Positions 1-64,000 of a DNA stretch of 64,000 bases are shown piece after piece. The notes beneath the pieces were generated by a model that had not been told where the DNA came from, did not search any database, and saw nothing but the letters and a program-made list of their open reading frames with translations. The number at the start of each line of letters is the position of its first letter. The stretch's first letter is position 1. This DNA is from Erysipelotrichaceae bacterium (GTDB lineage: Bacteria > Bacillota_I > Bacilli_A > RFN20 > CAG-826), in contig SVAY01000006.1 of NCBI GenBank assembly GCA_015059185.1, positions 14,070 to 78,069 of the forward strand, written 5' to 3'. Made by a program: the position numbers and the translations under genes.

Positions 1-2
1 AG

Positions 3-440
3 ATGGGCGCCCCAATCGCTATTATTGATAAACGTAGACCAAGACCAAACGAAGCTGAAATCATCGGTATCGTTGGTGATGTTAAAGATAAAGATTGTAT
101 CATCGTTGATGATATCGTCGATACTGCCGGTACATTATGCTTAGCCGCTAATAAACTTAAAGAATTAGGCGCAAGACATGTCTATGCTGCTATCTCTCAC
201 GCTATCTTAAGCGGACCAGCTTGCGAAAGAATTCAAAATAGTGGCATTGATAAATTAGTCATTACTGATACCATTCCACTACCAGAAAATAAACGTTTAG
301 ATAAAATTGAAGTCTTATCACTCGCACCAATGTATGCTGATATTATTAACTGCATCGAATATGGTGGCTCTTTAGGTAAAGTGTTCCAAGATTTCTTTGA
401 TGAACACTACGCACCAAGAGGAAAGAAGAAAAATGCGTAA
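3..440 (+). CDS. prs: ribose-phosphate pyrophosphokinase, C-terminal part (5' end lies outside the window)
   Basis: ORF translation has PRPP-synthetase C-terminal motifs (DDIVDTAGT, GARHVYA); runs to the left window edge. Confidence 0.85.
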   Translation: MGAPIAIIDKRRPRPNEAEIIGIVGDVKDKDCIIVDDIVDTAGTLCLAANKLKELGARHVYAAISHAILSGPACERIQNSGIDKLVITDTIPLPENKRLDKIEVLSLAPMYADIINCIEYGGSLGKVFQDFFDEHYAPRGKKKNA

Positions 441-993
441 AATCGTTTTTAACGAAACTGAAATACAAGGCGCTTGCGAAAGAATCGCTAACGAATTAAC
501 CAAGGACCTTGCTAACGATGAAAAGATCCCTGTGTTCTTAGGCGTCATGAAGGGAGCATTAAACTTCTTTATGGATTTAACCAAAAGAATGGAAATGCCT
601 ATCTATCTTGACTACATTCAAATCTCTTCCTATGAAGGTACTAAAAGTACCGGTAATGTCAAATTATTACACGACTTAAGATTTGATTGTGAAGGACGTA
701 CAGTGATTATCGTTGAAGATATCGTCGATACAGGCGTATCTATGAATTATCTCACCAAATATATCCAAGAGAAATATAATCCAAAACGTATCATCGTTGT
801 CACCTTGTTTGATAAGATTAACGCTCGTACAGTCCCAATTAAGATTGATTATTCTGGCAAAGTTTTAGCCCAAAATGATTTCTTAATCGGATATGGTCTA
901 GATTATAAAGAATTACATCGTAATGTTCCTTATGTCTATATCCCAGACGAAGACGAATATAACGAGCTCACTGATCTTGCAAATAATAGTTAA
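433..993 (+). CDS. hpt: hypoxanthine(-guanine) phosphoribosyltransferase
   Basis: PRT motif VIIVEDIVDTG; start taken at ATG 433 (MRKIVFNE) preceded by AAGAGGAAAG RBS; overlaps the prs stop. Confidence 0.8.
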   Translation: MRKIVFNETEIQGACERIANELTKDLANDEKIPVFLGVMKGALNFFMDLTKRMEMPIYLDYIQISSYEGTKSTGNVKLLHDLRFDCEGRTVIIVEDIVDTGVSMNYLTKYIQEKYNPKRIIVVTLFDKINARTVPIKIDYSGKVLAQNDFLIGYGLDYKELHRNVPYVYIPDEDEYNELTDLANNS

Positions 994-1042
994 TTATTAA
1001 GGCCGCCTATAACGGCCTTTCATTTAGAAAGGAATTATCATT

Positions 1043-1585
1043 ATGAACCCATGGCATGACATCAGCAAAGAACGCGTTAAACCAGATAAGTTCTGGGCAA
1101 TGATTGAAATCTCTAAAGGAAGTAAAAACAAATACGAACTTGATAAAGAGACTGGAAGGCTTAAACTTGATCGCGTCTTATTCACCTCAACACATTATCC
1201 TCAAAACTATGGTTTTATCCCTTTAACATACTCTCGTGATTATGACCCATTAGATGTTCTTGTTTTATGTAGTGAAGATATTCTTCCTATGGCATTTGTT
1301 GAATGTAAACCTATTGGTATATTAACAATGATCGATAGCGGATTACCTGATGATAAGATTATTGCTGTAGCAGTAAGTGATCCATTTTATAAAAACTATA
1401 ATGACATATCTGAGCTACCTGAACACATTATGGCGGAGATTAAACACTTCTTCCAAGTCTATAAAACGCTTGAAGGTAAAGATACCTCAGTTGATGAATT
1501 TAAGTCGGGTGATGAGGCTAAAAGAATTATCGAAGAAGCTCTTAATGATTATAAAAGAACAATCCTCCCTAACTTACATAAATAA
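1043..1585 (+). CDS. ppa: family I inorganic pyrophosphatase
   Basis: Size (180 aa) and conserved Asp/Tyr-rich core (YPxNYGFIP, DPLDVLV) typical of soluble PPase. Confidence 0.85.
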   Translation: MNPWHDISKERVKPDKFWAMIEISKGSKNKYELDKETGRLKLDRVLFTSTHYPQNYGFIPLTYSRDYDPLDVLVLCSEDILPMAFVECKPIGILTMIDSGLPDDKIIAVAVSDPFYKNYNDISELPEHIMAEIKHFFQVYKTLEGKDTSVDEFKSGDEAKRIIEEALNDYKRTILPNLHK

Positions 1586-1604
1586 TCCCTATTATAAACA
1601 AAAA

Positions 1605-1640
1605 GAAAATGCCCCGTTATAGTAACGAGGCACTTTTTAT
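1605..1640. terminator. bidirectional intrinsic terminator between ppa (+) and ptsI (-)
   Basis: Hairpin GCCCCGTTATAGTAACGAGGC flanked by an A-run and a T-run. Confidence 0.6.
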
Positions 1641-1651
1641 AAGCAAATAAA

Positions 1652-3295
1652 TTAGATGAATTTAGAGATATCAACTTCATTAGTGTCAATCTTTGATATT
1701 CTTTCTCTTAAAGCCAAGGTATAGGCTGGAGAGACACTTAATTCATCGATACCAATTTTCACGAAGAACGGTAATAATTCCTCATCTCTAGCAAGTTCAC
1801 CACATATACCAACAGGGATACCCGCTTTATGAGCATTTTCACAAATGATATTAATTAATCTCGTCACCGAACGATGACGCGGATTAAACTGTGCAGTAAG
1901 ATTTGGATTCACTCTATCAAGCGCTAAAGTGTACTGCGTTAAATCATTTGTGCCAATAGAGAAGAAGTCAACTTCTCTAGCAAAGATATCGCTAAGAATA
2001 GCGGCACTAGGAGTTTCAACCATAATACCAATCTTCACATCTTCTTTGTAAAGAAGGCCACGCGCTTTAAGATTGTCTCTCGCTTGTTTAGCCATTTCTT
2101 TAATAAAGTTAATCTCACTTAACGAAATAATCATCGGGACCATAATCGCTAAGTTCCCATAATATGAAGCGCGGTATAGTGCTTGAAGTTGTGTTAAGAA
2201 AATTTGAGGACGCGCTTTACAAATACGAATACTTCTAAAACCAAGCGCTGGATTATCTTCTTCTGGAAGATCAAAGTAATCAATCTTCTTATCTGCTCCA
2301 ATATCTAATGTACGAATAATAACTTGACGAGGCGCCATCGCTTCAACAACGCGTTTATAATGTTCAAATTGTTCTTCTTCCGAAGGATAAGTTGAGTTAT
2401 CTAAATAGATGAATTCACTACGGAAGAGGCCAATACCTTCACTATCATTTTTAATCGCATTTTCTACTTCAAAAGAAGAGGCTATATTGGAATAGATTTC
2501 TAATTTCTTTCCATCTTTAGAAATAGTTGGTTTTCCTTTAAAAGCCTGCAATTTAAGCTTATTTTCTTCATATTGATTCTTAAGTTTTGCATAATCAGTC
2601 ACAATATGAGATTCTGGACCAATTAATAGTTGGGCTTTGTTTGCGTCTAAAATCGCATACTCCCCTTCAAGTTCCTTAGTGACTTCAAAACCATCAATTC
2701 CACAGATAGAAGGAATTTCAAGCATTCTTGTTAAAATCGAGACGTGAGAATTTGTGCCACCTTTTACGAACACAATTCCCAAAATGAGTTTGCGATCAAT
2801 CTTCATAAGCTCACTACTTGGAAGATCATCACAAATGATAATGCTTGGTTCTTTTATAATAAAACCACTACTATCTTTTTTAAGGAAAGAGATGATACGA
2901 GAGCTAACTTCTCTAACGTCATTTGCTCTTTCTTTCATATAAGCATCATCCATTGATGCAAACATATCTGCGAGTTGAGCACCAGCACTTTGGGTCGCAA
3001 ATTCTGCAGTAACGTTATTTTCTAATTCAGCTTTAACCGCGTCTTCGAAATCTAGATCCTCAGCCATCAGCTTATGGGTCTCAAATAACGCTGCTTCTTT
3101 TTCACCAAGCTTTGCCAAAGTCTCCATAAAAGAGGCATCCAACGCTTGTACTGTTTCACTACGTGCTTTTTTAAATCTTTCGAATTCTTTTTCTGGGCCT
3201 AAACCAAAACTTTTTTCGACTTTTTCCTGTTTGTAAACAGCAAGCTTACCTAATGCATAGCCTTCAAATACTCGGCTTCCTTGATAAGTCTTCAT
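1652..3295 (-). CDS. ptsI: PTS enzyme I (phosphoenolpyruvate-protein phosphotransferase)
   Basis: 547 aa, PEP-utilising enzyme family sequence throughout. Confidence 0.9.
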   Translation of the reverse strand: MKTYQGSRVFEGYALGKLAVYKQEKVEKSFGLGPEKEFERFKKARSETVQALDASFMETLAKLGEKEAALFETHKLMAEDLDFEDAVKAELENNVTAEFATQSAGAQLADMFASMDDAYMKERANDVREVSSRIISFLKKDSSGFIIKEPSIIICDDLPSSELMKIDRKLILGIVFVKGGTNSHVSILTRMLEIPSICGIDGFEVTKELEGEYAILDANKAQLLIGPESHIVTDYAKLKNQYEENKLKLQAFKGKPTISKDGKKLEIYSNIASSFEVENAIKNDSEGIGLFRSEFIYLDNSTYPSEEEQFEHYKRVVEAMAPRQVIIRTLDIGADKKIDYFDLPEEDNPALGFRSIRICKARPQIFLTQLQALYRASYYGNLAIMVPMIISLSEINFIKEMAKQARDNLKARGLLYKEDVKIGIMVETPSAAILSDIFAREVDFFSIGTNDLTQYTLALDRVNPNLTAQFNPRHRSVTRLINIICENAHKAGIPVGICGELARDEELLPFFVKIGIDELSVSPAYTLALRERISKIDTNEVDISKFI

Positions 3296-3298
3296 TGT

Positions 3299-3556
3299 TT
3301 ATAAATTTTCCTTAAATATTTTTTCAACAGCGGCTGCTCCGTCTTCTTCGTCAGCCCCTTCAACTTTAATAACTACTTCTTCACCGCATTTAACACATAA
3401 AGACATAACACCGAAGATTCTTTTTAAATCGGCGCTTTTGCCTTTATTTTCAATGGTGAAGTTAGAAGAGTATTTCTTTGCTTCAGCAACAACAACACCG
3501 GCTGGACGTGCATGAATACCTTCTTTGTCAGTAATAACATAACTAAATTGTTTCAT
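3299..3556 (-). CDS. ptsH: phosphocarrier protein HPr
   Basis: 85 aa, His15 context GIHARPA and Ser46 region typical of HPr. Confidence 0.9.
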   Translation of the reverse strand: MKQFSYVITDKEGIHARPAGVVVAEAKKYSSNFTIENKGKSADLKRIFGVMSLCVKCGEEVVIKVEGADEEDGAAAVEKIFKENL

Positions 3557-3614
3557 ATAATGATTCTCCTATATTATTTATCCTAGAGCCCACAAGGGCC
3601 CTAGGAATAAAATA

Positions 3615-5609
3615 TTATTTCTTTTTGAAAAGCTTTTTGATATTAATACCTTTCCATTTACCAAGTTCAGGATTATCGTTATCCTTCTTTAAGATGCCAA
3701 GAAGTATAGCGGTAACAAATGAACCTGCAACAATGGCTAGTAGATAAAGTGGAATAGCCCAACCTGGTTGAATGGTACCTAAAACGAATATACCGCCATG
3801 AGGTGCCAATAATTGACATTGGAATAATCCTGTTAATAAACCAGCGACAAGTGAACCACCGGCACAGCTAACAATAACTCTCCATGGGTCAGCAGCAGCG
3901 AATGGAATAGCGCCTTCAGTGATAAATGAGGCACCCATAACATAATTCACCATCGCATCTCCTCTTTGAGTTTTTGAATATTTTTGAGGGAATAAGTTAG
4001 CACTTAAGGCGATACCAAGAGGTGGCACCATACCACCTGCCATAACAGCAGCCATCATGATATAAGCTTCTGGAGTTTGTGTAGATAAGCTTCCAGCAGC
4101 GAAGACATAAGCAGCTTTATTAATAGGACCACCCATATCGGTTGCCATCATGGTCGCAAGAAGCGCACAAGTGATAACTAATAAGGCAGGTTGTTGACCC
4201 ATATATGTTAATAAGTTATTGAATCCAATATTGACGTAGATTAATGGCGTATTGATGAGATACATTGATCCGCCAATTAAAATCATACCTAAGATTGGAT
4301 AGATAAGCATTGGTTTAAGAGCATCTAATGATTTTGGTAATTTCTTAAACAACCTTCCTAATCCTAGAACAATGTATCCAGCAAGGAAGCCGGCAACAAT
4401 GCCTCCTAAGAACCCTGCATTAGAGCCTTTATCAACGCCCTCAATCGCGTATTGAATATTAAATGTTGAAGTAGTAGCAATAAACCCACCGACCATACCA
4501 ACAGCAAGACCAGGACGACCCGCAATTGAGAAGGCAATGAACCCTGCTAAAATCCATACCATGAAGTTAAAGCCATAACCACCGATAGTTTTAAACCAAG
4601 CAGCAACAGCATTAACACTACCGAAGTTAGGATCTCCAGCATTTCCAGCGATGGTATCAATTAAGAATGCGATAGCAATTAAGATACCTCCACCAATAAC
4701 GAATGGTAACATGTGGCTAACACCACTCATTAAGTGTTTATATATTTGGTGAGCAACTGATCCTTTTTCCCCTTCTTCCTTACTAGCTTCACCACTAGCT
4801 TTATATTTTGGAGTTTCTGGATCAAGCGCTTTATTAATAAGTTTTTCTGGTTCGTGGATACCCTTAGCAACTTTTGCTTGTACAACACGTTTACCGTTAA
4901 ACCTATTCATCTCGACATTGACATCAGCGGCAACGACAATGCCTTCTGCGTGTTCAATTTCCTCTTTGGTAAGTTTATTTTTAATTCCACCAGAGCCATT
5001 AGTTTCAACTTTAATCGATATGCCCATTTCTTTCGCTTTATCTTTCAAAGCTTGTTCAGCCATATAAGTATGAGCAATGCCGGTAGGACAGCCAGTAACA
5101 GCTAAGACACGTGGATAACCACTATCGGCTTCTACTTTTTCTTCTTCAAGTTTTTCGCCTTCGGCTTCATCAATTACTTTTAAGAATGCTTTTGCGTTTT
5201 TAGCTTTTAAGAGTTTATTCTTAAATTCATCATTCATAAGCATTTCACTTAATCTCGCTAATACGTCTAAATGAACATTATCTTCACTATTTGGGGCTGC
5301 GATTAAGAATAATAAGTGCACAGGTTCACCGTCTAAAGAAGCATAGTCAACACCTTCCGGGATGACCATTGCTGCTAAAGCAGGTTTATTAACAACTGAG
5401 CTTTTACAGTGAGGAATAGCAATTCCTTCCCCAATACCTGTTGTTGATTCTTCTTCTCTTTTAAAAACACCATTCTCATAGACTGAAACATCATCAATCG
5501 CGCCTGAATTGGCAATAAGAGAGACAGCTTGTTTAATCACATCAGCTTTAGAATCAGCTTTTGCACCAATCAATACTGTTTTTTCTGATAATAAATCAGT
5601 AATTCTCAT
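3615..5609 (-). CDS. fruA: PTS fructose-specific IIABC component
   Basis: 664 aa with an N-terminal IIA(Fru) domain, a IIB domain with Cys (VTGCPTGIAHT) and a multi-TM IIC domain; RBS GAAAGGAG. Confidence 0.85.
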   Translation of the reverse strand: MRITDLLSEKTVLIGAKADSKADVIKQAVSLIANSGAIDDVSVYENGVFKREEESTTGIGEGIAIPHCKSSVVNKPALAAMVIPEGVDYASLDGEPVHLLFLIAAPNSEDNVHLDVLARLSEMLMNDEFKNKLLKAKNAKAFLKVIDEAEGEKLEEEKVEADSGYPRVLAVTGCPTGIAHTYMAEQALKDKAKEMGISIKVETNGSGGIKNKLTKEEIEHAEGIVVAADVNVEMNRFNGKRVVQAKVAKGIHEPEKLINKALDPETPKYKASGEASKEEGEKGSVAHQIYKHLMSGVSHMLPFVIGGGILIAIAFLIDTIAGNAGDPNFGSVNAVAAWFKTIGGYGFNFMVWILAGFIAFSIAGRPGLAVGMVGGFIATTSTFNIQYAIEGVDKGSNAGFLGGIVAGFLAGYIVLGLGRLFKKLPKSLDALKPMLIYPILGMILIGGSMYLINTPLIYVNIGFNNLLTYMGQQPALLVITCALLATMMATDMGGPINKAAYVFAAGSLSTQTPEAYIMMAAVMAGGMVPPLGIALSANLFPQKYSKTQRGDAMVNYVMGASFITEGAIPFAAADPWRVIVSCAGGSLVAGLLTGLFQCQLLAPHGGIFVLGTIQPGWAIPLYLLAIVAGSFVTAILLGILKKDNDNPELGKWKGINIKKLFKKK

Positions 5610-5629
5610 AGATACTCCTTTCTAATTTA

Positions 5630-6532
5630 TTAATCCATTTTGTTTAACAAGTTAGTTACTTCTTCTTTAGTGGCTAAATATTCACTAAAAGCGGAAGCAC
5701 TACCTGTCGCAATGCCTTGTTTAAAGGCTTTTTTAATATCTTTTGAATCAAGATATTCGGCAATAAATCCTGCCACAAGAGAATCTCCTGCTCCTACAGT
5801 ATTTACGACCTTTCCTTGTGGGGCGCTTCTTTTAACAGACTCTAAGCCTTCCCCGACGAGTAAAGCACCATCTCCCCCTAAAGAAACAATGACATTTCTT
5901 GCTCCTAACGATAGAAGCTTAGAAGCATTTTCAATTAATTCTTGATCGTTAGAAATTGAGACGTTAAACATTTCTTCAAGCTCTTCTTTATTAGGTTTCA
6001 CTAGAAGCGGGCGATACTTTAAAGTGTTGAGTAAAATATCTTTAGTCGCATCAACGATAACTTCTACTTTGTTATCTTTAATACGTTCTAAAATCATCTC
6101 ATAAATATTTGAAGGCAAAGATTTAGGAACTGTTCCAGATATCACTAAAAGATCATCTTTAGTTAATTTCTCTAATTGAGAAATTAATTTATTAATATCT
6201 TCATCTTTAATATTAGGGCCTTGACCATTAATCGCTGTTTCTTTTCCAGCACGGATTTTCACATTAATTCGGGTAAGCCCATCTACTTCAATAAAACCAG
6301 ATTTGATATTTCTTTTGGCAAGTTCTTCTTTAATGAATGCACCAGTAAAACCACCTAAAAAGCCTGTAGCAATACTACTCTTTCCTAGGTTAGCTAAAAC
6401 TAGTGATACATTAATTCCCTTCCCACCCGGAAAAACTTGCTCTTGTTGAGTACGATTAATGTCGCCAATAGTAAAATTAGCTAAATCAACTACATAATCA
6501 ATAGCGGGTGAAAAGGTAACAGTATAAATCAT
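5630..6532 (-). CDS. fruK: 1-phosphofructokinase (PfkB family)
   Basis: 300 aa PfkB ribokinase-fold with GAGDS motif; lies first in the operon before fruA; RBS GGAGG. Confidence 0.85.
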   Translation of the reverse strand: MIYTVTFSPAIDYVVDLANFTIGDINRTQQEQVFPGGKGINVSLVLANLGKSSIATGFLGGFTGAFIKEELAKRNIKSGFIEVDGLTRINVKIRAGKETAINGQGPNIKDEDINKLISQLEKLTKDDLLVISGTVPKSLPSNIYEMILERIKDNKVEVIVDATKDILLNTLKYRPLLVKPNKEELEEMFNVSISNDQELIENASKLLSLGARNVIVSLGGDGALLVGEGLESVKRSAPQGKVVNTVGAGDSLVAGFIAEYLDSKDIKKAFKQGIATGSASAFSEYLATKEEVTNLLNKMD

Positions 6533-6620
6533 AGTTTACCTCCGTTATTAAGTAACATATATTTTGATGATGATAATTTATTTTACTTGATATATATTAA
6601 TAACTCAAAACAAATGTGTA

Positions 6621-6634
6621 TATGCGTGCACGCA
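6621..6634. promoter_or_regulatory. perfect 14-bp palindrome ATGCGTGCACGCAT upstream of the fruK promoter (candidate operator)
   Basis: Exact inverted repeat read directly from the sequence, about 100 bp upstream of the fruK start. Confidence 0.3.
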
Positions 6635-6711
6635 TTTAGTTAGTAGATAGATATAGCGACTAATCTTTTTTTATTAATGGGAGGTAAATTATTATATTTT
6701 TTCACCCATTA

Positions 6712-6744
6712 AACATATAAAAAAGGTGTCTAAATAGACACCTT
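6712..6744 (-). terminator. intrinsic terminator of upp
   Basis: 10-bp stem AAGGTGTCTA/TAGACACCTT followed by a U-run on the minus strand. Confidence 0.7.
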
Positions 6745-6765
6745 AATTAATAATATTCCTTAATA

Positions 6766-7425
6766 TTAGGAGTGTGGTTTATTGACAGTACCGAAGATTC
6801 TATCACCACAGTCACCTAAGCCTGGGCAGATGTAAGCTTTATCATTGAGTTCTCTATCAAGAGCACCGACATAAAGTGGGATATCTGGATGAGCTTCACA
6901 GAATCTAGCTACACCTTCTGGCGCCGCAATGATACAGATAAAGCTGATTTGTTTAGCACCGTGTCTTCTTAAGATATCAACCGCGCCACAAGCAGATCCG
7001 CCGGTAGCAAGCATTGGGTCGATAAGGTAGATATGACGGTTAGCGATATCATCAGGAAGCTTGCAGTAATATTCAACAGGTTCATGGGTTTCTTCATTTC
7101 TATATAAACCGATGTGACCACAGGTTGCACCTGGAACGAGTTCAAGCATACCATCTTCCATACCTAAGCCTGCTCTAAGGATTGGTACGAAACAGATGCC
7201 TTTTCTACTCACTGATGGTTGCATTGTTTTTTCGATTGGAGTCTCAACTTCTCTTAAGTGAGTTGGGAGATCTCTTAATGCTTCATATCCTTCGATGAAG
7301 GCAATCTCTTTAACAATGGTTCTAAATTCATTTGTTGGAGTGTTCTTATCTCTGAGCTTTGTAATTTTATGTTTGAGCAAAGGATGGTCAAGATAAGTGA
7401 CATTTTTATATTTACTTAAATCCAT
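6766..7425 (-). CDS. upp: uracil phosphoribosyltransferase
   Basis: 219 aa typical Upp sequence; RBS AGAGGTAAA. Confidence 0.85.
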   Translation of the reverse strand: MDLSKYKNVTYLDHPLLKHKITKLRDKNTPTNEFRTIVKEIAFIEGYEALRDLPTHLREVETPIEKTMQPSVSRKGICFVPILRAGLGMEDGMLELVPGATCGHIGLYRNEETHEPVEYYCKLPDDIANRHIYLIDPMLATGGSACGAVDILRRHGAKQISFICIIAAPEGVARFCEAHPDIPLYVGALDRELNDKAYICPGLGDCGDRIFGTVNKPHS

Positions 7426-7514
7426 ATTTTTACCTCTTAAAATAATTCTACATAAATAGGTACAAATAATAAATGTTTATTTTCTTAAAATAATAATTAG
7501 ACTAAAATAGTGAT

Positions 7515-8051
7515 ATGGAATATAAAACAACAATCTTAGATGAATTAGCCTTAAGTAGAACAATCAAGCGTTTAGCTCATGAAATTATTGAACATAATAA
7601 CGGAGTAAACGATTTAATATTAGTCGGTATTAAAACACGTGGCGTACCATTCGCCAGCATCATCAAGGAGCATTTCAAAACTCTTGAAGGTGTTGACGTA
7701 CCACTTGAAGAAATTGATATTACCTTATATCGTGATGACCTCACTGAAGTGAGTAACGATGCAAAGCTTAATCAAGATAAAATCACCACTGACGTAAATG
7801 GAAAAACTGTTATCTTATGTGATGATGTCTTATATACCGGTAGAACATGTCGTGCTGCTATCGACGCTGTACTTAAACATGGTCGGCCAAAATCAATTCA
7901 GTTCGCTGTCATTATTGACCGTGGTCATAGAGAGCTCCCAATTAGAGCGGATTACGTTGGTAAAAACGTACCAACTAGCCATAACGAAATCATCGCTGTT
8001 AAATTTAAAGAAACAGATGATATTAATAGCGTAGAATTATATCAACTCTAA
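7515..8051 (+). CDS. pyrR: bifunctional pyrimidine operon regulator / uracil phosphoribosyltransferase PyrR
   Basis: 178 aa PyrR-family sequence (PRT fold, [13 protein letters not shown]). Confidence 0.8.
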
Positions 8052-8077
8052 TATCTATTAATTAATCATAAAAATAT

Positions 8078-8110
8078 ATAAAAAGGATGGGTCAAGCCCA
8101 TCCATTTTAT
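8078..8110. terminator. bidirectional terminator shared by pyrR (+) and pyrP (-)
   Basis: GGATGGG-TCAAG-CCCATCC hairpin flanked by an A-run and a T-run. Confidence 0.7.
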
Positions 8111-8129
8111 GTTTATAAAACTCAATTAC

Positions 8130-9542
8130 TTATTTTTTTGGACTGTCGTCGCCTTCAGGAATCACGCCTTCTTCTTTTGGTTGACCTTTTTTGAGGTTAA
8201 CCAAGAGGTTAACTAAGATACCTAAGATTAAGGCACAGGCAACTTCAGTAACGGTCACTTGTCCAAACTTGAGGACCATGCCGCCGACACCAGCGATTAA
8301 GATAACAGAGACAACGAATAAGTTTCTATTATCACCGAGGTCGACTGGTTGAATCATCTTAAGTCCGGATACAGCGATGAAGCCGTAGAGGGCGATACAG
8401 ACACCACCCATGACACAGCTTGGGATAGTGGCTAAGAATGTGGCGAATGGTAAGATGAAGCTTAAGACGATGGCCATACAGGCTGTCACTAAGATTGTTC
8501 TTACAGAAGCGTTACCAGAGATAGCAACACATCCAACGGATTCACCATAAGTTGTATTGGCAGCACCACCGAAGAAGGCACCAGCTATAGATCCAACACC
8601 ATCACCTAATAAGGTTCTGTGAAGTCCTGGATCATCTAATAAATCGTGTTCAATGATAGATGATAAGTTTTTGTGGTCGGCAATGTGTTCAGCAAAGACG
8701 ACGAAGGCAACTGGGATATAAGCAACAGCGATTGTGCCTAAGTAAGCACCGAAGTTACCGGCTTCGCCGAAGTCATAATTACCACTGAAGGCAGTTAAGA
8801 ATGTGAAGTCTGGGCACCATCCACCGATGAACTTACCCCATCCTGCTTGTGCGAATAATTCAAAGTTGATAACTTTTAAGGCATCGTTATTAGCAGCATA
8901 ACCGATTCCTGTGAAGATAGCAGCGAGGGCATAACCTGCAGCGATACCAATGATGAATGGAATCATCTTCATCATTTTCTTGCCATAAACTGAGCAAGCA
9001 ATGGTTACAAATAATGTTACTAAGCCACAGATGAGTGCGACAAAGGTATTAGCAGTTGGAACACCTTCAACAGCGAAGGAACCTTTCATTAAATCACCAA
9101 CCGCGTTACCAGCTAAGCTAAGTCCGATAATAGCAACAGTTGGTCCAATAACAACAGCTGGCATGATTTTGTTAATCCATGAAGTGCCACAGAATTTAAC
9201 AACGATTGCAATAGCAACATAGACAAGGCCTGCAAAAGCAGCACCGATGATGAGTCCGAGATAACCAACGGACATAGAGACTGCTCCACCAAAAGCAGCG
9301 AACATACTTCCTAAGAAAGCGAAGGAGCTTCCTAAGAAGACTGGTGATTTGAATTTTGTAAATAACAAGTAAACAATAGTACCAACACCAGCACCGAATA
9401 AAGCTGCAGAAGTACTCATGCCATTTCCAACGATCATTGGAACAGCAATGGTAGCAGCCATAATAGCGAGGAGTTGTTGTAAAGCGAATACTAATGTTTT
9501 GCCCCATGAAGGTTTGTCACTTACGCCGTAAACGAGTTTCAT
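8130..9542 (-). CDS. pyrP: uracil permease (NCS2 family, UraA/PyrP-like)
   Basis: 470 aa multi-TM protein with strong UraA signature blocks (YLGSSFAF, AEH, DPGLHR, NTTYGE); RBS AAGGAG. Confidence 0.8.
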   Translation of the reverse strand: MKLVYGVSDKPSWGKTLVFALQQLLAIMAATIAVPMIVGNGMSTSAALFGAGVGTIVYLLFTKFKSPVFLGSSFAFLGSMFAAFGGAVSMSVGYLGLIIGAAFAGLVYVAIAIVVKFCGTSWINKIMPAVVIGPTVAIIGLSLAGNAVGDLMKGSFAVEGVPTANTFVALICGLVTLFVTIACSVYGKKMMKMIPFIIGIAAGYALAAIFTGIGYAANNDALKVINFELFAQAGWGKFIGGWCPDFTFLTAFSGNYDFGEAGNFGAYLGTIAVAYIPVAFVVFAEHIADHKNLSSIIEHDLLDDPGLHRTLLGDGVGSIAGAFFGGAANTTYGESVGCVAISGNASVRTILVTACMAIVLSFILPFATFLATIPSCVMGGVCIALYGFIAVSGLKMIQPVDLGDNRNLFVVSVILIAGVGGMVLKFGQVTVTEVACALILGILVNLLVNLKKGQPKEEGVIPEGDDSPKK

Positions 9543-9569
9543 ATTTCTTTCTCCTTTTTTCGTTTAGTC

Positions 9570-9703
9570 TAATAAAAACGCCTAGTCGACATCGACCAGG
9601 CGCATAGTATACACTTCACTTGAGTTGTTCTAGCATCTTGTCGATATCTCGTATCGCCTTAAAGACCGTATATATAATAGTAGTATTACTCTTAGCTTGT
9701 CAA
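9570..9703 (-). promoter_or_regulatory. pyrP promoter (TTGACA-18-TATTAT at 9703-9674) and leader carrying an intrinsic terminator (hairpin 9579-9602 plus U-run) about 30 nt upstream of the RBS; candidate attenuator
   Basis: Hexamers and the 11-bp GC-rich stem CGCCUGGUCGA/UCGACUAGGCG followed by UUUUUAUU were read from the sequence; there is no room for a promoter downstream of the hairpin. Confidence 0.45.
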
Positions 9704-9759
9704 ACTCTTTTTGAAAGAATTTTTTACTCAATTTTTTACAGATTAGAAAAATGTCTTTT

Positions 9760-10095
9760 TTACTGATTTGAACTACTAGTTGTGATTCCTGCTTCAATAA
9801 ATAATGAGAAATATCTTACTATTCCCCACGCTAACATTAAAGAAGCAATAGAGATACCTGCAATCGAGGGCCATTTCACCCTTGTTCCAAATAGTCCGAC
9901 TATCCCTAATATAATAGCAACCGCTGCCATAATCATAGTGATAACAGCAAAAGCTAAACCTAAAAATGGAAGAATAGATAAATAGCCAGGTAATAAAGAT
10001 AATATAGATATAACAAAAGATATAACGGCAAATGGTAATCCCCATTTATGACTATTATTAACTTCTACTACTTCTTGAGTTTGTTCTTCGTTCAT
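9760..10095 (-). CDS. small hydrophobic membrane protein, function unknown
   Basis: 111 aa with three predicted TM segments; overlaps the 3' end of the upstream aminotransferase gene. Confidence 0.5.
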   Translation of the reverse strand: MNEEQTQEVVEVNNSHKWGLPFAVISFVISILSLLPGYLSILPFLGLAFAVITMIMAAVAIILGIVGLFGTRVKWPSIAGISIASLMLAWGIVRYFSLFIEAGITTSSSNQ

Positions 10096-11380
10096 TATCT
10101 AACACCTTCTTCACCGATTGATATTTTATTACATCTGAAAGCACATTGATGGCAATTTCTAATTCCTCAATGCTTGGATAAGAAGGGGCTAATCTAATAT
10201 TTCTATTATTAGGATCTTGATGATACGGGAAGCTACTTCCAGCAGGAGTGAAATATACCCCTAAAGAGTTGCACATCTCTACTACTTCTTTCGCGACCCC
10301 ATAGTTACAATCTAAGGAAATGAAATATCCTCCGCGAGGTCTAGTAAAATTAATTAAATCACTATTTAAGAAGTTTTTATCGAGGATTTGCTCGACTTTT
10401 TCAAATTTTGGTCTAAGAATATTCGCATGTTTTTTCATATGTTCTTTGATGCCGTTAAGATTATGGAAGAAACGGACATGACGTAATTGATTAACCTTGT
10501 TATAGCCGATTGTTTGGACTTTCATAAATTCTCTAATGTCTTCTAAATTAGCAGGGCTAGAAGCTAAAGCGGCAATACCACTACCAGGGAAAGATATCTT
10601 GCTTGTTGAAGTAAATTTATAAACGATATCAGGATTATTTGCTTTTCTTGCTTCTTCAATTATTTCCACTAAGAAATCTTGTTTATCTTGATACAAATGA
10701 TGAACACTATAAGCGTTATCCCAATAGATTCTAAAATCTTTAGCTTTTGGTTTTAGATTAACAAAACGTCTTACCACTTCTTCGCTATAGGTGACACCAC
10801 TTGGATTAGAATATTTAGGAACACACCATATACCTTTGATATATTCATCTTTACTTACTAATTCTTCAACCATATCCATATCTGGACCGTTTTCATCCAT
10901 TGGGATATTAATCATTTCAATCCCAAAATATTCACATATGGCAAAGTGACGATCATACCCTGGAACTGGGCATAACCACTTCACTGGTTTATCAAGCTTA
11001 CTCCATGGAGTGGATCCCATCACACCCCTAATCATTGCATGAGAAATACAATCAAACATGATGTTAAGAGATGAGTTGCCAAAGATAATAATATTCTCTG
11101 GAGGTAGTTCTATAATCTCTCCTAATAATCTACGACATTCTGGAATACCTTCTAAGATGCCATATGTTCTACAATCAATTCCATCTTCGCAGCGGTAGTC
11201 ACTATCACTTTTAAGAACATTCATCATCTCATTAGATAGATTGATTTGTTCTTTAGAAGGAACACCACGTTTCATGTTTAAAGAAAGATTCATCTTGCGA
11301 TATTCATTAATCTTTTCCTCTAATGCGGCTAGTTCTTCTTTTAAGAAAGATTCAGGTAAATTTTTATAAGTTAGTTCCAT
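10058..11380 (-). CDS. PLP-dependent aminotransferase (class I/II fold)
   Basis: 440 aa with an aminotransferase-like Lys region (FTSTSKISFPGSG); exact subfamily not resolved. Confidence 0.6.
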   Translation of the reverse strand: MELTYKNLPESFLKEELAALEEKINEYRKMNLSLNMKRGVPSKEQINLSNEMMNVLKSDSDYRCEDGIDCRTYGILEGIPECRRLLGEIIELPPENIIIFGNSSLNIMFDCISHAMIRGVMGSTPWSKLDKPVKWLCPVPGYDRHFAICEYFGIEMINIPMDENGPDMDMVEELVSKDEYIKGIWCVPKYSNPSGVTYSEEVVRRFVNLKPKAKDFRIYWDNAYSVHHLYQDKQDFLVEIIEEARKANNPDIVYKFTSTSKISFPGSGIAALASSPANLEDIREFMKVQTIGYNKVNQLRHVRFFHNLNGIKEHMKKHANILRPKFEKVEQILDKNFLNSDLINFTRPRGGYFISLDCNYGVAKEVVEMCNSLGVYFTPAGSSFPYHQDPNNRNIRLAPSYPSIEELEIAINVLSDVIKYQSVKKVLDNERRTNSRSSRS

Positions 11381-12608
11381 ATTCTTCTATTAATTTGTCA
11401 TAAGCATATTTATTCGCGCCATAGACAAAATCATTATTACGGCCATCTTTCTTAGCAGTGTTATAAATATTCTCAAAAATTGTTTCCATGATGCCTTTAA
11501 GTCTAGCGTCAACTTTTTCAAAGCTCCAAGATTCGCCTGCTTTATTTTGTTCAATTTCTAATCCTGAGACGCTTACTCCACCAGCGTTACTCGCTTTACC
11601 TGGAATGTAATAAATGTTATGGCTTTGGAGATATTTCACTGCTTCTTCAGTACAGCTCATGTTACTTCCTTCACAGACCACTTTACAGCCATTTGCCACT
11701 AATGCTTCTGCGCCTTCAAGATCAATCTCATTTTGGGTTGCGCATGGAAGAGCAATATCACATTTAATCTTCCAAATATCTTTAGTTGGAATGATTATGG
11801 CTCCTGGATATTCTTTAATTCTTCCTTTACGAACTTCCTTAATTTCTTTAACAATATCTAAATCGATTCCATTAGGAACATGGATTGCACTAGTAGAATC
11901 ACTCATCGCTACTACTTTTGCACCGAGTTGCATAGCTTTTTCAGCAGCGTAAATAGCAACATTACCACTACCAGAAATTACAACAGTCTTATCTTTAAAA
12001 GATGTAGATAAACAAGTATCTAATAGCTTTTGAGTGATATAGCATAAGCCATATCCAGTTGCTTCTTTACGGCATAATGAGCCACCTAAATCTAAAGGCT
12101 TGCCTGTTAAGCTACAATCATGCTTACCAGTGACCTTCATATATCTTTCATATAAATATCTAATTTCAGTTCCACCAACACCGATATCGCCTGCTGGGAC
12201 ATCAGTCTCTACTCCAATAAAAGGAGCAAGTTTATCCATAAAGGCTTCACAGAACGCTTTAATATCATAGTCACTCTTACCATGAGGATCAAAGTCGCTT
12301 CCGCCTTTCGCACCACCCATTGGTAAGGTAGTTAAAATATTCTTAAATGTTTGTTCAAAGGCTAAACGTTTAAATAGATCTAAGGTAACACTTGGATGGA
12401 ATCTTAATCCACCTTTATATGGTCCGTTCTTATTATTCCATTGAACACGGTATCCTTTGTTCGTGTGCTTTTCACCTTTTTCATCAGTCCAAGTGACATC
12501 AAAAAGATGAATATGTTCTGCTTCAAATACACGTGGGTCATATGATGATAATCCTAAGGAATCTTTGAATTCCTTTTCATACGCTAAATCTAATTTATTG
12601 TTTTCCAT
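11364..12608 (-). CDS. gdhA: NADP-specific glutamate dehydrogenase
   Basis: Glu/Leu/Phe/Val dehydrogenase signature (PMGGAKGGSDFDP) and a Rossmann GSGNVA motif; RBS GGAGG. Confidence 0.85.
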   Translation of the reverse strand: MENNKLDLAYEKEFKDSLGLSSYDPRVFEAEHIHLFDVTWTDEKGEKHTNKGYRVQWNNKNGPYKGGLRFHPSVTLDLFKRLAFEQTFKNILTTLPMGGAKGGSDFDPHGKSDYDIKAFCEAFMDKLAPFIGVETDVPAGDIGVGGTEIRYLYERYMKVTGKHDCSLTGKPLDLGGSLCRKEATGYGLCYITQKLLDTCLSTSFKDKTVVISGSGNVAIYAAEKAMQLGAKVVAMSDSTSAIHVPNGIDLDIVKEIKEVRKGRIKEYPGAIIIPTKDIWKIKCDIALPCATQNEIDLEGAEALVANGCKVVCEGSNMSCTEEAVKYLQSHNIYYIPGKASNAGGVSVSGLEIEQNKAGESWSFEKVDARLKGIMETIFENIYNTAKKDGRNNDFVYGANKYAYDKLIEEYGTNL

Positions 12609-12676
12609 ACGAGTAACCTCCTTATCATTTAATACTCAAACGGGAATATATTCAATACTTCTTTATTAAAGAAATA

Positions 12677-14287
<1,611 letters not shown>

Positions 14288-16066
14288 TTACTCCACGGTC
14301 ACACTTTTAGCAAGGTTTCGTGGTTTATCAACATTTAGACCTTTAGAAATTGAAACATAATATGCTAGATAAAAAGCAACGATAGAGACTGCAACACTAG
14401 AAAGATAATAAGCATAATCCTTCACAATAATCGTATCCTCTTTTCTAGAAAGCTTTTGGGTAGCGATAGTATAAACAGTTGCGCCGCGTGCTTTCACTTC
14501 TTCAATATTTCCTCTCATGCTAGAAGCAGTAACTGTGTCGGTAATAAAAACGATAACTGGTGTTCCTGGTTCAATTAACGCGATTGGGCCATGTTTAAGT
14601 TCTCCTCCAGGAATAGCTTCCGAATGGATATAACTAACTTCTTTTAGTTTTAAAGATGCTTCAAGTGATAAGAAATAGTCATAACTTCTACCTAAATAGA
14701 AGATGTTAGTTTTGTCTTTTAATTCATCTGCAACATTCATAATGATTGGCTTATAGTTATCCCTAATATCTTTAACAATTTCAATAGAGTCTTTTAGATC
14801 TTTTATTGTTTTCTTATCGTTTTGAAGCGCACTTGAAAGAAGTGAAAGCAAAGTCACCTGAGCAACATATGCTTTTGTAGAAGCAACTGATACTTCAATA
14901 CCTGCATGCAACAAAAGCGAATACATTGCATTTCTATCTAAAGTAGACCCACCAGTATTAGTGATAATTAAATTCTTAAGATTATGTTCTTTAATGATTT
15001 TTAGGCAGTGAATTAAGTCCGCCGTTTCTCCCGATTGAGAAATCATAATAATGAACGGTCTTTCTCCTGGATAAGTAGGATGGAAGGCCCATTCAGACGC
15101 AATAAATCTACTTGCAGATTTCCCATAGTATTCAAAAAATCTTCCACCTACTAATCCTGAGTGATAAGAAGTTCCACAAGCAATAAAAATGATATGATCA
15201 GATTCGTTTAAATCTTTGATAAGGTGGGGATCAAACTGGTATTCATCATTTTTAAAATATTCATTAATCAAGTTATTAACAACAGAAGGTATTTCTTCAA
15301 TTTCCTTAAGCATATAATGTGGATAACCTTTTAGGTCATGAGATATAGTCTCAATATCTTTATGTATCTTTTCTTTATTGACCTTCTCCCCTTCTTGGTC
15401 ATAAACCTCAACTGAATCATTAGAAATAACTGTATATTCGTTATCTTCAAGTTCGATAAAGTTATTGGTCAAACTAATCATCGGAGAAGCGTCACTTGCA
15501 ATTAAGTTATATCCTTCGCCGAGTCCAATAACTAAAGGTGAAGACTTTTTTAAAGCATATAAAACATTTTCATCATCACTCGTAAAGAAGGTGATTGCAA
15601 AACTACCCTTAAGCAATGACATCACTTTTCTAATTGCACTGATGACATCGTAATCTTTTAAATAGAAGTATTCTAATAAGTTAGAAGCAATTTCTGAATC
15701 AGTTTCACCAACAAATTCGTAGCCTTTATCCACTAAAAATTCTTTTAATTCCTTATAATTTTCAATTACGCCATTATGGACTAAACAGATTTTTTTACGA
15801 AAAGAAAGATGAGGATGGGTATTGTTGATACTGGGAACACCATGTGTTGCCCAGCGGGTATGTCCAATCATCACATTTGTTTCTATGTGGCTAGGAACAA
15901 AAGAGAATAGGTGTTCGACACTACCTACGTCTTTATAGATTTTAATGCCATCACTAAGATAAGCAATACCAGCGGAATCATATCCACGGTAATCTAAAAT
16001 CTTTAAGCCTTTTTCGACATAATTACGAGGATCTTTTAATCCAATTGAGCCAACAATTCCACACAT
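14288..16066 (-). CDS. glmS: glutamine--fructose-6-phosphate aminotransferase
   Basis: Starts MCGIVG, has two SIS domains and ends KSVTVE, as GlmS does. Confidence 0.85.
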   Translation of the reverse strand: MCGIVGSIGLKDPRNYVEKGLKILDYRGYDSAGIAYLSDGIKIYKDVGSVEHLFSFVPSHIETNVMIGHTRWATHGVPSINNTHPHLSFRKKICLVHNGVIENYKELKEFLVDKGYEFVGETDSEIASNLLEYFYLKDYDVISAIRKVMSLLKGSFAITFFTSDDENVLYALKKSSPLVIGLGEGYNLIASDASPMISLTNNFIELEDNEYTVISNDSVEVYDQEGEKVNKEKIHKDIETISHDLKGYPHYMLKEIEEIPSVVNNLINEYFKNDEYQFDPHLIKDLNESDHIIFIACGTSYHSGLVGGRFFEYYGKSASRFIASEWAFHPTYPGERPFIIMISQSGETADLIHCLKIIKEHNLKNLIITNTGGSTLDRNAMYSLLLHAGIEVSVASTKAYVAQVTLLSLLSSALQNDKKTIKDLKDSIEIVKDIRDNYKPIIMNVADELKDKTNIFYLGRSYDYFLSLEASLKLKEVSYIHSEAIPGGELKHGPIALIEPGTPVIVFITDTVTASSMRGNIEEVKARGATVYTIATQKLSRKEDTIIVKDYAYYLSSVAVSIVAFYLAYYVSISKGLNVDKPRNLAKSVTVE

Positions 16067-16067
16067 A

Positions 16068-17402
16068 CTATCTTCCTAAATATTTCTTAAGTTCGTATTC
16101 ACTAACAGTCGTGTGATATTCCTTCCACTCTTTTTCCTTTGCTTCGATATATTTAGGGAAGAGATGATCACCTAAGACTTCCTTAAGAATTGCACTATTC
16201 CTAAAATCCTTAATCGCAGAATGAAGGGTTGCTGGTAAACATACAATATTACGCGCTTCAATTTCTTCCTCGCTTAGGGCAAAGAGGTTATCGCTGACAG
16301 GGGGAATGATATCGCTGTCTTTAGTTTTTTCGATACCCTCTAAGCCACAAGCTAGGATGCCAGCAAGTGCTAAATATGGATTCGCACAAGGGTCAACATT
16401 TCTTAATTCTGTTCTTGTGGCTAAACCTCTAATAGCAGGAATACGAATGAGCGAACTTCTATTCGCATCACTCCAACATGCGTAGATAGGGGCTTCATAG
16501 CCACTGACAAGTCTTTTATATGAATTAACAATTGGGTTAGTTAATAAACTTAATTCACGAGCGTGACTTAGTATTCCTGTAATCCACTTCTTACATAATA
16601 AGGATAATTCCATCTCACAATTTGGATCATAGAATAAATCACCTTTATCTTTAGAATATAATGAGCAGTTTGTGTGCATGCCGTTACCAGCAAGTTTATT
16701 AAGTGGTTTAGGCATGAAGGAAGCTAGGTAGCCATTCTTTCTAGCGACCATTTTCACAACTTGTTTAAATGTTTGGACACGGTCACAAGCACTGACTACA
16801 TCGATATATTTAAAAGTTATTTCATTTTGGCCTGGACCGACTTCATGGTGAGACGCTTGGACATTAAAGCCCATCTTCTCAAGCATTAAAGCAATTTCTC
16901 TACGGATATTTTCTCCTCCATCAAATGGTGAGAGGTCAAAGTAAGAGGCACTATCACTTAAGGCAGTAGAAGGATTACCATCTTTATCAAGTTTAAAGAG
17001 ATAGAACTCAGGTTCAAAACCAACGTACATGGTTTCAATACCCATCTTATTCATCTTCTCGACCTGTCTTTTTAAGATATAACGAGGATCACCTAAGAAC
17101 GGTTTACCTTCTGGAGTGTAGCAATCACAAATGAATCTAGCGACTCCTCCAACCGAACTATCTTCAAATGGAAGAACTAAGAATGTACCAATATCTGGTC
17201 TAAGATACATATCTGCTTCTTTAATACGGACAAAGCCTTCAATTGAGGATCCATCAAACATAATCTTGTTATTTAATACATCGTCAAGTTTACTTACTGG
17301 TACTTCTACCGCTTTAATATCACCAAGCATATCGGTAAATTGTAGTCTTAAGTATGAAATGTTGTTTTCTTTAATTATTCTTCTGATATCATTTGCGTCC
17401 AT
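16068..17402 (-). CDS. glnA: glutamine synthetase type I
   Basis: GlnA family sequence; start taken at ATG 17402 (MDANDIRR) because AAAGGAG sits 10 nt upstream (the track ORF begins at an upstream TTG). Confidence 0.85.
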   Translation of the reverse strand: MDANDIRRIIKENNISYLRLQFTDMLGDIKAVEVPVSKLDDVLNNKIMFDGSSIEGFVRIKEADMYLRPDIGTFLVLPFEDSSVGGVARFICDCYTPEGKPFLGDPRYILKRQVEKMNKMGIETMYVGFEPEFYLFKLDKDGNPSTALSDSASYFDLSPFDGGENIRREIALMLEKMGFNVQASHHEVGPGQNEITFKYIDVVSACDRVQTFKQVVKMVARKNGYLASFMPKPLNKLAGNGMHTNCSLYSKDKGDLFYDPNCEMELSLLCKKWITGILSHARELSLLTNPIVNSYKRLVSGYEAPIYACWSDANRSSLIRIPAIRGLATRTELRNVDPCANPYLALAGILACGLEGIEKTKDSDIIPPVSDNLFALSEEEIEARNIVCLPATLHSAIKDFRNSAILKEVLGDHLFPKYIEAKEKEWKEYHTTVSEYELKKYLGR

Positions 17403-17557
17403 AATTATAATGCTCCTTTTCAAATATCAATGTAGTTATGTTAGTCGGTTGTCAACAACATTTGAAATACTTATAATATTGTGATTATCATATTTTTTAC
17501 ATATGATAGAAAAAAAGAGGTTAATTCACCCCTTAATGTAAAGTTTTATTTACAAAT

Positions 17558-18439
17558 CTATTCTTTGATAATTGCTTTAATGTGATCAATAAATGCTTCG
17601 TCTAATAACGATAATGGTTTATCTTTAAGCCAGACAAAGAGATATTCAACATATCTTTCTGGATTCACTATTTCTTTAGCAATGATTTGATCATTTAAAA
17701 TATAGGAAGTTTTTGGGAATATACTAATACCAATGTTCCTTCCTGCTAGGGCAGCAACATCTAGATAATTATCCATACGACACACAATATGTGGTTCCGC
17801 GTGTATTTCCTTAAACCATTTATAAATCATTGTATTCATTGCAACTCTACTAGGAATAATTAATGGTTTATCCTTTAACATTGATAAATCAATAGTGTCA
17901 CCTTGAATAGTAGCAAGAGGATTATCTTTACTCATAAATGCTGTCATCTTTTCTTGTCCAACTTTAAAACTATTTAGTAATGTATTGTCACATGGAGAGG
18001 TGATAACAGCCATATCAATAAGTCCACTTCTTAGTTTTTGGATTAATTCGTCGCTATTGCCATCAACCACATGGAATTCAACATTTTTATATTGGCTAAC
18101 AAATCTTTCAATCCAATCAGCGGCAATGATAGGTGCTGACCCTTCCACTAAACCAATTGCTATCTTTCCTCTCATCCCTTTGTCCATAGCTCTAATTTCT
18201 TCTTTAGTTTTATTGACAAGAGACAAAATCTCTTTTGCGTGACGATAAAGAAGTTTGCCTGAGTCAGTTAATTGTAATCGCCTTTTTCCTCTAATAAATA
18301 AAACCGTATCAAGTTCATCTTCTAGCGCTTTCATTTGACTACTTAAAGGAGGCTGACTCATACAAAGTTTCTCTGCTGCTTTTGTGATGTTGAGTTCTTC
18401 TGCGATTGTCACGAAGTAAGATAATGTGCGAATATCCAT
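17558..18439 (-). CDS. LysR-family transcriptional regulator
   Basis: N-terminal HTH (LNITKAAEKLCMSQPPLS) and a LysR substrate-binding domain; divergent from the amt fusion gene. Confidence 0.8.
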   Translation of the reverse strand: MDIRTLSYFVTIAEELNITKAAEKLCMSQPPLSSQMKALEDELDTVLFIRGKRRLQLTDSGKLLYRHAKEILSLVNKTKEEIRAMDKGMRGKIAIGLVEGSAPIIAADWIERFVSQYKNVEFHVVDGNSDELIQKLRSGLIDMAVITSPCDNTLLNSFKVGQEKMTAFMSKDNPLATIQGDTIDLSMLKDKPLIIPSRVAMNTMIYKWFKEIHAEPHIVCRMDNYLDVAALAGRNIGISIFPKTSYILNDQIIAKEIVNPERYVEYLFVWLKDKPLSLLDEAFIDHIKAIIKE

Positions 18440-18562
18440 AACTATTTACCTATCATACGAAATTTATATTGTTACCATAATATTATACGTATTTGATTAA
18501 TATAATTCAAAATTTTAAAATCCCCTCATATGAACTAGTTATTGTTCAGTGGAGGAAAAGTT

Positions 18563-20281
18563 ATGACAATAGAATTCTGGTATTTAATTGGTGCTGCATT
18601 AGTGTTCTTCATGCAAGCAGGCTTTGCAATGGTTGAGACCGGTTTTACGAGAGCAAAAAATGCTGGCAATATCATCATGAAGAACTTGATGGATTTCTGT
18701 ATTGGCACAATCGTCTTCATGTTATTAGGATTTGGTCTTATGATGGGTGAAGATACGCTATTTGGGCTTATCGGTATTCCTAACTTAGATTTATTCACTA
18801 AATTTGCATCATTTATTGAAAGCCCAGCAGATGGTTTTACCGCTGCTTCGACATTTGTGTTTAACCTTGTCTTCTGTGCTACTGCAGCAACTATTGTTTC
18901 TGGTTCAATGGCAGAAAGAACAAGGTTCTTATCTTACTGTATTTATTCCGCAATTATCTCTTTAATCATATACCCAATTGAAGCGCACTGGATTTGGGGT
19001 GGAGGTTGGTTAGCCTCTATCGGTTTTCATGATTACGCTGGCAGCACTGCCATTCATATGGTTGGCGGTATCGCTGCTTTAATTGGAGCAATTTTTCTTG
19101 GTCCACGTATTGGTAAATATGAAAGGGACGAGAATGGAAAAGTTATTAAAGTTAATGCTATTCAAGGTCACTCTATACCTTTAGGTGCCTTGGGTGCATT
19201 TATCTTGTGGTTTGGTTGGTATGGTTTCAATGGTGCTGCTGCCACGACCACAAGCGAATTAGCTACTATTTTCTTGAACACAACTATTGCACCAGCAGTT
19301 GCTACAGTAACTACTATGGTTTTTACATGGATTAAAAACGGTAAGCCTGATGTCTCTATGTGTATCAATGCCTGCCTAGCAGGTTTAGTTGGCGTTACTG
19401 CTGGATGCGCAGCTTTTGACGCCATTGGTTCCACTGTTGTTGGTTTGGTCTCTGGTTTCCTAGTCGTCTTTGTGGTTGAGTTTCTTGATCTTAAGTTACA
19501 TATTGATGATCCAGTCGGTGCGGTTGGTGTTCATATGGCAAACGGTATTTGGGGCACACTTGCAGTTGGCTTATTAGCAAACCCAAATGCTCCAGCAGGT
19601 TTAAACGGCCTCTTCTATACTGGTAATTTCTATCAATTAGGAGTACAAGCTTTAGGTTTTATTTCAGTCGCAACCTATACCGCTATATTTATGACCTTAA
19701 CATTCTTCATTATTAAAAAGACTGTTGGTTTACGCGTTAATAAAGAAGAAGAAATTAAAGGTCTTGATAGTACTGAACATGGCTTAACGAATGCTTATGC
19801 TGATTTTGCAATTGCAGCGAATGCTTATGCTGATTATATTGCCGCCGAACCTGTCATTATTACTGGAGAAGCACCCGTTGCGGAAGCTGTTCCAGTTAAG
19901 AAAAATAAAACATCTTCTAACGGTGTGAAGTTCACTAAAGTAGAGATTATATTCAAAGAAGAAAGACTATATGCTTTAAAAACTGCTATGAGCAAAATTG
20001 GCATTATGGGTATGACGGTGTCACACGTTATGGGTTTTGGTCAACAACAAGGCAAACCTGAATATTATCGTGGTGTTCAAGTTGAAGCGGACTTATTACC
20101 AAAGGTACAAGTCGATATCGTTGTATCTAAGATTCCAGTTAGAACCGTTATCGAAACAGCAAAGAAAGTTCTATATACCGGCAATATCGGTGATGGCAAA
20201 ATCTTTGTTTATGATGTTGAAAATGTCGTCAAGGTAAGAACCGGCGAAGAGGGTTATGATGCTTTGCAAGATGTTGAATGA
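18563..20281 (+). CDS. amt: ammonium transporter (Amt) fused in-frame to a C-terminal P-II (GlnB/GlnK-like) domain
   Basis: The Amt core runs to about residue 410; an Ala/Tyr-rich repeat linker follows; the last ~112 aa align to P-II (GMTVSHVMGFGQQQG...GDGKIFVYDV...RTGEEG); start at ATG 18563 after GGAGGAAAAG. Confidence 0.8.
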   Translation: MTIEFWYLIGAALVFFMQAGFAMVETGFTRAKNAGNIIMKNLMDFCIGTIVFMLLGFGLMMGEDTLFGLIGIPNLDLFTKFASFIESPADGFTAASTFVFNLVFCATAATIVSGSMAERTRFLSYCIYSAIISLIIYPIEAHWIWGGGWLASIGFHDYAGSTAIHMVGGIAALIGAIFLGPRIGKYERDENGKVIKVNAIQGHSIPLGALGAFILWFGWYGFNGAAATTTSELATIFLNTTIAPAVATVTTMVFTWIKNGKPDVSMCINACLAGLVGVTAGCAAFDAIGSTVVGLVSGFLVVFVVEFLDLKLHIDDPVGAVGVHMANGIWGTLAVGLLANPNAPAGLNGLFYTGNFYQLGVQALGFISVATYTAIFMTLTFFIIKKTVGLRVNKEEEIKGLDSTEHGLTNAYADFAIAANAYADYIAAEPVIITGEAPVAEAVPVKKNKTSSNGVKFTKVEIIFKEERLYALKTAMSKIGIMGMTVSHVMGFGQQQGKPEYYRGVQVEADLLPKVQVDIVVSKIPVRTVIETAKKVLYTGNIGDGKIFVYDVENVVKVRTGEEGYDALQDVE

Positions 20282-20492
20282 TTAGTTACGATATTAGATA
20301 TTGAGTTTTTTTTGTGATAATCAAAAGGCTATAAAAATACTACTCTATTCTTATCATATAAATTTCGTATGATTATACAAATATTATACATATTTGATTT
20401 TATAGATATAAATTCATACAATTGCCCTGTGATTGAATGAATCAGGTTTTAGTAAATGGTTCATTTATTCATCCTTAACGAAGGAGAATACT

Positions 20493-21767
20493 ATGAGAAA
20501 CTGTGCGATTGTGGGCATTAACTGGGGAGATGAAGGAAAAGGAAGAATTGTTGACCTTTTATGTTCATCATATGATTACGTTGTTCGTTATCAAGGTGGC
20601 GGCAATGCTGGCCATACTGTTGTGAATGATAAAGGTAAATTTGCTCTTCACCTAATTCCTTCTGGAATATTTCATGAAGGCGTCATAAATATCTTAGGAA
20701 ACGGGGTTGCTCTTGATCCTGAAAGCCTTTATGAAGAAATTGTATTTCTCAGAAGTAAAGGGATAGAGGTAAGCCCCGCTAATCTTAAAATCAGTGATCG
20801 TGCTTCTATCTTATTCCCTTGGCATAAAGAGTTGGATGCTTTAGAAGAAGAAAGACTTAAAGATAAAAAATATGGCTCTACTAAACAAGGCATAGCTCCT
20901 TTTTATAGTAATAAATATCAAAAGAAAACTATTTTAATGGGAGAGTTATTGTACTCATCTAATCTTGATGAACATATCAAAGATATCCTTGAATGGAAAA
21001 ACCTTATATTAAAAGGCGTATATAACGCTGAACCTATTTCTTTTGAAGATATCAAGAAATGGGTAGAGGATATGAAAGAAAAAATTGGCCCATTCATTTG
21101 TGATACAACAAAATTATTAATGAACGCTGTGTATGAAAACAAAAGTATACTTTTTGAAGCTCAACTTGGTTCATTAAGAGATCTTGATTATGGTATTTAT
21201 CCCTACACCACTTCTAGCAATACTCTAGCCTCCTATATCCCAATAGGATCAGGCTTACCAACAGCGAAAATTGAAGAGATTCTTGGCGTAGTAAAAGCTT
21301 ATTCTACCTGCGTTGGTGAAGGTCCGTTTGTGAGTGAATGGAAAGGTGAAGATGCTGATAAACTTCGTGAAGCAGGCATGGAATATGGAGCAAAAACTGG
21401 TCGCCCTAGAAGAGTAGGACCAATTGATATCGTTGCAACAAAGTATGGAGTAGAGGTCCAAAACGCCACTTCAATCGCCTTAACTAAGTTAGATGTTCTT
21501 TCTTATATGGATAAGATTCCAGTCTGTGTTAAATATAAACTTCATGGTGAAGAAATCGACCATTTTCCATTCCCGTCTTTACTTGAGGAATGTGAACCTG
21601 TTATCGAATATCTCGACGGCTGGAAAGAAGATATTTCTAAAATAAGAAAATGGGAAGAGTTACCAAATAATGCTAGAGTATATGTAGAGTTTATAGAAAA
21701 GCAGATTAATTGTCACATCAAGTATGTTTCGGTTGGACAAGAAAGAAATGCTTATATAGAAAGGTAA
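20493..21767 (+). CDS. purA: adenylosuccinate synthetase
   Basis: GDEGKGR P-loop and QGG(G)NAGHT motifs; start at MRNCAIV after AAGGAGA. Confidence 0.85.
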   Translation: MRNCAIVGINWGDEGKGRIVDLLCSSYDYVVRYQGGGNAGHTVVNDKGKFALHLIPSGIFHEGVINILGNGVALDPESLYEEIVFLRSKGIEVSPANLKISDRASILFPWHKELDALEEERLKDKKYGSTKQGIAPFYSNKYQKKTILMGELLYSSNLDEHIKDILEWKNLILKGVYNAEPISFEDIKKWVEDMKEKIGPFICDTTKLLMNAVYENKSILFEAQLGSLRDLDYGIYPYTTSSNTLASYIPIGSGLPTAKIEEILGVVKAYSTCVGEGPFVSEWKGEDADKLREAGMEYGAKTGRPRRVGPIDIVATKYGVEVQNATSIALTKLDVLSYMDKIPVCVKYKLHGEEIDHFPFPSLLEECEPVIEYLDGWKEDISKIRKWEELPNNARVYVEFIEKQINCHIKYVSVGQERNAYIER

Positions 21768-21770
21768 TTT

Positions 21771-23201
21771 ATGAACCAGAACGATAAATATATGAGTCCC
21801 TTCTCAGAAAGATATGCTTCCAAAGAAATGCAATATCTATTTTCCGCAAACAAAAAGTATTCAACCTGGAGAAGACTATGGGTTGCTTTAGCAGAAGCAG
21901 AAAAAGAGTTAGGCATAAAACAAATTACTGATGAAATGATCAAAGAGATGAAAAGTCATATTGAAGACATTGATTATGAGCTAGCTAATAAATACGAAGA
22001 AAAACTTCGTCATGATGTTATGGCCCATATCCACGCTTATGGTGATCAATGCCCTACCGCAAAAGGAATAATACATCTCGGTGCAACTAGTTGCTATGTT
22101 GGTGATAACGCCGATATCATCATTATGAAAGAAGCATTATTACTACTTAAAAAGAAACTAGTTAATCTAATTAATAATCTCGCCAACTTTGCTCTTAAAT
22201 ATAAAGACGTCCCCACTTTGGCCTATACACATTTTCAAGCTGCTCAACCCACTACTGTAGGAAAAAGAGCCTCGTTATGGTTGCATGATTTTATTATTGA
22301 CCTCGAAGATTTAGAATATGTAGCTAACTCTCTTAAATTATTGGGCAATAAAGGCACTACTGGTACCCAAGCTTCTTTTGTAGAACTATTTAACGATAAA
22401 GAAGCTCCTATCAAATTAGATAAGTTAATCGCTAATAAAATGGGATTTAAAGATACTTACCCAGTGTCTGGGCAAACATATACTAGGAAAATTGATTGTC
22501 GTATATATAACGTATTAGCTTCAATCGCCACTTCAGCGAGCAAAATGGCAAATGACATTCGTTTATTGCAACACGAAAAAGAAATAGAAGAACCATTTGA
22601 ATCAAGTCAAGTTGGTTCTAGTGCAATGCCTTATAAACGTAACCCTATGCGTTCAGAAAGAATTACCTCTATAGCAAGATATGTCATAAGCAATATGAAT
22701 AATCCTTATATTACTGCTTCTTCTCAGTGGCTTGAAAGAACTCTAGATGACTCCGCTAATCGAAGGATTGTATTAAGCGAAGGATTTTTAGGAGCGGATG
22801 GCATCTTAGATTTATGTATAAATATCACTGAAGGACTTGTTGTTAATCAAAAAGTGATTGAAAAGAACCTTAAAGAAGAACTTCCTTTTATGATTACCGA
22901 GAACATTTTGATGGACCAAGTAAAAGAAGGTGGAAACCGCCAAGAACTTCATGAAGAAATAAGGAAGCTTTCTATGGAAGCTAGTAAAAGGGTGAAGGAA
23001 GAAGGATTAGATAACGATTTATATTCAAGAATCCTTGCTTCAAATAAGTTTAAAATTTCAAATGATAAAGACTATTTAAATCCAAATAAATATATAGGAT
23101 TAGCAAATGAACAAGTAACCTCATTTATAAATGCAATAGTTAATCCTATTTTAGAAAAAAATAAAGATTTGCTTGGAATTAAAGTAAAAATCAATAAATA
23201 G
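21771..23201 (+). CDS. purB: adenylosuccinate lyase
   Basis: 476 aa fumarate-lyase family protein with purB-type termini; immediately follows purA. Confidence 0.8.
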
Positions 23202-23209
23202 GTGGAGTT

Positions 23210-24742
23210 ATGGATAAGATATTAGTTTTAGATTTTGGAGGGCAATATAACCAACTAATTGCTCGTCGAGTACGTTCGCTTTCAGTTTTTGCCGAAATTA
23301 AAAACTATGATTGTATAACTAGTGAAGAAATAAAGAATAACGATTATAAAGGAATTATTTTTACAGGTGGTCCTAATAGTGTATATGATCCATCTTCACC
23401 TCATTATTCAAAAGATATCTTAGAATTAGGTATTCCAATCCTAGGAATATGTTATGGTGATCAACTTCTCGCTTATATGAATGGGGCCACTATCACTAGC
23501 GCTAAACATAATAGTGAATATGGCAAGACAACCCTTATCTCTTTGGGTGGAACCATCTTAAAGGGAGTACCAGAAAAAAGCGTCTGTTGGATGAGCCATA
23601 CTGATTATATTAAAGAAGCGCCAAGTGGCTTTAAAACCACTGGTTATACAAATAATTGTCCATGCGCCGTCATGGAGAATAATGAAAAGAAATTTTATGG
23701 CGTGCAATTCCATCCAGAAGTTACTCATACAGAATACGGAATGACGATATTATCAAATTTCGTTTTTGATGTGTGTGAATGTAAAGCTGATTGGAAGATG
23801 GACAACTTTGCTAAAGCTTCAATAGAAAAATATAGAAATGAATTAAAAGATAAAAAGGTTTTATTGGCGCTTTCTGGTGGTCTTGATTCTTCTGTTGTTG
23901 CACTTCTACTTAATAAAGCAATAGGAAAAAACCTTATCTGTGTATTTGTTGATCATGGCTTATTAAGAAAAGATGAAGGAGACTATGTTGAAAAGGTCTT
24001 TAAAGATACATTTGATATTAACCTCATTAGGGTAAACGCAAAAGCGAGGTTCTTAAATGCCCTAAAAGGAGTAACAGATCCAGAAACAAAACGTAAGATT
24101 ATTGGAAAAGAATTTATTGAAGTCTTTACCGAAGAAGCAAAGAAGATTGGGAATATCGATATACTATCACAAGGCACCATTTATCCAGATGTCATTGAAA
24201 GCGGTAGAAACGCCTCAGCAGTCATTAAAAGCCATCATAACGTTGGGGGATTACCAAAAGATATTGGCTTCAAAGGAATAGTTGAACCTTTAAGGGATCT
24301 TTTTAAAGATGAAGTAAGAAAAATTGGTATTGAACTAGGGCTCCCGTTAGAATTAGTTTACCGTCAACCATTCCCTGGACCTGGACTAGCGGTAAGAATT
24401 ATAGGCGAGATTACAGAAGAAAAAATTAAAATTGCTCAAGATAGCGACGCGATACTGAGGGAAGAATTCTTAAAAGCAGGTTTAGATAAAAAAGCAAACC
24501 AATATTTTACCGTTGTTACCAACACACACTCAGTTGGAGTTATGGGTGACGCTAGAACATATGGTTATACCCTTGCTATTAGAGCGGTGACAACCGATGA
24601 CTTTATGACGGCTACATGGACAAGGATTCCTTTTGATACATTAGAGACTATCAGTTCACGAATCACCAATGAAGTCAAAGGCATAAACCGTGTGACATAC
24701 GATATCACAAGCAAACCACCTGCTACTGTTGAATGGGAATAA
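23210..24742 (+). CDS. guaA: GMP synthase (glutamine-hydrolysing), full length
   Basis: N-terminal GATase (GICYGDQ; HPE), ATP-PPase SGGxDSS motif and C-terminal ...TVEWE. Confidence 0.9.
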
Positions 24743-24743
24743 T

Positions 24744-25391
24744 ATGAAAAAACACATTGTTATTCAACTTGTGATTGCTTTCTTATTTACCTTTATGGGT
24801 GGATACTGTGATGGGTATACCTATTTAACAAGAAATGGGATATTTAGTCATATGCAAACAGGCAACCTTATCAAATTTTGTATCGCCCTAGCAAATGGAT
24901 ATTTTGAATATCCTTTATTAATACCTATTATCTTTTTCTGTTTAGGATGCATAGCTGCAACTTTTATTGGAAAACTCAAATATTGTACCTATATCACCAC
25001 TATTACTTTAACAATAACATTTTTCGCTTGTAGCTTTTGTCCCTTAGAAAAAACATGGAACATTGTTGCTGTCTCTATATTATCTTTTGTTGCTGCTTTA
25101 CAGTTCCAAGCATTTAATAGATGCCTTAATTACCACTATACTTCAACCATGTGCACGAATAATATGCGTTTATTATCAAATAACATTGCGCATGGAAATT
25201 TGAAGAAGGTTGCTTTTTATTTTTCAATTATATTATGCTTTGCTCTTGGTGTAGTTGCTTCTACGTTCGTCGTAAAAGCAATGGACTTTTATGCTCTTGC
25301 TCCAAGCGCTTTAATCTTTATTGTTATACTAGTTTTATTATTTGTTGATAAAAACGAAATCAAAATAGATGATGAAGAAATAAACGACTAA
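24744..25391 (+). CDS. DUF1275 / YoaK-family membrane protein
   Basis: Hydrophobic 216-aa protein with YoaK-like N-terminal pattern (GGYCDGYTYL); weak RBS. Confidence 0.5.
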   Translation: MKKHIVIQLVIAFLFTFMGGYCDGYTYLTRNGIFSHMQTGNLIKFCIALANGYFEYPLLIPIIFFCLGCIAATFIGKLKYCTYITTITLTITFFACSFCPLEKTWNIVAVSILSFVAALQFQAFNRCLNYHYTSTMCTNNMRLLSNNIAHGNLKKVAFYFSIILCFALGVVASTFVVKAMDFYALAPSALIFIVILVLLFVDKNEIKIDDEEIND

Positions 25392-25392
25392 T

Positions 25393-26631
25393 CTATTCCT
25401 TCATTCTATTTAAACATTCTTTTATTATCTTAGGCAAAATAGAGGCTTCATATTTACTAATTGTACATAAAGCTACTCTTAAACAAGTAGTTGTTGGAAT
25501 AAGGTAGACTTTATCTTTATGTAATTCTTCTGCCACTTTTTTAGGGTTATTACAAGGAATACAAATAAAGAAGCCCTTTTCATAAGGAAGGGTTATTAAA
25601 TTAACTTCTTTTGCTTTATCTAGAAAAAGCACACAGCGATCTTCTAGCATCTTGCAAACGTTTTTAATTTCATTTTCATAGCTAAGACGGTATTCATCAT
25701 TAAGCACTAACTTTTCTATAATACTCATTCCTAAGGTAGAAGAATCAGACCACTTTGCTCTTGTTGAAAAGTTACTAGCGTTTCGAAAAGCTTTAATCTC
25801 GTCTTTATCGTGAGTAAGTGCAACTAAAGCCCCAACTCTTAAGCCATATAGTCCAAATGATTTAGATCCAGAAAACACAAAGAACGCAATTGCATTATTT
25901 GGAATGTTTTTAAACTTCGTAAATCTATTTCTTATGATGTTTTGGTTAGTATTGTAAAAATCAAAATATGCAACATCCATTATAAAAACAAAACTATTAT
26001 TCGGATTAGATTTTGCAATCTCTATCAAAGCATCATAATCTTCATCCTTCATACAAAAACCTGTTGGGTTTTCACAAGGATCGTTAATTATTATAGTGAT
26101 ACGGTTTTGTTTCTTTTTTAATTCATTAATTTTGTTAATCAAAAAATCTATGTCAAACAACCCTTCTTTATTAAAGAGATGATAAGTGTCAGAATTAAAC
26201 CCCATCTCAACACCATATGTAAGATAGTTTTCCCACATATAATTTGGTAATAGAATTGTATCCCCTTTATCCATATAATTTGATAAAACAAGATTAAGCC
26301 CTCCACTTCCTCCTGGAGTGACAATTGAATCAATATAGCATTCTTTCTTAATAATAGATATGTTATTTCCAAATAAAGAATATAAGACCGCTTCTTTATA
26401 GGTTGGAGTACCTAAAGAATCGGTATAAGCAAATTTCTCATTATTGGATAAGTTTTCAATGACCTTTTTAACAGAATCAAAAACATAAAGGGAACCATCC
26501 TCGTTCTTCAACATGCCAGTTGTTGAATTAATAACGGAAGAGTCCTCTTTTTTCGCTTTGATCGCTTCTGATTCAATCGCGAGGATATTGTTATTTAATA
26601 GTTTATTCTCACTACCTTTTTTAATAATCAT
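25393..26631 (-). CDS. aspartate/aromatic aminotransferase family (AspC-like)
   Basis: 412 aa; catalytic Lys region SGSKSFGLYGLRVG matches the AspAT SxSKxFGLYGERVG consensus. Confidence 0.7.
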   Translation of the reverse strand: MIIKKGSENKLLNNNILAIESEAIKAKKEDSSVINSTTGMLKNEDGSLYVFDSVKKVIENLSNNEKFAYTDSLGTPTYKEAVLYSLFGNNISIIKKECYIDSIVTPGGSGGLNLVLSNYMDKGDTILLPNYMWENYLTYGVEMGFNSDTYHLFNKEGLFDIDFLINKINELKKKQNRITIIINDPCENPTGFCMKDEDYDALIEIAKSNPNNSFVFIMDVAYFDFYNTNQNIIRNRFTKFKNIPNNAIAFFVFSGSKSFGLYGLRVGALVALTHDKDEIKAFRNASNFSTRAKWSDSSTLGMSIIEKLVLNDEYRLSYENEIKNVCKMLEDRCVLFLDKAKEVNLITLPYEKGFFICIPCNNPKKVAEELHKDKVYLIPTTTCLRVALCTISKYEASILPKIIKECLNRMKE

Positions 26632-26704
26632 AAAAACACTTTATAACTAAAACAATTATTAAATAAAATACTTTTAATATAGGTATAACCATAGTAAAAA
26701 CAAA

Positions 26705-26828
26705 TAATAAAAAATATCTCATATCGAGATACTCTTTATTCGTCAACCAGGGCAGTTACCATCCTGGAACACCGTAGCCATCTAATTAGATGCGTCGTGG
26801 TCGCGCACTGATTCTCCACCTTTGACGA
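26705..26828 (-). other. GC-rich structured element (closing helix UCGUCAA/UUGACGA enclosing two perfect hairpins) followed on the minus strand by hairpin 26715-26731 plus a U-run; unassigned RNA motif/terminator
   Basis: Stems read directly from the sequence; the island is conspicuously GC-rich in an AT-rich intergenic region; no match to motifs I can recall. Confidence 0.3.
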
Positions 26829-26855
26829 CTTTATTATAGTTGCATTTACAGCAAC

Positions 26856-27269
26856 TTACAATCTATTTTCCTCAATCCTATAGGTAATGAAAATAGTTTT
26901 GATATAAGCAGTATGTCTATCGTTTTCTAACAACTTGACTGCTAACTGTATGAAACCTGAACTTTCACCTTTTCTTTTTATGAAATAGTAATAAGTCTCT
27001 TTATGAATGTGACTCTTTACATACCTAACATAACTATGGATGCCATCTGGAATAGATTCAATATCCCTTACTTTAAGCTGATGATCCTTTCTTGCAATAT
27101 GTTCAAATCTTGTTTGATTACTCCTAGCTTGGTCATTTCTCACTATAATTGTAAGATTGTGTTTCTTATCAAATATTGTTTTTGGTAATTTAGCTAGAGC
27201 CTCCATAACATTTTCATCATAATACGAGACTTCTTTCTGCTTCATAAGTGTTTCAATGATAGAACACAA
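26856..27269 (-). CDS. hypothetical 137-aa basic protein; no recognisable SD; possibly a degraded or orphan gene
   Basis: ORF only; no family recognised; no Shine-Dalgarno upstream of any candidate start. Confidence 0.3.
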   Translation of the reverse strand: MCSIIETLMKQKEVSYYDENVMEALAKLPKTIFDKKHNLTIIVRNDQARSNQTRFEHIARKDHQLKVRDIESIPDGIHSYVRYVKSHIHKETYYYFIKRKGESSGFIQLAVKLLENDRHTAYIKTIFITYRIEENRL

Positions 27270-27379
27270 AAAAGGAGATAATCAATACATATTTTTCTTA
27301 AGAAAAAAATCCCTATTATTATATATTGATAGTACTTAGATATAACTTATTACATAGATATATATAATAATTGGGATAA

Positions 27380-27422
27380 TTATGAAAAAAATTAAAAGGA
27401 GAGGTAACCCTCTCCAATTTTG
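27380..27422. terminator. strong (bidirectional) terminator ending the nucleoside-transporter/guaA' operon
   Basis: GGAGAGG-GTTA/TAAC-CCTCTCC hairpin with an A-run upstream and a T-run downstream. Confidence 0.7.
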
Positions 27423-27435
27423 ATAATGATTTATC

Positions 27436-28413
27436 TTATTCCCACTCGATTGTTGCGACTGGTTTTGGTGATAAGTCATATAAGACTCTATTAACACCTT
27501 TAACTTCGTTTAAGATACGATTAACAATCTTATTTAAGATTTCGTATGGGATTGGTTCAATTGTCGCGCTTGTGGCGTCTACTGAGTTAACAGCACGGAT
27601 CACAACTGGCCATTCAAATGTACGTTTATTATCTTTAATACCTGTGCTTCTGAAATCTGGAACGATGGTGAAGTATTGCCATACTTTTCCTTCAAGTCCT
27701 GCATTAGCGAATTCTTCTCTAAGAATCGCGTCTGCTTCTCTTACAGCTTCAAGTCTATCACGGGTAATCGCGCCGACACATCTCACACCAAGACCTGGTC
27801 CTGGGAATGGTTGACGATAGACCATATTATGTGGTAAACCAAGAGCTTCACCAACAACACGAACTTCGTCTTTATATAAGAACTTCACTGGTTCAACGAG
27901 TTCAAACTTAAGATCTTCTGGAAGACCACCAACGTTGTGGTGAGCCTTGATGCCTTTAGATTCTAAGATATCTGGATAAATTGTACCTTGACCTAAGAAA
28001 GCAATACCGTCTAATTTACGAGCTTCTTCAGCGAAGACATCAATGAAGATTTTGCCGATAATTTTACGTTTGGTTTCTGGATCGCTGACACCTGCTAAAG
28101 CATCTAAGAATCTGTCAACTGCGTCAACATAGATTAAGTTTGCACCGAGTTCTTCTTTAAATACTTTGATAACTTGTTCTGGTTCGCCTTTACGTAATAA
28201 GCCATGGTTCACGTGAACACATGTTAAGTTATTACCAATAGCTTTGATTAATAAAGCAGCACAGACTGAGCTATCAACTCCTCCAGAAAGGGCTAATAAC
28301 ACTTTCTTATCACCCACTTGGGCTCTAATTGCTGCAATTTGTTCGGCGATGAATTTATCCGCTAATTCTTTAGTGGTAATTCTTGCCATATTTGGATCTC
28401 TAACATCTGACAT
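27436..28413 (-). CDS. GMP synthase ATP-pyrophosphatase + dimerisation domain only (GuaA C-domain paralog; no glutaminase domain)
   Basis: 325 aa with [19 protein letters not shown] and [10 protein letters not shown] motifs, ending TIEWE; about 60% identical to residues ~200-510 of the full guaA in this window; strong RBS AAGGAGG. Confidence 0.8.
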
Positions 28414-28432
28414 AATAATTCCTCCTTAGAGA

Positions 28433-29416
28433 TTATCTATCTTCACGGAAATATGTAATACCTAATCCAGCCGGTGGTTGAGCGTTCTTTTTATTAAACA
28501 CACTAGTCAAGATTAAGACTAAGATTGTAGCTGCATAAGGTACAATAGAGAACATTTGCATTTGGACAGAACTAAGTGATAAGAAGTTTGGTAACACTTG
28601 TAATGCTCCGAATAAAAGGGAAGCAAAGATACAAATTGTTGGCTTCCACATTGAGAAGATAACAAGTGATAAGGCTAACCAACCAAAGGCATCAACTGCA
28701 TCCTTAGGGTTGAACATACCTTTATATAAATCGATTTCAAGAGCCATACCACCTAAGCCAGCAATTGCTGCACCTAAGATAGTAGCGATGTATCTATATT
28801 TATCAACATTGATACCGGCAGCGTCAGCAGCAGCAGGGTTTTCACCACACGCTCTTAAGTTAAGGCCAACTCTAGTACGGCTGATAATGATTGCAGCAAC
28901 AATAGCAACAATAATAGCAGTGTATGTAAATAAGGATTGAGAGAAGAAGATTTGACCAAACCAGTTTCCACCCCATTCAAATCCGCTTGGGACGAATAAG
29001 GATTGAATCATGAGTCCAGCCTCGCTCATTCTTGTGGTTGGAATTAAACCAATGAAGTAACAGGATAAACCAACACCAAATGTGGTAATGGTAAGACCTG
29101 TAACATTATGATTACACTTTAATGTGACAGTGAAGAAGGAGAATAATAGTCCACCAACGGCAGCAAATAACATTGCAAATAACATTGGCATAAAAAGCAC
29201 TAAGAATGGATTAAGTGCGGTTTCTGGACCGATACTATCAAGATAAACTCTTTCTCCTAAGATACCACCAAGTGCACCAAGATACATGATGCCTGGAATA
29301 CCCATATTTAAGTGTCCACTCTTTTCAGTAATAGTTTCACCAGTACTACCAAAGATGAAGACAGTCGCGAACTTAATCGCTCTAGCAAGGAATGCTACAA
29401 ACATTGTTCCAGTCAT
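28433..29416 (-). CDS. ABC transporter permease (BMP/nucleoside-type, NupC/YufQ-like)
   Basis: 327 aa multi-TM protein in the BMP-ABC operon context. Confidence 0.7.
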   Translation of the reverse strand: MTGTMFVAFLARAIKFATVFIFGSTGETITEKSGHLNMGIPGIMYLGALGGILGERVYLDSIGPETALNPFLVLFMPMLFAMLFAAVGGLLFSFFTVTLKCNHNVTGLTITTFGVGLSCYFIGLIPTTRMSEAGLMIQSLFVPSGFEWGGNWFGQIFFSQSLFTYTAIIVAIVAAIIISRTRVGLNLRACGENPAAADAAGINVDKYRYIATILGAAIAGLGGMALEIDLYKGMFNPKDAVDAFGWLALSLVIFSMWKPTICIFASLLFGALQVLPNFLSLSSVQMQMFSIVPYAATILVLILTSVFNKKNAQPPAGLGITYFREDR

Positions 29417-29418
29417 AC

Positions 29419-30861
29419 TTATTTAGCCTCCTTGTTATTCTTTTTAGTTTTGCTAATAGGTTTTTTACTTGCTACCTTTTTAAGAGGTTTCTTTTCCTCT
29501 TTCTTTGGAGCAGGTTTACTAGCTTTTTTTGTAACCTTTACAGGTTTTTTAATTTCTTTTATTTCTTTTTTAACAGGTTTTTTAATTTCTTCTTTAGGAG
29601 TTTCAACCTTTGTTTCTTTTTGAGGTTCTTCTTTAATTTCTTCCACTACTGGAGTAGCTTCTTCAACTGGTTTAACTTCTTCAATAGTTTCACTCGCTTC
29701 CTCTTTAAGAGCACTAGCGTTACTAACTTGTCCTTCATAACTAGGTACGGTTAAAACTTTTGCTCCTTGTTCACCATTAACACCATGACGACGTTTGATT
29801 TCATAGTTCACAAAGAATTCACTAGCAATAACAACTAAGAAGAACATTCCAGTAATAATGTTTGAGAAATCACTAGAGCTCATACCCATTGAGCTAGCGG
29901 CATATGTTGAACCGTTTTGGAAGATACCAACAAGTACTGCATATAAAATCATTTGGCCAGGATTAAATCCACCAAGCCATGCGATTAAAACACCGGTAAA
30001 TCCTCTACCACCAGCTAAGCCAGTTGATAAGGTGTGATGGTGACCAGCGACGAGCAAAAATCCAACAAGCCCACATAAGGCACCACTAAGAATCATAGTT
30101 CTAATAATGACCTTCTTAACATTGATACCGACATATCTAGCAGTATTGACTGATTCACCAACAACGCTTAATTCATAACCATGTTTAGTTTTCTTTAAGT
30201 ACACAATCATTAAAGCAACAACGATAGCAACAATAATGATGTTGAGCAAATATTTAAGACCTAAATCTGGTAAACCACCATTGGTTAATAAACCGAATAC
30301 TTGGGAACCACTTGGAACCCAAATGTTAATGCAAAGAGCAATAAGCGCCATCGCGACATAATTCATCATTAAGGTGAATAATGTTTCATTGGTGTTAAAG
30401 AATGCTTTGAATATGGCCGGAATAACTGCCCAGATGATGCCAGACACTACAGCTGTCACAAGTGAAACAAGGATAATCACGATATCACTTGCATTCATGA
30501 ATTTAGAAATTGCCGCGGTCGCTAAACAACCAACAAGGATTTGTCCTTCACCACCGATATTCCAAAATTTCATTTTAAATGCTGGAGCAAGAGCGAAGGC
30601 CACTAATAATAACAAGCCAATAGTCTCTAATAAAGACATCAACACTTCAATATCTGTAAAATCAAAACATCCGATAAACATTTGTTGATAGAATCTTAAG
30701 AAAGATCCTGGGGTAAGCATGGTACAAATAAGACCAGCTAATAATAATGCTACAAAGAAACCAGCAATTTTAATTAACCAGTAAGTTTTTCTTGGAGTGT
30801 CTAATCTTTTAACGACATGGAAAGGCATTTCAAATCTACTACCTGAACCTGCTAATCTCAT
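29419..30861 (-). CDS. ABC transporter permease (NupB/YufP-like) with a ~110-aa K/E/P-rich low-complexity C-terminal tail
   Basis: Permease core ~360 aa, then ...EEVKPVEEATPVVEEIKEEPQKETKVETPKEEIKKPVKK...KKNNKEAK. Confidence 0.7.
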   Translation of the reverse strand: MRLAGSGSRFEMPFHVVKRLDTPRKTYWLIKIAGFFVALLLAGLICTMLTPGSFLRFYQQMFIGCFDFTDIEVLMSLLETIGLLLLVAFALAPAFKMKFWNIGGEGQILVGCLATAAISKFMNASDIVIILVSLVTAVVSGIIWAVIPAIFKAFFNTNETLFTLMMNYVAMALIALCINIWVPSGSQVFGLLTNGGLPDLGLKYLLNIIIVAIVVALMIVYLKKTKHGYELSVVGESVNTARYVGINVKKVIIRTMILSGALCGLVGFLLVAGHHHTLSTGLAGGRGFTGVLIAWLGGFNPGQMILYAVLVGIFQNGSTYAASSMGMSSSDFSNIITGMFFLVVIASEFFVNYEIKRRHGVNGEQGAKVLTVPSYEGQVSNASALKEEASETIEEVKPVEEATPVVEEIKEEPQKETKVETPKEEIKKPVKKEIKEIKKPVKVTKKASKPAPKKEEKKPLKKVASKKPISKTKKNNKEAK

Positions 30862-32675
30862 TATTCTGCCCTCCCTTTAGTCATTAGTAATCCAACTTCT
30901 TCTTTAGTGACTTTAGTTGGATCAACGATACCTGCGACCTTGCCGCCACTTAATACTAAGATACGGTCACACAAGGCCATTAAGACATCTAAATCTTCAC
31001 CAACAAATAAGACGGCTGTGCCCTTTTCTTTTTGTTGATTGAGTAAATCATAAATTAAATATGAGGAGTTGATATCAAGACCTCTAACTGGATAAGCAGC
31101 CATAAAGACTTTTGGTGAAGAAGAGATTTCTCTACCAACAAGAACTTTTTGGATGTTACCACCAGATAATTTTCTAACTTGAGTATGAACACCAGGAGTA
31201 ACAACTTCTAGTTCATCAACGATCTCATTGGCAAGAGCTTCAGGTTTCTTTCTATTAAGGAAGATACCTCTACCCTTACGATAGCTTCTAAGCATCATGT
31301 TATCAGTTAAGTCCATAGAACCGACTAAGCCCATACCAAGTCTATCTTCAGGAACGAAGCTAAGTTTGATACCTAAATCTCTAATTTCAAGTGGAGACTT
31401 GTCTTTTAAATCAATGATTTCATCTTCATAGAAAATAATTTCTTCTTTATTGACAGCTTCAATGATTTGTTTTTTACTCCAGTGAGTTAAATCTACTCTA
31501 TTACCCACTAGATCATGGAACGCTCCATTACGAGACATTTCTTTCACTTGCTTAATAGAGTGGTGATATAAAGTTAATGGTTTTTCTTTCTTTGGATTAT
31601 GGAAAATCATTTCACCGGTCTTATAGTGTCTTAATCCAGCGATAGCGTCTAATAATTCTTTTTGACCACTGCCAGAGATACCAGCGACACCTAAGATTTG
31701 TCCACTTCTAAGGACGAAGGAAACACTATCTAAAGCGGTAGTACCATCCATATTTTGAACGGTGAGGTTAGAGATGAATAATCTATCTTCCACATGCTCC
31801 ATCTTCTCACGCTTAATTTGAAGATTGACCTTACGTCCAACCATCATATTAGTGAGTTCTTTTTCGTTTGTATTTTTAGTTTCAACAGTACCGATATATT
31901 TACCTTTTCTAAGAACGACAACGTTATCACTGATTTCCATAACTTCGTTAAGTTTATGGGTAATAATGATAATAGTCTTACCCATTTCTCTCATATTTCT
32001 AAGGACATCAAATAATCCTTTGATTTCTTGAGGGGTAAGAACAGCGGTTGGTTCATCAAGAATGAGTATATCAACACCACGATAGAGGGCTTTTACGATT
32101 TCAAGTGTTTGCTTTTGAGAAACACTCATATCATAAACTTTTTGATAAGGATCGACTTTAAATCCATATTTTTCACAGATATTAGTGACACGTTCTGCAG
32201 CAGCAGCGACATTAAAGCCACGGCTACGACGAGCATATCTCTTATATCTTTTAATTGTTGCTTTTCTTTCTTCTTCGCTCAAAGAAGTGTCATTAAGAGC
32301 TTTTTGAATGTGCTCTCTTGATTTCTCCTTTTGATCGATATTAAAAAGTTTATAATCGTCCTTTGTTAATCCAAGTAAGATGTTTTCAGTCGCATTGAAG
32401 ACATCGACGAGTTTAAAGTGTTGGTGAATCATTCCAATCTTTTGTTTGAAGGCATCACGAGGGGAGTTGATATGAACTTCCTTTCCATGAACAAAAACCT
32501 CGCCTTCATCTTGTTTATAGATACCAGCAATCATGTTCATTAAGGTTGTCTTACCACTACCATTTTCGCCTAAAATGGAATAAATCTTTCCTTCTTCTAA
32601 AGCAAAGGAAACATTTTGGTTCGCGACCACTTTTCCAAAGGTTTTAGTAATGTTTTTAAATCTTATTGCTTCCAT
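30861..32675 (-). CDS. ABC transporter ATP-binding protein with duplicated ATPase domains (nucleoside/sugar type)
   Basis: Two Walker A motifs (GENGSGKTT; GISGSGQKE) and two signature motifs; 604 aa. Confidence 0.8.
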   Translation of the reverse strand: MEAIRFKNITKTFGKVVANQNVSFALEEGKIYSILGENGSGKTTLMNMIAGIYKQDEGEVFVHGKEVHINSPRDAFKQKIGMIHQHFKLVDVFNATENILLGLTKDDYKLFNIDQKEKSREHIQKALNDTSLSEEERKATIKRYKRYARRSRGFNVAAAAERVTNICEKYGFKVDPYQKVYDMSVSQKQTLEIVKALYRGVDILILDEPTAVLTPQEIKGLFDVLRNMREMGKTIIIITHKLNEVMEISDNVVVLRKGKYIGTVETKNTNEKELTNMMVGRKVNLQIKREKMEHVEDRLFISNLTVQNMDGTTALDSVSFVLRSGQILGVAGISGSGQKELLDAIAGLRHYKTGEMIFHNPKKEKPLTLYHHSIKQVKEMSRNGAFHDLVGNRVDLTHWSKKQIIEAVNKEEIIFYEDEIIDLKDKSPLEIRDLGIKLSFVPEDRLGMGLVGSMDLTDNMMLRSYRKGRGIFLNRKKPEALANEIVDELEVVTPGVHTQVRKLSGGNIQKVLVGREISSSPKVFMAAYPVRGLDINSSYLIYDLLNQQKEKGTAVLFVGEDLDVLMALCDRILVLSGGKVAGIVDPTKVTKEEVGLLMTKGRAE

Positions 32676-32680
32676 AATTG

Positions 32681-32726
32681 TTTTTATAAAAAAATAGAAG
32701 ACTTGCTGGCCGTAACGACCAGCAAG
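32681..32726 (-). terminator. intra-operon attenuating hairpin plus U-run between the SBP gene and the ATPase gene
   Basis: CTTGCTGG(T/C)CG-TTAC-CGACCAGCAAG stem followed on the minus strand by UCUUCUAUUUUUUU. Confidence 0.5.
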
Positions 32727-32741
32727 CCTGAGTTAATTTAA

Positions 32742-34082
32742 TTAAGCGTTTGCTTCAGGTAAGTTGATACCATCGATATCGAGATCGAAGTATGGAGCAC
32801 TGCATTCGTAGCTTTCATTGAAGTAAGATGGAAGGAGTTCAGTTCCTTTAACAACAACTTCAGTGTCACCAACGAAGTCACCATCGGTGTCAGCTTTATA
32901 AGAGGTGAGGTGCTTGTTTTCATCAACTTTAGCACCAACATTCTTTTTATCTGTAACTGTTACTGTGAATTTAGAAGTATCAAATACTTTCATAGTACCG
33001 GATTTGATAGCTTCTTCTATAAGAGCAAATGCTGTTTGCGCAGAAGTTTTAACGGCTGGATAGTTCTTTACAACATTGTCCCAGTTGACATTATATTCGA
33101 CAGAACCAGTAGCGACTGTGCCAGTCCAGTTGTGGTTCTTTTCATTAGCAATTGCTCTACCTTCATATAAAGAGTTAACGATTTCTTTATAATATGGAGC
33201 CCAGTTGATACGGCTGTAAGCTAAATAAGTGTCAGGACAATCTTTTTTAGTTTCAATGTTATATGTAACATTTGGAATCTTCTTTTCTTCACAGACACCT
33301 GGAGCACCCATGGAGTCAGCGTGTTGGGAAACTAAGGCAGCACCACCTTCGATTAAAGCGGTAGCAGCACTTGCTTCAGCATTAACATCGTACCAAGAGT
33401 TTGTGAATTTAACATCCATGGTAACTTTTTCTGGATCGACGCCAGAAATTTCAAAAGCGCCTCTAACACCTAAGAACCAAGCGGTATAACCACTCTTAAC
33501 TTCGGCGTATGGGAAAGCACCAACATAACCGACTTTGGTTGCTGGGAAATCATCAGGATCAGAAACTGAAGGTATTTTATCAGCCAATAATCTTAAACCA
33601 GCAGCGAAACCAGCTAAGTATCTACCTTCATAGATAGAAGCGAAAGCGTTGTGATAGTTGTCTAAGTTAGCATTCTTAGCATTGGTACCAGTGGCGTGAT
33701 AGAATTGAACGGTTGGCCATTCTTGAGCAGCCTTTAACATGTAGGATTGGTGACCGAAAGAGTCAGCGATAACAACGTTACAACCTTTCTTGACTAAGTC
33801 TTTAGCGGCTTCATAGCATTGTTCGTTTTCATCTTTACCAGTTAAGATACAGTCATCGGTGAGGACCATTTTGGATTCACCTAAATCTTTAGCAGCTTCT
33901 TTTAAAGCATTGATAAAGTTAGCATCATATGTGGATTTGTCATCGTGTAAGCAGATAATACCAACTTTAACTGGATTACCCTTTTCATAAGTTGCACCTT
34001 TAACTCCACATCCAGTCATGGCTAAGAGTGAAGCAGCACTGATAGCGGAAACTGATAATGCACGTATAATGGTTTTTTTCAT
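32742..34082 (-). CDS. BMP-family ABC substrate-binding lipoprotein (PnrA/Med-like purine-nucleoside receptor)
   Basis: Lipobox LLAMTGC, BMP-family sequence, strong RBS AAGGAGG. Confidence 0.75.
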   Translation of the reverse strand: MKKTIIRALSVSAISAASLLAMTGCGVKGATYEKGNPVKVGIICLHDDKSTYDANFINALKEAAKDLGESKMVLTDDCILTGKDENEQCYEAAKDLVKKGCNVVIADSFGHQSYMLKAAQEWPTVQFYHATGTNAKNANLDNYHNAFASIYEGRYLAGFAAGLRLLADKIPSVSDPDDFPATKVGYVGAFPYAEVKSGYTAWFLGVRGAFEISGVDPEKVTMDVKFTNSWYDVNAEASAATALIEGGAALVSQHADSMGAPGVCEEKKIPNVTYNIETKKDCPDTYLAYSRINWAPYYKEIVNSLYEGRAIANEKNHNWTGTVATGSVEYNVNWDNVVKNYPAVKTSAQTAFALIEEAIKSGTMKVFDTSKFTVTVTDKKNVGAKVDENKHLTSYKADTDGDFVGDTEVVVKGTELLPSYFNESYECSAPYFDLDIDGINLPEANA

Positions 34083-34099
34083 TTTTGTTTTTCCTCCTT

Positions 34100-34262
34100 A
34101 GTTCTTTAAAAATAAAAATGAGCTTCCTATAATTGGAAGCCTCTACTTTAAATTAAACGAGGAAATACAACAAACGGTTATTTCTTCTTTAATTTAATTC
34201 GTAGCACTAGATTATACGGTCTAGCGTAGAGACTACCCACCAATTAGGGAATTATACGAATG
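34100..34262 (-). ncRNA. purine (guanine-type) riboswitch-like aptamer (34197-34261) plus terminator expression platform (hairpin 34120-34143 and U-run) in the BMP operon leader
   Basis: Recognised by eye: P1 AUUCGUA/UACGAAU; J1/2 UAAU; J2/3 GUCUCUAC (consensus GUUUCUAC); P3 with L3 CCGUAUAAU; C directly before the 3' strand of P1 (guanine-type). P2 is short and atypical; not verified by covariance model. Confidence 0.5.
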
Positions 34263-34285
34263 TCGATTTCTCAACCGACACCGAT

Positions 34286-34313
34286 ATTATAAAGGTTTAA
34301 AAGTTCATTGCAA
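34286..34313 (-). promoter_or_regulatory. sigma-A-type promoter of the BMP operon (TTGCAA-16-TATAAT)
   Basis: Hexamers read from the sequence about 25 nt upstream of the aptamer. Confidence 0.45.
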
Positions 34314-34431
34314 GAGAAAAAACATCTTTTTATAACCTTTCTTTAAATTGTAACACCGGGCTAAAAAAGACAATTTTTATATGTGTGTTATATATTTATA
34401 TATTGTTGTCTAGACAAGATGGATTAATCTT

Positions 34432-34830
34432 TTAGTAATTATCTATAAAATCTCTTGGGGTTATTATTTTTGGTTTATCTATTTTGAATTCTAATAAATC
34501 CTTATCGCCAGTTATTAAAATATCAGCATCAATTAATAATGCAGCCTCTATAACAGGCACATCATTCTTATCCCTTATCAATATTTCAGTTTTATTACTA
34601 TTAACATGAACAATATTAAGTTGTGGAAGTAAAAAGAAGAGATTACTCACAAATACACCTAAAAGTTCAGGTTTTTTCTTATTAACCACACTATATAATT
34701 CAGATAAACAATAATCTGATGTAAAAAGAGAATATGGGTATTCGCTAGCCTTTATTATGGCTTTACCTGGAATTGAATTAGAATTATAAAATGAAGAAAA
34801 TAGTACATTTGTATCAACAAATACAATCAT
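34432..34830 (-). CDS. vapC: PIN-domain toxin (VapC-like)
   Basis: 132 aa with N-terminal VDTNV and a conserved acidic pattern; 4-bp overlap with the upstream antitoxin gene. Confidence 0.65.
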   Translation of the reverse strand: MIVFVDTNVLFSSFYNSNSIPGKAIIKASEYPYSLFTSDYCLSELYSVVNKKKPELLGVFVSNLFFLLPQLNIVHVNSNKTEILIRDKNDVPVIEAALLIDADILITGDKDLLEFKIDKPKIITPRDFIDNY

Positions 34831-35087
34831 TTACCATAACGTACTTCGTTAACTAGTTTTTGTACATCATCATCATTTTTAATGCCTAACTCATCGGCAA
34901 TGCCTTTCATAGAATCTTGCACTACTTCTAATGCTGCCTTAAGTGAGGTAACAAGAATTATTTTATTCCCATCAACCAAAAAAGATACACGATCACCAAT
35001 GGATATGCCCATTTGTTCACGCACATCCTTAGGAATGGTGATTTGCCATTTCGACGTTACTCTTGCAGTTTCAACAAATGAATTCAT
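34827..35087 (-). CDS. vapB: AbrB/MazE/SpoVT-family antitoxin (VapB-like)
   Basis: 86 aa; swapped-hairpin-type N-terminus (QITIPKDVREQMGISIGDRV); RBS AGGAGG. Confidence 0.65.
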   Translation of the reverse strand: MNSFVETARVTSKWQITIPKDVREQMGISIGDRVSFLVDGNKIILVTSLKAALEVVQDSMKGIADELGIKNDDDVQKLVNEVRYGK

Positions 35088-35105
35088 ACTGTGACCTCCT
35101 ATCTA

Positions 35106-35163
35106 GTAAGGAATTCCTTACTTTCCTTACTTTAATCTTATTAAGACCAATCCATCTTGTCAA
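35106..35163 (-). promoter_or_regulatory. TA-module promoter (TTGACA-17-TAAGAT) with a perfect 16-bp palindrome GTAAGGAATTCCTTAC (35106-35121) as candidate autoregulatory operator
   Basis: Palindrome and hexamers read directly from the sequence; the palindrome sits between the -10 element and the RBS. Confidence 0.45.
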
Positions 35164-35318
35164 CAAACTATATCAACTTGAATCTAAAAGCATAATTTCC
35201 TCCTATATATTCTTTTCAAGACGGAAGAAACACATAGAATGTTGAAAAAAATATTTCTATTTATTACAAATAACGTGAGATGTAAAATAAAATTAACAAT
35301 ATATAAGGATATATACGT

Positions 35319-36734
35319 ATGCGTAAGACCAAAATTATTTGCACTATTGGTCCCAGTAGTGATGATGAGGCCATTTTAATCGAAATGGCAAAAGCGGGAA
35401 TGAATGTCGCAAGATGTAATTTTTCTCACGGTGACCACAATCAACATCGAGCCAGAATGGATATGATTAAAAAGGTGAGGGAAGAACTTAACTTGCCTAT
35501 TGCCATCATGCTTGACACCAAAGGACCTGAATATCGTATCGGTTTATTTAAAAATAATGAGGTGAACCTCAATAAAGGTGATAAATTTACCTTCACTACC
35601 GAAGAAATCATGGGTGATGAAACTATCGTCTCCGTGAGTTATAAAAAATTAACCGAAGATCTTGAAGTTGGTGACACAATCTTAGTAAATAATGGTCTAG
35701 TCGTATTTGAAGTTAATAAAATAGAAGGAAATAAAATTATTACCACTGTCAAAGAAGGTGGTAGATTATCAAATCGTAAATCGATGAGTTTCCCTAATAA
35801 ACTCTTAAAGCAAGAATTCTTATCTAGTCATGATAAAGAAGACTTATTATTTGGTATTGAAAATGATATCGATTATGTTGCTGCAAGCTTCGTGAGCTGC
35901 AAACAAGATATGCTCGATATGAGAGACTTCTTAGACGCTCATGGAGGAGAGAATATCGATATCATCGCTAAGATAGAAAATAGACATGGCGTTGATAATA
36001 TCAAAGAGATATGTGAAGTTGCTGATGGAATCATGGTTGCTAGAGGTGACTTAGGTGTGGAAGTACCATTTATTGAAGTTCCAACAATTCAAAAACGCTT
36101 AATTAGAGAATGTCGACTCATGGGTAAGATTGTTGTTACCGCCACAGAAATGCTTGAAAGTATGACCACTAATCCTCGTCCAACGAGAGCAGAAATCAGT
36201 GACGTTGCTAATGCTGTATATGATGGAACATCCGCAATTATGCTTTCTGGAGAATCTGCGAACGGTAAATACCCAGTAGAAGCAACTAGAAATATGGCAA
36301 AGATTGCTGAATATACAGAACAGCAAATTGATTACGCTAAACGCTTTAGAGAAACTGACTTTGCCATCCGTAATCCAGTCGATGCCGTGAGTCACGCGAC
36401 ATGTGATATGGCACTCGATACTAAAGCGAAAGCTATTGTCTGTACATCTATTTCTGGATCAACAGTTAAAATGGTTGCAAGATTTAGATGTCCTATAGAT
36501 ATATTAGGCGTTACGACAAGCGAAAAAGTTTGGTATAAACTCGCACTTGCGTGGGGCGTTACTCCAGTCATCACTGGAACATATAATCACACTACCCCAA
36601 TGCTTAATAATGCTTTATTCCTTGCCACCACTACTTTCAACTTAAAGCAAGGTGATTATGTAATTATCACCGGAGGAAGTGTAGGAGCAAGAAAAGGCTC
36701 GACAGACCTTATTAAATTAGAAGTTGTTCAATAA
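35319..36734 (+). CDS. pyk: pyruvate kinase
   Basis: 471 aa Pyk-family sequence (MRKTKIICTIGP...). Confidence 0.9.
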   Translation: MRKTKIICTIGPSSDDEAILIEMAKAGMNVARCNFSHGDHNQHRARMDMIKKVREELNLPIAIMLDTKGPEYRIGLFKNNEVNLNKGDKFTFTTEEIMGDETIVSVSYKKLTEDLEVGDTILVNNGLVVFEVNKIEGNKIITTVKEGGRLSNRKSMSFPNKLLKQEFLSSHDKEDLLFGIENDIDYVAASFVSCKQDMLDMRDFLDAHGGENIDIIAKIENRHGVDNIKEICEVADGIMVARGDLGVEVPFIEVPTIQKRLIRECRLMGKIVVTATEMLESMTTNPRPTRAEISDVANAVYDGTSAIMLSGESANGKYPVEATRNMAKIAEYTEQQIDYAKRFRETDFAIRNPVDAVSHATCDMALDTKAKAIVCTSISGSTVKMVARFRCPIDILGVTTSEKVWYKLALAWGVTPVITGTYNHTTPMLNNALFLATTTFNLKQGDYVIITGGSVGARKGSTDLIKLEVVQ

Positions 36735-36744
36735 TAAACAAACC

Positions 36745-36778
36745 AAAAGACCACTCGTTCGATGAGTGGTCTTTTCAT
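36745..36778. terminator. bidirectional terminator after pyk and the surface-protein gene
   Basis: GACCACTC-GTTCGAT-GAGTGGTC hairpin flanked by A and T runs. Confidence 0.65.
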
Positions 36779-36783
36779 ATACC

Positions 36784-39096
36784 TTATGCTATCGTTGGCC
36801 AATTGCCACCAGTGATACGATAACCTTGTTTATCCCAAGCTAGTTCTGTTACTAGAAGTGGATATTGGTAGAGTTTTTCTTCCTCTTCCTTCTCACTCAC
36901 TCCATTAGGGAGTTCAACGGCAATGGCTCCTTCAGGACCAATCACACTATTAGCATAGCAATAACATTTGTTATATAGTCCTGCACTACTATCAACGAAT
37001 CTTCCAACCTTATGATTCTTTGAATATTCTAGAACTGTCGCAGAAGCAATAGACTTTGTGATGATGCTGGTGCTCGTAGAAACACCAACAAATCCACCAG
37101 TATTTAATGTCATATCTGCTAAGGCGGAATTATTACCCATATCCACTTTACCAGCTGATAAGGAGTTAGAAATATTACCTTTATTAATAGCGGCAAATAA
37201 TCCCATTGTAGAATCTGCCTCAACTCCGTCTCTAAATAAGTAGCCTTTAATTAAGCAGGCATTAACAACACCTTTTTCTTCATTAACCCCAATAAGTCCT
37301 CCAGCAGTAGCGGGATAATTGGTTCTTGTTCTGAGGTTATAATGACCCTCTTCATAATCTTCATATGAAGTCTCGATATAGGAGTTAATGACATTACCGT
37401 TATTAACTGCAATCAAGCCACCAAATGTGAGAGTTGATTCAAAGCTATAATGAATCATCTTTTGAATCGCATCTACCTTACCTAAAACTGCAGAATGAAT
37501 AACCTTTCCATTATTGGTAGCCACAAGACCTCCAAATGTCATATGGTCTGTACTATAAGTATCTTTCGCAGTTTGCACTTGTTCGCCAGTAATAGTCTGG
37601 GTGATATCATTCTTTAAAACACAGTTAGAAATCGTACCATTATTCTCTCCGACAAAGCCACTGGCTCTGGTGGTTAAAACCGCTTCTAATTTTCCAGAAA
37701 TGATTGAATCATAACCATATTGGAAACGATCAGCGTAAGTAAATGAGACATTATCTTCAACAGTACAGTTTCTAATGCTTCCTTTATTATTCGCAGCATA
37801 TAAACCAAATAATTGATTATAACTACTTCTTGTTCCAGCGGAAGTTAAAGTCGCATTAATCACTGCATCTTCTAAATTGACATTATCTAGATATGCCCCT
37901 TGTTCAATGGTGTTCACTAATAATGCAGCACTGATATTTCCATCACGAGGAACATGATTAAAGTCGGCATGAACTTTACCAGATATAATGGCTGTAAAGT
38001 CTTTAAATGTAATATTTGATAATGAACCAGTTAATGTCTTAATCCAACCAATGTTTAAAACGGCTGGAGTTGAATAGTTAACAGTAAATTCTTTAATGGC
38101 ATGATTCTTCCCATCGATATGAGATTTCACTTCGTTAATCACTTCTAATGCTTCTGATTCAAAAGAAATATCGTTTTTTAAGTAATAATAGCCTGTGCTA
38201 GATAAAGCATATAAGAATTGTTCTTTAGTGGAGATAGCACTGACAAGGTTCCAATCTAAATGCACTTTGATATCTTTATCGATAATATAGTTATCATCAT
38301 ATTCCTTGCTACTGCTACCACCTTTGATTTCATCATGCATATAAACCCTAGTTAACAACCAATATTTATCTGGGTCAGGATTCTTAGTAGCATAGTCATC
38401 CGTGAGCTGCTTTTTGAAATCAGCAATGGTTGAACCCACATCAACTTTAATCGTCTGTTGTTTATAAGTTTCACGGTTATCAGTATAAACGTAAACATTA
38501 TAGTAAGTGATCTCTTCAAACTTGGCTACCAAGGTAATATTCTTAGGGGCACTAGTAGGTAAAGTGTCAATCGCTACTCCATCAAGAGTCCAACCTAAGA
38601 AACGATATCCTTCTCGAGTGACAGCAGGTAGTTTATCACTGCTCTTTATATTATATGTCTCAATCTTATTATCGAATTTATCCCCTTCTTTGATACCTTG
38701 ATAAGTGATGGTGTATTCAATTGGTAAATAATGAAGGGTAACTTTACGAACAAGTGTTCCGGAATCATCTTTAACAGTAGGAGCAAAGTTCACACTATAT
38801 TGCACTTTTTCAAGACTTCCATAATCAAATATGGAGGCAAAGCTTTCATCGTTATCATTGATGGCAGAATATAAACCTTTATATGTATAATAGTCTCTTT
38901 TTATGGCCTCTGGTTCTTCAAGTGCCGCTAGTTGAGATTTCCAAGTATCATAATCGTCAATATTGACACGGAGAACATATCGATCATCGACTTCATTATA
39001 AAAAGAGATGATGTTAGTAGATGTATCTCCTCCGCATGAGGCTAGAGACAACACCATAAAAGCACTGCTTAGAAAAATTAATCCTTTTTTATTCAT
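36784..39096 (-). CDS. large surface lipoprotein with an InlB B-repeat (Listeria-Bacteroides repeat) and multiple GLUG-motif repeats
   Basis: Lipobox LSLASC; EGYRFLGWTLDG hallmark; repeated (F/A)GGL(I/V)AxN..G motifs; the start (MNKKGLIF at 39096) is uncertain because the RBS is weak. Confidence 0.6.
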   Translation of the reverse strand: MNKKGLIFLSSAFMVLSLASCGGDTSTNIISFYNEVDDRYVLRVNIDDYDTWKSQLAALEEPEAIKRDYYTYKGLYSAINDNDESFASIFDYGSLEKVQYSVNFAPTVKDDSGTLVRKVTLHYLPIEYTITYQGIKEGDKFDNKIETYNIKSSDKLPAVTREGYRFLGWTLDGVAIDTLPTSAPKNITLVAKFEEITYYNVYVYTDNRETYKQQTIKVDVGSTIADFKKQLTDDYATKNPDPDKYWLLTRVYMHDEIKGGSSSKEYDDNYIIDKDIKVHLDWNLVSAISTKEQFLYALSSTGYYYLKNDISFESEALEVINEVKSHIDGKNHAIKEFTVNYSTPAVLNIGWIKTLTGSLSNITFKDFTAIISGKVHADFNHVPRDGNISAALLVNTIEQGAYLDNVNLEDAVINATLTSAGTRSSYNQLFGLYAANNKGSIRNCTVEDNVSFTYADRFQYGYDSIISGKLEAVLTTRASGFVGENNGTISNCVLKNDITQTITGEQVQTAKDTYSTDHMTFGGLVATNNGKVIHSAVLGKVDAIQKMIHYSFESTLTFGGLIAVNNGNVINSYIETSYEDYEEGHYNLRTRTNYPATAGGLIGVNEEKGVVNACLIKGYLFRDGVEADSTMGLFAAINKGNISNSLSAGKVDMGNNSALADMTLNTGGFVGVSTSTSIITKSIASATVLEYSKNHKVGRFVDSSAGLYNKCYCYANSVIGPEGAIAVELPNGVSEKEEEEKLYQYPLLVTELAWDKQGYRITGGNWPTIA

Positions 39097-39186
39097 AACT
39101 GTCTCTAAAAATATGATACATGCTAAAAGAGTAATCAAAAAGTATTATTTATAACAAAAGTCCCGCTTCATCCGCGGGACTAAGTA

Positions 39187-39756
39187 TTAACCAAATATTG
39201 GAGTATTGCCGTCAAACGCAACAATATTTGCGCCGCTTACCACTTTAATTCCCATGGCGTTAAGTAATTCTCTACCACCTTGGAAGCTCTTTTCAATTGT
39301 GGCACATACACCGACACAATTCGCGCCACCTTGCTTAATAATCTTGATTAATCCAATTGCGGCATTGCCCTTAGCTAGGAAATCATCCACTATTAAGATA
39401 TTTTCATTTGGTAAGATGTATTTCTTGCTGACTGTAACTGTACTAACAGTACCTCTCGTGAAACTTCTTACTTCTTCACTATACACATCTTCATCAACAA
39501 TTTTTGATTTACTCTTTTTTGCAAACACCATATTAACATCTAAGATAGAAGCAACCGCGTAAGCAATTGGAATGCCACTTGTCTCTAATGTTAAAACTTT
39601 ATCAATTCTTGTATCTTTAAATTGATCAACAAAATATCTTGCTAATTCATTAGTGATACTTGGGTTCACTTGATGATTAACGAAAGAATCAACTTTAATG
39701 ATTTCTCCATCAAGTATCTTTCCATATTTACTAATTGCTTCTTCAATAATTTTCAT
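39187..39756 (-). CDS. xpt: xanthine phosphoribosyltransferase
   Basis: 189 aa Xpt-type PRT (ILIVDDFLAKGNA); RBS GAGGT. Confidence 0.8.
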   Translation of the reverse strand: MKIIEEAISKYGKILDGEIIKVDSFVNHQVNPSITNELARYFVDQFKDTRIDKVLTLETSGIPIAYAVASILDVNMVFAKKSKSKIVDEDVYSEEVRSFTRGTVSTVTVSKKYILPNENILIVDDFLAKGNAAIGLIKIIKQGGANCVGVCATIEKSFQGGRELLNAMGIKVVSGANIVAFDGNTPIFG

Positions 39757-39839
39757 TCTCGTTTACCTCGAGTATATTATAAAAAAACAATTTATTAATT
39801 TATAGACTATTTCTATAATAATAGGCGAGGACTATTAAT

Positions 39840-40355
39840 ATGGATTTAAATAAATATATTGCTATTAGAGAAAACTGGCCAAAGGAAGGTATCTCATTCA
39901 AAGACATCACTCCATTAACCCAAGACCCAGCGGCATTTAAGGAAGCAGTTGAAAGAATGGCGGAACCATTTAAAGGCTTAGGCATCACTAAAGTGTTATG
40001 TGCTGACGCTAGAGGTTTTATCTTTGGTGGACCAGTTGCACTTATCTTAGGTGCTGGTATGTCAATTGCGAGAAAACCAAATAAATTACCATATGTCGCT
40101 TATAGTGAATCATATGACTTAGAATATGGAAGCAATACTCTTGAAGTTGCACCAGGTGCAGTTATTAGAGGTGATAAAGTACTTGTTGTCGATGACTTAC
40201 TTGCTACCGGAGGAAGCGCTATCGCATTAACTAAACTTGCTGAAAGAGCAGGCGGCGAAGTTGTTGGCTATTCCGTCTTAGTGGAATTAACTGGATTAAA
40301 AGCAAGAAACAAACTTAAAGCTCCTACTCATTCTCTAATTCAATACGAATTCTAA
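39840..40355 (+). CDS. apt: adenine phosphoribosyltransferase
   Basis: 171 aa Apt sequence (VLVVDDLLATGGS). Confidence 0.85.
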   Translation: MDLNKYIAIRENWPKEGISFKDITPLTQDPAAFKEAVERMAEPFKGLGITKVLCADARGFIFGGPVALILGAGMSIARKPNKLPYVAYSESYDLEYGSNTLEVAPGAVIRGDKVLVVDDLLATGGSAIALTKLAERAGGEVVGYSVLVELTGLKARNKLKAPTHSLIQYEF

Positions 40356-40363
40356 TTAATACT

Positions 40364-40396
40364 AAAAAAGGATGACCATCGAAGTCATCCTTTTCT
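40364..40396. terminator. bidirectional terminator after apt and the OYE-type reductase gene
   Basis: GGATGAC-CATCGAA-GTCATCC hairpin with an A-run and a T-run. Confidence 0.65.
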
Positions 40397-40408
40397 TATG
40401 CTTATATC

Positions 40409-42460
40409 TTAGATTTTCATCGCTACTTCATAGGCACGCCAGATAACACTTCTTAAATTGCCTACTTGTAAACAGTCACCAACGAGATAGACATTCTTTC
40501 CTTTATTCACTAAAGGAGTAGGAATATAGCCGGTAGAAGAGATAACAGAATCAACTTTTATTTCTTCATCACCTTTTTCGCTAGTAACAATAATTGAACC
40601 ATCTTTCACTTCTTTTAATTTAGTAGAAAGATAAACAGGTACTTTTTTATAAGCAAAATATTCTCTTAAATATGATGAGTTAGCTAAGCATACTCCTTTT
40701 TGAGCAATAAGATCATCTTTCATTTCGATGATGATTGGCTTCTTACCTTGAAGTTCTAATTCATAAGCGATTTCTGAGCCGGTTAAGCCTCCACCAATAA
40801 CGGCGACAGTCTTGCCCACTTCTTTACCATTAAGATAGTCACACGCTTCAATCATTCTTTCCTTACCTGGAACATTTAAGATACGAGCTTTACTACCGGT
40901 AGCGATAATAACTAGTTCTCCTTTAAAGGCATCAAGAGACTTAATCTCACTATGATATTTAACTTCAATAGCAAGTTTTTCCATTTGATAACGATACCAA
41001 TTAAGGAGTTCTCTAAGTTTACCTTTATATGATTCACTACTTGCAGGGATGAATGTTCCACCAAGTTTATCACTCTTTTCGTAAATGATTGGACGATGCC
41101 CACGGAGTTTTAATACCCTAGCCGCTTCCATACCACCGATTCCACCACCGACAATATGAACAGTTTTAGGATGCTTAGTAGGAACAATTTTATGCTTCTT
41201 CCACTGCATCATTTCGGCATTCACTGCACAACGAGCAAGATGTAAGGAATCGCTAAGCGCTTGATCATTAGGTACCCCTTTATAATGACACATATTGAAA
41301 CAGCCATTATGACATAAGATACATGGTCTTATTTCTTTTTCTTCATCATTTAATACTTTGGTGAACCATTCAGGATCTGCGAGGAAATTACGCGCAAATC
41401 CTACACCATCAAGCTTTCCTTCTTTTACACTTTTAGCCCCGGCTTCAAGAGTCATTCTTCCTGCAGCCACTAAAGGAACATTCACATATGGTTTAAGTTC
41501 TTCAACATATGAAAGGTTACAGTTTTCTGGCATATAGATTGGTGGATGGGCCCAGTACCAAGCATCATATGTACCATTATCACAGTTAAGCATATCATAT
41601 CCTGCTTCTTCTAAGAGTTTAGCGGCCTTCTTTGATTCTTCAAAATCACGTCCCACTTCTACATATTCTTCTCCTGGGACAGCACCCTCTCTAAAACCTT
41701 TTGTCTTACTAACAACGGAATATCTTAATGAGACTGGGAAGTCTTCACCACACTCTTTCTTAATTGCTTTAACAATCTCAATAGCGAAGCGATATCTATT
41801 TTCTAAACTTCCTCCATATTCATCAGTTCTTTTATTAACATATTTTAGAGTGAATTGGTCTAATAAATATCCTTCATGGACTGCATGGATTTCAACGCCA
41901 TCAACACCTGCTTCTTTACAAAGCTTTGCGCTCTTAGCGAACGCTTGAATAAAGAATTCAATTTCTTTCTTCGTCATCTCTCTAGAAGGTAGACGGTCAC
42001 TCCATCTATTAGGAGAAGGAGAGGCACTAGCAGTAATCTTATCTAGATTCATCACTGGCTTAGCTAAGAAGTTTAATACTTTATTGTTATAAAGCATTTC
42101 CATCATGCTACTAACAGTAAAACTTCTACCAAATCCAGCAGTTAATTGAATAAAGAGTTTCGCTCCTGTCTTATGAAATTCAGGCATCCACTTCTTTAAA
42201 TCATTGAACATCTTTTTATTACGATAAAGCCACTGCCCAAACATCGGGTTATATACTGGTTGACATCCAGGAAGAACAAGACCGCAGTTATTTTTTGCAA
42301 CTTCCAATATGAACTTTGCACCTTCTTTATCAAAGTGGTTTTTCTCCATCCAACCGAATAAATCAGTACCACCCATGGAGGTCAAAACAATACGGTTTTT
42401 AATCTCAAGATTCCTAATCTTCCAAGGAGTTAATAATGGTTCTAATTCTTTTTTCATCAT
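40409..42460 (-). CDS. OYE-family FMN oxidoreductase fused to a Cys cluster and FAD/NAD(P)-binding domains (2-enoate reductase / 2,4-dienoyl-CoA reductase / TMADH-like architecture)
   Basis: N-terminal OYE motifs (KNRIVLTSMGG; HAVHEGYLLDQF), Cys cluster CILCHNGCFNMC...C, and two GxGxxG Rossmann motifs (VHIVGGGIGG; VAVIGGGLTG); ATGA overlap with the upstream gene. Confidence 0.7.
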   Translation of the reverse strand: MMKKELEPLLTPWKIRNLEIKNRIVLTSMGGTDLFGWMEKNHFDKEGAKFILEVAKNNCGLVLPGCQPVYNPMFGQWLYRNKKMFNDLKKWMPEFHKTGAKLFIQLTAGFGRSFTVSSMMEMLYNNKVLNFLAKPVMNLDKITASASPSPNRWSDRLPSREMTKKEIEFFIQAFAKSAKLCKEAGVDGVEIHAVHEGYLLDQFTLKYVNKRTDEYGGSLENRYRFAIEIVKAIKKECGEDFPVSLRYSVVSKTKGFREGAVPGEEYVEVGRDFEESKKAAKLLEEAGYDMLNCDNGTYDAWYWAHPPIYMPENCNLSYVEELKPYVNVPLVAAGRMTLEAGAKSVKEGKLDGVGFARNFLADPEWFTKVLNDEEKEIRPCILCHNGCFNMCHYKGVPNDQALSDSLHLARCAVNAEMMQWKKHKIVPTKHPKTVHIVGGGIGGMEAARVLKLRGHRPIIYEKSDKLGGTFIPASSESYKGKLRELLNWYRYQMEKLAIEVKYHSEIKSLDAFKGELVIIATGSKARILNVPGKERMIEACDYLNGKEVGKTVAVIGGGLTGSEIAYELELQGKKPIIIEMKDDLIAQKGVCLANSSYLREYFAYKKVPVYLSTKLKEVKDGSIIVTSEKGDEEIKVDSVISSTGYIPTPLVNKGKNVYLVGDCLQVGNLRSVIWRAYEVAMKI

Positions 42461-42903
42461 CAAACACCTACTTTCACAGTTCCGTCTTCAAGCACTTCAA
42501 TTGTGTCCCCAGTCTTTACATTATCTAAGAAGTCTTGACCGAGTCGATCAATAGCGATGACAGGGGAGTTTTCCCAAATCTTCGCTAAGACGATGCCAGA
42601 AGCAGCAAGTGAATCAATGGATTCCGAGAAGAGGAAACATGCTGGCGCAATACCCATTTGACATACTGTTTGAATAACTAATCCTCCAGTTGTACTACCA
42701 ATAGTGATCGGTAAACATAATGCTTTACCAGTAATATTGACGCCAAATAAGTCTTTATTATTTTGATCTGAGACTAATACTTCTTTCGCATTCTTTAATG
42801 CGCTTTTTTGGAATGAGGCAAGGGTATTAAAACCTTGATGAGACACGGCAGCTTCACCCTTATAATATCCGCCTGCAATCACGCGTCCTTTATATTCTTT
42901 CAT
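42460..42903 (-). CDS. AcnX (aconitase X) small swivel-domain subunit-like protein (DUF126)
   Basis: ~147 aa with a glycine-rich swivel region (GSTTGGLV); start at ATG 42903 after AAAGGAA (the track ORF begins at an upstream TTG). Confidence 0.55.
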   Translation of the reverse strand: MKEYKGRVIAGGYYKGEAAVSHQGFNTLASFQKSALKNAKEVLVSDQNNKDLFGVNITGKALCLPITIGSTTGGLVIQTVCQMGIAPACFLFSESIDSLAASGIVLAKIWENSPVIAIDRLGQDFLDNVKTGDTIEVLEDGTVKVGV

Positions 42904-42904
42904 A

Positions 42905-44200
42905 TTATTTAGATTCCTTTCCGACAACGAAATCTAATATTTCTTTATCTTTTGCATAACGAGCGAATGAATATGTTCTTAACTTATTTGAACTTGTATA
43001 AATTCGTCGTGATTTGGTGAGAGGATTATTGGTATACATAAGTGGACAAATAGTAGTTAATTTCACACCTGTCGCCATTAACTCTTGATACTTAGGAGTC
43101 TTCATAAATTTATCCTTAATATCAGGAGCGGTCGTTATGATTGTTCTCACCACTACTTTTTTACGCCCTGTTTCTTTTAACCCTTCTTTAATACGATCTG
43201 TCCAACTATTAAGTTGTTCAAATGTTAAATGTGGACAACCAATGAAGACGAGATTGCCTTTCTTCTCTGGTTTCTTCCACATAATTGGATAGCTGCGATA
43301 GACTCTTTCAATCTCTTCATCATCAATGACGTATTCTTTCGCATCAGGTAAGATTAATTTCTCACCATATTTCTTTGCTTCTGGAGTAAGTCCATCAATA
43401 TGATATAAGCCAACTGCTCCATTAGAGGCTGTCGCGGCTCCAAAGTCTTTTAGATAACCGATTGTTTTATCATCAAGTTTATTTCCAATAAGTTTATCTA
43501 ATCCAACGATATAAGGAACATCTTCCATGACCTTCATACCAATGGCAGATCCTAAAATTTGAGCTTCAGGAACATTCTTACATTTAATAATTACTTTCCA
43601 TTTCGCTTTTCTTCCTTCATCAGTGATAAAACCAAATTCTGGAACGAGTCCTAAGATGGAACCAAATAATTCAATCATTCCAGAATTACGATTACATCTT
43701 GCTCCTAGAACCGAGTTTGCAAACACTACCGCACTTGATTCGGCCCAAGAAAGAATATCTCCTTCTTTAGGCGTATTACCAATTTCTGGTAAATATGCTG
43801 CACATGAGAAAGCATTACTATCTTTAAGTCCCACTTTCTTCAACTGCTCTTCATACATTGCTTGCTTTGCATACATAATCTTTGAGAATACGAGTTTCTC
43901 AAGTGGATTACATTTAACGTTTTCATAATCAATTGGGCGAGGATCAACAGTGAACTTACCTTTAGTCTTAATTCCACTTTCAATTAATTGATCCATCGTT
44001 GAAAATAATGGTTTTAATAACTTAATACCAAAACTAGTTACTAAATGGCCATCATGATGAGTAACTTTAACTAACCTAGGTGCGCCAAAAATATCACCAA
44101 ACATCACGACTGTTTCCATGATCTTGGCCATGACTGGACCTTGACTTCCGTTCAGGATATCTCTTTGTTCCGAGGTTAATTCCATCTTTGGTTCATACAT
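42905..44200 (-). CDS. AcnX large catalytic subunit-like protein (DUF521)
   Basis: 431 aa; DUF521/AcnX type II large-subunit-like by motif recollection (several conserved Cys/Ser-rich blocks); RBS AAAGGAG. Confidence 0.55.
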   Translation of the reverse strand: MYEPKMELTSEQRDILNGSQGPVMAKIMETVVMFGDIFGAPRLVKVTHHDGHLVTSFGIKLLKPLFSTMDQLIESGIKTKGKFTVDPRPIDYENVKCNPLEKLVFSKIMYAKQAMYEEQLKKVGLKDSNAFSCAAYLPEIGNTPKEGDILSWAESSAVVFANSVLGARCNRNSGMIELFGSILGLVPEFGFITDEGRKAKWKVIIKCKNVPEAQILGSAIGMKVMEDVPYIVGLDKLIGNKLDDKTIGYLKDFGAATASNGAVGLYHIDGLTPEAKKYGEKLILPDAKEYVIDDEEIERVYRSYPIMWKKPEKKGNLVFIGCPHLTFEQLNSWTDRIKEGLKETGRKKVVVRTIITTAPDIKDKFMKTPKYQELMATGVKLTTICPLMYTNNPLTKSRRIYTSSNKLRTYSFARYAKDKEILDFVVGKESK

Positions 44201-44259
44201 ATGGAATTCTCCTTTATTGATAATTATATTGTAACACCCTATAAAATGAATTTATAACA

Positions 44260-44290
44260 CTAAAAAATCCCTCTATATTGTGAGGGATAT
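44260..44290 (-). terminator. tRNA-cluster terminator displaced from the tRNAs by the IS insertion
   Basis: ATCCCTC-TATATTG-TGAGGGAT hairpin followed by UUUUUU on the minus strand. Confidence 0.5.
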
Positions 44291-44349
44291 TTCAATCACT
44301 GTACTTACCCCAATTCATTGGACTAATATCCTCTGAACCGGCACCTATA

Positions 44350-45261
44350 TTATACATTACGTTGTAATAATTCGCATTTGTATTTCATTGGACTGTTTTT
44401 CAAGGCCACGATAATACGCTCCTCATTATAATATTTAATCCACTTATGAATTGCTTCACGTAACTGATTAATATTCTCATATCTCCATTCCTGACCATAG
44501 AATACTTCTTCCTTTAATCTTCCGAAGAAGTTCTCTGTTGGAGAATTATCTAAGCAATTGCCTTTCCTAGACATTGATTGAATCATTTGATGCTCTTCAA
44601 GGAAATCTTGATACCACTTTTGTTGATATTGCCAACCTTGATCAGAATGAATAATAGAACCAGGAAGATATGCTTTATATTTATCCTCTAACTGATGCAT
44701 CATTCTTTTGATTTGAAGCATATTTGGATGGATTGAGATGTCATATGAAACAATCTCGCGTGTATGGAAATCGATGATTGGAGAAAGGTATAGTTTGTCT
44801 TCTCCTATCCTAAATTGAGTAACATCAGTTCCAAATACTCTATATGGCTCTCCAACATCAAAATGACGCTTTATTACATTAGGTGCTTTTGACCCAACTT
44901 CTCCACGATAAGAACAGTATTTCTTTTTCTTAGGTTCCGCTGAAATATGATGCTCTTTCATAATTCTTGCCACTTTCTTTTCGTTGATATGAATACCTCT
45001 ATTGTTTAATTCAATCGTTATACGTGGATATCCATATTTTTTATAATGGCTATCGAAGATAGACTTTATTAGCTTGGCTAAATCATCATCCTTATGTTTT
45101 CTTTCTTCTCCATATTTTAAAACATCATAATAAGTAGATTTAGATAACTTTAAATATTTTAGAAGGACATCTAGTTTGATTCGGCCCTTGAGCTCATTAA
45201 CGATTTGTACCTTTTCCTCAATCGTTTGTCCTTCTTTAAAGCCAGGGCCAAGGATTTTTTT
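44350..45261 (-). CDS. IS3-family transposase OrfB (DDE integrase core), expressed as an OrfAB fusion by -1 frameshift at AAAAAAA (45255-45261)
   Basis: DDE core with HSDQG...NxxxESxFxxLKxE motifs; the reading frame stays open upstream back to the slippery heptamer. Confidence 0.75.
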   Translation of the reverse strand, partial: KKILGPGFKEGQTIEEKVQIVNELKGRIKLDVLLKYLKLSKSTYYDVLKYGEERKHKDDDLAKLIKSIFDSHYKKYGYPRITIELNNRGIHINEKKVARIMKEHHISAEPKKKKYCSYRGEVGSKAPNVIKRHFDVGEPYRVFGTDVTQFRIGEDKLYLSPIIDFHTREIVSYDISIHPNMLQIKRMMHQLEDKYKAYLPGSIIHSDQGWQYQQKWYQDFLEEHQMIQSMSRKGNCLDNSPTENFFGRLKEEVFYGQEWRYENINQLREAIHKWIKYYNEERIIVALKNSPMKYKCELLQRNV

Positions 45262-45740
45262 AATATTTCATTCTCATCTTCTAAATGTTTACATCTATCC
45301 TTCAATTCTTTATCTGCTAAAAACCTTTGACGGTCTTCATGAAGCATGTACTTTTTTCTGCCTCTAGAAATTTGGATCCCTTCTTCACCTTTTTCTTTAT
45401 ATTTTCTTACCCACTCACCGACAGAATCTGCATCAGGTGTTCCTACCTCAGCTGCTACCTGCCGAGCTGATTTTTTCCCGCTCAAAACCTCTTTAATTGC
45501 TGCTAATTTCTCTTCGCGAGTATAGATTCTTTCTTCTTGTTCATCAGTAAAAGGTTTTTCACCATGAATCTGATAAACCTTTGCCTTGTGTTTTAAGGCA
45601 CTTACATTAAATTTGTACTTTTGAGCTAACTTTGTCATAGGTACGCCATCATCGACGTATAGTTTGACAATTCTTAGCCATTCACTTGGCCGTCTTTCCA
45701 TAAAGAAAACCCCCTTAAATTGTACCGAATTTTGGTCCAA
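45171..45740 (-). CDS. IS3-family transposase OrfA (HTH + leucine-zipper)
   Basis: 189 aa with an HTH and a coiled-coil C-terminus, typical of OrfA. Confidence 0.75.
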   Translation of the reverse strand: MDQNSVQFKGVFFMERRPSEWLRIVKLYVDDGVPMTKLAQKYKFNVSALKHKAKVYQIHGEKPFTDEQEERIYTREEKLAAIKEVLSGKKSARQVAAEVGTPDADSVGEWVRKYKEKGEEGIQISRGRKKYMLHEDRQRFLADKELKDRCKHLEDENEILKKSLALALKKDKRLRKRYKSLMSSRAESN

Positions 45741-45765
45741 TAAACGGGGGTATTTTCAATCACTT

Positions 45766-45850
45766 TGGTGCGGCTAGCAGGAATCGAACCTGTACGGGTT
45801 GCCCCACTAGATCCTAAGTCTAGCGCGTCTGCCAGTTCCGCCATAGCCGC
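45766..45850 (-). tRNA. tRNA-Leu (anticodon TAG)
   Basis: Hand-folded 85-nt cloverleaf with long variable arm, anticodon loop CUUAGGA, encoded CCA. Confidence 0.8.
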
Positions 45851-45891
45851 AAATAGTTAACCCCTCTAAATAGAGGGGTATTTCTTTAAAT

Positions 45892-45967
45892 TGGTGCCGT
45901 CTATCGGAATCGAACCAACAACCTACTGATTACAAATCAGTTGCTCTGCCAATTGAGCTAAGACGGC
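45892..45967 (-). tRNA. tRNA-Thr (anticodon TGT)
   Basis: 76-nt cloverleaf, anticodon loop UUUGUAA, T-loop TTCGATT, encoded CCA. Confidence 0.75.
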
Positions 45968-45976
45968 ATTTCTTTT

Positions 45977-46051
45977 TGGTGGACACTACAGGGATCGAAC
46001 CTGTGACCTCTTCCGTGTGAAGGAAGCGTTCTCCCGCTGAACTAAGTGTCC
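45977..46051 (-). tRNA. tRNA-Val (anticodon CAC)
   Basis: 75-nt cloverleaf, anticodon loop UUCACAC, encoded CCA. Confidence 0.75.
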
Positions 46052-46162
46052 AATCGCTTATTAATACTACCAAACACTTTTCCTTTTTTCAATTGATAAG
46101 GCTGAGGTCGGGGGTTCTTATAAAAAATAAACCATGGAAGGTTTACTTTTTTAAAATCCATT

Positions 46163-46239
<77 letters not shown>

Positions 46240-46257
46240 AAATTTTGACGCTCAATT

Positions 46258-46286
46258 ACTATACAATACTAGTAATAATTTTGCAA
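46258..46286 (-). promoter_or_regulatory. promoter for tRNA-Ile (TTGCAA-17-TATAGT)
   Basis: Hexamers read from the sequence about 20 nt upstream of the mature tRNA 5' end. Confidence 0.4.
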
Positions 46287-46299
46287 TGTGATTTAAGAA

Positions 46300-46340
46300 T
46301 AATTTGGGGAAAGGCTTTTCACCTCTCCCCAATTGTTTCC
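46300..46340 (-). terminator. hairpin downstream of rpsI (GGGGAGAGG/CCUUUCCCC); weak U-tract
   Basis: 9-bp stem with one mismatch; the following tract is only moderately U-rich. Confidence 0.35.
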
Positions 46341-46365
46341 TAAATTTCGTAAACCTTGTTCTAAA

Positions 46366-46761
46366 TTAACGTTTAGAGAATTGTGGAGCTCTTCTAGCAG
46401 CTTTGAGACCGTATTTCTTACGTTCTTTCGCTCTAGGATCTCTTGTAACCATACCAGCGACTTTGAGAGTAGATCTATCAACACCAGCTTCAAGTAAAGC
46501 ACGTGTGATACCTAATCTGATAGCGCCTGTTTGACCTGTGAATCCTCCACCTTTAACTTGGGCTTCAACATCATATTTGGTGTCGGTACCAGTTAAGGTT
46601 AATGGTTGTTTTAGATCCATAACAAGGGTGGCATAAGGAATGTATTCATCAACAGGGCGACCATTGACTGTAATCTTTCCTTTACCTGGAGTAAGGAATA
46701 CTCTAGCGATAGAAGATTTTCTTCTACCAGTTCCGTAATAACGAGCTGTATCTTTTGCCAT
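46366..46761 (-). CDS. rpsI: 30S ribosomal protein S9
   Basis: 131 aa, ends ...RRAPQFSKR. Confidence 0.95.
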
Positions 46762-46775
46762 TTTACCTTACCTCC

Positions 46776-47216
46776 TTAGAGTTTGATTTCGAGAACTTCT
46801 GGTTTTTGAGCTTCATGCTTATGTTCTGGACCAGCATAGACGAATAATTTCTTTTCGATTTGTCTACCTAAACGGCCCTTTGGTAACATACCGTGAACAC
46901 TTCTTTCAATCATTTCGGTTGGGAAGTTTTTAAGCATTTCACCAGCGGTTCTTGTTCTTAATCCACCTGGGAAACCAGATGCATTGTAATATTTTTTGTT
47001 GTGAATTTTGTCACCACTTAAGCTGACTTTGTCGGCATTGATAACAATGACGTAATCACCACAGTCGACATTTGGAGTATAAATTGGTTTAACTTTACCA
47101 CTTAATACTTGAGCGACTTGTGTGCAAAGACGGCCTAAAGGTTTATCTGTGGCATCAACAACATACCACTTTCTTTGGATTTCGCTATTTTTTGCAATAG
47201 TAGTTTGACGTTGCAT
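46776..47216 (-). CDS. rplM: 50S ribosomal protein L13
   Basis: 146 aa typical L13 sequence. Confidence 0.95.
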   Translation of the reverse strand: MQRQTTIAKNSEIQRKWYVVDATDKPLGRLCTQVAQVLSGKVKPIYTPNVDCGDYVIVINADKVSLSGDKIHNKKYYNASGFPGGLRTRTAGEMLKNFPTEMIERSVHGMLPKGRLGRQIEKKLFVYAGPEHKHEAQKPEVLEIKL

Positions 47217-47289
47217 AACGATTCCTCCTTTACCAAACTAACTTTTTCCTTACCGGGGACTTCATTAATTTTGGCGTGTGCCGATACTA

Positions 47290-47319
47290 ATAATACTTAA
47301 AACAATTACTGCATGTCAA
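47290..47319 (-). promoter_or_regulatory. rplM-rpsI promoter (TTGACA-18-TATTAT), followed by a ~70-nt leader
   Basis: Hexamers read from the sequence. Confidence 0.45.
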
Positions 47320-47425
47320 ATATTTATTTAGAAATAAATGGACGCTATTAAAAATGAGACCTCTTGTAAAGAGAGTGATTCCTATTTATTTGCACTAAAT
47401 ATGAAGGATAGATTATACTTGAATT

Positions 47426-48373
47426 ATGCAAGAAGTTGCCGTCAGTGTCATCATTCCAGTTTATAATTCAGAGAGGTATTTAAAAGAATGTTTAGATTCG
47501 GTTTTTAATCAATCTTTTGAACACCCTTACGAAGTGATTGCTTCGGTTAATGGTAGCACGGATAATTCAATAAATATTCTAAAAGAATATAGTAAGAGTC
47601 ATCCTAACCTCGTAATCATCAATGATCCGATAAATAAAGGGGCTGCAAAAGCACGTATTGATGGCATCAATAAAGCAAGAGGAAAATACGTCGCATTTAT
47701 CGATAGTGATGACCTCTATCATAAAGATTTTTTAAAGGTAATGTATGAAACAATCGAAGTTGGTTATGACATCGTCGGATGTAACTTTTATTATCTATAT
47801 GATACAAAAGCAAGAAAGAGTATCTTAAAAGCAAACTATGAATTAAATTCCATTAAAGCTACTCGCGCATTACTCCGCGACTACACAATGCGTGGATATA
47901 TGTGGAATAAGATGTATAGAAAGGATTTATTTACTGAGCAAAAGGTCTATTATCCTAAAGACCCAAAAACATTATTTGAAGACATTGTGACCTTATATAA
48001 CATCCTTGCTAACATCCACTCGTTTAAAGCAATCAAAACTTCTTTATATTATTACCGTAAGAGTCAGGCTTCAGTCACAAGTACAGTAAATATAGAAAGG
48101 TTCAACCACCATCTATATGCTTTCTGTTTTATTAGATATCTATGTGATCAAAATGAAAATAAAGCATATCTTAAATCATTTAGAAGAACATTCTGGAGAA
48201 CAAGACTATCATTATTTTTTGATGCATATCTATTAAGAAAACAGTTCCATCATGGTCCATTTAAGCATCTAAGAATTTATAAAAAAGAAATAAGAGCGCT
48301 TAAAGACATCAAAAAACCTCTACCGATTGAAGGAGAGGTTTATGAACAATATATTAAAGATTGTTTAGATTAA
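47426..48373 (+). CDS. family-2 glycosyltransferase
   Basis: N-terminal VSVIIPVYN...DSDD GT2 signature. Confidence 0.75.
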   Translation: MQEVAVSVIIPVYNSERYLKECLDSVFNQSFEHPYEVIASVNGSTDNSINILKEYSKSHPNLVIINDPINKGAAKARIDGINKARGKYVAFIDSDDLYHKDFLKVMYETIEVGYDIVGCNFYYLYDTKARKSILKANYELNSIKATRALLRDYTMRGYMWNKMYRKDLFTEQKVYYPKDPKTLFEDIVTLYNILANIHSFKAIKTSLYYYRKSQASVTSTVNIERFNHHLYAFCFIRYLCDQNENKAYLKSFRRTFWRTRLSLFFDAYLLRKQFHHGPFKHLRIYKKEIRALKDIKKPLPIEGEVYEQYIKDCLD

Positions 48374-49081
48374 TTATTTAACGTTGTGATAAACGTTTTG
48401 GACATCTTGAAGTTCATCAAGCATGTCACATAATTCATCAAATTTACGACGATCTTCTGGATCGTTGATTTCAATATATTCATTTGGTAAATATGAAATT
48501 TCTGCAACATCGAAATCTTTGATGCCTAAATCATTGCTTAATACATCACGTGCCTTACCAAACGCTGCTGGTTCAACAAGAACTTCGATGACGCCATCTT
48601 CTTCAGTAACTTCACGAACGTCGACATCACTTAAGATGAGGGTTTCTTCTACTTGATCACGGTTATCACCTTTGAAAGAGAATACACCTGTTTGGGTAAA
48701 ATTATAGATGACACTACCCATGTGACCACCCTTTTTAGTAATAGCAGTTCTCACTTCGGTAAGTGCTCTATTGGTGTTATCAGTTAATGTTTCAATGATG
48801 AAATAGGAATTGCCTGGTCCAAAAGCTTCATACATACCTTGGGCATAGCTTTCAGCAGATCCGCCTTTGGCTTTTTGGATAGCTCTTTCAATAACGTCTT
48901 TAGTAACGTTTTGGCCTTTCCATTTTTCAATTGCACTTCTAAGTGCAAGGTTCATATCTGGATCAGGTTCACCAGATTTAGCAGCCATGTAAATTTCTTT
49001 ACTGGCTCTCATAAATAAAGCGCTTCTAGCAGCGGCTGTTGCTGCCATCGCTTTTGCTCTAACTTCGTGTGCTCTTCCCAT
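48374..49081 (-). CDS. YebC/PmpR-family transcriptional regulatory protein
   Basis: 235 aa YebC-family sequence (MGRAHEVRAK...). Confidence 0.8.
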   Translation of the reverse strand: MGRAHEVRAKAMAATAAARSALFMRASKEIYMAAKSGEPDPDMNLALRSAIEKWKGQNVTKDVIERAIQKAKGGSAESYAQGMYEAFGPGNSYFIIETLTDNTNRALTEVRTAITKKGGHMGSVIYNFTQTGVFSFKGDNRDQVEETLILSDVDVREVTEEDGVIEVLVEPAAFGKARDVLSNDLGIKDFDVAEISYLPNEYIEINDPEDRRKFDELCDMLDELQDVQNVYHNVK

Positions 49082-49114
49082 AAGAATTCCTCTTTTTCCG
49101 TTAAAAATAATACA

Positions 49115-49843
49115 TCAATAGATTACATCTATCAAGTATAAGCCTTCGCTTGAGGCTTTATATGAAACAATCTCCCTATTCTTTGAATCGAGATGTTTAT
49201 ATATGTAATTAATATCTTCTTTATTAGTCGCTACCGCTAGAGAAGTGCCAATAATATCTCTAATCATATAACGCATAAAACCATTACCAATTAGTTTCAC
49301 GCTGATGATATCGTTATCTTCTTTAACATCAACAGAATATATCTCTCTAATAAAGTTATCTTCATCATCTTCTTTTGAAGTGAAATCTTGAAAGTTATGT
49401 TTCCCAACAAATAACTTTAAACACTCCCTAAAAATATCAATATCAAATGGGTATGGATAATATAAAGTACGACCAAAAATAAATGGATTTTTGTCACCAC
49501 GATTTATTAAGTATTCATAGACCTTCTTTTTAGCACTATAACGTGCGTGGAAATCGTTATCGACTTCCTTCATTTCTTTAATATGGATATCATTTGGTAA
49601 AAGCATATTGGAAGTATAGAGGAGTTTAGCTAAATCAACTTCCTTATTAACTTCAAAATGGAAGGTTTGGCCTTTCGCATGAACTCCAGCATCAGTTCTT
49701 CCACTTCCATAAATATTAATCTCGGTATTTAAGATTTGAGATAAAACTTTTTCTATTTCTTCTTGTACACTATTAGCGTTAATTTGTTTTTGCCAACCAT
49801 GATAAGAAGTTCCTAAATATTCGACAATTGCGAGTAATTTCAT
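49115..49843 (-). CDS. truA: tRNA pseudouridine(38-40) synthase
   Basis: 242 aa with catalytic-Asp region GSGRTDAGVHA. Confidence 0.85.
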   Translation of the reverse strand: MKLLAIVEYLGTSYHGWQKQINANSVQEEIEKVLSQILNTEINIYGSGRTDAGVHAKGQTFHFEVNKEVDLAKLLYTSNMLLPNDIHIKEMKEVDNDFHARYSAKKKVYEYLINRGDKNPFIFGRTLYYPYPFDIDIFRECLKLFVGKHNFQDFTSKEDDEDNFIREIYSVDVKEDNDIISVKLIGNGFMRYMIRDIIGTSLAVATNKEDINYIYKHLDSKNREIVSYKASSEGLYLIDVIY

Positions 49844-49853
49844 GCTAAATCAC

Positions 49854-50732
49854 TTAAATTCCTACTTCTACACCAAAAATAACATTAATGATATCAACCA
49901 CTTCAAAATTGTGATCAATAATGAATAAAGTTAAGACTGCACCAAATATCACTAATACGATAAATAAACCAATAATATCAATAAAATGGAACTGTAATTT
50001 TTGGAAGTGTGTCCTCTTACTTCTAGGATCGTATCCTCTTGCTTCCATCGCGTTAGCTAACTCTTCGCTTCTTTCAATTGCAGAAACAAATAACGGGATA
50101 ATAAGTGAGATGATGGCTCTAAACTTATTTTTAAGTGAACCATGGGAAAAATCTACGCCTCTAGATTCCTGTGCTTTCATTATTCTTTTTGTCTCTTCTA
50201 ATATAGTTGGTATGAAACGTAATGCAATCGAGATAGTCATCGCAATTTCATGAGCAGGAAATCTCACAACTTTTAACGGTGTCATACCCCATTCTAAACC
50301 ACGAGTTAAATCCATTGGTTTAGTGGTTGAAGTCAAAATCATTGTGATACATAACATCATCACTAATCTAAGTAAGATATAGCCACACTGATAGAACGAA
50401 TCCCAGTAAATGTTATAACTACCAATACTAAAGGCAACGTGCGTGTAAGTTGAGTTAGGTAAAAAGATATAAATAATAAGTAAGAAGAGGACTAAAAACC
50501 ACATCCCTTTTAACGATTTAAATAAATCTTTTAAACTTACTTTAGCGATAAGCATAAAGACAAAAAGGAATAATAATATAATGCCTCCAATTATTAAGTT
50601 AGTAGTCCATAAGTTAAATTGAAGGAAGATGCTTACGAAAAATAGAATCATCATCAATAGTTTGTTTCTAGCGTCTAAATGATGAATTGGAGTTTCTCTA
50701 GCGATGTATCTACCAAATGTTATATCGTTCAT
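49854..50732 (-). CDS. ecfT: energy-coupling-factor transporter transmembrane component
   Basis: 292 aa CbiQ-family multi-TM protein in the conserved ecfA-ecfA'-ecfT-truA context. Confidence 0.8.
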   Translation of the reverse strand: MNDITFGRYIARETPIHHLDARNKLLMMILFFVSIFLQFNLWTTNLIIGGIILLFLFVFMLIAKVSLKDLFKSLKGMWFLVLFLLIIYIFLPNSTYTHVAFSIGSYNIYWDSFYQCGYILLRLVMMLCITMILTSTTKPMDLTRGLEWGMTPLKVVRFPAHEIAMTISIALRFIPTILEETKRIMKAQESRGVDFSHGSLKNKFRAIISLIIPLFVSAIERSEELANAMEARGYDPRSKRTHFQKLQFHFIDIIGLFIVLVIFGAVLTLFIIDHNFEVVDIINVIFGVEVGI

Positions 50733-50734
50733 CT

Positions 50735-51568
50735 TTATTTCCTTATATAACTCACTAGGTCACTGATTGTGTGAATCTTATCAAGAGGAATGTTATATCC
50801 TCTTTCATTAAGTTTAGAGGCTAAATCAAAAAGGTAAGGAAGATCTAATGTCTTCTCGTTACGTTTAAATAATTCAACTGGTGTACCATCAAAATCAATC
50901 TTCCCGCCTTTAAGGAAACAGACTCTAGAAGCATAACGATAGACAATATCCATATCGTGCGTAACTAAAATAATGGTTTTACCTTTTTCATTTAGATTCT
51001 TTACTAAGTCCATCACATCTTTACTGCCTTGATAATCTAATCCAGCAGTTGGTTCGTCTAACACTAAAACATCGGGATCAAGAGCGAGGATACCAGCTAT
51101 AGCAACCCTTCTTCTTTCTCCTCCAGATAATTCAAAAGGTGTTCTTTCAAAATATGATTCATCAATCTTTACTAAAGATAATGCTTCTTTAGCTTTTTGA
51201 CGTGCTTCTTCTTCGCTCGCTCCAAAGTTACGAGGACCAAATGCCACATCTTTAATAATTGATTCTTCAAATAATTGATATTCAGGGAATTGGAAAATAA
51301 GGCCAATATGTTTTCTTAAATCATGAAGCTTCTTATTTTTTCTTTTGTTAGGAGTGACAACATATTCATTTACCTCAACCGTCCCACTATCAGGTAAAAG
51401 CAAGGCATTAAGGTGTTGGACTAAAGTAGACTTGCCACTACCTGTTTCTCCAACAAGAGCAACAAAAGAACCATCTTCAATATTAAGTGAGACGTCGTTT
51501 AAAGCAAGGACTTCATTAGGAGTCTTTTTATAGTAAGAATGGGAGACATTATTTACTTTGATTGGCAT
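50735..51568 (-). CDS. ecfA2: ECF transporter ATPase component A2
   Basis: ABC ATPase (GETGSGKST, LSGGERRR). Confidence 0.8.
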   Translation of the reverse strand: MPIKVNNVSHSYYKKTPNEVLALNDVSLNIEDGSFVALVGETGSGKSTLVQHLNALLLPDSGTVEVNEYVVTPNKRKNKKLHDLRKHIGLIFQFPEYQLFEESIIKDVAFGPRNFGASEEEARQKAKEALSLVKIDESYFERTPFELSGGERRRVAIAGILALDPDVLVLDEPTAGLDYQGSKDVMDLVKNLNEKGKTIILVTHDMDIVYRYASRVCFLKGGKIDFDGTPVELFKRNEKTLDLPYLFDLASKLNERGYNIPLDKIHTISDLVSYIRK

Positions 51569-52374
51569 ATCTTTTCTACCGCTTCTTCAATACTAGAAGC
51601 GTCTCCTATATCTAGGCCTACTTTTAAACATTCATCTCGTACATTAAGTAGGAATGGTTTCATCAAATTGCATTCTTTGATTAACTCCTCATTTGAGAAG
51701 ATAACGCTTGGTTTATCATAGGCTCTTAATTCGCCTTTATTTAAGAGCACAACTTTATCTGCTTGATAAGCTTCTTCCACATCATGCGTAATTGAAATAA
51801 TCGTTAAATCTGGCATATTTTTACGCATTTCTTTGATTATTTTACTTATTTCATTTCTTCCACGAGGATCCAACATTGATGTTGCTTCATCAAAAATAAT
51901 GACTTTAGGTTGTAATGCTAAAATGCCTGCAATCGCCACTCTTTGTTTTTGTCCGCCAGAAAGGTTAGTAGGTTCTTTTTTAAGATAATCGATCATCCCT
52001 ACTTTACGTGCAAATTCATCGATAATACCTCTCATATCTTCTTGAGGTACTTGTCTATTTTCTAAGCCAAAAGCAATATCATCTTCAACAGTTGAACCGA
52101 TGAATTGATTATCAGGATTTTGGAAGACGATACCGACTTGACTTCTAATTTTAGAATAATTAGCCTTTTCGAGCTTAAGTCCATTTACTATAATTTCTCC
52201 ACTTTGGAGGGGAAGTAAACCAATGATTAACTTTGCTAAGGTTGATTTCCCGCTTCCATTATGTCCGACTAAAGCAATATAGGAGCCCTCCTCAAGCTCA
52301 AGGCTAAGGTTTTTGATGGCGAATCCTTCTTTGCTATATGAATACGAAACATTCTTGAAGATAATAGTTTTCAT
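51553..52374 (-). CDS. ecfA1: ECF transporter ATPase component A1
   Basis: ABC ATPase (GHNGSGKST, LSGGQKQR). Confidence 0.8.
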   Translation of the reverse strand: MKTIIFKNVSYSYSKEGFAIKNLSLELEEGSYIALVGHNGSGKSTLAKLIIGLLPLQSGEIIVNGLKLEKANYSKIRSQVGIVFQNPDNQFIGSTVEDDIAFGLENRQVPQEDMRGIIDEFARKVGMIDYLKKEPTNLSGGQKQRVAIAGILALQPKVIIFDEATSMLDPRGRNEISKIIKEMRKNMPDLTIISITHDVEEAYQADKVVLLNKGELRAYDKPSVIFSNEELIKECNLMKPFLLNVRDECLKVGLDIGDASSIEEAVEKICQSK

Positions 52375-52402
52375 GTCTCGTATTATAGCACAAGAGCATT
52401 AT

Positions 52403-53017
52403 TTATAAATAATTCTCTTTGATTATTTTTTGGATTTTGTTTTTCATGTTTCTGATTAGGTAGTTTGTTTTGTTACGGGTAAAGTGCAATTCTTCTACAA
52501 TTTCCTTGATGCTATATTGTTTCATCAACAATAATTCGGCTACTTTTTGTTCATTAACAGTTAGTAACTTTTTCTTACCCTTAATATAAGGTTCAAGGAA
52601 CTTCATAATTTCGTTTTCCTTTTCATCCTCTCCCACAACATCACTTAACATGATTACTTCATTGTCATAATAACGTTTGTGGTCAAGTGAGAGTCCTGCG
52701 AATATTTTGCCACCTGCTTCATAAGAATTTGTTCTTACATAATCATAGATGGCATTCTTTACCATGGTTCTCCAATAGGCATAGAACGTTTTATCAATCT
52801 CATCGAACCTTAATACTGCTTCATGCGTTTTAGAGAACGCGATGGCATATAGTTCTTCTAGAGTAATACCAGAGTTCTTTTTAAAGATGTAATAATACTT
52901 GTTCGCAAGATGGAGTGAATAATCACTATACCTTTTGTAAAACACTTTCTCCGCTGCTTGACTGTTGGCCCTAATCAAAAAAATCAGATCTTCGTCTGAC
53001 ATTTCGTTTAATAACAC
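52403..53017 (-). CDS. sigma-70-family alternative sigma factor (SigH-like by position in the cysS-rlmB-sig cluster)
   Basis: Region 2/4-like segments; start taken at GTG 53017 because GGAGG lies 7 nt upstream (the track ORF begins at an upstream GTG). Confidence 0.55.
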   Translation of the reverse strand: MLLNEMSDEDLIFLIRANSQAAEKVFYKRYSDYSLHLANKYYYIFKKNSGITLEELYAIAFSKTHEAVLRFDEIDKTFYAYWRTMVKNAIYDYVRTNSYEAGGKIFAGLSLDHKRYYDNEVIMLSDVVGEDEKENEIMKFLEPYIKGKKKLLTVNEQKVAELLLMKQYSIKEIVEELHFTRNKTNYLIRNMKNKIQKIIKENYL

Positions 53018-53057
53018 TATGTTTCCTCCTTGAACAGGGAGGAACACTAGAGATTAT

Positions 53058-53780
53058 TTATCCTTTTATCTTTGCAAGAAAGATACCTGCTGCTACAGAA
53101 GCATTCAGGGAATTAACTTTTCCATACATTGGAATCTTCACAATAAAGTCGGAGTTTTTGAGAACTAAAGGTGAGATGCCATCTCCCTCATTTCCAATTA
53201 CAAGTACGGTTGGGAAATCATAATCTAAATCAAGATAGCTCTTGTCGCAGTTTCCATCTGCCGCTACTATCCAGAACCCTTTCTTTTTTAAAAGGTCGAG
53301 TGTTTGATTTAGATTACCTACTTGGGCAACTGGAACATAATTAATCGCTCCAGCGCTAGTTTTAGCAACGGTAGCATTTAAACCAACTTGGTCATGCTTA
53401 CCTATCAGTAATCCATTCACTCCAAATATATCGCAACATCTTAATATTGCTCCAAGGTTATGCGGATCAACCACACCATCAAGCAACACTAAAATAGGTT
53501 TCTCAGTTTTTTGACAATTATCTAAGATTTTATCTAACGGAGTAAATTCATACGGCTTAATAACGGCCACTATGCCCTGATGCACTCCGCCTTGTGCTAA
53601 TTCATTAAGTTCATTATTCTGACGCACAATTTGAGGAATTACATGTTCGCGTAGCAATTTTGAAACAGCTTGATCATGGAAAGAATTCGAAACGAAAACT
53701 TTAAGGACTCGATTCGCTACAATTGCTTCCTTGACAGCGTTCCTCCCGTAGATAAAATTGGTGAGATTGTCTTTTTTCAT
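53058..53780 (-). CDS. rlmB: 23S rRNA 2'-O-ribose methyltransferase RlmB (TrmH/SpoU family)
   Basis: SpoU methylase motifs (LVIGNEGDGIS; NVSVAAGI). Confidence 0.75.
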   Translation of the reverse strand: MKKDNLTNFIYGRNAVKEAIVANRVLKVFVSNSFHDQAVSKLLREHVIPQIVRQNNELNELAQGGVHQGIVAVIKPYEFTPLDKILDNCQKTEKPILVLLDGVVDPHNLGAILRCCDIFGVNGLLIGKHDQVGLNATVAKTSAGAINYVPVAQVGNLNQTLDLLKKKGFWIVAADGNCDKSYLDLDYDFPTVLVIGNEGDGISPLVLKNSDFIVKIPMYGKVNSLNASVAAGIFLAKIKG

Positions 53781-53781
53781 A

Positions 53782-55119
53782 TTAGAGTATTTTTCTTTCG
53801 ATTAATGTTTGTCTAATCTCATCACTTTTGGCAAAATCTTTGTTCGCTTTTGCCTCCATATATTGTTGATATAATTTTTTATCATCATCTGTTAATGATG
53901 TATATTTGATATCTAGACCTAAAACAAATAACATGTCGGTTAATGTCTTAAAATAATCATTGAGCAAAACGAGGTCTGGCTCACGTGTTCTAATAGCGGT
54001 ATTGATAAGCTTAATGAGATTAAATAATTCCATTAAAGCATTAGCGGTATTTAAGTCATCTGCAAGTGCTAATAAGAATGGATTAATATATTTAGCTTCA
54101 CCTTTACTCATATCAACATTACTTGTTTGAAGTTTAAGAGCTAATTGGCGATATGCAAATTCAATTTTATTTACTTCTTGCTTTGCCGCTTCAAGAGTAT
54201 CATCAGTAAATGTAACTGGCATTCTATAGTGGGTAGAAATAATCACCATACGAGCTACTGGACCACCAACTTTTGCAATCAAATCCTTTGCAAAAATGAC
54301 ATTTCCTAGAGATTTAGACATTTTTTCATTGCCAAAATTAATAAATGCATTGTGCATCCAATACTTTGCAATCTTATTATTATGTGTTGCTTCTGATTGA
54401 GCGATTTCATTCTCATGATGAGGGAATTTTAAATCGTATCCGCCACCATGCACATCAATAAAGTGACGTGGGAAAATAGTGTCGATCATGACACAGCATT
54501 CTGTGTGCCATCCTGGTCTACCTTTTCCCCAAGGAGAATCCCAATTAATTCCGACATCAGTCTTCTTCCATAAAGCAAAATCGAGTGGGCTTTCTTTTTG
54601 AGTATTTTCTTCAATACGAGCACCGACTTTTAAATCTTCTATATTAATACCACTGAGTGATCCATAATCTAATATTTTGCTCACTCTAAAGTAAACATCA
54701 CCGTTCACTTCATAAGCGGCACCGATCTTAACTAGGTTATCTACATATTTAATAATTGCATCGATATATTCAGTCACTCGAGGAGTGATGTTTGGGAGCA
54801 TCGAACCAATCTTTTGAGTGGCATCTTTAAATGCAGAAATATAAAAATCTGTCAGTTCCTTTTCACTTTTATTTTCTTGCGCTGCACTTTTGATAATTTT
54901 GTCATCTACATCTGTGAAATTGCTGACATAGGTAACATCATAGCCGATATAACTTAAGAAGCGTCTAAATGTATCAAAAACAACAACTGGACGCATATTA
55001 CCAATATGAGGATAGCCGTACACTGTTGGACCACAAACGTACATTGAAACTTTATTAGGTTCAATAGTTTCAAATTTCTCTACTTTATTTGTTAACGAAT
55101 TATAAATTTTTACATCCAT
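53782..55119 (-). CDS. cysS: cysteine--tRNA ligase
   Basis: HIGH-type motif (YPHIGN) and KMSKS motif. Confidence 0.9.
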   Translation of the reverse strand: MDVKIYNSLTNKVEKFETIEPNKVSMYVCGPTVYGYPHIGNMRPVVVFDTFRRFLSYIGYDVTYVSNFTDVDDKIIKSAAQENKSEKELTDFYISAFKDATQKIGSMLPNITPRVTEYIDAIIKYVDNLVKIGAAYEVNGDVYFRVSKILDYGSLSGINIEDLKVGARIEENTQKESPLDFALWKKTDVGINWDSPWGKGRPGWHTECCVMIDTIFPRHFIDVHGGGYDLKFPHHENEIAQSEATHNNKIAKYWMHNAFINFGNEKMSKSLGNVIFAKDLIAKVGGPVARMVIISTHYRMPVTFTDDTLEAAKQEVNKIEFAYRQLALKLQTSNVDMSKGEAKYINPFLLALADDLNTANALMELFNLIKLINTAIRTREPDLVLLNDYFKTLTDMLFVLGLDIKYTSLTDDDKKLYQQYMEAKANKDFAKSDEIRQTLIERKIL

Positions 55120-55130
55120 ATTTCTATCCT

Positions 55131-55646
55131 CTACTTATATAAGATAAATTTTCTTGTGAAATAATTCCATACTAAGCCAACTAATGTTCTTAAACAGAAG
55201 GAGACAAAGTAGGCCCAAAACGCTGCATCTCCCCAGAAGGTAAATGTAAATACTCTTTTAATAATAACATCAACATTTTCATCAATATTAATATTCCACG
55301 CGTTGCGGCACACTAAAGAGCATAATTCCATCGTTCCAACCGATAACCCCCACGCAACTGCACTTAAGACTACAAAAGCAATAATAAAACCTATAGTCTT
55401 AGTTTTATCCTTATTAGATACATTTTTAAAGACCCAGAAGGTACTGAGTAAGTAATTTATCGTGACTCCAACAATAAATCCCGCTGTCGTTGATATTGCA
55501 GTAGCCCAAAAGCCTGTCATACCAGCCTTATTTAAAAGAGCTAGAACCCCATAACTAGTTAAAAAATCTAATAAAGCGCATACCACACCTGTGACAATGA
55601 ATCTAAATAATTCATTACCAGTCGAAATCTTCTCACTTTTTTCCAT
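55131..55646 (-). CDS. GtrA-family membrane protein
   Basis: 171 aa, four TM helices, GtrA-like sequence. Confidence 0.6.
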   Translation of the reverse strand: MEKSEKISTGNELFRFIVTGVVCALLDFLTSYGVLALLNKAGMTGFWATAISTTAGFIVGVTINYLLSTFWVFKNVSNKDKTKTIGFIIAFVVLSAVAWGLSVGTMELCSLVCRNAWNINIDENVDVIIKRVFTFTFWGDAAFWAYFVSFCLRTLVGLVWNYFTRKFILYK

Positions 55647-55695
55647 TAATGAGATTATACATTTTTATTCATCAAATATGAATAATATTAATTAT

Positions 55696-57858
55696 TTACT
55701 TTTGTCTTGAAGTATAGGCTTCATATGGTTCTGGTTTACCATATAAATAACCTTGGAGTCTTTCTACTCCGATACTAGATAAGAAATCAGCTTGTTCTTT
55801 GGTTTCAACACCTTCACATAATGTACCAATGCCAAGTGTCTTAGCCATCTCAACAACTGAGCCAATAATAGTTTTAGCTTTAGGATTAGAACCAAAAGAA
55901 GAAAGGAAAGCCATATCGAGCTTAAGAACATCAAACGAGAAGTCTTTAAGAACATTGAAGGAAGAATAACCACTACCAAAGTCATCAAGCCAAACTTTAT
56001 AACCAAACTTATGTAATCTATCGATAGCGTATTTAAGTTTATCTTGATCATCCATTAAAGCACTTTCAGTGATTTCAATATGCAATAAGTCTTTATCAAT
56101 TTGATATTCATTCACCACTTCTTCAATCATCGAAACAATATCAACAGTGATGAAATCCATACGCGAGAAGTTAATGGATAAAGCAAGTGGTTTATTACCC
56201 GCATCAATCTCTTCCCTAAGATGTTTACAAGCATTACGTAACATCGCAATATCAAGTTTATGAATCAATCTCGCATTCTCAAGTTGAGGAACAAAGACAA
56301 CAGGAGAAAGCATACCATACTTAGGATCTATCCATCTCACTAATACTTCCGCTCCGATAAGCTTTTTATCTTTACTAGCCACAACCGGTTGATAATAAGG
56401 TTTTAAATAATTTGATTCAATTGCTTCATCGATATGACGAACGACATATTGATTCAAACGATATTGGTCGTGCATCTTTTCATCATAGAAAGAGATGTCC
56501 CCAAGGCTCTTATTTCTCGCTTCTGTATAAGCATAACGAGCTTTCTCAACACCCTCTCTAGATGGCTCTTCTTTTTTCACAAATGTATATGCACCAAATT
56601 TCACGTCTGGACGGACGATTGGTTCGTATTCTTTAATCTTTTCGTTGAGGATTTGCACTTTATTTTCAATATCTATGTTTTCTGTGAATAAGGCGTAATG
56701 GTCGTCAGCTTGGCGAGAAATATAACCACCAAAAATCTCTCTTAATAATTCTCCAATCTTGATTAAGAATTCATTTCCTTTAAGATATCCTTTTTGGTCA
56801 TTAATAACTTTAAAGCCCACAACGTCTACGAATAAAAATACCCATTCGTTCTTTTTCACTGTATCTTCTTTAATCACCTTATTAACAGTAGAGGTGAAAT
56901 ATTCAAAAGACATCAAATCAGTTAATGGATCTTTAGTCGCTAAATATTCTAATTCTTCATCCTTCTCTGCCTCGTTCACACGTTGGACATAGATTGATAT
57001 ACAAATCATCGTTAAGGAGATTAAGAAGGTAATGTAGTTAACCAAGTCACCTTCAGGGAATTTACGAGGTGAGACAGTATATTCAAGTAATAAATAAAAT
57101 CCAATAAATATCGATCCGATGATAGCGATAGAAACATATGGTTTCCAAATGAGCAAGCAACCAACATACATCGCCATCATTAAGAAACATATAATTTGCT
57201 TATAATCTGGGTTAGGAACAAGTTGACCGTCTATTGTTCTCACACTAGAGAAGTCTCCATAAGATACTTTCATGCCAAATGAAAGACACACTAAAGCGAA
57301 TAATGAGATGGTGACAACTGTAGGAATATAGTTCTTCTTACCACCACGATAATGGTAGACGGAGAAGATAATAACAAAGATATTAAATAAAGCGATAGAC
57401 GCATATAAAGAAATAAGAAGATATAAAGGAACACCGACTATTGGTCTTTTACTATAAATAAATTCAAATGGCATCAAAGCACAGAAAGCAAGAGAAATAG
57501 CAGCAGGAATAAGGATACTGATTAGTTTCTTTTTATTACCATTAATCTTTTTATACCCTAAACAAGCAAAGAACATCGTAACGCCAAACGAAAGAAGTAG
57601 CCAGAAGTTAGATGTATTTAAAAACACCACCTTAAATAAGGAATTAGTGTTACTAGGATCCGTCATTGTTGGAATAATGTATTTGTTTGTTTGACGGATT
57701 AAAAGCCATATTTCAAGAACGAAGATAATGGCTGACATAAAAACGCCAGAACGAACGTTAGCTTCATTAAGATAATCTCTTACGTACTTGCTATTTGAGT
57801 GTAAACCAAAAATACGTCTAATGTTGTTCCAAGCGTTTTGAAAAAATGTTTTCATCAT
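55696..57858 (-). CDS. integral-membrane c-di-GMP signalling protein: N-terminal multi-TM domain, degenerate GGDEF domain, intact EAL phosphodiesterase domain
   Basis: The GGDEF position reads RQADDHY; EAL motifs EVLVRW, DDFGSGYSS and EGVE are present. Confidence 0.7.
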   Translation of the reverse strand: MMKTFFQNAWNNIRRIFGLHSNSKYVRDYLNEANVRSGVFMSAIIFVLEIWLLIRQTNKYIIPTMTDPSNTNSLFKVVFLNTSNFWLLLSFGVTMFFACLGYKKINGNKKKLISILIPAAISLAFCALMPFEFIYSKRPIVGVPLYLLISLYASIALFNIFVIIFSVYHYRGGKKNYIPTVVTISLFALVCLSFGMKVSYGDFSSVRTIDGQLVPNPDYKQIICFLMMAMYVGCLLIWKPYVSIAIIGSIFIGFYLLLEYTVSPRKFPEGDLVNYITFLISLTMICISIYVQRVNEAEKDEELEYLATKDPLTDLMSFEYFTSTVNKVIKEDTVKKNEWVFLFVDVVGFKVINDQKGYLKGNEFLIKIGELLREIFGGYISRQADDHYALFTENIDIENKVQILNEKIKEYEPIVRPDVKFGAYTFVKKEEPSREGVEKARYAYTEARNKSLGDISFYDEKMHDQYRLNQYVVRHIDEAIESNYLKPYYQPVVASKDKKLIGAEVLVRWIDPKYGMLSPVVFVPQLENARLIHKLDIAMLRNACKHLREEIDAGNKPLALSINFSRMDFITVDIVSMIEEVVNEYQIDKDLLHIEITESALMDDQDKLKYAIDRLHKFGYKVWLDDFGSGYSSFNVLKDFSFDVLKLDMAFLSSFGSNPKAKTIIGSVVEMAKTLGIGTLCEGVETKEQADFLSSIGVERLQGYLYGKPEPYEAYTSRQK

Positions 57859-58041
57859 TTTTAGAATACAACTTTTTATATAAGTTGTTGAAGAGTTTTC
57901 TTATTTTCCTTTCTAAATTGGACAAATGACCATTTTTTGAAAAGATGTAAAGTTATCTTTACATAATTTTTTTCTCAAAATTGATGCTTTTTTATTTATT
58001 TTTATTTAATAAATGGATATTATTATGCAGTGGTGAATAAT

Positions 58042-59460
58042 ATGAAATATAACGTAGTACTCGTCGGAGCTGGTCCTGCTGGATATTTTGCAGCTTACGA
58101 ATTAACAAAAATCAACCCATCTTTAAAGGTGGCTTTAATCGACCGTGGTCATAGCATTGAGAAAAGAAGATGCCCAGTGCTTGAACACAGAATCCAAAAA
58201 TGCCCAATCGGCAAAGGTGGCAGCCTAGGAGAATGTGCTCCTGCATGTTCCATTACCAATGGTTTTGGTGGAGCAGGTGCTTATTCAGATGGTAAATTCA
58301 ACATTACAACTGAATTCGGTGGTTGGTTAACTGACTACATCAGTGATGAAGAATTATTAGACTTAATCAATTATGTTGATCAAATCAATCTTTCATTCGG
58401 TGCAACTGAAACCATCACTAATCCAAACACTCCTGAAGTCAAAGCTATTGAACTTAGAGCGATGTCTGCTGGACTCAAACTATTAAGAAGTAGAGTGAGG
58501 CATTTAGGTACAGAAGAAAACTTAAAGATCTTAACTAAAATCTCTAACTATTTAAGTGACAAGATTGATATGTACTTTGGAACAAAAGTTGAAGATATCA
58601 TTGTCGAAGATAATGTGGTTAAAGGTGTTGTCCTTCAAGATGGTACCAAGTTTGAAGCTGATTATGTGGCCTTAAGCGTTGGTAGAGAAGGAAGTAAGTG
58701 GCTCAATGAAATCTTAGAAAGACGCGGAGTCAAGATGAGCCAAACCCAAGTTGATTTAGGTGTTCGTGTCGAATGTCCTAACTTGATCATGGAAGAAATC
58801 AATAACACCTTATATGAAGGTAAATTCTTATACAAAACCTCAACTGGAAATACAGTGAGAACTTTCTGTTCCAATCCAGGTGGACACGTCGTTGTTGAAA
58901 ACTATGAAGGTGTTGTGAACGTTAATGGTCACTCCTATAACGATTCAAAACTCAGTAGTAACAACACCAACTTCGCTTTACTTGTTTCACATCACTTTAC
59001 TGAACCATTTAAAGAACCAAATGAATATGCCAAAAAGATCTCATCCCTTGCTAACCAATTAGCGTGTGGAGGCGTTATTGTTCAAAGATATGGCGATATC
59101 CTTTTAGGTAGAAGATCTACTGAGAAAAGAATCAAAGAAGGCTTTGTTAAACCAACATTAAAAGAAGCGGTTCCTGGCGACTTAACTCTTTGCATTCCTC
59201 AAAAAACTATGCAATCCATCATCGAAATGATTCAAGTCTTAGATAAAATCACTCCAGGTATTGCTACAGAACACACCTTATTATATGGAGTAGAAGCTAA
59301 ATATTATTCTGCTCACCCAAACATCGATGAAAAACTTGAAGTGAGAGAAATTAAAAATCTCTATGTCGGTGGAGATGGCGCAGGTCTCACAAGAGGCTTA
59401 GCCCAAGCCGGAGCTTCAGGTGTATATATCGCAAGAAATATTGCGGGAAAGGTCAAATAA
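58042..59460 (+). CDS. FAD-dependent dehydrogenase-like flavoprotein (COG2509-type) with a Cys-rich insert
   Basis: N-terminal GAGPAG dinucleotide-binding motif; CPVLEHRIQKCPIGKGGSLGECAPAC cluster; start at ATG 58042 after GGTGA. Confidence 0.55.
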   Translation: MKYNVVLVGAGPAGYFAAYELTKINPSLKVALIDRGHSIEKRRCPVLEHRIQKCPIGKGGSLGECAPACSITNGFGGAGAYSDGKFNITTEFGGWLTDYISDEELLDLINYVDQINLSFGATETITNPNTPEVKAIELRAMSAGLKLLRSRVRHLGTEENLKILTKISNYLSDKIDMYFGTKVEDIIVEDNVVKGVVLQDGTKFEADYVALSVGREGSKWLNEILERRGVKMSQTQVDLGVRVECPNLIMEEINNTLYEGKFLYKTSTGNTVRTFCSNPGGHVVVENYEGVVNVNGHSYNDSKLSSNNTNFALLVSHHFTEPFKEPNEYAKKISSLANQLACGGVIVQRYGDILLGRRSTEKRIKEGFVKPTLKEAVPGDLTLCIPQKTMQSIIEMIQVLDKITPGIATEHTLLYGVEAKYYSAHPNIDEKLEVREIKNLYVGGDGAGLTRGLAQAGASGVYIARNIAGKVK

Positions 59461-59462
59461 CT

Positions 59463-60656
59463 ATGTCTAGATACGTAGGAACAACAAGTAGAGGCATTAG
59501 ATGCCCAATCATCAAAGAAGGTGACAAGTTAGAAGACATCGTCACTGAAAGTGTTTTATTAGCAAGTAAAGAGGAAGGTTTCCCAATTAAGGATAAGGAT
59601 GTTATCGCAATTACCGAAAGTATCGTTGCCCGTAGTCAAGGAAACTACTGCACAATCGATGATATTGGAAATGATATCAAAGCTAAATTCAATAGCGACA
59701 CCATCGGAGTTATCTTCCCAATCTTAAGTAGAAATAGATTCTCCATCTTACTTAAAGGTATCGCTAGAGGAGTAAAGAAAATTGTCTTAATGCTCTCCTA
59801 TCCAAGTGATGAAGTTGGTAATGCATTATTAACTTATGATGATTTAGATGAAAAGGGCGTTAACCCATATAGTGATGTTCTCTCTTTAGAAAGATATAGA
59901 CAATTATTCGGTTATCGTTTACACGAATTCACCGGTGTTGATTATATCGAATATTATCAAGAATTGATTAGAGGCGAAGGATGTGAAGTTGAAGTCATCT
60001 TCTCTAACAACGCTAGAGCAATCCTTAAATACACTCCATACGTCTTAGCATGTGATATCCATACAAGAAGAAGAACTAAGAGAATCCTTAAAGAAGTAGG
60101 CGCTAAAATCGTCCTCGGCCTTGATGACATTATGACTTCTTCTATTAAAGGAAGCGGATTCAACAAAGACTACGGCTTACTCGGTAGTAACAAGGCTACT
60201 GAAGATAAAGTCAAACTCTTCCCAAGAGATTCCCAATGGTTAGTAGAAGAAATCCAAGCTAGGATCTTAAAAGCAACTGGTAAACACGTTGAAGTTATGG
60301 TCTATGGTGATGGAGCCTTCAAAGATCCACAAGGAAAGATTTGGGAACTCGCTGACCCAGTGGTCTCCCCATTCCATACCTCAGGTTTAGTTGGCACTCC
60401 AAACGAACTCAAACTCAAATACTTAGCGGATAACGAATTCAAAAACCTCACTGGTGAAGAATTAAAAGCTGCTATTGAAAAGAGAATCAAAGAGAAAGAC
60501 GCTAACCTCAAAGGTACAATGGCAACTCAAGGTACTACCCCACGTCAATTAACAGACTTAATCGGTTCCTTATGTGACTTAACATCTGGTTCCGGTGATA
60601 AGGGTACACCAGTCATCTTAGTCCAAGGTTACTTCGATAACTACACTAACGACTAA
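59463..60656 (+). CDS. CofE-superfamily (F420-0:gamma-glutamyl ligase fold) protein with a central insertion
   Basis: CofE-like blocks IKEGDKLEDIV, VIAITESIVARSQGN, YGDGAFKDPQGKIWELADP and GSGDKGTPVILVQGY. Confidence 0.5.
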   Translation: MSRYVGTTSRGIRCPIIKEGDKLEDIVTESVLLASKEEGFPIKDKDVIAITESIVARSQGNYCTIDDIGNDIKAKFNSDTIGVIFPILSRNRFSILLKGIARGVKKIVLMLSYPSDEVGNALLTYDDLDEKGVNPYSDVLSLERYRQLFGYRLHEFTGVDYIEYYQELIRGEGCEVEVIFSNNARAILKYTPYVLACDIHTRRRTKRILKEVGAKIVLGLDDIMTSSIKGSGFNKDYGLLGSNKATEDKVKLFPRDSQWLVEEIQARILKATGKHVEVMVYGDGAFKDPQGKIWELADPVVSPFHTSGLVGTPNELKLKYLADNEFKNLTGEELKAAIEKRIKEKDANLKGTMATQGTTPRQLTDLIGSLCDLTSGSGDKGTPVILVQGYFDNYTND

Positions 60657-60678
60657 TTATATTAATAATTAAAGTATT

Positions 60679-60710
60679 AAGGCCTAACATGAAAGTTAGG
60701 TCTTTTTATA
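60679..60710 (+). terminator. intrinsic terminator after the CofE-like gene
   Basis: AGGCCTAAC-ATGAAA-GTTAGGTCT hairpin followed by TTTTT. Confidence 0.6.
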
Positions 60711-60816
60711 TCACACATAGTATATTTTTTTGAATACCCAAATTGAAACTAGAGCATAAGCTCTAGTTCATTCAACCAATTGTTCTAATCAACCTTTATA
60801 ATAGTTCCTATTATAG

Positions 60817-61875
60817 TTATTTAAGATAAACTTTTTCTAAATGTTTGAATTCTTCAGGTAATTCTTGATCGCTAAGAATGATAGAAGTATCAACAATGAA
60901 GACACTTAATTTATCAGTGACTTTAATGCCGTTAAAGTTTTTGATATCTCTATTTGGAGAATAAACAAGCATATTCACTTTATGGGCTTTAAGTTTATTA
61001 ATGACATCGATAAGTGGAGAATATTTATTTGGTATGCCATATATTCCTACTAAAGCATCATCATCACCTTTGATTTTATCTAAGATAGAATTGGCAACGT
61101 GCTCTTTTCTAACTTCATTTGACGCTAAAGTTGCTTCAATGAGCTTTTGAGGAGCGTTATATTCATTCATAAGTTCCATGGAGTCTTTTGGTAAGCAATA
61201 TCCACCATATCCATAGGATGGCTTATTATAGTAGTCACCAATACGTTTATCGGCACAGACAGCTTTAATAATCTTGTTAGAATCTAAGTTATTCACTTCA
61301 CTGTAAGTGTCAAGTTCGTTGAAGAAGGCAATACGCATTGCTAAATAGGTATTAGAGAAGAGTTTAACGGCTTCTGCTTCTTCATAATTCATCACGAAAC
61401 GTTTCTTAGTATTAAATAAAGATAGATAGGTCACCACATGGAGATCTTCAGGATCATCTTTAAGGGTACCAATAACTGAACGGTCTGGATTTCTAATATC
61501 TTCATAGGCACTAGATTGACGTAAGAATTCAGGTGTGTAATATAGTCTATCGATTCTTAAGTCATTAGCAACTTTTCTCGTAAAACCAATATTGACGGTA
61601 GATTTGATGTAAATAGGCGCATACATATTGACTTTTACTATCTCTCTCACTGCATTTTCAATGAGTGAATTATCGAGTGAGTTAGTCTCTTCATCAAATG
61701 GAGATGGTAGACAAATAAACACTGCATCCGCACTTCTTAATTCATCATAGTCTTTATAGACTGGGAACGCGGCTTGAATATCTAAATCATCAATACCAAT
61801 GATTTTATGTTCTTGCATTAAATAGTCGCCTAAAGCGTGACCGACGTTACCAACGCCAATAATACCAATTCTCAT
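60817..61875 (-). CDS. UDP-glucose/GDP-mannose dehydrogenase-family nucleotide-sugar dehydrogenase (short form)
   Basis: N-terminal GxGxVG motif and catalytic-Cys motif GGYCLPKD. Confidence 0.7.
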   Translation of the reverse strand: MRIGIIGVGNVGHALGDYLMQEHKIIGIDDLDIQAAFPVYKDYDELRSADAVFICLPSPFDEETNSLDNSLIENAVREIVKVNMYAPIYIKSTVNIGFTRKVANDLRIDRLYYTPEFLRQSSAYEDIRNPDRSVIGTLKDDPEDLHVVTYLSLFNTKKRFVMNYEEAEAVKLFSNTYLAMRIAFFNELDTYSEVNNLDSNKIIKAVCADKRIGDYYNKPSYGYGGYCLPKDSMELMNEYNAPQKLIEATLASNEVRKEHVANSILDKIKGDDDALVGIYGIPNKYSPLIDVINKLKAHKVNMLVYSPNRDIKNFNGIKVTDKLSVFIVDTSIILSDQELPEEFKHLEKVYLK

Positions 61876-61983
61876 AATATATTACCTACCTCATATATAA
61901 TTTTATTATAAGGTCAACCTAGTGTCTATAAAATTAGAGAAAAGTTACATAGTCTTTTTGTTGCAAATTTTTATAATTTTTAT

Positions 61984-62736
61984 ATGATAAATGGGATGGA
62001 TGAAATAGATATTTTAAAATCAATGCTCGAGCATTCAAACCGTATAGTCTTCTTTACGGGTGCTGGTATCTCCGTTCCTAGTGGGATTCCAGATTTTCGA
62101 AGTGCGGACGGCTTATATAACCAAAAAGATAAATCAAATTATTCTCCAGAAGAGATTATCTCTCACTCATTTTATGTAGCCCATAAAAGAGAGTTCTATA
62201 CATTCTATAAAGACAAGATGGTTTATCCTAACGCTAAACCAAATATTGCTCATAAATTTATCGCTGATCTACAAAATGAAAAAGAGGTAACTGTCGTCAC
62301 CCAAAACATCGATGGTCTACATCAAGAAGCAGGAAGTAAAAAAGTCATTGAACTACATGGCTCAGTAAAACGTAATTACTGCGAAAGATGTGGAGCCTTC
62401 TATGATGATAAATATGTGATGGCGTCTAAAACTATTCCAACATGCTCAAAGTGCGGAGGAGATATTAAGCCAGACGTCGTCTTATATGAAGAAGGATTAA
62501 ACGAAGAGGATATTAGTAATGCCATCACTGCCATTATGAAAGCAGATACCTTAGTAATTATTGGCACCTCTTTAGTGGTCTACCCAGCAGCAGGCTTTAT
62601 CCGTTATTTTAAAGGCAATGCCCTCATTGTCATCAATAAAGATAAAACATCTTATGATAATATGTGTGACTTAGTAATTAATGACGATGTCACGAAAGTG
62701 ATTAATAAACTCAATGAAAAAAAGACCGCTAAATAA
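61984..62736 (+). CDS. cobB: NAD-dependent protein deacylase, Sir2 family (CobB-like, with Zn ribbon)
   Basis: GAGIS(V)PSGIPDFR motif, four Cys of the Zn ribbon, catalytic His in HGS. Confidence 0.8.
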   Translation: MINGMDEIDILKSMLEHSNRIVFFTGAGISVPSGIPDFRSADGLYNQKDKSNYSPEEIISHSFYVAHKREFYTFYKDKMVYPNAKPNIAHKFIADLQNEKEVTVVTQNIDGLHQEAGSKKVIELHGSVKRNYCERCGAFYDDKYVMASKTIPTCSKCGGDIKPDVVLYEEGLNEEDISNAITAIMKADTLVIIGTSLVVYPAAGFIRYFKGNALIVINKDKTSYDNMCDLVINDDVTKVINKLNEKKTAK

Positions 62737-63844
62737 AGAAGAAATACAAAAAATATGGGACTTTTACTATGAATTTAGCAAAAATCCTGTTTTAAATAAA
62801 CTTTATAACACTCCTCAACATCGTACATCTAATACCTATCGTCATGTCTGTTTAGTTACTAGACTCTGTTTATATAAAGCAACGAAAAAAGGATACGATT
62901 TAGATTATGAATCTTTAATTAGAGGAGCGTTCCTCCACGACTTATTTTTCTATGACTGGAGAGTTGATAAAGAAAATAGAAAACATCACTTAACTCGTCA
63001 TCCAGAAAAAGCAATTAATAACGCGAAGCAATATTTCGAACTTAATGATACTGAAATAGATATCATCCGTAATCATATGTGGCCTATTACCATTACTAAA
63101 TTCCCTCACACAAAAGAAGGAAAGCTTGTCATGATGATGGATAAAAAAGCAACGATGATTGAAGTCTTTAATAAGCGTAAAAACTTACTAGTATTTGATT
63201 TAGATGGTACCCTTGTTGATACCATCCCAGATTTAAACGGCAGTATCAATTATATGTGCGAACAAATGGGCTTCCCAAAAAGAAGTTTAGAACATACCCG
63301 TATCTCTATTGGTAATGGAGTCCCTGTATTAGTTAGACGTTCAGTTCCAGAAGGGACTAATGAGATAGATTATTTAAAGGCTTTAGAAATATTTAAAGCT
63401 CATTATATAGAACATGCTTTAGACTTATCTAAACCATATGATGGGATGTACGACACTCTTAGAAGATTAAGAAAAAGAGGCTACACTTTAGCAGTCGTTA
63501 CTAATAAGAATGAAGATATGGCGAAAAAGATCATCGACGGCTTCTATCCTAATATGTTTGTGACTGTTGTGGGTGGAAACGGTATTAGAAAACCTAAGCC
63601 AGATTATGAAATGATTAATGAATTACGCAACCGCATCAAAATTCGTCGCCCTCGAAGTGCAGCTTATATTGGCGATACAGAAGTCGATTACTTAACTGCT
63701 AGAAGAGCGTTAATGCCTACATATATTGTGACGTATGGCTACCGTACTAGAGATGAATTAGATTCTCTCAATTTTAAAAATGTCACTTATATTGACCATC
63801 CAAGTGACTTATTAATGTATTTTACAAAGAAATCAAAATATTAA
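62714..63844 (+). CDS. HD-domain phosphohydrolase fused to a HAD-superfamily phosphatase
   Basis: N-terminal H...HD motif (LHDLFFYD); C-terminal DLDGTLVDT and KPKPD HAD motifs; overlaps the sirtuin gene by 23 bp. Confidence 0.65.
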   Translation: MKKRPLNKEEIQKIWDFYYEFSKNPVLNKLYNTPQHRTSNTYRHVCLVTRLCLYKATKKGYDLDYESLIRGAFLHDLFFYDWRVDKENRKHHLTRHPEKAINNAKQYFELNDTEIDIIRNHMWPITITKFPHTKEGKLVMMMDKKATMIEVFNKRKNLLVFDLDGTLVDTIPDLNGSINYMCEQMGFPKRSLEHTRISIGNGVPVLVRRSVPEGTNEIDYLKALEIFKAHYIEHALDLSKPYDGMYDTLRRLRKRGYTLAVVTNKNEDMAKKIIDGFYPNMFVTVVGGNGIRKPKPDYEMINELRNRIKIRRPRSAAYIGDTEVDYLTARRALMPTYIVTYGYRTRDELDSLNFKNVTYIDHPSDLLMYFTKKSKY

Positions 63845-64000
63845 TTATTGTTTAATTAATTGATAAATATATTCTTCGACCTCTTCACGGTCTTTTTCTA
63901 GTGATAACGCTAATTCATCGAACATTGTTCTCGCTGCATATTTAAGCATATCAACATCTGCAGGACCAAACTTCACTGGTGTATCAACTTCATCAGGATG
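63845..64000 (-). CDS. C-terminal end of an unidentified protein (gene continues beyond the window)
   Basis: Open frame ending ...EEYIYQLIKQ* at 63845, with no start in the window. Confidence 0.3.
   Translation of the reverse strand, partial: HPDEVDTPVKFGPADVDMLKYAARTMFDELALSLEKDREEVEEYIYQLIKQ

Follow-up and report, generated by a model that had tools for sequence, protein, structure and literature searches.

The window, by which we mean the whole 64,000-nucleotide stretch analysed here, contains two adjacent plus-strand genes: ORF1 (58030 or 58042 to 59460; 476 or 472 aa), assigned from its reading frame and its Pfam and PDB matches to the COG2509/VP0956-type FAD-dependent proteins, and ORF2 (59463-60656; 397 aa), a 'long' CofE-like protein with a PF01996 core and two inserts. 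The TAA stop of ORF1 occupies 59458-60 and is followed by 'CT' and then by the ATG of ORF2 at 59463; since only these two nucleotides intervene, the spacer is 2 bp, and the open-reading-frame coordinates confirm the adjacent, co-oriented pair that a preliminary description of this DNA had reported. Ribosome-binding-like sequences precede both genes, with GGTGA 7 nt before the ATG at 58042 and GGAAAGG 10 nt upstream of ORF2, within the 3' end of ORF1. An intrinsic-terminator-like hairpin with a T-run (60679-60712, plus strand) closes the two-gene unit; the hairpin itself (60679-60704) has a 10-bp stem with 4 GC pairs. No hairpin terminator was found between ORF1 and ORF2, in agreement with the single shared terminator described previously. 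Promoter-like sites were no more frequent than in shuffled sequence, and the region 5' of ORF2 gave no riboswitch or other Rfam element, either in the window or at 11 further loci. The gene pair and the family assignments of ORF1 and ORF2 are far beyond chance.

ORF1 combines the N-terminal GxGxxG FAD fold and the C-terminal PF21688 domain that characterise COG2509/VP0956-like proteins. The dinucleotide-binding motif GAGPAG (58066-58083, plus strand; residues 9-14, within VGAGPAG at residues 8-14) is invariant in 14 of 14 homologues and lies where an N-terminal motif of this kind had been noted before, PF21688 is matched at 50 bits (cut-off 27), and Pyr_redox_2 and GIDA give partial matches. 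Among proteins of known structure, ORF1 matches VP0956 of Vibrio parahaemolyticus (PDB 3nlc; COG2509, PF21688), itself uncharacterised, with E 4e-26 over residues 146-469, and a profile match (E 4e-31) covers the chain from residue ~107. The N-terminal domain of VP0956, of ~100 aa, is missing from ORF1, whereas a four-cysteine segment (58171-58248, plus strand) is gained in ORF1 and absent from VP0956 in the alignment. All four cysteines are invariant in the 14 homologues, which are 74-95% identical to ORF1, and the segment is probably a metal site, either Fe-S or Zn. The cysteine cluster reported earlier is thus real, including its C-x3-C part, but the C-x8-C spacing given for it was not, the actual arrangement being C44-x9-C54-x10-C65-x3-C69.

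ORF2 matches PF01996 (F420_ligase) with E 2.7e-54. Because its residues 11-389 are spread over a model of only 218 positions, it must contain ~160 extra residues, and these fall mainly into one insert of ~155 aa (residues ~80-235) and another of ~55 aa (residues ~301-356). An AlphaFold2 model built from a 31-sequence alignment reached a pLDDT of 93.6 (against 40.8 from the single sequence alone), dropping to 61-75 near residues 341-360, and its best PDB matches by Foldseek were the Archaeoglobus fulgidus CofE structures 2phn, 2g9i and 7uld (E 1e-7 to 1e-5, probability 1.0). A sequence search of the PDB retrieved CofE at just E~0.02, and it was the fold search that decided the match. Both the CofE fold and the insertion of ~150 aa between CofE blocks that had been proposed for this protein are therefore upheld, with the second, shorter insert as an addition.

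The first insert (59700-60167, plus strand) is modelled as a Rossmann-like beta-alpha domain of five beta strands alternating with helices. It holds the conserved residues of SRNR, DEVGN, HPxTG and HxR elements, of which S89, N91, R92 and D116 are invariant in the family and E117, G119, N120, H154, T157, H200 and R202 nearly so. Searched alone, this insert matched no Pfam family; its fold matches, to eIF2B and ribose-1,5-bisphosphate-isomerase-type domains, are weak (probability 0.95-0.99, E 4e-3 to 6e-2). The second insert (60363-60530, plus strand) is mostly helical and separates the YGDGAFKDP/WELADP block from the GTTPR block.

CofE (A. fulgidus AF2256, PDB 2phn/2g9i/7uld; TIGR01916, NF009809) has the Pfam family PF01996 and the core fold in common with ORF2, together with the blocks KEGDxL, ITES(I/V)xA(R/K)xQG and GxxxSN, a block after the central strand, and the closing GxGxxGTP-V-hhh-G strand; it has ~250 aa, as opposed to the 397 aa of ORF2 with its 155-aa Rossmann-like and 55-aa helical inserts. 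Where ORF2 has YGDGAFKDP, the A. fulgidus enzyme (AfCofE) presumably has TDTNGRC. Shared family and fold, the current database name and the mainly rumen and gut origin of the homologous contigs would all suit a true F420 ligase that adds glutamate to F420-0, or to a related deazaflavin, taken up from methanogens in these habitats, but ORF2 scores far below the cut-offs of both CofE equivalog models (TIGR01916, 40.9 bits against a cut-off of 180.65; NF009809, 43.6 bits against 274), the match being restricted to residues 14-74. Two contacts to the chromophore are gone as well. Deazaflavin binding in AfCofE involves Arg234, F92 and G153-C155, with Arg234, in the C-terminal tail, stacking on the deazaflavin and contacting the chromophore together with F92 (PMC10861534). 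ORF2 ends 8 residues past the block aligned to AfCofE 192-220, with no conserved Arg there, and since only these 8 residues remain, the Arg234-bearing tail is absent; the region around F92 is replaced by the 155-aa insert, and neither element has a counterpart in ORF2.

The two-Mn2+ site of CofE, as described by Nocek et al. in 2007, reportedly has the ligands D109, D150, T151 and E208. In a low-scoring alignment, D109 corresponds to L240 of ORF2, which is nearly invariant in the long family, and E208 to the invariant S377, while an Asp (D283) remains near D150/T151. The replacement of two putative metal ligands by Leu and Ser argues further against an F420 ligase and, if the alignment holds, could mean that ORF2 is something other than a two-metal GTP-dependent ligase. 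Additionally, no cof/fbi genes for F420-0 synthesis (cofC/cofD/cofG/cofH or fbiA/C/D) occur in the 64-kb window or in the remaining 4 kb of the contig, and none recurs as a neighbour across ~100 homologous loci; to our knowledge, Clostridioides difficile, which carries an orthologue, is not an F420 producer either. One premise of the preliminary description, that no F420 synthesis is known from Firmicutes, has to be qualified in a way that also speaks for the scavenging ligase, as F420 biosynthesis genes have been predicted in several Firmicute genomes (PMC8498797). Even so, we consider a true F420 ligase very improbable. The failed equivalog models and the missing tail bear out the earlier view that this is not an ordinary CofE; the flavin-like or deazaflavin-like substrate proposed along with it finds no support in the present data.

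The long CofE-like family is large, with 1629 matching clusters at 50% identity (E<=1e-3) and members in at least 595 species genomes. Homologues 71-80% identical to ORF2 occur in Erysipelotrichaceae, Lachnospiraceae, Oscillospiraceae, Christensenellaceae and Negativicutes, and the C. difficile copy, which is monocistronic and has a divergent LysR regulator, is 67% identical. The C. difficile orthologue has been detected by proteomics (PMC8225638), and it does not appear under any F420 or glutamyl-ligase name in a Tn-seq supplement for that species (PMC4358009). Some longer 'fusion' homologues were set aside as uninformative, being chimeric fragments with a reverse transcriptase, a transporter or a histidine kinase. 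In the literature searched on these families, no functional study of the long family, COG2509 or PF01996 was found, in line with the first statement that the function appears uncharacterised. Judged by its sequence, ORF2 belongs to a 'long' branch of the CofE/FolC2 (PF01996, COG1478) superfamily that is distinct, uncharacterised and widespread in anaerobic Firmicutes, and the same evidence says that the database name coenzyme F420-0:L-glutamate ligase is wrong for this branch.

The one characterised non-F420 relative of ORF2 is chlamydial FolC2, a folate glutamyl ligase. Its representative, CT611 of Chlamydia trachomatis (COG1478), is a CofE homologue from an organism without F420, where a different cofactor is glutamylated, and it complements an E. 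coli folC mutant (PMC1971073; PMC4161248). By this precedent, ORF2 could be an alternative dihydrofolate/folylpolyglutamate synthase adding glutamates to folate made de novo or salvaged. The 64-kb window holds no folC, and folate genes were sighted three times near homologues: glyA directly downstream in locus L059, an SHMT gene ~5 kb away in L098 and folD 3 kb upstream in L094. The known connection between folate and purine metabolism likewise suits this reading. However, three such sightings are about the chance level by rough estimate. In a comparison made by description, FolC2 lies inside a folBKPA operon and replaces a missing FolC, whereas ORF2 homologues never cluster with fol genes, none of ~100 loci having folB, folK, folP or folA in a cluster with them. 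Furthermore, according to Tn-seq the classical folylpolyglutamate synthase CDR20291_3111 is essential in C. difficile (PMC4358009 supplement), which also carries the 67%-identical orthologue of ORF2. The orthologue therefore does not replace FolC there, and we hold a FolC2 role to be improbable.

A further question is whether ORF1 is a partner of ORF2, as the preliminary description had supposed. As a general partner it fails: of 80 species-level loci, just 3, from the three closest relatives, have an ORF1 homologue next to ORF2, and the other 77 have none within 6 kb. Neither ORF1 nor the GMP-synthase paralogue discussed below is obligatory, because ORF2 occurs by itself in C. difficile and in many other genomes. 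As a partner persisting within one clade of Bacilli, on the other hand, it stands. The two genes are directly adjacent, 2-5 bp apart, in eight loci, each with different flanking genes, and eight flanking contexts within one clade indicate that the link is real but lineage-specific. In the ORF2 tree, the ORF1-adjacent copies group within this single clade, which also has two copies without ORF1; given this restriction, the adjacency could partly reflect shared ancestry. It might even be no more than an inherited accident, with each protein acting alone, as the 77 loci lacking ORF1, the confinement to one clade, the monocistronic C. difficile gene and a further locus (L091) with an ORF1 homologue and no ORF2 nearby would all allow. 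Such an accident sits poorly with a spacing of 2-5 bp kept amid eight sets of flanks, and with locus L083, where a LysR gene separates the pair (ORF1 / LysR / ORF2) and the distance is still within 1.1 kb, although ORF2 there belongs to a different subtype (66% identical, as compared with 80% for ORF1). On balance, we doubt that the two proteins are functionally unconnected.

A second neighbour, which the preliminary description does not mention, is more widely shared. Directly downstream of ORF2 homologues, 32 of the 80 species loci carry a GMP-synthase paralogue without a glutaminase domain (short GuaA), in most of them on the same strand and 17-150 bp 3' of the ORF2 homologue; in three Erysipelotrichaceae loci, its start lies 23-37 bp downstream. 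A separate GATase gene adjoining short GuaA is absent in 29 of the 32, and three Erysipelotrichaceae loci keep a GATase remnant of ~80 aa. The window has its own copy, unlinked to ORF2 and found by tblastn (27436-28413, minus strand; 325 aa), which shares 72% identity with those copies that immediately follow an ORF2 homologue elsewhere, and 55% with the synthetase part of full-length GuaA. Compared with GMP synthase, in which a PP-loop and GMP_synt_C part works with a fused or separate class-I glutaminase, it has the synthetase part and no fused GATase. It ends a nucleoside-transporter operon of Bmp, an ABC ATPase and two permeases running from 34082 down to 27436, headed by a purine riboswitch (34182-34279, minus strand; RF00167, 43.9 bits against a gathering score of 37).

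Other purine-related neighbours are individually rare and, taken together, may point the same way. In L083, ORF2 is followed by short GuaA, a PRTase and Bmp; PurA lies directly 3' of the homologue in L038, PurA and PurB lie near it in L104, and Bmp and a 5'-nucleotidase flank it in a Lachnospiraceae locus. A uridine-kinase-family gene follows the homologue in L094. The idea that ORF2 is an obligate ammonia-supplying subunit of short GuaA was dropped, because neither in C. difficile nor in the window's genome does ORF2 lie with a short GuaA.

Taking these lines together, we tentatively favour, with rather less than even confidence, a reading in which ORF2 is a nucleotide-dependent amide ligase that acts on a phosphorylated, non-F420 substrate in a guanine-nucleotide setting, with ORF1 as the probable catalyst of a redox step on that substrate. 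ORF2 would keep the chemistry of its family, in which a carbonyl or carboxylate group of the substrate is activated in an NTP-dependent manner and then attacked by an amine, here probably an amino acid, L-glutamate for example. The candidate substrate is a phosphorylated compound, probably similar to a nucleotide, that would be held by the inserted Rossmann-like domain, whose conserved residues suit a binding site, and the physiological setting would be the salvage and interconversion of guanine and other purine nucleotides. Within the window's clade of Bacilli, ORF2 would be translationally coupled to ORF1, whose redox role is suggested by analogy with mycobacterial FbiB, in which a CofE domain is joined to an FMN-dependent, nitroreductase-like reductase domain (PMC8498797). 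The operon resembles FbiB in logic, pairing a CofE-type ligase with a flavin-dependent redox partner for one substrate, and the likeness is one of analogy only: the partner in FbiB is a fused nitroreductase domain, whereas ORF1 is a separate FAD protein of unrelated, glutathione-reductase-type fold (COG2509).

A broader and more doubtful reading is that the long CofE-like protein catalyses an undescribed reaction on a guanine-nucleotide-derived or other phosphorylated metabolite, with ORF1 and short GuaA as further steps of the same pathway; if true, it would apply to anaerobes of the gut and rumen in their hundreds of species, C. difficile among them. An identity of 67-80% kept across bacterial classes implies that proteins of the ORF2 family must have an important role. 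On the evidence gathered here, the F420 enzyme label carried by many genomes, among them those of the pathogen C. difficile and of Firmicutes dominant in the rumen and gut, appears to be wrong, and correcting it would keep F420 metabolism from being wrongly read into gut metagenomes. Identification of the substrate could extend the nucleotide or cofactor metabolism of anaerobes by one step and could supply the first functional context for the uncharacterised COG2509 flavoproteins.

The product of the gene at 59463-60656 (+), ORF2 (397 aa), matches PF01996 with an E-value of 2.7e-54 over residues 11-389, spread across the 218-position model, and in a Foldseek search of the PDB the top matches to its AlphaFold2 model were structures of A. 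fulgidus CofE (AfCofE; 2phn, 2g9i, 7uld; E 1e-7 to 1e-5, target-normalised TM 0.53), which bears out the F420-ligase fold proposed for this gene in the preliminary description. The model, computed from an alignment of 31 representative sequences (35-62% identity), reached a pLDDT of 93.6 and a pTM of 0.90 (single-sequence prediction: pLDDT 40.8), and it contains two inserts: a five-stranded beta-alpha, Rossmann-like domain at residues ~80-235 (insert 1) and a mostly helical segment at ~301-356 (insert 2). CofE-like proteins with both inserts, here called the long family, are labelled 'coenzyme F420-0:L-glutamate ligase' in the source databases; ORF2 is nevertheless very probably not a CofE or F420 enzyme, but a member of a distinct, uncharacterised and mis-named subfamily.

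Several observations agree with the earlier view that this is no ordinary CofE. The two NCBIfam CofE equivalogs score 40.9 and 43.6 bits against cut-offs of 180.65 and 274, with the match confined to the N-terminal 60 residues, and a screen for F420-pathway genes found no cofC, cofD, cofG, cofH or fbi gene in the 64-kb window or the remaining contig, nor any cof/fbi gene recurring near ORF2 homologues in the loci examined. AfCofE D109 (GIDASN) aligns with ORF2 L240 (GLLGSN), near-invariant across the long family, and E208 (MGEGG) with S377 (SGSGD), invariant across it. The Mn2+ ligands of AfCofE, in the work of Nocek et al. from 2007, are reportedly D109, D150, T151 and E208; the two replacements may therefore mark an altered putative metal site, a lead rather than a test. 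In AfCofE, F92, G153-C155 and, from the C-terminal tail of the partner subunit, Arg234 hold the deazaflavin (PMC10861534), whereas ORF2 stops eight residues past the block matching AfCofE 192-220, with no conserved Arg, and insert 1 stands in place of the F92 region. Because the putative metal site is altered, we give the retention of ligase chemistry by ORF2 only an even chance.

One COG1478 member outside F420 producers has been characterised, the chlamydial FolC2 (CT611), which lies in a folBKPA operon and stands in for the absent FolC; it also complements an E. coli folC mutant (PMC1971073, PMC4161248). With this precedent, finding a CofE homologue in organisms that do not produce F420 is less of a surprise, and a minority reading would make ORF2 a FolC2-type enzyme. 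Folate genes do occur near ORF2 homologues at a few homologous loci in other genomes (L-numbers; glyA in L059 and L098, folD in L094), but a rough estimate (~90 loci of ~10 genes each, and ~10 folate genes among the ~2500 of a genome) puts such sightings at chance expectation and, unlike FolC2, ORF2 homologues were never clustered with fol genes in the loci examined. Moreover, Clostridioides difficile carries an ORF2 orthologue, yet its classical folylpolyglutamate synthase (CDR20291_3111) is essential by Tn-seq (PMC4358009 supplement).

Insert 1 matched no Pfam family and is weakly similar, by Foldseek, to eIF2B and ribose-1,5-bisphosphate-isomerase-type domains. It holds four of the 13 invariant residues of the long family (S89, N91, R92, D116) as well as the near-invariant E117, G119, N120, H154, T157, H200 and R202, whose placement suggests that an anionic ligand, probably a phosphorylated one, may bind here.

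The long family is broad, comprising 1629 clusters at 50% identity with E<=1e-3 (333 at E<=1e-30), more than 8000 matching clusters at 90% identity, and members in at least 595 GTDB species genomes. The best 80 of these species loci (71-80% identity to ORF2) come chiefly from rumen and gut MAGs of Erysipelotrichaceae, Acholeplasmatales, Lachnospiraceae, Oscillospiraceae, Acutalibacteraceae, Christensenellaceae and Phascolarctobacterium. The C. difficile copy (P0504; 399 aa, 67% identity to ORF2) was retrieved with a profile built from distant members; the contig collection lists it in 20,673 blocks, and an exoproteome study that detected it took it for FbiB (PMC8225638). Its gene is monocistronic, with a divergent LysR regulator 119 bp upstream (locus L096/L097, 6995-9200). 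A divergent LysR gene precedes the ORF2 homologue in L083 too. In two Lachnospiraceae loci (L029 and L038), the divergent LysR gene stands in the same position and is 42% identical to the C. difficile LysR, which points to a conserved, dedicated regulator; no riboswitch was found upstream of ORF2.

In the window, ORF2 follows ORF1 (58042-59460, +; 472 aa from ATG, with a GTG at 58030 also open). The TAA of ORF1 at 59458-60 is separated by 'CT' from the ATG of ORF2, a GGAAAGG ribosome-binding-like site lies within the ORF1 3' end, and the sole terminator-like hairpin 3' of the pair, on the same strand and followed by a T-run, is at 60679-60704, so the closely spaced pair with a common terminator described previously is confirmed. 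The gene upstream, for a GGDEF-EAL membrane protein, is divergent and the downstream UDP-glucose-dehydrogenase-like gene convergent, and ORF1-ORF2 is therefore a self-contained unit; its G+C content is 38%, against 35% for the window. Further downstream, a SIR2-family deacetylase gene (61984-62736) shares its last 23 nt (62714-62736) with the beginning of the gene that follows (62714-63844), which matches HAD-family phosphatase models and whose N-terminal half looks HD-domain-like by eye only.

ORF1 opens directly with VGAGPAG and matches PF21688 ('FAD-dependent protein C-terminal domain'; 50 bits, cut-off 27), with partial Pyr_redox_2 and GIDA matches in Pfam and no NCBIfam model close to its cut-off. 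Its sole solved relative is Vibrio parahaemolyticus VP0956 (3nlc; E 4e-26, with a profile 4e-31), itself uncharacterised; the alignment begins only at chain residue ~107, and ORF1 thus lacks the VP0956 N-terminal domain. ORF1 in turn carries a four-Cys segment missing from VP0956. This cluster had been noted before, but its first spacing is x9 and not x8 (C44-x9-C54-x10-C65-x3-C69); none of the four Cys varies among the 14 homologues compared (74-95% identity), and a putative Fe-S or Zn site is a reasonable inference from sequence.

Searching outward from ORF2, an ORF1 homologue adjoins only in L003-L005, the three closest of the 80 species loci, and the remaining 77 lack one within 6 kb. From ORF1 outward, among six homologues at 76-80% identity, four (L086, L088, L092, L094) have an F420_ligase gene 2-5 bp downstream, L083 has one 1.1 kb away beyond a divergent LysR gene, and L091 has none nearby. 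The tight pair thus occurs in eight loci, the window and L003-L005 included, with different flanking genes in all, and in a neighbour-joining tree the ORF1-adjacent ORF2 copies all fall within one clade, which also includes two copies without ORF1. It follows that the operon is genuine and has been maintained, yet is an invention of one Bacilli lineage rather than a property of the long family. The earlier interpretation holds in part: the CofE fold stands, a non-F420 role is very probable and functional coupling of the pair is likely in this clade, but the flavoprotein is not a family-wide partner. In L083 (5001-11419; also L084), ORF1, the divergent LysR, the CofE-like gene, a short GuaA (a GMP-synthase paralogue without glutaminase, or GATase, domain), a PRTase and Bmp stand in a row; ORF1 is 80% and ORF2 only 66% identical to the window copies, which suggests that the CofE-like gene was swapped for a Clostridia-type LysR-ORF2-GuaA cassette.

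When every ORF in the 80 species loci was clustered, the sole recurrent ORF2 neighbour was a ~325-345-aa protein whose gene comes next downstream in the same orientation (median gap 17 bp), namely a GMP synthase cut to its PP-loop synthetase and C-terminal domains and ending in the canonical ...GTIEWE. This short GuaA follows in 32 of 80 loci, ~44% of those with sufficient downstream sequence. In three Erysipelotrichaceae-type genomes (L009, ~2007-3299; L033, Beduini, ~7172-8503; L080, Traorella, ~5706-6995), the paralogue (~430-443 aa) retains only a ~80-aa glutaminase remnant (36-41% identity) and looks like an intermediate stage in domain loss; no separate GATase gene stood beside the short GuaA in the other positive loci. 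Other adjoining nucleotide genes are sporadic: PRTase and Bmp after the short GuaA in L083, purA immediately downstream in L038, purA and purB nearby in L104, Bmp and a 5'-nucleotidase flanking one Lachnospiraceae homologue, and a uridine-kinase-family gene after the ORF2 homologue in L094.

The window's own short GuaA (27436-28413, -; 72% identity to the L058 copy) lies 30 kb from ORF2, where it closes a Bmp/ABC nucleoside-transporter operon (27436-34279, -; Bmp/PnrA-like lipoprotein, ABC ATPase, two permeases) headed by a purine riboswitch (34182-34279, -; RF00167, 43.9 bits). It is 55% identical to the synthetase part of a full-length guaA (23210-24742) placed after purA and purB; the organism thus has two predicted GMP synthases, one of them apparently ammonia-dependent and purine-regulated. 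That ORF2 is tied to purine nucleotides is a possibility we rate just short of even. The window is also unusually rich in nucleotide salvage, with five phosphoribosyltransferase-family genes and a xanthine/uracil permease (397-993, 6766-7425, 7515-8051, 39187-39756, 39840-40355, 8130-9542), which fits a salvage-dependent organism with a small genome. An ammonia-assimilation cluster (18542-20281, +; 16068-17423, -; 11364-12608, -), in which a 579-aa ammonium transporter fused to a P-II domain lies near glutamine synthetase, glutamate dehydrogenase and a LysR regulator, matters if the short GuaA uses free ammonia. Beyond the salvage genes, an operon at 40409-44200 (-) holds genes for the large and swivel subunits of a two-subunit aconitase X (AcnX) and for a 684-aa fusion of Old Yellow Enzyme with a pyridine-nucleotide-disulfide oxidoreductase. 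At 44350-46239 (-), an IS element (rve integrase ORF 44350-44973, HTH transposase ORF 45171-45740) directly adjoins a cluster of four tRNA genes (45769-46239).

Taken together, ORF2 may be a CofE-superfamily ligase, nucleotide-dependent and amide-forming, whose substrate would be not F420 but a phosphorylated, probably nucleotide-like metabolite bound by the inserted domain, in a setting of guanine or purine nucleotide metabolism, with ORF1 contributing a flavin- and metal-dependent redox step in the window's clade. FbiB, in which a CofE-type ligase is coupled with a redox partner that depends on flavin (PMC8498797), offers a mechanistic analogy that carries no homology evidence for ORF1. The mechanism as a whole is tentative, and we place it somewhat below an even chance. 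The long family is a conserved enzyme family under a misleading annotation and not a new class of system, and experimental work on it is warranted by its breadth, its conservation and its occurrence in C. difficile.
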